Positions 1 through 34,842 of a stretch of 34,842 nucleotides of DNA are shown here, in pieces; the first letter of the stretch is position 1, and each line of letters starts with the position of its first letter. The notes below the pieces were generated by a model. That model searched no databases, was not told the DNA's origin, and was given only the letters and a program-made list of their open reading frames with translations. Source of the DNA: Tubiluchus corallicola (Eukaryota > Animalia > Priapulida); NCBI GenBank assembly GCA_030141605.1, contig JAQGDQ010001556.1, positions 1 through 34,842 on the forward strand. The letters run 5' to 3'. The position numbers and the translations under genes are program-made.

Positions 1-153
1 TGTGAGGATAAAGAAATTATTGTACAGTTGATAGGCCGTGTTGTGTTTAGTGTTCCGGCTCGGACGGAAATCGGTCAGTTTCCTTTACCGCGGATGACGT
101 CCGTCTTATCCGATATCCGGACTAACGAGGTCCGGTTTAACGAGGGTCGATTG
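1..153 (-). mobile_element. Tc1/mariner-pogo-type MITE family A, partial (cut by window edge)
   Basis: Reverse complement of 15431-15583; ends GTTTAACGAGGGTCGATTG followed by TA. Confidence 0.85.
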
Positions 154-185
154 TATTTTGCTCTATGTATTATATTTTTTTACAG

Positions 186-314
186 ATCAAAACGAATGTA
201 TGCTAAGCATGGATGACTGCGATAGCGACACTACGGAATGCGTGAACACCAGAGGGGGCTTTGCTTGTACCTGTCTAACGGGATATTCACCTGTCAACAG
301 AACTCACTGTCAAG
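186..314 (+). CDS. cbEGF exon 1 (subtype A) of a multi-cbEGF extracellular protein: DQNECMLSMDDCDSDTTECVNTRGGFACTCLTGYSPVNRTHCQ
   Basis: tacAG acceptor, GTact donor, 129 nt, phase 1-1, six Cys, D-x-N-E-C and C-x-N-x4-F-x-C-x-C consensus. Confidence 0.93.
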
Positions 315-490
315 GTACTACTGTGCAGGGGCGGAACTAGGAGGGGGCGAAGGGGGGCACCCCCCTGCTACTGTGGGAGGAAAATTGCAAATTTGTTTTG
401 AAATTATTTCACTACCGAGTGTTTTGTTGCTCATTTTCAGGCTTGTCTTCGCTCTCAAGGTTCTGACTTATTAATTTTTAATAGTTTTGT

Positions 491-3222
491 GCGAGTTGCG
501 GACTATGTATTTAAGCAGGTATGTTTTTACCTTCACTGTAGAGGGCGAGTTGTGGACTTTGTATTTAAGCGGGTAGGTTTTTTACCTTCACTGTAGAGGG
601 CGAGTTGCGGACTTTGTATTTAAACAGGTATGTTTTTACCTTCACTGTAGAGGGCGAGTTGTGGACTTTGTATTTAAGCGGGTAGGTTTTTTACCTTCAC
701 TGTAGAGGGCGAGTTGCGGACTTTGTATTTAAGCAGGTATGTTTTTACCTTCACTGTAGAGGGCGAGTTGTGGACTTTGTATTTAAGCAGGTAGGTTTTT
801 TACCTTCACTGTAGAGGGCGAGTTGCGGACTTTGTATTTAAGCGGGTAGGTTTTTTACCTTCACTGTAGAGGGTGAGTTGCGGACTTTGTATTTAAGCGG
901 GTAGGTTTTTTACCTTCACTGTAGAGGGCGACTTGTGGACTCTGTATTTAAGCAGGTAGGTTTTTTACCTTCACTGTAGAGGGCGAGTTGCGGACTTTGT
1001 ATTTAAGCAGGTAGGTTTTTTACCTTCACTGTAGAGGGCGAGTTGCGGACTTTGTATTTAAGCGGGTAGGTTTTTTACCTTCACTGTAGAGGGCGAGTTG
1101 TGGACTTTGTATTTAAGCAGGTATGTTTTTACCTTCACTGTAGAGGGCGAGTTGTGGACTTTGTATTTAAGCGGGTAGGTTTTTTACCTTCACTGTAGAG
1201 GGCGAGTTGCGGACTTTGTATTTAAGCAGGTATGTTTTTACCTTCACTGTAGAGGGCGAGTTGTGGACTTTGTATTTAAGCGGGTAGGTTTTTTACCTTC
1301 ACTGTAGAGGGCGAGTTGCGGACTTTGTATTTAAGCAGGTATGTTTTTACCTTCACTGTAGAGGGCGAGTTGTGGACTTTGTATTTAAGCGGGTAGGTTT
1401 TTTACCTTCACTGTAGAGGGCGAGTTGCGGACTTTGTATTTAAGCGGGTAGGTTTTTTACCTTCACTGTAGAGGGTGAGTTGCGGACTTTGTATTTAAGC
1501 GGGTAGGTTTTTTACCTTCACTGTAGAGGGCGACTTGTGGACTCTGTATTTAAGCAGGTAGGTTTTTTACCTTCACTGTAGAGGGCGAGTTGCGGACTTT
1601 GTATTTAAGCGGGTAGGTTTTTTACCTTCACTGTAGAGGGCGAGTTGCGGACTTTGTATTTAAGCGGGTAGGTTTTTTACCTTCACTGTAGAGGGCGAGT
1701 TGCAGACTTTGTATTTAAGCGGGTAGGTTTTTTACCTTCACTGTAGAGGGCGAGTTGCGGACTTTGTATTTAAGCGGGTAGGTTTTTTACCTTCACTGTA
1801 GAGGGCGAGTTGCGGACTTTGTATTTAAGCGGGTAGGTTTTACCTTCACTGTAGAGGGCGAGTTGCGGACTTTGTATTTAAGCGGGTAGGTTTTTTACCT
1901 TCACTGTAGAGGGCGAGTTGCGGACTTTGTATTCAAGAGGGTAGGTTTTTTACCTTCACTGTAGAGGGCGAGTTGCGGACTCTGTATTTAAGCAGGTAGG
2001 TTTTTTACCTTCACTGTAGAGGGCGAGTTGTGGACTTTGTATTTAAGCGGGTATGTTTTTTACCTTCACTGTAGAGGGCGAGTTGCGGACTTTGTATTTA
2101 AGCGGGTAGGTTTTTTACCTTCACTGTAGAGGGCGAGTTGCGGACTCTGTATTTAAGCAGGTAGGTTTTTTACCTTCACTGTAGAGGGCGAGTTGTGGAC
2201 TTTGTATTTAAGCGGGTAGGTTTTTTACCTTCACTGTAGAGGGTGAGTTGCGGACTTTGTATTTAAGCGGGTAGGTTTTTTACCTTCACTGTAGAGGGCG
2301 AGTTGCAGACTTTGTATTTAAGCGGGTAGGTTTTTTACCTTCACTGTAGAGGGCGAGTTGCAGACTTTGTATTTAAGCGGGTAGGTTTTTTACCTTCACT
2401 GTAGAGGGCGAGTTGTGGACTTTGTATTTAAGCGGGTAGGTTTTTTACCTTCACTGTAGAGGGCGAGTTGCAGACTTTGTATTTAAGCAGGTAGGTTTTT
2501 TACCTTCACTGTAGAGGGCGAGTTGCGGACTTTGTATTTAAGCAGGTAGGTTTTTTACCTTCACTGTAGAGGGTGAGTTGCGGACTTTGTATTTAAGCGG
2601 GTAGGTTTTTTACCTTCACTGTAGAGGGCGAGTTGCGGACTCTGTATTTAAGCAGGTAGGTTTTTTACCTTCACTGTAGAGGGCGAGTTGCGGACTTTGT
2701 ATTTAAGAGGGTATGTTTTTACTTTCACTGTAGAGGGCGAGTTGCGGACTTTGTATTTAAGCAGGTAGGTTTTTTACCTTCACTGTAGAGGGCGAGTTGC
2801 GGACTTTGTATTTAAGCAGGTAGGTTTTTTACCTTCACTGTAGAGGGCGAGTTGCGGACTTTGTATTTAAGAGGGTATGTTTTTTACCTTCACTGTAGAG
2901 GGCGAGTTGCGGACTTTGTATTTAAGCAGGTAGGTTTTTTACCTTCACTGTAGAGGGCGAGTTGCGGACTTTGTATTTAAGAGGGTATGTTTTTTACCTT
3001 CACTGTAGAGGGTGAGTTGCGGACTTTGTATTTAAGCAGGTAGGTTTTTTACCTTCACTGTAGAGGGCGAGTTGCGGACTTTGTATTTAAGCAGGTAGGT
3101 TTTTTTACCTTCACTGTAGAGGGCGAGTTGCGGACTTTGTATTTAAGAGGGTAGGTTTTTTACCTTCACTGTAGAGGGCGAGTTGCGGACTTTGTATTTA
3201 AGAGGGTATGTTTTTTACCTTC
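491..3222. repeat. 55-bp minisatellite, about 50 copies
   Basis: Unit GCGAGTTGCGGACTTTGTATTTAAGCGGGTAGGTTTTTTACCTTCACTGTAGAGG, highly homogeneous. Confidence 0.97.
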
Positions 3223-3307
3223 GGCCTGTACAACAAAAAGGACTTGTACTTAACATTTAGTTTTTATTTTTATCGTGCATCTTAGCTGCTTCTGTTGTTT
3301 TACAATA

Positions 3308-3713
3308 CACTCATATCTCGGTTTGTCGGACCAAACCGGGGAGACGTCGGTCCGAATTTACCGATTGTCCGTATTTACCAATACTAAGCTAATACAGTAG
3401 GCACCATGTATTAGACTCACGATGATGTAGAATCAATCGTATAATTGTCTCAAAAATATCTAGTGCGGGCTGCTTCCATCGGCAATTGACTCAAATAATT
3501 CCGCATAATTGACTCTATATTTTTACATTATAGAGAAATACACATGGTTCTACTGATGTAATGATATTTACAAAGTGACAGCCCGCCAACTAGCGGTCAG
3601 CTCGTGAAACAACGGACTGTGTCCGTAGTACGCGGGACTTTTTACCGGTCCACATTTTGTCTGATTCTTCCGATATCCATAAAAGCGAGGTCCGGCAAAT
3701 CGAGATATGATTG
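3308..3713 (+). mobile_element. TA-flanked MITE family B, complete
   Basis: TIRs CACTCATATCTCGGTTTGTCGGAC / GTCCGGCAAATCGAGATATGATTG, TA on both sides; homologous to 15126-15914 and 29502-29691 in the opposite orientation. Confidence 0.88.
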
Positions 3714-4119
3714 TACATTAGCCACCGCTTATTAAAACCAGGGTCAATTTTAAGCCAATTAGGCAGATTTATTATTATAAGCCCCCCACACCATGAGCGG
3801 CCCGACGTCAGTCACATCAGGTGACAGAAGTTTTTCAAAGATAAAACTGGCTAAAACATTAACTTATGGTACACTGTCTCAGAAGAGAGACTATATAATT
3901 TAGCGATGCTATCTGTAGAAAATGAAATTGCAATGACATTGATTTTGAAAGATTTCTCGGATAGAAAAGCCAAAAAAGTCTGTTGTGAAAGTCATGTTTA
4001 AACTTGTAAAGTGTTTATGAAACTACATACACATGAGTAGAAAGTAAATCAGGCAGTATATATAGGTATAGGTAAGCTATGCAGGCTTGTACAGGCTTCA
4101 CAAAACCATTACTTTAAAT

Positions 4120-4258
4120 TAGGGGGAGAACCAGTCAATATGCATTCACTGGACCGTGCACTTATACTGGTGGTAAGCAGCTGGTATAGTAAAAGGATTA
4201 GTTCATAGATGGCAGCACCTAAAAAATGTACAATTACAACTTCAACATCTGTTTTTAG
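4120..4258 (+). repeat. Dispersed repeat, second copy at 31131-31272
   Basis: TAGGGG(G)AGA.CCAGT...ATTCACTGGACCG...ATAGATGGCAGCACCTAAAA shared. Confidence 0.75.
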
Positions 4259-4496
4259 GAGGCCTGTGCACAAATAGTGTGTCAGTAATTATCTTGACTT
4301 GTTGTTAAATATTAAAAAAACTTTCATGTGGGATCTAAATATTTAGTATGTCATTGTAGCTAATGGTGGAGCCACAAGCAGTCTTCTCTTTTCGACTGAG
4401 ACTGGCAAACTACATGAAGCACAAAACATCAAACTCCAGCTTTTGTAGGGTAAATAAATCATTCTTTATCATTAAATGAAATTGTTTTTGTTCTAG

Positions 4497-4625
4497 ACGT
4501 AGACGAGTGCACAGATGATATGAACGATTGTCACGAAGAAGCTGAGTGTTTGAACAACGTGGGCAGTTACACTTGTCAATGCAATCGTCGGGGATTCATT
4601 GGAAACGGAGTTGCAACTTGCAGCG
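4497..4625 (+). CDS. cbEGF exon 2 (subtype B): [43 protein letters not shown]
   Basis: ttctAG / GTagg, 129 nt, phase 1-1, full cbEGF consensus. Confidence 0.93.
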
Positions 4626-5173
4626 GTAGGTACCGAGAGCACGTTGGAACTTCAGATCAAATTTGTAACAGATAAACTGAAAGGTACATCGTTAAGTGAG
4701 AAAAAGGTGTCAAAAGGTCAGCGTCGGCTGTATCAATTAGCACGTAGATCACGCAAGTGTACACAACATTAAACTACGTGGTAGTTTAAGTTGAGGTGAT
4801 TGAAGGGGGCGTGTTTTTCTTAATCTTATCCAATTAAATCACTTATAAATGTTTAGAGAAATAGCATGATTGGATAGTCGAGATTCTCCTGAATAGCTCA
4901 GTACCTCATTTGTAATCATTTAGTTATGTAAATGCTCATGCAGTAGCAGAAGAGCCATGGGCGTTGTAAGACCTCTTTTGAATGGTGCAGTCCTGGAGGA
5001 GTTTTGTAAGACCTCTTCTGAATGGTGCAGTTTTGGAGGAGTTAAGTACAAATTCGTTGTAAGAAGACCTGGATGCAACTCAGACCCGGATGTTCAAGTG
5101 GTGCGCCCGTACACATAAGATGTGAATGCGGATTAAGTATGGCGTCAACTACGGATGAATTTGTCGTAATGAA

Positions 5174-5884
5174 TTAATTAAGTTGTGTAAAGTCAAGCAT
5201 TCGTAAGTTGCACGGGTCGTAAGCGCAACTATCTGTATCAGCCACTAGAAGTCTCTATAGTCTTCCGACTGGTCCTGTTAGAATACAGCGATTAATTAAG
5301 TTGTGTAAAGTCGAGCATTCGTAAGTTGCACGGGTCGTAAGCGCAACTACCTGTATGAGCCACTAGAGGTCTCTGTAGTCTTCCGGCTGGTCCTGTTAGA
5401 ATACAGCGATTAATTAAGTTGTGTAAAGTCGAGCATTCGTAAGTTGCACGGGTCGTAAGCGCAACTATCTGTATCAGCCACTAGAAGTCTCTATAGTCTT
5501 TCGGCTGGTCCTGTTAGAATACAGCGATTAATTAAGTTGTGTAAAGTCGAGCATTCGTAAGTTGCACGGGTCGTAAGCGCAACTACCTGTATGAGCCACT
5601 AGAGGTCTCTGTAGTCTTCCGGCTGGTCCTGTTAGAATACAGCGATTAATTAAGTTGTGTAAAGTCGAGCATTCGTAAGTTGCACGGGTCGTAAGCGCAA
5701 CTACCTGTATCAGCCACTAGAGGTCTCTCTGGTTTTCAAGTCGGCCCTGTTAGAATACAGCTATTAACTAAGTTGTGTAAAGTCGAGCATTTGTAAGTTA
5801 CAAGGGTCTTAAGTGCAACTACCTGTAACAGCCACTAGAGGTCTCTGTAGTCTTCCGGCCGGCCCTGTTAGAATACAGCTATTA
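5174..5884. repeat. 118-bp tandem repeat, 6 copies
   Basis: Units start 5174, 5292, 5410, 5528, 5646, 5764. Confidence 0.95.
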
Positions 5885-5917
5885 GTTTCGATTATGTAAA
5901 CGTTTGATATTTTTCAG

Positions 5918-6046
5918 ATCAAAACGAATGTGTGAGAGGACTGGATAATTGTGACGAAGAAACAACAGATTGCAGAAATAATGAAGGCAGCTTCAGTTGC
6001 AGATGCCAGTCCGGCCACAGCACTGTAAATAGAACCCATTGTGAAG
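5918..6046 (+). CDS. cbEGF exon 3 (subtype A): DQNECVRGLDNCDEETTDCRNNEGSFSCRCQSGHSTVNRTHCE
   Basis: ttttcAG / GTtcg, 129 nt, phase 1-1. Confidence 0.92.
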
Positions 6047-6661
6047 GTTCGCTTGTTCATTCTCACCTTTTTCTTATGAGGCTAGGAAAACCACAGATTC
6101 TTGGTTGCCAAGTTAAGCATTGATGAGTTTGTTTAGTAAATCAATAGGCGACGGGCAGTTTTACCTGACCTGTGGGTCCTGGATTTTTGACTTGTTTTGT
6201 TAACGTTAGGATTATACTCGAGAATGACCTTGGTTTTGGTCTTGCCACAACCGTTAATATAATAAGTAGGCCCCGTTAAGTTTTTATAACAATGTACTTT
6301 TACACAATGTTGTATCAACGTAGTTGAATAAGCCTAGTTTGTTTATATTAAGTGGAACAAGAAAAAATTCTTACCCGTGAGAATTCATGCAGCCCAAGTG
6401 AAACGTTTGAAGATCTGACTTGTCATATTTGTTATTGATTTGACAAATGAAAATGTTAATTTATTATAAAATGTAAACTCACAGTTTTATTTAATAACGA
6501 TTTTACAAAACTTTTCTTTTAAATAAATTTAAAGTGCTGTCTAATTTTCAATTATTTACTATCTTAATGTCATGATTGTCATTAATGATGGTACAAAGCC
6601 ACAATTCATTAAATTTTGATACCAAACTCTAAAGACTAGAAATCTGAAAAGTTACAAATAC

Positions 6662-6702
6662 GGTCTGGATTTGAACCAGGCACCTTCGGCTTACAAGACT
6701 GC
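6662..6702 (-). pseudogene. tRNA-derived (SINE-head-like) fragment
   Basis: Minus strand GTCTTGTAAGCCGAAGGTGCCTGGTTCAAATCCAG: B-box GGTTCAAATCC and UGU-like anticodon loop; no complete cloverleaf. Confidence 0.45.
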
Positions 6703-6839
6703 TTCCCGATGAATATGGCAGTCCAAAGTTCATCCTGTATAGGTGGTCAACCATTTCAGCATTTCTAACGTCATACCGCTCGCGCTAGAGATCGTTTCCG
6801 TTTGTTCTAACTTTCTAAATCATCTGTATAAAATTTCAG

Positions 6840-6968
6840 ACATTAACGAATGCTCTGAGGACAATGGCGGCTGTGACGTTGACACGACTGCGTGCGTGAA
6901 CACGATCGGTGCGTTCCGCTGTGACTGCCTGAGTGGGTTTAACAGGGACACGCTTACTCAGTGTGCAG
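6840..6968 (+). CDS. cbEGF exon 4 (subtype A): [43 protein letters not shown]
   Basis: tttcAG / GTacg, 129 nt, phase 1-1. Confidence 0.93.
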
Positions 6969-7054
6969 GTACGTGACAATTATCGGTTCAAATTGAAATG
7001 TTTTAAGAAAAAAAAGCACAAATCTCTTTTTTTAATTTGCAGTGGTAACTAGAT

Positions 7055-7308
7055 TACAGTGCAACATCGTTATAGCAAATCACAGTGCAACATCATTATA
7101 GCAAATCACAGTGCAACATCATTATAGCAAATCACAGTGCAACATCATTATAGCAAATCACAGTGCAACATCATTATAGCAAATCACAGTGCAACATCAT
7201 TATAGCAAATCACAGTGCAATATCGTTATAGCAAATCACAGTGCAACATCGTTATAGCAAATCACAGTGCAACATCGTTATAGCAAATCACAGTGCAACA
7301 TCATTATA
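7055..7308. repeat. 26-bp tandem repeat, about 10 copies
   Basis: Unit CACAGTGCAACATC(A/G)TTATAGCAAAT. Confidence 0.95.
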
Positions 7309-7450
7309 CCAGATCTGCTAACTACTCTATAACCTAGGTACTCTATAAGCATATGCAGCTAATTATATGTATATGCTAATAGTGGACAGGCATGTATTAA
7401 CAATAAAAGTATGTAATTAATGTGCAATGTGTGGTTTCCTAGAAGATGTA

Positions 7451-7903
7451 AAAGTACTTTTAGAAGCTGATATGGAGTATTAATTACTTTGCGGTATATT
7501 TAATTTCAATCAAATATATTTTACGTGACTTCTCTAAACTAAAAACAGATGAAACGTTTCATATTAAATTGCATGTACACGTTCAGTGCTTCATAGTACT
7601 AAAGTGCAAAGTACTTTTAGAATGTGATATCTAGTATCAACTACTTTGCAGTATATTTAATTTCAATTAAATGTATTTTACGTGACTTCTCTAAACTAAA
7701 AACTGGTGAATGTTTGATATCAAGTTGCATGTACATGTTCAGTGCTTCATAGTACTAAAGTGCAAAGTACTTTTAGAAGGTGCGGTCAAGTATCAACTGC
7801 TTTGCTTTTGCTAAATTCATATTCAATGAAAACTATTTTATGCAACTTCAATAAATGAAAAATTATCGAGTGTTTCATATTAGATTGCATGTAAACGTTC
7901 AGT
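7451..7903. repeat. Degenerate ~157-bp tandem repeat, about 3 copies
   Basis: AAAGTACTTTTAGAA recurs at 7451, 7608, 7764. Confidence 0.85.
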
Positions 7904-8270
7904 TGTAAATTTACATGACATGTTCAGTAAAGTCGTTGAGATTTAAAAAAGTCTGTTAATTTTGCTTGCACAAAATTTCTGTTTTTCCCTTGTATGAAAA
8001 GCTTTCTGCAGTAGGTTACATAACTTGATGAAACATCTCATTAGTACGTTACTAGTTTACATACGTAGGTGACTAGCTGGTTGCCAAGCCGTTGGAGTGA
8101 CTTTTTGTTTCGATATAGTAGTAAACAAAATGACCTTTTGACACAACTCTGCATGCCGCTTGCCTAACAACTTTTTTATAGCTATGACAAGCTATGTTTA
8201 ACTGTAAATTAATTTGCAAATGGCTGGCATAGGTAAAATATGGAATAAAAACTTGCCAAAGATAATTTGA

Positions 8271-8560
8271 AGTTTAAAGTTCAAGTTTATTTATTTCCAC
8301 TCTGCATCTAACAGTTATAATAAAAATACAGATAATTTCACTGAAGTAAATATAAATATAAATGCAGTATTATCCAGAAATTACAAAAGAGATTCTTATG
8401 CAGCATATGCATGTGCAAATTACATTACAGAACGATTTTGATGCATACAGTTTGAGCCTAAAAGCATAGCTTGACAGGCCAAACTGTACGTGGAAATCTT
8501 AAAGAAGTGATTAATAATTGAAATAATGATAATGTATACATAAAAGTGGGGTGGGGGGAA
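8271..8560 (-). mobile_element. Probable CR1/L2-group LINE 3' UTR remnant
   Basis: Minus-strand AATAAATAAACTTGAACTT tail and GGCCTGTCAAGCTATGCTTTTAGGCT stem-loop; no coding remnant seen. Confidence 0.4.
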
Positions 8561-8902
8561 TAGTGAATGAAAGATGAAATGGAGCGAGAACTAAGAAAAA
8601 CTGTGATCATGATTATAAAGTGTTCAGTAACCTGTTGAGCATAGTTACATGCATAATAATACAGGCAATACAGCCCAGTAAAAAGTGTGAAGTACCCAAT
8701 AACAGGGTACACTGTATTCAAACTAGTTACACGTTGTAATACTTAAATGAATGATGAAAATTGTGTTTTTTTATGAATTTGCATTACCCCCGTTGTGCGC
8801 TCGATCTAACTGTGTTCACTATAATGACGTTACGTTGTAATCACATGTTTTTATGTAAACATATATGACAGTAAATATGTGTAAATATAATATTAAACAT
8901 GC

Positions 8903-9032
8903 ACATCCATCCATCCATCCATCCATCCATCCATCCTATGTATCTATCTACCTATCTACTCATCCATCCATTCATCCATCCATCCATTCATCCATCCATT
9001 CATCCATCCGTTCATGCATCCATCCATCCGTC
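8903..9032. repeat. (ATCC)n microsatellite
   Basis: Direct observation. Confidence 0.9.
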
Positions 9033-9478
9033 CAGTGCCTAAATTCCTTTTATATCAGGGCGACTAGCAACGTATATTGTACTACTAGGCTGATTTCTAC
9101 TCAAAAACGTTAAGGCGCACACACATACTTGCTCTAGTCTGATGCTACAACAACACAAAACAAATTTGGGTTTATAAATGTTATAACGCCATTACACACA
9201 GCTAAATATATATTACTCTTTATCTTTTCAGCTGTAAAGTTATACATTCACGATGCCCCTTCTTTTGACCATTATGTCCTTCAGTAGGCAGACTGCATAA
9301 ATTTTTCCCTCTCCAAATAACAGCCATCTCAAGCGTTCTTCATCAGTTACTACTTGCCAACATTGAACTTGCAAAAATATCCATATTGGAAGAACATGCT
9401 TCAGACTATTTACTTTCTTATGTGTAGTATGTTATTGAAAAATGCACAATCACCTAAAACTTGTTTATTTGTGAGCAG

Positions 9479-9607
9479 ATGTTGACGAATGTGTGCGAAG
9501 AACGGACAACTGTCATCGTAATGCGGAATGTAGGAACACGTTTGGAGGATTTCTGTGCGAATGCGTTCGAGAGGGTTACGACGGCGACGGCGTTGAGACT
9601 TGCAATG
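9479..9607 (+). CDS. cbEGF exon 5 (subtype B): DVDECVRRTDNCHRNAECRNTFGGFLCECVREGYDGDGVETCN
   Basis: gagcAG / GTacg, 129 nt, phase 1-1. Confidence 0.92.
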
Positions 9608-10304
9608 GTACGGTGTATTTTTGCCTTTACATTCATAATTACTTTGGCACAAACTGACAAAGAATAGCCTTCCACGAAAAGTGTAATAAAATGTTACGGT
9701 CGAGTCATTGAATCGTGGTGACGTCTGTAGTGATAGCAGTCAAAGCTAAGCAATGCCAGACCTACATGGTAACTAGATGGATAACCTGCTATCTGGTTGT
9801 AATAAACTGTGCTGTTTTATATAGGATGCTCGGGAACCCGTTTATTATTAAGCTACTATTTTTTGCATTAAAACATGAAGTGTTGGAAACAACTTGACTT
9901 GTGCTACTGCATCGCCCGTATTTGCTTGATATTATTAAAGGAAGACAGGATGATTTTTCAAATACTACCCCATTTTCAAGTACGATAAAAAGTATACTTT
10001 TAACACCAATAGTACTTCAAAAGCGTTTGCGATAATTAAATAACAGATTAAAAACTTAATTAATGGCGGGCGAGCCCAACTGTTGATGACATCACAAACT
10101 AACATAATTTTCAACAGCAAAAATATTCCACGAGCGTGTTGCACGTGTTTGCGAAAGCGGAAATTGAAGTACAGTGCTACTGTAAGATGTTCAGTGTGTT
10201 GTACTAAAACTAGGCAAGTTCTAAGATAAAAATTCAAATTTCAAATTTACCTCTGTGCTCACGCATGAGCTGTCGAACGTGTGTAGTTTGTCACAAACTA
10301 ACAC

Positions 10305-10510
10305 ATCTGAACTGAGCGGTACAGCACCTGTCTCTTATGCAATGCGTTTCCGAAATGCAGGCGCTAGTGCCCGTCGAACTAGCGAATGGCGAAATACATG
10401 TAACAGTGAAGAACTAGTGGTGCGAACTTGAAATTGTATTTTGTGCGATAATAATTCTTTCACGTAAGTTATTTTTGAAAAATTAATATGTTTTCTTTCA
10501 TATTTTAATG
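10305..10510 (+). repeat. Dispersed repeat, second copy at 25043-25245
   Basis: TGAACTGAG.GGTACAGCACCTG...CATGTAACAG.GAAGAACTAGTGG...TAATAATTCTTTCACGT shared in the same orientation. Confidence 0.8.
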
Positions 10511-10643
10511 AGTAGATTGTTCTGACCTGCAGTTTAAGATTGGGTCTGATTTTGCTTTAAGTATTACGTAAATGATTCATCTGCTAACCATAGCAAAAGC
10601 CCTGAAGACTGTAGATATTATTCTCACCTTTGCATTTACTTAG

Positions 10644-10772
10644 ATATGGATGAATGCACGCTGGGTACAGATGACTGTGATGATGATACTACGGTCTGTC
10701 GTAACACGGACGGTAGTTTTGCTTGCGTTTGCAAACCTGGCCACAGATCACTAAATGCGCATACCTGCACAG
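10644..10772 (+). CDS. cbEGF exon 6 (subtype A): DMDECTLGTDDCDDDTTVCRNTDGSFACVCKPGHRSLNAHTCT
   Basis: acttAG / GTaag, 129 nt, phase 1-1. Confidence 0.93.
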
Positions 10773-10957
10773 GTAAGACAACACACTTCAAACAGGTGTG
10801 TAAATTTTTCATGATATGATAGCTGATGTATTCAGCTGTACATTAATGTCAGAATTCGTGGAAAGTAAATTTGTGGAACTTAAAAGTGGAACTTATTGTC
10901 GACCGGTTTTGAAGAATACTGTTCATTATTCAACGCTTCTAAAACCAAGAAATTTGT

Positions 10958-11299
10958 GAAAAAAGTAAACAAAGAAGTTTGCTAAAAAGTAAACAAATAA
11001 GTTTGCTATGAAGTAATCAATGAATTTGCGAAAAAAGTAAACAAAGAAGTTTGCTAAAAAGTAAACAAATAAGTTTGCTATGAAGTAATCAATGAATTTG
11101 CGAAAAAAGTAAACAAAGAAATTTGCTAAAAAGTAAACAAAGAAATTTGCTAAAAAGTAAACAAAAAGTTTGCTATAAAGTAAACAAAAAAGTTTGCTAT
11201 AAAGTAAACAAAAAAGTTTGCTAAAAAATAAACAAAGAAATTTGCTAAAAAGTAAACAAAGGAGTTTGCTAAAAAGTAAACAAAGGAGTTTGCTAAAAA
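10958..11299. repeat. 24-bp tandem repeat, about 14 copies
   Basis: Unit AAAAAGTAAACAAAGAAGTTTGCT; first six units form a 2 x 72-bp higher-order repeat. Confidence 0.93.
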
Positions 11300-11382
11300 T
11301 TGCAATTGGACTTTGTTCAGAAAGTTGTGAATTTAAATATATTATTAGTCGATTATGTAATTCAACTTGTTTTTCTACTTAG

Positions 11383-11511
11383 ATATTAATGAGTGCGCAG
11401 AGGAGACAGACGATTGTCATGCGGAAGCAGAGTGCATAAACACAGTGGGTGGATATGAATGCGCTTGCAACAGAGATGGTTACCATGGCGACGGCGTGAG
11501 CGATTGCAGTG
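11383..11511 (+). CDS. cbEGF exon 7 (subtype B): DINECAEETDDCHAEAECINTVGGYECACNRDGYHGDGVSDCS
   Basis: acttAG / GTatc, 129 nt, phase 1-1. Confidence 0.93.
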
Positions 11512-11753
11512 GTATCTTTACTGTTTTTCTGCTCAGCTTTGTTTAGACATTATTTTAAAGTTATCTCACTATGCATTTTGTTGTGAGTTATCAACTGGGA
11601 AGAGGACGATAAACTATTGCATTTCAAATGAGTTTATTTACTTACTGAGTATCTTATCATGGGTGATAAAGATTGAACACTCTTATCTTTTATCACTGAA
11701 ACAACACAATTATTAAAAACTTTCAATTTACAACTGTTTAAAAAACATGTCAA

Positions 11754-11790
11754 AACGTTTCGACAGCAATCAGCTGTCATCATCAGTGGT
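11754..11790 (-). ncRNA. Minimal hammerhead-like motif (Penelope-type), copy 1
   Basis: ACCA-CUGAUGA-U-GACAGC-UGAUU-GCUGUC-GAAAC-GUU; helix I poorly paired. Confidence 0.55.
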
Positions 11791-11970
11791 ACACTATACA
11801 AACAACAACCAGGTTATATAATTAGTACATAATTATATACGCAGAGATACAGTATAGAATATGGTATAGTATTGTATTTGCATGATAGTTTGAACGTTCA
11901 AATCTTGGCAAAGGATAGTGCAAAGACGGAAAACATAATTCATTATGGCATCTTTTTTTAATATTTCAAG

Positions 11971-12105
11971 ACCTGAACGAATGCGCCTCTGATGATCACA
12001 CCTGTGACTTAGACACGACGGAATGCGATAATTTCGATGGATCTTTTGGTTGTATATGTCTGGAGGGATTCAAATCATTACGCAACAGCGATACGTCATG
12101 CGAGG
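11971..12105 (+). CDS. cbEGF exon 8 (subtype A, 2 aa longer): DLNECASDDHTCDLDTTECDNFDGSFGCICLEGFKSLRNSDTSCE
   Basis: tttcaAG (AAG-type acceptor) / GTacg, 135 nt, phase 1-1. Confidence 0.9.
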
Positions 12106-12312
12106 GTACGCTATTAAAACAGTTCTTTGTTCAACGCTGTTCAGCATTTGTTGTAGTAAATGTTGTGCTGGTGGAATTTAGGTAATTAATAAAATTATTA
12201 CATCATGTTAATGCAAAAATCCTTTACTTACACAAAGCTTAAAAATTCATCTTTAAATTTTGTATCACATACTGACTTATTGTTCCCATGGCTTGTGTTA
12301 GCAGTAACACTC

Positions 12313-12835
12313 TTCTTCTTCTTCTTCTTCTTCTTCTTCTTCTTCTTCTTCCCAGCTTTTCCCTATTCGGGGTCGCCGTTGTGATTGAGTCTTCTCCACG
12401 CATTCCTGTTGTTGACCATCTCTTCATTTATGTCTTCCCTTCCCACAAGATCTTCACCGACTCTTCTTTTCAGGTGTCCATACCATCGCTATCTTGCGAG
12501 GCTTCCGCTACTTTTACTGTTCCTCTGATATTATTATTTCTAATTTTATCTAAAATTGTTATTCCCACCATCCATCTCAACATCCTCATCTCCACCACAT
12601 CCATTTTCTTCTCTTCGGTCTTCTTTAGAGAAGCTGCTTCCAGCCCATAGATTAGAGCGGGTCTGACCACTTCTTTGTGGACTTTCCCTTTAAGTCTCAC
12701 CGACTCATTCATAGAAGGTTTTGGCGCAGTTTTTACAGGCGGATGCCCTTCCTGACCCTAACCCTCCCTATTTATCCGGGCTTGGGACCGGCACTGAGTT
12801 GGGCTGGCTTGCCCCCCCCCCCAGTGGCTAGGTTA
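12313..12835 (-). mobile_element. Short internally deleted RTE-clade non-LTR element, copy 1 (twister 5' end + RT C-terminal remnant + (GAA)n tail)
   Basis: [20 protein letters not shown]...[10 protein letters not shown]...DKIRN and RWYGHLKR remnants; 3' end GGCGACCCCGAATAGGGAAAAGCTGG(GAA)n; 15-bp TSD TTAGCAGTAA(CA/TG)CTC at 12298-12312 and 12836-12850. Confidence 0.92.
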
Positions 12836-12839
12836 TTAG
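12758..12839 (-). ncRNA. Twister ribozyme (P1 type), apparently intact
   Basis: CUAA-UAA-CCUA-GCC-ACUG...CAGU-G-CCGG-UCCCAAGC-CCGG-AUAAA-UAGG-GAGGG-UUAG: P1 CUAA/UUAG, P2 CCUA/UAGG, P3, P4 and both pseudoknots map onto the recalled rice twister core. Confidence 0.85.
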
Positions 12840-13380
12840 CAGTAATGCTCTATAAAACTTAAACTCCCGCAATGACCATTAGGCACAGCCATTTTGAAGG
12901 AAAGTTTTTGAAACAAGATTAGTTAATGTTGCAAAGAGTTTGAAAAAGTTAATGAAAGCCATTCAAATCATACTCTTCACTAACTAAGCGAAATTATAAA
13001 TTACCGTATGTTGTCAGTAAGATTAAAAATGCATTTTCGGTGAAACAGTGGTGCACACTGGGACGGCGATTCTGTGACGTTTTACCTGGTGGCACGAATA
13101 TTTTAAATTACTAAGAATTTTCTTTTCTAGTAAGGTAAGTCTTTCAAGGAGGTGCGTGTAATTCAAAGTAATATAACTTTGTGTGGAAAAGGTTTTTGGG
13201 ACAGGCTTAAAAAGTCCCTTTTCTTCTCACTCTAAAGAAATCGTTGCTATTTTTTATTTTTTATTTTGGGCTTTGATTAAACTGTAAATTTTATTACTTA
13301 AAATAATCAAGAGTTTGATTCCTATTTCACTTTCACTTTCTGGTAGAGAACGGTTAGTCCTTGTAGTAGACTATCTAATA

Positions 13381-13806
13381 CAGGGGTGTGCAAACTGCGA
13401 CCCGCGGGCCACTTGCGGCCTGCCGAGAGATCTTGTGCGGCCCTGCCAAGAGGTTTGTCAACGTAATGAAAGTGCGGCCCACGCGATCCAGCTGAAGTCT
13501 GCGCCAATATCACAAAGATAGTGCGGGTAATTTTTTCCTCTAGATCGGATGGCATTAACCCTTACAAGACCGTTGTCACTTAATGTCACTGTCACACATG
13601 ATGAAATACACAGTTTTTAATATAAATTTTAATAACTTATAAAATAATTTCTTGAGTGTAGTAATGCAGTAGTGATCATGTGCACAAATCGGATGCAAAA
13701 AAATCATTATTAGGTCCTACTGTACTTGGTCAAACTGTCTGTGGCCCACAGGAATTGCAGGAATGTTTAATGTGGCCCGGCTAGTCAGATAATTTGCACA
13801 CCCCTG
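13381..13806. mobile_element. hAT-type MITE
   Basis: TIR CAGGGGTGTGCAAA / TTTGCACACCCCTG, 8-bp TSD ATCTAATA/AGCTAATA, subterminal GCGGCCC-like motifs. Confidence 0.88.
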
Positions 13807-14873
13807 AGCTAATATGTATCTCTGTGAGTGTGCATCTTTAAAAAATAACAGAATTAGATTTTTGAGATAGTAAAACAATTACAATTTAGAACAATACAAG
13901 TTTTTAAGACGTTTTAGATCATAGACCAAACTGAGCTGGTTTAGAAAGTCTACTCCTGTGTCGAAAATGCTTAATTTTATTACGAAGAATGGCTGTTTTT
14001 TATTCTGCAAAAATGCTTTATCTGATTCTAACGATTTGAATGTTTTTAAGTTTTTTAAATTTATGTAAAAAGTTTGAATTTTGTAAAAGTAGGCGGGAGA
14101 GCAAAATTTGGGCGACTGAATGCTCCGAATTCAACTACTTTTGCATTTTCGATGCAAACAAATACTGAATTGAGTTTAATTTGTAGCGATTTTCTAAATA
14201 TATGTACTTTTACTTTTATATTGAAAATGAGAACGAGTAATTAAAATATGCGCATAATTATCGATGAACATCTCATTTTTACAATGATGATATTTACAAT
14301 GATGATGAAACAAGAGTAATTGTACATGTTTAGTAATAAAGGTTTACTGGTATATTATAAGTGACATGTGTTTAGTTCTATGTTTTAATAATGATAATAG
14401 AAATTACAGTATGACTAAATTACAACATGATTGCATTAAATGCACATGTTTACAGAATGTAGAAATACAAAAAGACCTTAAACATACCTGTTATACTGCA
14501 TCCATAGTCATCCAAGATAATGAGCAAAGGGGAACATGGCGATTGTCAGGGCTATGTGACTCCTGGCTAGCTAGGCCTTTGGCACAGAAAAATTACTATA
14601 TGTAGATCTCTGAAAGAAGCCTAATTCAGCTAATTACAAGGCCAGTTGGGCATGATGCCAGCTATACTATAGACTTGAATGACAATTACATGGATAATTG
14701 ACTACGATGCAAAGCTAACACTACGTTTACAACCAAGAACCAATTTGCAAGGGCAGATCCATGCAAACAGGTAGAAAACACTTTAAGTTGAGATATGCCA
14801 TACTCGCGTAGTTCTCGACATCCTATTTTCATTTATTGCTTTAACTAACAGATGTTACTCTAATGTGTTTTAG

Positions 14874-15002
14874 ATCAAGACGAATGTTCGTTAGACACTC
14901 ATAATTGCCGGGAGGATACAACTCGTTGTGTCAACAATGTCGGCAGCTTCTCTTGTGCCTGTTTACTTGGATATAAACAACTAGATGCTAGAAGCTGTCT
15001 AG
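14874..15002 (+). CDS. cbEGF exon 9 (subtype A): DQDECSLDTHNCREDTTRCVNNVGSFSCACLLGYKQLDARSCL
   Basis: ttttAG / GTatg, 129 nt, phase 1-1. Confidence 0.93.
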
Positions 15003-15125
15003 GTATGTATAACAAACAACTTCATCTTTGTCTGTCTTTCTTTGTCTGTTTCAGTTGCTTTACAGTCATTCATAGTAAGATGGAGACATGACTGTTTGTG
15101 TAATAATGCAATTCTTGATCTGGTA

Positions 15126-15914
15126 CGACTCATATTTCTCTTTGCTGGACCTCGCTTTTGCCGATAACGGAAGAATGGGACAAAATATGAATCGCTAAAA
15201 GTCCCGCATACTGCAGACACAATCCGTTGTTTCGCGAGCTGACCGCTAGATGGCGGGCCATCACTTTGTTTACATCATTGCATCAGTGTAACCAAGCAGC
15301 GTGTAAATACACGTGTGTTCTGTGTAGCTTGTGTTTAATGTTTAACTCGTTTAATCAAAACCAGTTCTGCGGAATTATTTGAGACAATGACCGACAGTTT
15401 TTATATACTTTTGCATTGGAGCGGCACGTACAGTCGACCCTGGTTAAACCGGACTCCGTTAACCCTGATATCGGATAAGACGGACATCATCCGTGGTAAA
15501 AGAAACTGACCGATTTCTGTCCGAGCCGGAGCGCTAAACACAACACGGCCTACCGACTGTACAATAATTTCTTTATCCTCACAGGTTAACTATTTTAAAG
15601 TAATATACAGTATAGTACATAGTGCAATGTATATAGGCCTTATTAAGGTGATTCCTGTATAATATAGACCATATATAGGCATATCGGATAAATCGGACAT
15701 CGGCTAAACCGGACACCCCCCCCCCCCAATTAGTCCGTTTTAACGAGGGTTGACTGTACTAGACGTTTTTAATACGATTACGCGATTGATTCTACGTTAC
15801 TGTGAATCTATTACACTCTGCCTACTGTATTAGCTTAGCATCGGTACATACGGACAATCTGCAAAGTCGGAGCGATGTTTTCCCGCTTTTGTCCGGCAAA
15901 CCAGGAATTGAGTG
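15126..15914 (-). mobile_element. MITE family B interrupted by the family A insertion
   Basis: Collinear with the reverse complement of 3308-3713 once 15431-15758 is removed; TA-flanked. Confidence 0.85.
15431..15756 (+). mobile_element. Tc1/mariner-pogo-type MITE family A, complete, nested in family B
   Basis: TIRs CAGTCGACCCTGGTTAAACCGGAC / GTCCGTTTTAACGAGGGTTGACTG, TA on both sides. Confidence 0.9.
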
Positions 15915-16888
15915 TACCAGCAAAAATCTATTTTCGTTGTACCAACAAGTTTACAAATGTAACTTTAGCCGTCACGTAGTAAGCAAATCCAAGAAGCTAA
16001 CAATATCAGCTGCCTTTTGCCATCCAGGAAAAACTTGGTCTGAAAAAAAATTTTCCCAGAAAGCAAGATACTGAGAATTCTTTGTAAATTTCTAAAATGT
16101 TCCTTTTCTAAACAACGTGTTGTCCTTGTCTTGTTTAAATTTTAAAATAACACAAGATGAATTGATTTCTGGTTTTTTTTTTGGAAGTGTGACAAACTTT
16201 GGTTGTAAGTGTGTCAGAACTTAAGATTCTTTAAAAATGTCTGAGCTTCCTTTTTTAGACAACTTACTGTATTGTATGCTTTTTTAAATGAGACAAAAAT
16301 TAATTGATTATTGTTTTTTTTGTGAGTTGGGCAGACTTTAATTGTATGTGTGTCAACACCCGTATTTGTAGCAAAAAGTAAGTTTTACCGCAGTATTTGG
16401 TGTAGGTTCTATTTTGCCAATATACGATATATTTTGTATGTACAATATATATACATACAATATACAATATATATACATACAATATACAATATACAGATTC
16501 ATTGTGCGCACTTGCATGTGCTGTAGATAATACGTTAAGTGTACCACAGCAATGCGTCTTAACTACACGCGTTACTTTACATGTGTAAAGCAAAGTCGTT
16601 TGCCGCATCAGTTCAGTAACTTCAGTTGTTTTTCATGGACTTTACTTAATTATGTGTCTTGGGAACAAGAAAAATGAACTAGGTAAGGTTCTGTTTAGCT
16701 GTTAAAAGGTACTATTACGACAGCATTGACTGCGACGCATTGTCAAGTGTACACAAATGCATTGTCTGGTACACTTAAAATGCATTGTCTGGTACACTTA
16801 ACCTTTGACCTGTTCATGATCACCATCAATCTCTGGAACCGTGAAAAGGCTTACTATCTATGCTTAGTAAAATAAGAGCATTTTTCAG

Positions 16889-17017
16889 ACGTTGACGAAT
16901 GCGAGACTGGTGCTCATGATTGTGCGGCTGAAGGAACTAGATGTAGAAACATGGAAGGCAGCTTTAGTTGTCAGTGTGAACGTGGCTTTACAAGATCAAG
17001 TCGCACACAGTGTGAAG
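16889..17017 (+). CDS. cbEGF exon 10 (subtype A): DVDECETGAHDCAAEGTRCRNMEGSFSCQCERGFTRSSRTQCE
   Basis: tttttcAG / GTaac, 129 nt, phase 1-1. Confidence 0.93.
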
Positions 17018-17254
17018 GTAACTAATTTTTGTTCTCTGTGCGCAAATAATATTAAAAATCTTAAAGAAATTAGCAGAAGTAATTTTGTAGATTTTTTCAG
17101 TTTTTCTTTCACGTCAGTGTGAACGTGGCTTTACAAGATCAAGTCGCACACAGTGTGAAGGTAACAAATTGGTGTTCTCTGTGCAAATAATATTAAAAAT
17201 CTTAAAGAAATTACCAGTAGTAATTTTGTAGTTTTTTTCAGTTTTTTTTCACGT
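16971..17254 (+). repeat. ~143-bp tandem duplication covering the 3' third of exon 10, its donor and downstream intron
   Basis: TCAGTGTGAACGTGGCTTTACAAGATCAAGTCGCACACAGTGTGAAGGTAAC present twice. Confidence 0.92.
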
Positions 17255-17654
17255 GATGATTTTTGTGAAAATTAAATTCTCATTTTTTTCACTATGGCTG
17301 TGGCTTAACGCATTTTGACGTTGCTGCTACTATTATAATGACTTTAGCTGGGCTGCCTGTTTGATTTATTCAAAGTTACAAACTTGTTTGGCATTGTCAA
17401 TGTATTAGCCTGTGAATGTGTGGCCTTAAACCACAGTTTCAATTCTTCTGTCCAACCACAGTGGGTAACCTACTAATTTAAGGACACAGTGAAAAACAGA
17501 GCAATTAAAAACAAATTAATTAATTTGTGCCATTAATAATAGCTTTTTATTTACTACCAAGTAAAAAAGATATCTATTGAAATTATTATTACACAATGAG
17601 ATATCCAGCATCTAAGAAAAATGTCTATGTCTGCAATTATTGGTAAAACTATTG

Positions 17655-17879
17655 ATAAGATAAGATAAGATAGGATAGGATAGGATAGGATAGGATAGGA
17701 TAGGATAGGATAGGATAGGATAGGATAGGATAGGATAGGATAGGATAGGATAGGATAGGATAGGATAGGATAAGATAAGATAAGATTAGGATGGGATGGG
17801 ATGGGATGGGATGGGATGGGATGGGATGGGATGGGATGGGATGGGATAGGATAGGATAAGATAATATAAGATAAGATAA
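17655..17879. repeat. Compound pentanucleotide microsatellite (GATAA/GATAG/GATGG)
   Basis: Direct observation; abuts a minus-strand AATAAA, so may be an expanded LINE tail. Confidence 0.93.
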
Positions 17880-18125
17880 TATTTATTTTCATTGGTATGA
17901 TATAAACAGTACATATTTGTAGAAACATGAGCTTAAAGCTCGTAAACCGATATCAAACATAATGTATATGAGCGATACTGTAACATGGTAATAATATGTA
18001 CTTCTTAAAATCTTTTGCATGCCACCAGAGGTATTGGTAGAAGAAAAAATTTTTAACTACATGAAGATACTAAAAAAGTGAGACAGTAAAAAATTGAGAC
18101 AGAATTGATGATCAATTTTGCTAAT

Positions 18126-19119
18126 TGTGTGCTTGCAAACCAACACCACCCACAAGTCGGCACAGTTAAAACTACGATATGATGTCTTCAGTGTAGAATA
18201 CACCAAAAATTTAGTCAAATGTCAATTTTTTGTTTTTTATAATGCTAAACATATTGGATTTTCATATTCTAGCATCAAATTATCAGGAAAATGTTCACAA
18301 AATGGAAGCAGTCTTTTTTTTTGTTGCTAAGCACAGATCTTTGTCAGGAAGGGCCGTTTACTGGATTTAACCATTTAAACGCAGCCTGCACCTCAACTTC
18401 AACGTGGATTATCTCAGCTTAGCAATAACATAGAGCGATGAGCTTGGTATCAAAATGATCCGCATGAAATGTGTGCTTGCATTGCAAAATCGTCCATAAA
18501 TCAGCAATTAAGCTTTTCTAGTTATTCACATATCCTGAAAATCCATTTCATGAGGATCATTTTGATACCAAGTTCATCACTCTATGTTATTTCTAAGCTG
18601 AGATAATCCACATTGAAGTTGAGGTGCAGGCTACGCTTTGAAAAACATAATCTTGAGAAAATCACTGTTAAAGTCAGCCATTGTTTTTTGTTGCGTTTCT
18701 ACAAAACACTTAGCAACTGCACAAATGTTGGTTGCTATGGACTTTGCAAGAACACATTGAAGTTATGTTTAAATCCAGTAGATGGCTCTTCCTGACGAAG
18801 ATCTGGGCTTGGCAACAGAAAAAACCCGAAGCAAAATGACTGCTTCCATGAGCTACTATTGGAGTTTGAAAATACTTTTACAATTGCATTACTAATTTCT
18901 AGGCAAAAAAGTGGTTACAAGATTATAAAATTAAATTTTTAGCATTTCTTGAACACTTTCCTGGCAATCTCATGCTAGAATATAAAAGTCTAATATATTT
19001 AGCATTTGTTTTATAAAAAACAAAAAATTGACATTTGACCAAATTTTGGTGTATTCTACTTTGAAGCATCATGACGTAGTTTTAACTATGCCAACTTATG
19101 AATGGTTTTGGTTTGCACC
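18126..19119. mobile_element. Long palindromic (fold-back) non-autonomous element
   Basis: 18126-18470 is the reverse complement of 18544-19119 with indels; partial second copy at 27089-27407. Confidence 0.85.
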
Positions 19120-19365
19120 AATACAATGATGTTTTGGATGAGACGATTATACTCTATTTTACAATCCTGGCATTTCGTGTAAAACTTTTTTTCATTCTAC
19201 ATTCGTTGCACCTTACGGAAAGAGATCAAACTGTTTTACAAACATAAAAGGGTCTTGTTGTTCAATTCAATGCATGCGATACTTGTCACGTTTCGTAACT
19301 GTTCTATTTTTGCTATTATTTGTACATTAGTATAATCATTACTTGCCGTTGTTCACACGCTTTAG

Positions 19366-19491
19366 ATCGGAACGAATGCGACAGTGACAATGACTGCCAC
19401 GAGTTAGCTGATTGTCGTAACACCCCGGGTAGCTACCGCTGTGAGTGCAATGTGCCGGGATATTCCGGAAACGGAGTGACAACGTGCAGCG
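19366..19491 (+). CDS. cbEGF exon 11 (subtype B, 1 aa shorter): [42 protein letters not shown]
   Basis: ctttAG / GTgag, 126 nt, phase 1-1. Confidence 0.93.
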
Positions 19492-19825
19492 GTGAGCTAT
19501 GTTTCTTAATATCTAACACATCCTTCTACCCTTCCTGTGTGATCTAACCTTTCTCCCAGTTCTTTTTTGTTCACTCATCCATTTTTTATCAGATTCATAT
19601 GACAGTGGGCTTATACAAGCCTTTGCTTCTCTAGCCCACTGCAGTACAATTATTCTTTTATGATAATGCTAGTGTATGAAACATAACAATTTAATACAGT
19701 AAGATGTAATAATTTTGATGTCACTGTGTGCTTAATGTCATTATATTGTACTGAATGTGATAATAATAATAAAATTAAAAAAATCTCTGCTCTTTTAATA
19801 GTTGTTCACTTGAATAATGACTATT

Positions 19826-20328
19826 CTTCTTCTTCTTCTTCTTCCCAGCTTTTCCCTATGCGGGATCGCCGTTGTGAATGAGTCTTCTCCAGGCATTCCT
19901 GTTGTTGACCATCTCTTCATTTATGTCTTCCCTTCCCACAAGATCTTCACCGACTCTTCTTTTCAGGTGTCCATACCATCGCAATCTTGCGAGGCTTCCA
20001 CTACTTTTACTGTTCCTCTGATATTATTATTTCTAATTTAATCTCTTCTTGTTATTCCCACCATCCATCTCAACATCCTCATCTCCACCACACCCATTTT
20101 CTTCTCTTCGGTCTTCTTTAGAGAAGCTGCTTCCAGCCCATAGATTAGAGCGGGTCTGACCACTTCTTTGCGGACTTTCCCTTTAAGTCTCACCGACTCA
20201 TTCATAGAAGGTTTTGGTGCAGTTTTTACAGGCGGATGCCCTTCCTGACCCTAACCCTGCCTATTTATCCGGGCTTGGGACCGGCACTGAGTTGGGCTGG
20301 CTTGCCCCCCCCCCCCAGTGGCTAGGTT
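19826..20328 (-). mobile_element. Short internally deleted RTE-clade element, copy 2
   Basis: Near-identical to 12313-12835 with the same junctions; perfect 18-bp TSD ACTTGAATAATGACTATT at 19808-19825 and 20329-20346. Confidence 0.93.
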
Positions 20329-20333
20329 ACTTG
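20251..20333 (-). ncRNA. Twister ribozyme, probably inactive copy
   Basis: Same core as copy 1 but GAGGG is CAGGG (position 20259) and P1 is mismatched (CAAG/UUAG). Confidence 0.75.
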
Positions 20334-20619
20334 AATAATGACTATTAGTTTACTTTAAACAGTTGCATATGTTGCACAAAATGATTGTTCAACGCATCAT
20401 GCAACAGAAACCACATTCTACAGCTATTTGCAACAGCATGTTTAATTTCAGGATAAGATTTTGAGTACAGTGAGTTCTCACTTAATGACACTAATGCATT
20501 CCAGTAAGACGTGGCGTTAAGCAAAATGCTGCTAAACGAAACCAAGACTTCCGCGTAGTTGTTTTACATTAGCTTATATACAGTGGGGATCTTAATCTGA
20601 TAATGTTTAGGGGATGTTA

Positions 20620-21280
20620 ATCTATATATATATATATAATATATATAATAATCTTTATTCGCCATCAAAATACATTGATAATCACTGATAAAAGCTTTAC
20701 AGAGATAATCAATCAGTGTTAGTTAATAAAAACTTACACTGCTAAAGGCAAATGCGTCAGTGCAATCTAAACTACTGCGCAGTAATGGAAAGTAACGACG
20801 AATAAAATCAAACATATTTACAACTATGCACAAAAAAATGAAAAAACTATGATTTAATTAATATGGCCGTGGATATATGAATTCTGAATTAGTGTGTATG
20901 TTGTCGTACTGGTGTGATGGTATTTCATATCTGGTTAATATTAGTGATTTTAATTTTGTTTTAAATGCTGATAGGGACTTGATTTGTTTAACCTGTAATG
21001 GTAGAGAATTCCAAAGTAGAATTGCTTGTTTGATTACAGAGTTCGTTCCATAGTAGGTATTTGTCCTAATTTGTTTTAGATTGCTTGTTCTGGAATTAAC
21101 GATAGGATTTGGAAAAAAGGTCTGATAATTTTAGAACGCAGAAAACTACAGTTAAATTTACAAGTTTGTTCATTAACTGATGTGTAATGTTGTTTAAGAC
21201 AAATTAAACTTTATTGACATAACTTTTATAATTTGTCTGAGACGACAATGTATTTCAGACTATCTTACTGCTTGGGCGTC
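20620..21280 (-). mobile_element. 3' fragment of a CR1/L2-group LINE
   Basis: Minus strand translates IRTNTYYGTNSVIKQAILLWNSLPLQVKQIKSLSAFKTKLKSL (WNSLP motif), then AATAAA and a (TA)n tail; 5' limit approximate. Confidence 0.8.
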
Positions 21281-22177
21281 AATTTTGTAACATGTCAGAA
21301 ATTGTTTTTCTAATGTTATGTACAGAAAGCCTTCACTATTTGATTCATGTTCCAAAGTCGTTTATTCTAAAGAGAATAATAAAGAGAACATCAACAAGTA
21401 AGAAAATAAATAAAATGATAAACAGAAGCTTAATAATTACGAAGAAGTCAACTTATTGGCAAAAGTACTTTCTCAAATTTCAGAGATTGAATTCATAACT
21501 TAACTAAATTATTTAAATTCATCTAACTTACATCGTTGGCTCTTCATCAAGATTTAAAATTTCTCAAGGTACAAAATTTGGCTATAACTAAACGCTGTTA
21601 TTAACTATAACACAATAACGACAAAAACATTGCTGTGAATAAAAACGCGACCATCATTGTTCTCCTCCTGTCCTTTCCTCCTCACTCGTAGAGGGCAGCA
21701 CCTTCCAATAAATAAATAAGTGTCGTTTTGCATATTGCAGTTACATCTACTGTAAAAAAATTGAGATGCATTCCAGACGAAATGTCGCAAAAGCAAAACA
21801 GGGAGTCATTAAGCGAGGACTTACTGTACTTTCAAAACTTGTTTTAACAATTATAACATAGTTTACTGTAATAAAAAATAACATAATAGCACGTAATTAT
21901 TTACAACATGCTGTGGAAATAAATTTTTGAAGGCAAAGTTCATTAACTAAACAGGTTGAAGTGTTTCTCCAACTAAATTCCTCATTTATGTAGCACTAAT
22001 TTAATATGAAATTTTCCATTTTAATTAGTTTATTTTTAATTTTAAAATGTTGATTTATTATAAAATATAGTTTTTTGGTACTTTATTTTACTAAATGATC
22101 AATTTCACATAGTTGCCTCTATATTTGATCTGATACTCCTTATAAGGATATGTAAGTATGACTACCCCGTGTTTCTT

Positions 22178-22191
22178 GTTACCATAGTTAC
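22178..22191 (-). promoter_or_regulatory. RFX X-box-like motif upstream of the CNBD gene (near-copy at 22246-22259)
   Basis: Minus strand GTAACTATGGTAAC matches GTHNYY-AT-RRNAAC; lies in a ~68-bp tandem duplication (22123-22258). Confidence 0.55.
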
Positions 22192-22353
22192 ATTTGATCT
22201 GATACTCCTTATAAGGATATGTAAGTATGACTACCCATAGTTCTTGTTACCATAGTTAGTTCTTTTGTTTTCAGTAACACATCTTAGTAACAATTAGAAA
22301 GTTATATGCTCAACTTTTTTCTCAATAAAAAAAAATTTGTTCAAAATACGAAA

Positions 22354-23679
22354 ATGTCGTTGAGTGCTAGCGATGATGGCGACATTAAGACACCAAATAA
22401 AGGAGCAACCGAAACTGCTAAACCTGCTGCTGCACCTGCCGAAAAAGAGCTGAAAAAAACTTTTGGGAAAAAGCGTTACTTTAAAGACTTGGCGAGAGAT
22501 GTTAAACAGAATTTGCAATTTTTGAAACCGCCCAAGCCTCTGCCGCCCGCCTCTTCGACCGTATTTAAACACCAGTGTGCGGATCACGTGCTGACATTCG
22601 ACGTCGAAGAGTTCCGGACCGTGACGGTGTCCTTTGCAAATGTGGCGCCACAGATTAGGGCTATCCTAGAAAAGATGCCATCAGACCGAACGCAAGCCGA
22701 GTATGATTTGATGATTGACCTCCTGTGGCCGTTAAAAGGTTTCAGACGTCTGCCCAGGCCGGTGATGCAACACGTCATTCAAGTTCTTAACTACGACATC
22801 ATTACCGACGGCCGCGTCATTACCAACCAGGGCGCCGTCGGCGAGTCCTTCTACGTGGTCCTGCATGGAACCGTTACGGTGAAGGTGACCGCCGAAGACG
22901 AAAAAACCGGCCGCAAGGCAACGCGCATTGTGGGCGAGCTGAAGGAGGGGTCATCTTTTGGGGAGTTGGCTTTGCTGCAGAGTACAACCAGACAAGCAAC
23001 AACTGTCACTAATGGGACAGTCGGGCTACTTAGAGTTGATAAGCGCGATTTTGACGAAGTGTTAAAAGTTGTCCATCAGCAAGAGTGGAACGATAGATAC
23101 GATTACTTGCGAGCCATTCCATACTTCTCCTCCTGGTCTGATGAAGAACTGCTGTCCAGTACGAACAACACAACGATTGAAGAATTTCCTCCGGAAACGG
23201 TGATCGTCGGTAACACCAGCGAAGTTCAGCCGTACATCCGCTTCATTGTGTCTGGAGAATGTCGCATCTTAAAGGAAGTTTCCACGCGTCTTCTGAAGCA
23301 GCACACGAACTACTTTAACAGTTACAAAGGCGATTCCGTCCTCCTCTCATTAACGCGGTTGAGCCGACATCACTACTTCGGCATCGGGGAGTCGCTCGTC
23401 AATACCTACATCGTGTCGATTAGTAACGTTAAGTGCCTGCTCCTGCCTCGTATAATATTCATGAAATACGGTAAGCTAGATCAACTTCAAATCATGATGG
23501 ACTCGCTGAAGGCCGTTCTGCCCACGGATGCCGAGCTGGTGATTAGGTACAAGGAAGCTTGCCGATGGGCCAAGTACAAGAGCGACCTGGTGTCGGAAAT
23601 AATCGGCAAGCGCCGAGTGAAAACTAATGTTACTTTAGATGATATACCACAATCCATTCGCATGGCAACAGCACTGTAA
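22354..23679 (+). CDS. Nested intronless cyclic-nucleotide-binding-domain protein, CNBD2-like (one canonical plus one degenerate cNMP-binding domain)
   Basis: 457-aa ORF from 22306; AAAATG at 22354 is the more likely start. QGAVGESFYVVLHGTV and FGELALLQSTTRQAT (phosphate-binding cassette); second domain IPYFSSWS...FIVSGECRI...YFGIG lacks the cassette Arg. GC-richer than flanks. Confidence 0.88.
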   Translation: MSLSASDDGDIKTPNKGATETAKPAAAPAEKELKKTFGKKRYFKDLARDVKQNLQFLKPPKPLPPASSTVFKHQCADHVLTFDVEEFRTVTVSFANVAPQIRAILEKMPSDRTQAEYDLMIDLLWPLKGFRRLPRPVMQHVIQVLNYDIITDGRVITNQGAVGESFYVVLHGTVTVKVTAEDEKTGRKATRIVGELKEGSSFGELALLQSTTRQATTVTNGTVGLLRVDKRDFDEVLKVVHQQEWNDRYDYLRAIPYFSSWSDEELLSSTNNTTIEEFPPETVIVGNTSEVQPYIRFIVSGECRILKEVSTRLLKQHTNYFNSYKGDSVLLSLTRLSRHHYFGIGESLVNTYIVSISNVKCLLLPRIIFMKYGKLDQLQIMMDSLKAVLPTDAELVIRYKEACRWAKYKSDLVSEIIGKRRVKTNVTLDDIPQSIRMATAL

Positions 23680-23954
23680 TTGTATTTTTGAACAGTTTTT
23701 AAATTTGCCCAATTTTTTATATCATTTAAATAAGCTGCATTAATATTCAAAAGCCACCATGTTACAGTACCTATGAAATATTTCTAGTACTTCTATGTAT
23801 GTACTTATAATGTATGTTCAATCTTGTATGTGCTGCTTTATGTACAAAGTTTCATAATCACTTCAACAAAGTTTTTCGTACAAATTAAGTAACAGATAAG
23901 AAAATCCTGCTATAACAATTACTAACTATTTACATTCTCTCCCATTAGTAAATC

Positions 23955-23960
23955 AATAAA
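23955..23960 (+). other. Candidate polyadenylation signal of the nested CNBD gene
   Basis: First AATAAA I found downstream of the stop codon at 23679. Confidence 0.35.
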
Positions 23961-24861
23961 CAATGAATTATGTCTGCTAAATGTTTTGAGCAAGCTTTTT
24001 TGATATTTGTGACCACTATTTTTATTAGAAATAACCCTTTTCAGAATTTCAGTACGCACACGCTTACTTGAAAGTAGGCAAAGTGTTATTTGTACGTTTA
24101 GCCTGGTACCCACCCATTTCGAGTACTGGTAGTCTGGTGCTCACGTGTAATTATAGTATATTTACTATCCATTTAGCATTACAATGTACAGTTCACAATA
24201 TTGCTACGGCATTTTGTCAATAATTTAACAAAATATTGCAGCGCTTCTGCAGAAATATAACTTATAAGCTAACATGTGTTGTGATTACAGTGTGTTTCAG
24301 CAGAAAACACTGCAGGTGTCATTGGTCAAACGTTTTAATATAATTAAGTACTAAATAAGCAACACAAAATATTACAGTTGTCTACTATTACAATTATGTT
24401 TATTCGTAAGTCATTATTTAGCCAATAACGGCTGCATGAAACATGAGCTAACTTATTATGTTTGTAGGACAGATTAGTTTCTAAATTTTGTAAGAGGTTT
24501 GCTATAGAAAAATAAACTCTAGTTGCTCATGGACATATACAGACACATGTATACATTATATGTGCTGTACTTACGTGATTACACTTGGTAATTAAATTCC
24601 ATTGTAATTTCAATATTACTAATCATAACACAAGTTTTTTTTTGTTCAAAATTTAATTTTTTTCAGTGTTTAGTAAAAGGTAATGTTAAATGAAATAGTA
24701 GAAATGACTTACAGTGCAGTTCTTTCAAGCCGTAATTTCATTTAAAGCTTCACAAAATTGTGTACAAGTGTAAAGCCACCAGATGCAGTCATCTGTACAT
24801 GGGAGAGGTGACAGCTTTTTGAGAACATTTCAAATTCTTAATTCACATAGTTAAAAATCGT

Positions 24862-24903
24862 GACGTACGTTTCGACAGAGCTAATGCTGTCATCATCAGT
24901 GGT
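24862..24903 (-). ncRNA. Minimal hammerhead-like motif (Penelope-type), copy 2
   Basis: ACCA-CUGAUGA-U-GACAG-CAUUAGCU-CUGUC-GAAAC-GUAC-GUC with palindromic helix III; helix I poorly paired. Confidence 0.55.
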
Positions 24904-25352
24904 AAATTTTTACAAACGTACAACCAGTTTATATAGGCAGAGCCTACAGTATAGAACATTATGCACTAATTATGTATTTAACAGAAGCTAAATAGGTAAT
25001 GATTAAGCAGACCCGTAGATAAGAAATTGATACAGTAACACATGTGAACTGAGAGGTACAGCACCTGGTTTTGTGCATTGCATTTCCATACTGCAGACGC
25101 TAGTTCCCGTCTAACTAGTGAATGGTGAAATGCATGTAACAGCGAAGAACTAGTGGCGCAAACGTGAAATTGTGTTTGTGTGGTAATAATTCTTTCACGT
25201 GCGTCATTTTTGAAAAAAATAGTATGTTTGCTTTCAATATTTTAGTATATTTTCAATTAAGATTTTTTTCCATTTTGAAGCTTTAAATAATTTTTATTGA
25301 TGTCTGCTAGCATCCCTAACTTACTGTCATTTGTGTAACTTATGATTTTCAG

Positions 25353-25481
25353 ACATTGATGAGTGTTCGACTGATACTCACACTTGTAACCTGGAGACGA
25401 CCGTGTGTCGTAACACCGACGGAGGCCATCGCTGCGACTGCCTCCCTGGACACAAACGTTTGAACAGTCGACAATGTGAAG
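25353..25481 (+). CDS. cbEGF exon 12 (subtype A): DIDECSTDTHTCNLETTVCRNTDGGHRCDCLPGHKRLNSRQCE
   Basis: ttttcAG / GTatg, 129 nt, phase 1-1; His in place of the consensus Y/F. Confidence 0.92.
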
Positions 25482-25659
25482 GTATGAATGTTGCACTTTA
25501 TTCTTTATCAAGTTTCTATTGAATTGTCTTCGTGCTTATCTGTTTATTTGTTTAATACGTAATCTTTATTTAAATCAAAATATTTAAATAAAAAATGTTA
25601 ACAAAAAGAAACCAGGATAAAACATATATACAGCGCAGAATAAAATTTTACAGACTACG

Positions 25660-25915
25660 TTGCAGTGTATGAGCACAATATAAATAACACACATTTAAAC
25701 AATTACATATTAACAATACATTGCAGTGCTATCAGCACAACATAAATAACAAACGTTATACATTTACAAATTAACAATGCATTAACTGAGCACAATATAA
25801 ATAACAGAAGTTGTACAATTACAAATTAACAGTGCATTGCAGTGCTAGGAGCACAATGTAAGTAATACAAGTAATACAATTACAAATTAACAGTGCATTG
25901 CAGTGCTATGAGCAC
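25660..25915. repeat. Degenerate ~60-bp AT-rich tandem repeat
   Basis: TTGCAGTGCTATGAGCACAA...ACAAATTAACA recurs 4-5 times. Confidence 0.7.
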
Positions 25916-26012
25916 AGCAGAAGAAATTAACTTATGAGTTACGCTCATTGTGGATAAGACTAAATTACTGACATAAACAACAAAAAATGTATTAAAATGG
26001 ATGAGAGAAAAC

Positions 26013-26372
26013 GATAATGACGATTTTGATGATGATGATGATGATTATGATGGTGATATTAATGCTGATGAGAATGGTGGTGGTGATGACAACGTTAATG
26101 AATTGATGCTAATGGTGATGATGGTGGTGATATTAATGCTGATGAGAATGGTGGTGATATTAATGCTGATGAGAATGGTGGTGATATTAATGCTGATGAG
26201 AATGGTGGTGATGTTAATGCTGATGAGAAAGGTGGTGAAATTAATGCTGATGAGAATGGTGGTGGTGTTGACAACGTTAATGAATTGATGCTAATGGCGA
26301 TGATGGTGGTGATATTAATGCTGATGACAGTGGTGGTGTTGATGACAACTATAATGAATTGATGCTAATGTT
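26013..26372. repeat. GAT/GGT-rich repeat with a 27-bp unit
   Basis: Unit GGTGGTGATATTAATGCTGATGAGAAT. Confidence 0.85.
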
Positions 26373-26556
26373 GATAGTACTCCAGGATCAATGATATAAA
26401 CCAAGTTAGCCATTTTTGTAGTGTTACGAAAATTGTGTTAAAATATTGAACTATAAAAAAATATAAAAAGGAGTGTTGTTTTCAATATCAGAAATCAATT
26501 AATTAGGTTCATACAACTCAAGAATTGATTTCTTAAATTTATGTTTGAATATGTAG

Positions 26557-26785
26557 TGATGTCGTACTGAGCTCTTGAGGCTTTTATGAGCTCACAAAAA
26601 TGATGTCATGCTGATGTCATAACCGTGATGTCAGTATGATCTCAGGTTGATGAACTCATGCATACCTCATGGCATGACACAATGACTTGAGCTCAGCATG
26701 ATGTCATGACATGAGGTCAGTATGACATCACTGTGACATCAGAGATCATACATGAGGTCAGTATGACATCACTATGACATCAGAC
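26557..26785. repeat. Inverted-symmetric cluster of TGATGTCA / TGACATCA motifs
   Basis: TGATGTCA on the left half, its reverse complement TGACATCA on the right half. Confidence 0.6.
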
Positions 26786-26867
26786 TCTTCACTGGGAAAA
26801 GAGTGTTCTTCTTTTAAAATGAAATAGCCAAAAATGTAGCTACATTATTTTTTCTTTATAAATACAG

Positions 26868-26996
26868 ACATAGATGAATGTGGCATGGACGACCACGAGT
26901 GTCATGTCGAGGCCACGTGTGTCAACACTCCGGGTAGCTACCGTTGCGATTGCATGCGCAGAGGTTATTCTGGTGACGGCATAGAAACATGTAGCG
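26868..26996 (+). CDS. cbEGF exon 13 (subtype B): [43 protein letters not shown]
   Basis: atacAG / GTgag, 129 nt, phase 1-1. Confidence 0.93.
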
Positions 26997-27088
26997 GTGA
27001 GTAGTAGATTACGGACATTCTGCCCTCTGCACATGCCCCCTGCTGAATTTATTCATTTGATTGCTTAACTTTTTTGAAACATTATCAT

Positions 27089-27407
27089 ATGTGTGCTTGC
27101 GTAGCAAAATTGTCCATAAGTCAGCAATTAAGTTTTTCTAGGTATTCAAATTTCCTGAATCTTCATTTCATGAGGATCATTTTGATACCAAGTTCATAAC
27201 TCTATGTTATTTAAATTAAATTTTTTGGTATTTTTTGAATATTTTCTTGATGCTAGAATATAAAAGTACATTATATTTAGCATTTGTTTTTACAAAAAAC
27301 AAAAATTTGACATTTGACCAAATTTTTGACACGGTCCACTTTGAAAAATCATAATGTAGTTTTAACTATGCCGATTTATGGACGGTTTTGCTTTGAAAGC
27401 ACACAGT
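27089..27407. mobile_element. Partial copy (centre + deleted right arm) of the fold-back element
   Basis: CATTTCATGAGGATCATTTTGATACCAAGTTCAT and TGACATTTGACCAAATTTT shared with 18544-19100. Confidence 0.8.
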
Positions 27408-27646
27408 TGAATTCTCAAGTTGAAATCTATTTTCTATTTATTGCCTTTGTTGCTATGGTTGTTAATTTTACATATGTATATCGGATGGTGCAAGAAAGTA
27501 CCTAGTTTTTGATTACAATATTTTATAAGAGGAAAATTATGAGAAGAAGATTTTTCCAAAGGTACAGAAATTTTGAAAAAAGTCAAAAAAATAAATAAAT
27601 TTTGAAACCAGTTTTGTGTGAAATATTGTTAAAGTATTCTGTGTTT

Positions 27647-28062
27647 AGGGCTGAAGAATCAGCATACTAAACTCCTGACTCTGGTTCCAACTCCAACTCC
27701 TAGAATTTTAGAAGATCCAACTTCGACTCTGACTCTGGCTCTTAAAATGTTAAATTAATCTCCGAGTCGGACTCCTAAAGTAATAGTTTGTAGTAGTCTC
27801 AATATTTAGCTACAGTGGCACTTCATCATCACTACTTATGCTGGAAAAACAGTCTAACTGCTTAGACACCAGTAAGAAAGCATTACAAAATGTTACATTA
27901 TCCATAAATGCGTTTTAAAAGTGGCTGGACTTTGAGTTTGTCTATTTTTTACCGACTCTAATGCCGACTCCTCTAATCATAAGTGTACTCCCAAGTTCCG
28001 ACTCTGTCTCCAAAACCCTAAGTTTTAACAACCCCGACTTCGACTCCCACTCCACTGCCTTG
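27647..28062. mobile_element. Degenerate MITE with (CCGACT)-type hexamer repeats
   Basis: Many CGACTC/CCAACT units; ends CGACTCCCACTCCACTGCCTTG, starts AGGGCTG. Confidence 0.55.
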
Positions 28063-28621
28063 TCTGTGTGTCCACCAATTCCAATACGAACTAGACCAAG
28101 GCATTTCTTTTAATAGCTGACACATTTTCTCACTTTTTTAAGGTGTATTTCATCCTAATACTCGACAATTTTTGCCTTTAGTTTCTTTGCGTCGAAAAGC
28201 TCTGTGTGGCCATCATACGCTTCCTCTTTAAGGGAATTCCAGATGCCATAACCCAGAGGATTACGTCCCATTTTTCTTGGCAACAAATGTTTATCAACAC
28301 TTTCCTTTCTGTGGTGACGGCAATGATGTAAACTGATTGATCTATTCATTGTTTTGTTTCCATTCTAATAAATGTTTTCATACATCGACATTGTCGTTTT
28401 CAGTTGATGATCAGCTGACATTATTGCAGCATTTAATCTTTTAACATGCAGAAGTTTTTCAGCCGTAACTTAGAAACCACTAAAATTGTAAACTTGTGAC
28501 TTTCACAACCAAAGGTTAATATTTTGCAATACCATTCTGTGAAAGTTCAATTTTGAATCTAATACTATTGCAGTCTAAGCTAAGCACGCCTGGAATTTAC
28601 GTAATGAACGAATACATAAGT

Positions 28622-29120
28622 ATTTTATAAGCTGATTAAACTGCTAAATGTCCCTACACCATTATGGATGGAAACCGACATTTTATAAGCTGGTTAAACT
28701 GCTAAATGTCCCTACACCATTATGGATGGAAACTGCCATTTTATAAGCTGATTAAACTGCTAAATGTCCCTACATTCTTATGGATGTAAATCAGCATTTT
28801 ATAAGCTGGTTAAACTGCTAAATGTCCCTACACCATTATGGATGGAAACCGACATTTTATAAGCTGGTTAAACTGCTAAATGTCCCTACACCATTATGGA
28901 TGGAAACTGCCATTTTATAAGCTGATTAAACTGCTAAATGTCCCTACATTCTTATGGATGTAAATCAGCATTTTATAAGCTGGTTAAACTGCTAAATGTC
29001 CCTACATTCTTATGAATGTAAATCAGCATTTTATAAGCTGGTTAAACTGCTAAATGTCTGGACACCATTATGGATGGAAACCGCCATTTTATATGGTGAT
29101 TAAACTGCTAAATGTCCCTA
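28622..29120. repeat. 58-bp tandem repeat, about 8.5 copies, with a 3-unit higher-order pattern
   Basis: Unit ATTTTATAAGCTG(A/G)TTAAACTGCTAAATGTCCCTACACCATTATGGATGGAAACCGAC; unit ends cycle ACCGAC, ACTGCC, TCAGC twice. Confidence 0.93.
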
Positions 29121-29190
29121 TCCTCTACAGCATTATTGTATGTAAGCACGGTAGACACATAGTTGTTTTAATTCTTTCACATTTATTTAG

Positions 29191-29319
29191 ATTTTGACGA
29201 ATGTGCAATGGGAATTGATACTTGTGATAAAGAAACGACTGTTTGTCAGAACCGAGATGGTAGTTTCCGCTGTTCTTGCACTTGGGGTCATCAACGAGTA
29301 ACGAGCAGGCTGTGTGTTG
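29191..29319 (+). CDS. cbEGF exon 14 (subtype A): DFDECAMGIDTCDKETTVCQNRDGSFRCSCTWGHQRVTSRLCV
   Basis: atttAG / GTatg, 129 nt, phase 1-1. Confidence 0.92.
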
Positions 29320-29385
29320 GTATGGTTATAGATTGTTTGACAAATTTATGATTTTTGCTAATTGCTGTGAAAAATCTCACAATTG

Positions 29386-29913
29386 CAGGGATGATAATTT
29401 TCCGCGGATAAGCGGAATTCTGAGTTTTTGGAAGACCAGTAGTGCCATTTTTGTAAATCTCGTAAATTCTTTGAGAAAATTTTTACGGATCCAGTACATT
29501 ATTTCACAAGCTGACCGCTAGTTGGCAGGCCGTCACTTTGTTTACATCAAGTACATCAGTGTAACCACGTGTATATCTCTATGTATAAAAATATAGAATC
29601 AATTGTGTGGAGTTATTTGAGTCAATCGCAGACAGTTTTTATATACTTTTGCATAGGAGCGGCCAGTACTTAGGCGTTTTTGAGACAATTAGGTATCATG
29701 TATCCTTGATAGTTGGGTATTTTAAATTATGCATGAAACAAGGTAATTGATATTTTAAGTCCACTTAGAGGCTCTCTGTGGTCACAAAATTGCAATTTGT
29801 TGCTGACTCAGAAGGGGCTTTGCTCCCCTTGAACCTCCATGGGGGGGGCCTATGCGGTCCCCAAACCCCCGGCCTGTTTCAGAGTTTTTTGCAATTCGTC
29901 ATTCTCATCCCTG
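29386..29913. mobile_element. Non-autonomous DNA transposon with CAGGG ends that carries the family B fragment
   Basis: CAGGGATGATAAT / ATTCTCATCCCTG inverted ends, CAATTG on both flanks, GC-rich subterminal block at 29814-29874. Confidence 0.6.
29502..29691 (-). mobile_element. Internal fragment of MITE family B
   Basis: AGCTGACCGCTAG...TCACTTTGTTTACATC...GACAGTTTTTATATACTTTTGCAT shared with 15236-15430. Confidence 0.8.
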
Positions 29914-30743
29914 CAATTGAGACATCAAAAAGATATAATATATGAGTTATGCTTCCGTGCAATGTCTTCAGGTGAAAGGAACAAGAAGAAAACAAAAAGA
30001 ATACTATTTCTTTGTCATAATTTTACTCACAATAACGCATTTCATAGGCTCTTCAACTTTTTGGGAAGATACGTAACATCAGTAAAAAATTTGTAAACTT
30101 TAATTTTTCTAATTATGATGTTATTACACAAAAGATAACAGGATCCTTTATATATGGGCTGGCGGAACTACCTAATGATATAATTGATAAACTCTATGTT
30201 TACTCTACATATCACAATACAGTTATATGGACGAATTGGTACAAACTATGTTCTTTATTATGAAATCAACATCTTTTACCATTTTGAAAGTGACTTTTCT
30301 TGTGTTTTGTGCCTCTGTATGTTGCATTTTTAGTGATTTGTCTTGTGTTTTTATGTTTTTTGTGTCTGGATGTGTAAGTATGTATACATGTGAATATTTT
30401 AGTAATTTCTGTCATAATTTTGTAATATAGATAAGTGTTTTTTAATTTTTCATATACTGCTATATGCTTTTAAATGTATGAAATAAATTTTTGAAAAATA
30501 ATAATAGAATGATTTAGAACACGAGCACTAATTGAGCACCGAATAGCGCAAAGAAAAAACTGTAAAATAATGCAGGAAAAAATAGGAAAAAAACAAAACA
30601 TTGTTGATAATTTGGTACTGACAATTTACTATACTGAACAGGAAGGTCGTGTCAGGCATTGTGTTGTGTCATTGCATCGCCTTAATTTTGTTCATTGCTT
30701 AAATTTGTGACATTTATGTATTTCTGGCTCTTGTTGTAATAAC

Positions 30744-31539
30744 CAGTGGTGGCTTATAACTAAAATTAGTGGTGGTGCTGCTTCAGAAAATGTTTAGCCA
30801 TTGTTTTAATACTGTGTAAAACTAAACAAACATATGTAATTTTAATGTCGTAATTCTGATTGTAATTGTGAAAGTTAGTTATGAAGTTGAACTTGAACAC
30901 TTGTAGAAAACAACTGAACACTATATTACATGTTTGCACAAAAACTGAAACCGTTTATTACACTACATAGATATATGTAATATGACTGCTAAACTACACT
31001 ACACTGAGGACCAGAGTGTCCTGCACTGATCACTAAGAATTAGACAGTGGCTAGAAGTGAAATCTAGCCAGTTTATATAGGTAGAGAACTATGCAAAAAC
31101 TTGGCTTCACATATCCCATTACAGTAAAAATAGGGGAGATCCAGTGAGTTTGCATATTCACTGGACCGAGCAATTGTACTAAGGGTGAGTTTAACTAATA
31201 AAATATTAAAGTGACTAATCAATAGATGGCAGCACCTAAAATATACAGTTACAACTTTCACAGTAATTTTAAGCAAACAAACGTACGAAAGTTTATACAT
31301 AAACTTGATAAAATCCTAAGGAAAAAAATGTTATTTGCTTACTTACAGCCAAAAACCACGTTGCTTGAGCTGTGAGCACATGTGCTGGACTGTGAAGCAA
31401 ACAGTACTACCCTCACGTGCTCTGGTTCCTGAAAAGTATAAAGGAAGAACTAAAGAAAAAAGACTTATTATATTGAATATTATCCATAATAGGGGGGGGG
31501 GTGCTGCAGTTGTGCAGTAACTATACACGAGCCACACTG
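30744..31539. mobile_element. hAT-type non-autonomous element
   Basis: CAGTG / CACTG ends with 8-bp TSD GTAATAAC/ATAATAAC; GGTGCTGC near both ends. Confidence 0.6.
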
Positions 31540-32293
31540 ATAATAACACTAAACATTGTATGAGAGCATAACGTAGCATTGAGACAGCGAGTTTGCTTTC
31601 ACGAGAGTAACTACTAATGACAGTAACTCACAACGCCGTTCACACTTGCGAATTAACTCTCACAGAAATCTCATTGGTCTGAATGCGCGTTGGAAGAAAA
31701 ATATGTGTATTTACATCTATAGTCTAAATTACTGTTTGTGTAGTTCAAAATGTTGTGTTTATGTGGAAGGTAGTCTTTGCCACAGTTTTTGTTTTGTCTC
31801 TGCTTTTGACAATAGCAAAGATAGCGATTGAAATACCATTTCATTGACAGATACATGTATGATTAATTTTTTGATTTATATAATAATGTTCCAGTTGATG
31901 TGCAAAAATTTTTCATAAGGTCTCATTTAGTATCACTTTTGAGCTTTTATTGAATCATAATAACGACTTTAAAATTATGCACTAAATTAATTGAATCTTT
32001 TAAACCAAGCTTGCCCAAAAGAATGAATTGTCGGTTAGCTTCGTTACGTGTGCTGATGTTTTAATTTATAGGCTACAGGTGGTGCCGTCTGTTAGTAGAA
32101 AAATTTCCTGCATGTGATTTCATTTTTACCTGTTGCTATTAAAATGATCAAGTCTTTCGAAACTTTTCATTTTACTAAGATCTTAGATAATAAAATGTAC
32201 CAAAAAGTACTTACAGTATTTCCCGTTCTTACAGTTGTCATACTTTCAGTGTTGAAATTATTGATGTGTTGATCATCAGTAAATTTTTGTCAG

Positions 32294-32422
32294 ATCGGGA
32301 CGAGTGCACCATGGTCGAGGATGATTGTAATGAATTTGCTACTTGCGTGAACACGGTGGGAAGTTTCTTCTGTCGGTGTGACGTCGAGGGATACGCAGGG
32401 GACGGTGTCAACATGTGCTCAG
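32294..32422 (+). CDS. cbEGF exon 15 (subtype B): DRDECTMVEDDCNEFATCVNTVGSFFCRCDVEGYAGDGVNMCS
   Basis: ttgtcAG / GTacg, 129 nt, phase 1-1. Confidence 0.93.
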
Positions 32423-32427
32423 GTACG

Positions 32428-34842
32428 TCACTTAACGACGTCTCGCTTTAACAACGAGGCTTCCACTTCAGCCGTTCTTTAATTATATGTACAGTATGTC
32501 CTCACTTAACAACTCCCCGTTTAACGACGTTTCACTTTAACAACGATGCTTTCACTTCAGCTGTTCTTTAATTATATGTACAGTATGTCCTCACTTAACA
32601 ACTCCCCGTTTAACGACGTCTCGCTTTAACAACGTTGCTTTCATTTCAGCTGTTCTTTAATTATATATACAGTATGTCCTCACTTAACAACTCCCCGTTT
32701 AACGACGTTTCGCTTTAACAACGCCAATCATTTGACACCTGCTTTTCACTTAACAACTCCCTGTTTAACGACGTTTCATTTTAACAACACCCATCATTTC
32801 ACACCTGCTTTTCACTTAACAACTCCCCGTTTAACGACGTCTCGCTTTAACAACGATGCTGTCACTTCAGCTGTTCTTTAATTATATGTACAGTATGTCC
32901 TCGCTTAACAACTCCCCGTTTAACGACATTTTGTTTTAACAACGCCTATCATTTCACACCTGCTTTTCACTTAACAACTCCCCGTTTAACGACGTTTCGC
33001 TTTAACAACACCAATCATTTCACACCTGCTTTTCATTTAACAACTCCCCATTTAACGACGTTTCGCTTTAACAACGCCTATCATTTGACAATAGCTTTTC
33101 ACTTAACAACTCCCCGTTTAACGACGCTTCGTTTTAACAACGCCAATCATTTGACAGCTGCTTTTCACTTAACAACTCCCCGTTTAACGACGTTTCATTT
33201 TAACAATGTTGTTTTCACTTCAGCTGTACTTTAATTATATGTACAGTATGTCCTCACTTAACAAGTCCCCGTTTAACGGCGTCTCGCTTTAACAACGATG
33301 CTTTCACTTTAGCTGTTCTTTAATTATATGTACAGTATGTCCTCACTGAACAACTCCCCGTTTAACGACGTTTCGCTTTAACAACGCCTATCATTTGACA
33401 ATAGCTTTTCACTTAACAACTCCCCGTTTAACGACGCTTCGTTTTAACAACGCCAATCATTTGACAGCTGCTTTTCACTTAACAACTCCCCGTTTAACGA
33501 CGTTTCGTTTTAACAACGCCAATCATTTGACAGCTGCTTTTCACTTAACAACTCCCCGTTTAACGACGTTTTGTTTTAACAACGCCTATAATTTGACACC
33601 TGCTTTTCATTTAACAACTCCCCATTTAACGACGTTTCGTTTTAACAACGCCAATCATTTGACAGCTGCTTTTCACTTAACAACTCCCCGTTTAACGACG
33701 TTTCGCTTTAGCAACGCCTATCATTTGACACCTGCTTTTCATTTAACAACTCCCCGTTTAACGACGTTTTGTTTTAACAACGCCTATAATTTGACACCTG
33801 CTTTTCATTTAACAACTCCCCATTTAACGACGTTTCGTTTTAACAACGCCAATCATTTGACAGCTGCTTTTCATTTAACAACTCCCCGTTTAACGACGTT
33901 TCGCTTTAGCAACGCCTATCATTTGACACCTGCTTTTCATTTAACAACTCCCCGTTTAACGACGTTTCGCTTTAACAACGCCAATCATTTGACACCTGCT
34001 TTTCATTTAACAACTCCCCGTTTAACGACGTTTCGCTTTAACGCCAATCATTTGACACCTGCTTTTCACTTAACAACTCTTCGTTTAACGACATTTTGTT
34101 TTAACAACGCCAATCATTTGACACCTGCTTTTCACTTAACAACTCCCCGTTTAACGACGTTTCGCTTTAACAACGCCAATCATTTGACACCTGCTTTTCA
34201 CTTAACAACTCTTCGTTTAACGACGTTTTGTTTTAACAACGCCAATCATTTGACACCTGCTTTTCACTTAACAACTCCCCGTTTAACGAGGTTTCGTTTT
34301 AACAACGTCAATCATTTGACACCTGCTTTTCACTTAACAACTCCCCGTTTAACGACGTTTCGTTTTAACAACGCCAATCATTTGACACCTGCTTTTCACT
34401 TAACAACTCCCCGTTTAACGAGGTTTCGTTTTAACAACGTCAATCATTTGACACCTGCTTTTCACTTAACAACTCCCCGTTTAACGACGTTTTGTTTTAA
34501 CAACGCCAATCATTTGACACCTGCTTTTCACTTAACAACTCCCCGTTTAACGATGTTTTGTTTTAACAACGCCAATAATTTCACACCTGCTTTTCACTTA
34601 ACAACTCCCCGTTTAACGACGCTTCGTTTTAACAACGCCAATAATTTGACACCTGCTTTTCACTTAACAACTCCCCGTTTAACGACGTTTCGTTTTAACA
34701 ACGCCAATAATTTCACACCTGCTTTTCACTTAACAACTCTTCGTTTAATGAGGTTTCGTTTTAACAACGTCAATCATTTGACACCTGCTTTTCACTTAAC
34801 AACTCCCCGTTTAACGATGTTTCGTTTTAACAACGTCAATCA
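32428..34842. repeat. Composite satellite of 89-bp and 66-bp units, runs off the window end
   Basis: Shared core TCACTTAACAACTCCCCGTTTAACGACGTTTCGCTTTAACAAC with two alternative linkers. Confidence 0.95.

Follow-up and report, generated by a model that had tools for sequence, protein, structure and literature searches.

Twister ribozymes of the 'T-variant' kind head Perere-3 of Schistosoma mansoni, where P1 is made by the TSD (Liu et al. 2021, PMC8501958). A 2020 review (PMC7761336) adds that the RTE superfamily conserves truncated yet catalytically competent twisters at its 5' ends, likely for 5' processing; the statement is one sentence citing work in preparation, and the passages around it describe no non-autonomous derivative. 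The statement in a first-pass annotation of the present DNA that twisters occur at the 5' ends of schistosome RTE elements is thus in print (PMC8501958, PMC7761336). Bipartite RTE LINEs from which the ORF is absent are common (RTE-N2_Lch, RTESINE1/2, WALLSI3 and Bov-A; Kojima 2018, PMC5786205; Kojima 2020, PMC7245038), and the bipartite habit has already been tied to 5' self-cleaving ribozymes of the HDV-like type (Ruminski 2011) by Kojima 2018 (PMC5786205). R2 SIDEs and R2/R1 hybrid SIDEs join a ribozyme head to a LINE 3' end through internal deletion; R2 SIDEs are mobilised in trans with a 5' end set by self-cleavage, carry an HDV-like ribozyme, reside only in 28S rDNA, are co-transcribed with rRNA and are rare (Eickbush and Eickbush 2012, PMC3414825).

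Here we analysed a 34,842-nt stretch of DNA from the priapulid Tubiluchus corallicola (the window), which holds two copies of a short element (Table 1). We conclude with good confidence that this element, which encodes no protein and is present in high copy number, derives from a likely RTE LINE, that its 5' ends fall on the predicted twister cut site or at most one base from it, and that its copying likely proceeds by target-primed reverse transcription with protein supplied by a related full-length LINE. The two minus-strand copies of ~0.5 kb lie where the first-pass annotation had placed them and, compared from their first A up to the start of the tail, agree in 468 of 484 columns; blastn against the whole window returned no third copy. 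Both are antisense in introns of an EGF-repeat gene. Their flanks differ, and so do their TSDs, the latter as first described. The copy 2 TSD stops immediately before the A of AACCUAGCC at 20328. In copy 1 an extra T at 12835 stands between the TSD and the A at 12834; counted as a mutated last base, it would make the TSD 17 bp long.

Table 1. Features of the two copies of the short element and their flanks (window positions; parts of the element are given for copy 1).
Feature	Position	Strand	Description
Copy 1 of the short element	12313..12834	(-)	predicted cleavage A (12834) to end of (GAA)13 tail
Head	12702..12834	(-)	apparent complete 5' UTR and first 7 coding bases
ORF remnant segment 1	12498..12700	(-)	P0006 residues 816-883; 53/69 identical over 816-884
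ORF remnant segment 2	12435..12497	(-)	P0006 residues 889-909, 17/21 identical; after frameshifting deletion
ORF remnant segment 3	12363..12434	(-)	P0006 residues 940-962 and native stop codon; after 30-codon deletion
3' UTR and tail	12313..12362	(-)	11-nt 3' UTR, (GAA)13
Twister-P1 of copy 1	12758..12839	(-)	Rfam RF03160, 64.8 bits, E 1.2e-12
Upstream TSD of copy 1	12836..12851	(-)	16 bp, 2 mismatches; 10 bp perfect
Downstream TSD of copy 1	12298..12313	(-)	partner of 12836-12851
Copy 2 of the short element	19826..20328	(-)	architecture as copy 1; (GAA)7 tail; in-frame stop in ORF remnant segment 1
Twister-P1 of copy 2	20251..20333	(-)	Rfam RF03160, 53 bits, E 2.8e-9
Upstream TSD of copy 2	20329..20346	(-)	18 bp, perfect; abuts predicted cleavage A
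Downstream TSD of copy 2	19808..19825	(-)	pairs with 20329-20346; 2 bases common to TSD and tail

The short element consists of a twister-bearing LINE head joined to the last ~145 codons of the ORF, with two further deletions. Its three junctions are common to both copies, in agreement with the first description: the head/ORF junction at ~12701 (A; copy 1 coordinates throughout), a frameshifting loss of ~16 nt at 12498/12497 (B) and a 30-codon deletion that keeps the frame, at 12434/12433 (C). The apparent 5' UTR measures 126 nt from the A at 12834 to the ATG at 12708, and the coding bases that follow, ATG-AGT-C, match M-S-L, with which the closest full-length relatives begin; past junction A the native start frame reads M-S-R-stop. 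The first ORF segment lies downstream of the Pfam RVT_1 core. The broken RT C-terminus and (GAA)n tail noted earlier behind the 5' module were seen in both copies. No intact protein is encoded (the longest in-frame remnant has 80 aa, without APE and without the RT core), and the short element has no coding capacity.

This architecture can be set beside the described systems. As in bipartite RTE LINEs, 5' and 3' LINE parts are joined by internal deletion with the original 5' end and no small-RNA head, but the 3' parts of those elements are short (70 bp in RTE-N2_Lch) versus ~335 nt of ORF in three pieces here (PMC5786205). As in Perere-3, sequence of a single-ORF APE-RT LINE begins with a twister and is inserted without site specificity, the TSD adjoins the cut-site AA and supplies the 5' strand of P1, and the ribozyme-to-AUG distance is comparable (~112 or 147 nt in Perere-3, 126 nt here). 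Perere-3, however, is full-length coding, has GTAA tails and was tested in vitro and with reporters, whereas the short element is known from sequence and from another animal (PMC8501958); its ORF is lost from residue 3 to about 816-840. With R2 SIDEs it has in common the ribozyme head and LINE 3' end brought together by internal deletion, and presumably mobilisation in trans with a self-cleaved 5' end (PMC3414825), but its ribozyme is a twister, it sits at scattered places in introns, and its copies number hundreds to thousands.

A covariance-model search supported the proposed twister at the 5' end: both copies matched RF03160 over model positions 1-68 (E-values in Table 1), though under its gathering score of 67.2 bits. 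In copy 1, P1 (4/4 pairs), P2 (4/4), a long P3, P4 and complementarities for both pseudoknots are present, as are the A at 12834 and the G at 12766, with the cut predicted between 12835 and 12834. Copy 2 has 3/4 pairs in P1 and 4/4 in P2. The probability of P4 is 0.84-0.98, and the loop and junction bases of both copies agree with the consensus; for pseudoknots T1 and T2, bases were read off the Rfam consensus, not computed as geometry. In nested folding, the P2-containing fold lay 5.6-8 kcal/mol above the minimum, and a relative from another genome (L001) behaved alike; this calculation ignores both pseudoknots and is unfit for judging twister folding. The earlier description of a core ending in GAGGG stood for copy 1 but not for copy 2, which reads CAGGG through a G>C change at 20259. 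We take the first G of this motif to be the catalytic G, from the base order in env22 and the rice numbering; with this presumed general base gone, the twister of copy 2 is predicted to be inactive. The general base of twisters is G45/G48, and in env22 G48 precedes A49 (PMC5408937).

The placement of the 5' end at the predicted cleavage product was borne out, exactly at the A in copy 2 and at most one T earlier in copy 1. The last 4 bases of the copy 1 upstream TSD form the 5' strand of P1, so that P1, thought at first to be in need of repair, is completed by the target sequence in this copy.

We then examined contigs from public sequencing runs (X1, X3 and X4 represent one sample, possibly the window's own), which revealed a high-copy family. 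In X1 at least 34 contigs among the matches listed pass at 12834 from the element to unrelated flanking sequence, with an agreement of 0.44; this exit was seen in X1 only among the matches listed, which stand beside 538 further loose-end rows. Depth over the element in X1 is ~5,300-6,700 times that of the flank and does not drop across junction A. We conclude that the family has at least hundreds of copies, a 31-fold unitig overlap being allowed for ("hundreds to thousands" elsewhere in our analysis). Contigs bridging the junctions with at least 31 letters on each side numbered 4 over A, 1 over B and 3 over C among the 32 pieces listed (11,412 others lie outside these), and all the bridging pieces listed differ from copy 1. 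The first-pass proposal of a multi-copy family with common junctions is thus upheld by flat high depth, bridging contigs and two TSD-flanked copies. Relatives without deletion C, recognised by loose ends at 12433, were found in at least 6, 10 and 4 contigs of X1, X2 and X3, respectively, among the matches listed, and at least one X2 contig among them runs on into upstream RT sequence. Depth in X2 is ~15-20 times higher at the 3' end than over the head, and headless copies therefore dominate in this run. Runs X5-X24 contain 0-16% of the words sought, the RNA runs 0-10%, and bear neither on expression nor on the host.

Such abundance could also have arisen without self-propagation, if segmental duplication or a surrounding repeat had passively multiplied one deleted LINE copy, or if each copy were an independent abortive insertion of the full-length LINE. 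Copy 1 does lie within another multi-copy repeat (depth 43,000-78,000 at 12226-12277 and ~50,000 at 12850-12901), and a similar lone deleted element occurs elsewhere (L003, below). However, the three junctions are identical despite different flanks and TSDs, public-run contigs contain paralogues of the host repeat with the copy 1 insertion site empty, and X1 depth is flat over junction A. Passive or abortive copying is largely refuted by these observations, and we regard it as very improbable.

The position of the 5' ends also bears on what defines them. The end could be set by a Pol II promoter inside the 5' UTR that the element has kept, the twister being an inherited passenger that is now dispensable. 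The 5' UTR is apparently retained whole, and copy 2 has lost its presumed catalytic G; moreover, Kojima 2018 (PMC5786205) expects Pol II transcripts for bipartite LINEs, with the 5' extreme driving transcription. Yet two TSDs and at least 34 contigs place the end at the cleavage base. Among variants at a frequency of at least 5%, none is listed at the catalytic G or elsewhere in the head; this G is kept in >95% of the family depth, and the copy 2 change therefore looks private. The head has 0 listed variant sites in 134 nt versus 9 in the 335-nt body (Fisher p = 0.07, with parent copies adding to the body only). A promoter-defined end is therefore unlikely, and we favour one defined by the twister.

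The parent is likely a single-ORF endonuclease-reverse transcriptase LINE of the RTE clade, to judge from its architecture and from C-terminal motifs that we take to be those of RTE elements. The RTE-type origin advanced in the first-pass annotation is consistent with the 11-nt UTR, the GAA tail and the identity of the remnant to single-ORF APE-RT LINEs, which is 83-85/111 across P0195, P0006 and P0075 (83/111 for the full-length P0195, 84/111 for P0006). P0006 is a 962-aa ORF with APE and RT (RVT_1) and no CCHC motif. Among at least 120 matches listed and the cluster members, none bore an element name by which a tree could be anchored. The nearest named RT relatives come from Penaeus, which says little about the host because RTE elements transfer horizontally (PMC6007223). 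The cNMP ORF gave 3 weak matches, none of them named.

In two loci of other genomes, L001 (66 nt matched at 91%) and L002 (93 nt at 82%), this twister head is followed by a long APE-RT ORF; in L003, known from one copy, it stands before an independent internal deletion. Their twister-P1 scores (61.3, 40.3 and 41.3 for L001, L002 and L003) are all below 67.2 bits. The head pattern occurred at 3 loci in metagenome contigs and at 0 loci in viral contigs. Near-identical twister heads sit on RTE-type elements only 43-53% identical to P0006, and among the public-run contigs we saw no parent with both ends in this genome and no contig joining this head to an undeleted ORF. Both observations would fit a hybrid origin like that of the R2/R1 hybrid SIDEs, with head and 3' part stemming from different LINE lineages. 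Against this, the ATG-AGT-C of the head agrees with M-S-L, the beginning of the ORF in the 3' part's five nearest full-length relatives (P0195, P0187, P0075, P0080 and P0084), a match of 7 bases only. We hold a hybrid origin to be quite improbable and consider head and 3' part to derive from one LINE.

For the family as a whole, we infer self-cleavage, the lack of its own promoter and mobilisation in trans. A source copy would be transcribed from an upstream promoter, with the 5' strand of P1 provided by the flank. For the present copies this part is not played by the host gene: both lie antisense in its introns, and neither is a product of its read-through. The twister would then cut before the AA and give a uniform transcript 5' end, as suggested by the Rfam fit, the 5' end positions and Perere-3. 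The parent's protein would bind the retained 3' end, which is largely coding sequence since the UTR is so short (11 nt), and insert the RNA at sites unrelated to one another, with TSDs of 16-18 bp. Each new copy takes the 5' strand of its P1 afresh from the target, as both copies here illustrate, and then decays: copy 2 no longer has its presumed catalytic G, and both copies stand antisense in introns. By analogy, the mechanism of full-length flatworm elements likely extends to a protein-less parasite of such elements.

Other classes and features were considered and set aside. The short element works like a SIDE but is not one: it has a twister instead of an HDV-like ribozyme, its sites are introns of an EGF-repeat gene, and the window gave no HDV or rRNA match. 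It is not a Pol III SINE, with no tRNA and no 5S or 7SL Rfam match and 0/12 window matches to the A-box consensus in either copy. Retrozymes have hammerhead ribozymes in LTRs or tandem repeats and no LINE-derived body, whereas here one twister per monomeric copy accompanies a LINE-derived body and tail. In the predicted fold of the cleaved RNA, bases 3-8 pair with the six that precede the tail (p ~0.98), but this helix joining the ends was discarded, 7-9% of body windows pairing as well; it is weaker in L001 (30%), and the value for L002 is 4%. A head-to-tail duplex beat shuffles in 1/8 tests, in L001 alone, and is unsupported.

Each component has been published, but the combination of a twister head with a non-autonomous RTE family is described in no title or abstract opening among the openly available papers that our literature searches listed. 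Of the T-variants in PMC8501958, 18.6% have no downstream domain, and these could include similar derivatives. The family would mean that an RTE derivative without protein can reach high copy number behind a twister head, as with the HDV-type head of R2, and would support the published idea that ribozyme-defined 5' ends explain the bipartite parasites of RTE, Ingi and R2. With a different target-given P1 strand in each copy, it also forms a natural library in which to ask whether flank-completed ribozymes decide which copies become sources, and suits asking whether sense intronic copies, being able to cut pre-mRNA, are purged.

A more speculative idea, which we think unlikely, is that the P1 3' strand of the cleaved twister helps to pick the site of second-strand joining, biasing insertions towards places where P1 and the base preceding the cut are restored. 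The 34 X1 flanks, which exclude T at that base by construction, gave no consensus. Hints come from the 4/4 and 3/4 P1 pairs of copies 1 and 2 (chance 0.016, calculated after the fact) and from the T before the A in both copies and L001 (n = 2-3). If true, the ribozyme would be both a 5' processing unit and a site selector deciding which copies become sources.

Two minus-strand copies had been claimed for the window by the first-pass annotation, and the comparison bears this out: from the A of AACCUAGCC to the tail start they are identical in 468 of 484 columns, their flanks are unrelated, and blastn found no third copy within the window. We consider passive duplication, weaker than the promoter rival discussed below, very improbable as the source of the copies. 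The covariance model agrees with the proposed ribozyme, Rfam twister-P1 giving its best matches in the window at copy 1 (12758-12839, 64.8 bits, E 1.2e-12) and copy 2 (20251-20333, 53 bits, E 2.8e-9), though neither reaches the gathering score of 67.2. All four P2 pairs are present in both copies, P3 forms a long hairpin, P4 has a predicted probability of 0.84-0.98, and the loop bases of both pseudoknots agree with the twister-P1 consensus; of the four P1 pairs, copy 1 has all and copy 2 has three. In nested folding the minimum lies 5.6-8 kcal/mol below the twister fold, which is uninformative because pseudoknots are omitted and L001, a metagenome locus with a like head, gives the same outcome.

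Target-site duplications (TSDs) place the 5' end where the annotation had put it, at the predicted cleavage product in copy 2 and at most one T earlier in copy 1. The perfect 18-bp TSD of copy 2 ends immediately 5' of the A at 20328; in copy 1, a 16-bp TSD with 2 mismatches is separated from the A at 12834 by one additional T (12835). Copy 1 was inserted in another multi-copy repeat, the paralogues of which lack the insert. Contigs of these paralogues jump over it (e.g. from 12267 to 12835), and their loose-end consensus, read by eye against the window, carries the target once. Where the copy 1 TSDs mismatch (upstream CA, downstream TG) the paralogues have CpG, a pattern of CpG decay. Since their next base also lies within a CpG, the additional T may have arisen by C>T change of a 17th TSD base; it may also be a retained or untemplated base. 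Whichever its origin, the 5' strand of P1 in copy 1 (four bases) is target-derived, not element-derived. A bias of insertion towards sites that complete P1 is unlikely.

The GAGGG core, attributed to both copies, stands in copy 1; in copy 2 a C at 20259 replaces its first G. We take this G to be the general base, from the G48-A49 order of env22 and the rice numbering. Because the presumed general base is lost, the copy 2 ribozyme is predicted to be inactive. The general base is described as G45 in rice and G48, which precedes A49, in env22, the general acid as A7/A6, and P1 as dispensable (PMC5408937).

We compared the window with contigs of four public sequencing runs (X1-X4), each containing at least half of the sequence words, among 24 runs listed; X1, X3 and X4 are a single sample, possibly the window's own source, and X2 is a second. 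At the site equivalent to 20259 no variant of ≥5% is listed in the four runs, so the G>C change seems confined to copy 2. In X1 the element has a summed contig depth of ~5,300-6,700x flank depth, and still ~170-220 times it after division by 31 for unitig overlap; the family thus numbers hundreds to thousands of copies, as an estimate from contig depth, which is no copy number. Depth in X1 holds across junction A between head and ORF (862,938 and 762,904 in adjoining bins) and falls at the 5' end from 415,548 to 17,764. The only 5'-end loose-end row among the 24 listed (538 further) is 12834, where 34 X1 contigs leave the alignment with an agreement of 0.44, i.e. into differing flanks; among the rows listed it occurs in X1 and not in X2-X4. 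Contigs with at least 31 letters on each side bridge junction A (at least four), the frameshifting loss B (at least one) and the 30-codon loss C (at least three) among 32 pieces listed (11,412 further). All bridging pieces listed differ from copy 1, which supports internal junctions common to a multi-copy family.

Contigs that leave the alignment at 12433 (6 in X1, 10 in X2, 4 in X3) encode, translated by eye, the INGDLREK stretch of the full-length relative P0195 that is deleted in the element, and one X2 contig at 12698 runs on into upstream RT sequence; less-deleted relatives are therefore present in these samples. Depth at the 3' end in X2 is ~15-20x that of the head, and copies without a head thus predominate there. 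Among the contigs listed for X1-X4, none was seen joining the head to an undeleted ORF. A hybrid origin, also weaker than the promoter rival, seems improbable.

A 74-codon query recovered 67 relatives among 84 candidates; in a separate search, none of the 120 matches listed bears an element name. The three remnant segments correspond to residues 816-883, 889-909 and 940-962 of P0006 (962 aa; endonuclease and RVT_1 domains, CCHC motif absent), with 84/111 identities to it and 83/111 to P0195 (985 aa). What had been read as a broken RTE RT C-terminus is indeed the C-terminal part of the ORF, but not the RT catalytic domain, since it lies downstream of the Pfam RT core (544-778). The APE-RT architecture and C-terminal motifs that we take as marks of the clade make the RTE assignment likely. 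The head ends ATG-AGT-C at 12708-12702, 126 nt downstream of the predicted cleavage A; as this agrees with M-S-L, the start of the five nearest full-length relatives among those inspected that use the upstream methionine, the head is probably the parent's entire 5' UTR and start codon. Junction A probably took out ~2.5 kb, and the native start now gives M-S-R-stop. The retention of coding sequence at the 3' end may follow from the shortness of the 3' UTR (11 nt). The deletion also brings an upstream ATG (12712) into frame with the remnant, with an earlier stop in copy 2.

The head pattern occurs at three loci in metagenome contigs (L001-L003; twister-P1 61.3, 40.3 and 41.3 bits). In L002 the cut site is degenerate, and an unbroken ORF aligns with P0006 19-962. 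In L003 (825-1332) the head is fused straight to RT at P0006 residue ~725, and P2 is degenerate; judged from one contig end, it would be a second, independent twister-headed RTE-type element with a different internal deletion, rather than an established family. In L001 (1-3088), an RTE-type element, the parts are permuted or in tandem: the 3' end with GAA tail comes first and, after 22 nt, a head starting U-AAC, followed by APE and RT. This order may reflect a tandem copy or, in the assembly, a loop through a TSD.

With anatomy, TSDs, shared junctions, abundance and target-derived P1 established by observation, the element is a real, well-formed bipartite RTE-type derivative. It joins two already published pieces and should little surprise a specialist. 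In Schistosoma mansoni, the LINE Perere-3 begins with twisters that have TSDs adjoining AA and a TSD-built P1, and whose cleavage was demonstrated both in reporters and in vitro (Liu et al. 2021, PMC8501958); active, truncated twisters are described as conserved at RTE 5' ends (2020 review, PMC7761336), and non-autonomous RTE families of bipartite structure as frequent and tied to 5' ribozymes (Kojima 2018, PMC5786205; 2020, PMC7245038). Among the papers listed by searches of the open-access literature, we found no description of a twister-headed non-autonomous RTE family. The element would work like the SIDEs of R2, as defined by Eickbush and Eickbush (2012, PMC3414825), but has a twister. 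Source copies would be transcribed from promoters outside the element, the twister would cleave the transcript before AA, and the parent's protein would bind the RNA 3' end for target-primed insertion; we think this mechanism as a whole likely. Its main rival, an internal Pol II promoter with the twister as passenger, is fairly unlikely. A family of this size lends itself well to testing a flank-completed P1 model.

Both copies lie in introns between EGF_CA exons, antisense to the host gene; its pre-mRNA therefore lacks the ribozyme and is excluded as a read-through source of the copies. Antisense orientation in 2/2 copies (chance 0.25, weak) is the outcome that purging of sense copies would give, a weak indication.

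Features of the window (nt)
Feature	Position	Strand	Detail
Copy 1	12313-12834	-	
Copy 2	19826-20328	-	
Frame from ATG 12712	12473-12712	-	80 codons in copy 1
Repeat hosting copy 1	~12226-12297, 12836-12901		
Host gene	1-32500	+	many single-exon EGF_CA repeats; domain matches
EGF exons	~200, 4500, 5930, 6840, 9480, 10650, 11380, 11970-12105, 14875-15000, 16890, 19365-19490, ~25350, 26870, 29200, 32300	+	
Intronless ORF	22291-23679	+	462 codons; PF00027, E 8.6e-16
Minisatellite arrays	382-3000, 5055-5944, 7001-7364, 10889-11371, 28564-29201, 32343-34842		units 55, 118, 26, 24, 58, 66/89 nt
Nested inverted repeats	18123-19127; pieces 27084-27408		arms 37-95 nt
Weak microRNA matches	18434-18586, 26593-26737		
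Dispersed repeat	1-155, 3306-3710, 15130-15916, 29484-29632	both	arms ≤159 nt, 79-90% complementary

The intronless ORF, with a cyclic-nucleotide-binding domain and just 3 weak homologues (25-28% identity), lies within the EGF gene span on the same strand; conceivable readings are a nested gene, a retrocopy and a large exon. The nested inverted repeats suggest a foldback or MITE-like DNA element, and the weak microRNA matches are probably hairpins of such repeats. The dispersed repeat is probably another transposon family.

Follow-up and report, generated by a model that had tools for sequence, protein, structure and literature searches.

A twister ribozyme at the head of a retroelement raises a question of inheritance: self-cleavage removes the 5′ strand of stem P1, so a new insertion should lack it. 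Does the host sequence in front of an insertion, by supplying that strand anew, decide whether the copy regains activity and can act as a source? We addressed this for an insertion, here copy 1, in Tubiluchus corallicola (Priapulida; contig JAQGDQ010001556.1); the window is the whole stretch of 34,842 nucleotides that was analysed. An earlier note on this DNA had proposed that only insertions whose flank restores P1 are active, with copy 1 a candidate source, or else that the element prefers such targets. The idea that the host supplies P1 is the model already in print for Perere-3 of S. mansoni, in which the TSDs adjoin the twister cut site and serve as the 5′ strand of P1, with a possible influence on how active each copy later is (PMC8501958, Fig. 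5D; Liu et al. 2021).

The locus is animal and lies in a host gene whose plus-strand exons include many that encode calcium-binding EGF repeats (PF07645; 15 of 15 EGF-like motif matches are on that strand). The neighbouring exon (11971..12105, plus strand; PF07645, E 1e-10) has splice edges placed by sequence reading. Copies 1 and 2 of the element sit in two introns of this gene, both antisense to it, the orientation expected for intronic copies (n = 2) if active ribozymes on the sense strand of introns are selected against. The introns also hold tandem arrays at 577-3000, 5055-5944, 28564-29201 and 32343-34827 (units of 55, 118, 58, 66 and 89 bp) and an inverted-repeat element at ~18123-19127. 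The insertion target of copy 1 is a high-copy host repeat (~12840-13090) with variable internal joints among contigs.

From cut site to tail, copy 1 (12314..12834, minus strand) is a bipartite, non-autonomous EN-RT retroelement of the RTE type, 97% identical over 505 nt to copy 2 (19826..20328, minus strand), with homology starting at AAC. The element is ~520 bp long and consists, in order, of a type-P1 twister, an EN-RT coding remnant and a (GAA)n tail (12312..12351, minus strand, overlapping the TSD edge), so that the 5′ end of a LINE is joined to its 3′ end in multiple like copies, two of them in the window. The remnant (12366..12700, minus strand) derives from the C terminus of an EN-RT ORF and consists of two pieces, carrying both a frameshift and an internal gap; by tblastn it matches residues 816-884 (77% identity) and 889-962 (43%) of P0006 (E 8e-34), a protein of 962 aa with PF03372 and PF00078. 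The 95-aa remnant itself gave no Pfam match. TSDs of 16 nt (14 matches) in copy 1 and 18 nt (exact; 20329-20346 and 19808-19825, abutting AA, U included) in copy 2, together with the (GAA)n tails, mark both as non-LTR retroelements, the products of TPRT. Among metagenome contigs, the first 118 nt of the element are 82% like the head of L069, and the full-length relatives L071 and L078 carry the same twister before a single EN-RT ORF of ~1000 aa (a 1049-aa frame in L071). The partner thus has one ORF with APE endonuclease and reverse transcriptase, and because of this architecture we label the element RTE-type. In run X1, 4492 contigs match 12400-13100, part of them on the flanking host repeat.

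The twister of copy 1, including the P1 strand supplied by the host, spans 12758..12839 on the minus strand (cmscan, RF03160, 64.8 bits, E 1.2e-12, model positions 1-68). This score is slightly under the gathering score of 67.2, that of copy 2 (20251..20333, minus strand; 53 bits) is under it too, and the alignment of copy 1 covers the full model, with P2, P4 and the conserved L4 and L1 nucleotides. We take the first G of the GAGGG loop strand, at 12766 on the minus strand, to be the equivalent of rice G45, and the A at 12834, the general-acid position, to be A7, from the Rfam alignment and the rice numbering. The G at 12766 is intact in copy 1, as the earlier note had read it, and copy 2 has a C at the equivalent position, 20259. 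Since G45 is the general base of the twister (PMC6154101, PMC5408937), the ribozyme of copy 2 is, judged from this substitution, likely inactive. Its P1, CAAG against UUAG, forms two Watson-Crick pairs, one G-U pair and a mismatch. In some contigs the G run at 12766 is shorter by one base (6 in X3, 9 in X4, none in X1 or X2), possibly an inactive subfamily or an assembly effect. Weak Rfam matches to MIR4371 and bantam are also present. Plain folding recovers neither the twister fold nor P1 (z −0.4 to 0.5 for copy 1), as is to be expected of folding that omits pseudoknots.

Copies of the family start at the twister cut site. Contigs matched to 12784-12845 numbered 733 in X1 and 173 in X2, and among the loose ends listed, the largest classes lie directly behind 12834 (34 contigs in X1, 15 in X2), followed by 14 at 12835 and 7 at 12836 in X1 and by 4 at 12835 and 2 at 12837 in X2. 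Across the 12834 edge the X1 depth falls from 28106 to 3954. Among the metagenome matches listed, a direct repeat of at least 9 nt was found in 5 of the 35 twister loci with enough downstream DNA, and in 4 of these 5 it abuts AA. Twister-headed elements of only 106-306 nt also occur in other organisms (L028, L051, L067 and L082), and their direct repeats of 10-20 nt abut AA.

At the junction of copy 1, the minus strand reads CUAA (12839-12836), U (12835) and AA (12834-12833). The 5′ TSD ends in CUAA, and these 4 nt form four Watson-Crick pairs with the element-encoded 3′ strand UUAG (12758..12761, minus strand), so the 4/4 pairing that the earlier note had pointed out stands. The 5′ TSD (12836..12851) lies within a host repeat with a small palindrome and agrees at 14 of 16 positions with the 3′ copy (12298..12313). 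Because CUAA ends this duplicated 16-nt sequence, it is derived from the host; as in the T-variants of Perere-3, the TSD supplies the 5′ strand of P1. In addition, a host-repeat consensus drawn from loose ends (52 contigs of X1, 17 of X2) crosses the copy 1 site without the element. The earlier note had the TSD read CUAA directly before UAA, which is right for CUAA; the U before the scissile bond (12835, minus strand) is a C in the 3′ TSD copy and in the host-repeat consensus and so lies outside the duplication. We also observe that the target falls in the palindrome of the host repeat (12290-12313 and 12835-12851), that the two TSD copies have drifted differently, with CpG-type changes, and that each retains a short perfect inverted repeat, the 5′ one being completed by U 12835.

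For this U we consider three origins: addition without a template, a later mutation, or transfer from a template. If the last, CUAA-U would be partly template-derived: an uncleaved or longer source RNA with its P1 strand would have paired with the target through microhomology, and the U would be what it left behind. Microhomology priming of 5′ junctions has been described for R2 (PMC3774820), and neither the host consensus nor the 3′ TSD copy has the U. The U could equally well be untemplated or the result of a later C-to-T mutation, however, the TSD copies already differing at 2 of 16 sites; a source with a perfect P1 should itself be cleaved; and most contig copies end at 12834. We therefore regard a template origin as quite improbable.

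How surprising is the perfect P1 of copy 1? A random 4-mer of the window pairs 4/4 with UUAG with a chance of 0.41% by Watson-Crick pairs and 3.6% when G-U pairs are allowed; either of two copies pairs 4/4 with a chance of 0.8%, and at least three pairs with G-U arise with a chance of 24%. Perfect pairing is thus rare at one locus, yet in a high-copy family, and with a copy chosen after the fact, many such matches are to be expected. A directed origin would have the element prefer, or anneal to, targets complementary to UUAG, P1 being restored on purpose at insertion. The 4/4 pairing of copy 1, the 3/4 pairing with G-U of copy 2 and a slight excess of depth at 12838-40 (657 against 384 expected in X1, 56 against 37 in X2) are in keeping with such annealing. 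The contig flanks, by contrast, fit chance. The loose-end consensus, with an agreement of 0.45-0.62, is not complementary to UUAG, and depth at 12835-37, a relative guide rather than a copy number, was 3954 against 4414 expected by chance in X1 and 661 against 566 in X2. At most about 1.4% of the X1 depth reaches 12838-40 beyond the copy 1 locus itself, and copies with a perfect P1 form a class of 1-2% at most in the contig flanks, a biased subset that includes only contigs long or divergent enough. A small excess of complementary flanks could persist, as 24 further X1 loose-end rows, taken at their upper bound, give p ~0.01. Among the X1 loose ends listed, U stands at −1 in 21 of 55 (p 0.18).

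Twister flanks beyond this family give a like picture. An exact family-specific pattern had 0 matches in metagenome contigs, and a relaxed twister pattern had at least 120 loci (~220 estimated). Of the 120 listed, 40 lacked an intact AA head, 3 had flanks under 45 nt, 5 were prokaryote-like and 9 were duplicates, leaving 63 flanks, which belong to other families and organisms; this set says nothing on UU conservation, since the pattern itself required the 3′ P1 strand to begin with UU. Among these 63 related twisters from the matches listed, P1 had on average 1.83 of 4 pairs against 1.78 expected (p 0.38), or 0.98 against 0.99 with Watson-Crick pairs only. A perfect Watson-Crick P1 occurred in 0 of the 63 and a 4/4 stem with G-U pairs in 3, against 2.2 expected. 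Within the same listed matches, families F1 (31) and F2 (13) each pair at chance, and U stands at −1 in 31 of 63 against a background of 37.6% (one-sided p 0.04). The prokaryote-like twisters (L005, L017, L038, L053 and L113) share a common head and, immediately before the cut site, a GC-rich hairpin; P1 pairing in them seems slight or absent. The test for enriched UUAG-complementary flanks that the earlier note had called for, carried out on run contigs and on related metagenome flanks, thus comes out near chance, which argues against its suggestion of a target preference; we consider annealing to such targets highly improbable. The sections of PMC8501958 consulted here contain no such enrichment test. 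Because flanks are not enriched for P1, any effect of P1 must act on the choice of source rather than on the insertion site.

An effect at that level is what the claim of the earlier note amounts to: insertion would be random, but only copies whose flank restores P1, copy 1 among them, would cleave enough to serve as sources, and no enrichment among daughters would be required. A role of this kind has been put forward in PMC8501958, and when folding is modelled crudely, without pseudoknots, the native flank of 5 nt comes 2nd of 256 in favouring the twister skeleton, ~1 kcal/mol better than the mean. The unconstrained fold favours a shifted, competing helix of UAACC with GGUUA, which P1 could oppose, and a larger P1 effect is therefore conceivable in this element family. 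With 30 nt of native flank in the same model, however, 103 of 200 scrambles were equal or better, the advantage being lost to a host hairpin that takes up part of CUAA. Moreover, according to two reviews P1 is dispensable, and twisters without it cleave at almost the wild-type rate (PMC5408937, PMC6154101). Among the Perere-3 constructs described in PMC8501958, all 2A-7A variants assayed cleaved, with any base before the cut; some were less efficient, and the rate differences were ascribed to P1. Taken together, cleavage without P1 and cleavage of all variants make it more likely that P1 tunes than that it gates, and on this analysis, P1 probably sets the rate of cleavage rather than acting as an on/off switch. 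We accordingly find it unlikely that P1 restoration determines which copies are active.

Nor does copy 1 look like a source. It is antisense to the host gene and would therefore need a separate minus-strand transcript; a search of RNA runs turned up none containing more than a minor fraction of the locus, one metatranscriptome standing at 0.04. At 12490, 12507 and 12552-55 its sequence departs from that of nearly all other copies in the contigs; these private letters have an X1 depth of ~120-220, against ~270 for the locus, and do not occur in X2. They thus stand at about single-locus depth, and copy 1 shows no sign of daughters since those changes arose, although it could have been active before then. 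The suggestion that it is a source is not supported; copy 1 is likely cleavage-competent but not special in this respect.

HDV-like ribozymes retain their whole fold after cleavage, and those of Ruminski 2011 are reportedly of this type. They bear on the present element through the bipartite RTE LINEs Bov-A, RTESINE1/2, WALLSI3 and MAR4 (Kojima 2018, PMC5786205), which likewise consist of the 5′ and 3′ ends of a LINE with an internal deletion and no intact ORF, and for which a 5′ ribozyme has been discussed as a cause of the bipartite form. Unlike bipartite RTE LINEs with HDV-like ribozymes, the present element has a twister and keeps a coding remnant of ~330 nt. R2 elements and R2 SIDEs also use a 5′ ribozyme, again HDV-like, to free the element from a host co-transcript (PMC3774820, PMC3414825), and R2 junctions vary where the cut is the element end (PMC3774820); R2 is site-specific in 28S rDNA, however, with a fixed upstream context, whereas the targets here vary. 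The mini-twister (the P1-less env22; PMC5408937, PMC6154101) belongs to the same ribozyme class and indicates how a P1-less copy might behave, but this engineered substrate has a single nucleotide ahead of its cut site, in contrast to a long unpaired genomic flank. The closest system is that of the Perere-3 T-variants (RTE clade; PMC8501958), with which the Tubiluchus element shares a 5′ twister, a TSD beside the AA of the cut site, a TSD as the 5′ strand of P1 and non-specific insertion. It differs in being a ~520-bp non-autonomous element with a (GAA)n tail, a different P2 and P3 and UUAG as the 3′ strand, in another animal genome. We found no paper on this particular element; the supplements of PMC8501958, which give T-variants by organism, may include it or relatives.

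Overall, copy 1 carries a twister at the 5′ end of a short retroelement, and we think it quite probable that the element works by a known mechanism and that its 4/4 match arose by chance. A source copy would be transcribed by read-through, its RNA would be trimmed at the cut site by self-cleavage, and a full-length EN-RT partner would mobilise the product in trans by target-primed reverse transcription. Each new insertion would then obtain its 5′ P1 strand from the host sequence that happens to be duplicated.

The central idea having been published, what is new here is the carrier, together with a rough test of target preference that came out negative. The twister-capped layout described for retroelements in S. 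mansoni is thereby also seen in another animal, where the carrier is short and non-autonomous; the metagenome matches show a like layout in several other families. A more far-reaching reading, which we regard as distinctly unlikely, is that the shifted, inactive AACC/GGUU helix makes this family, in contrast to model twisters, need a host-supplied P1 in order to fold, so that only the 0.4-4% of insertions that follow a complementary 4-mer would be potential sources. If true, master loci would be predictable from four flank bases wherever EN-RT elements carry a twister cap, in many animals and plants. Copies 1 and 2 form a ready natural assay.
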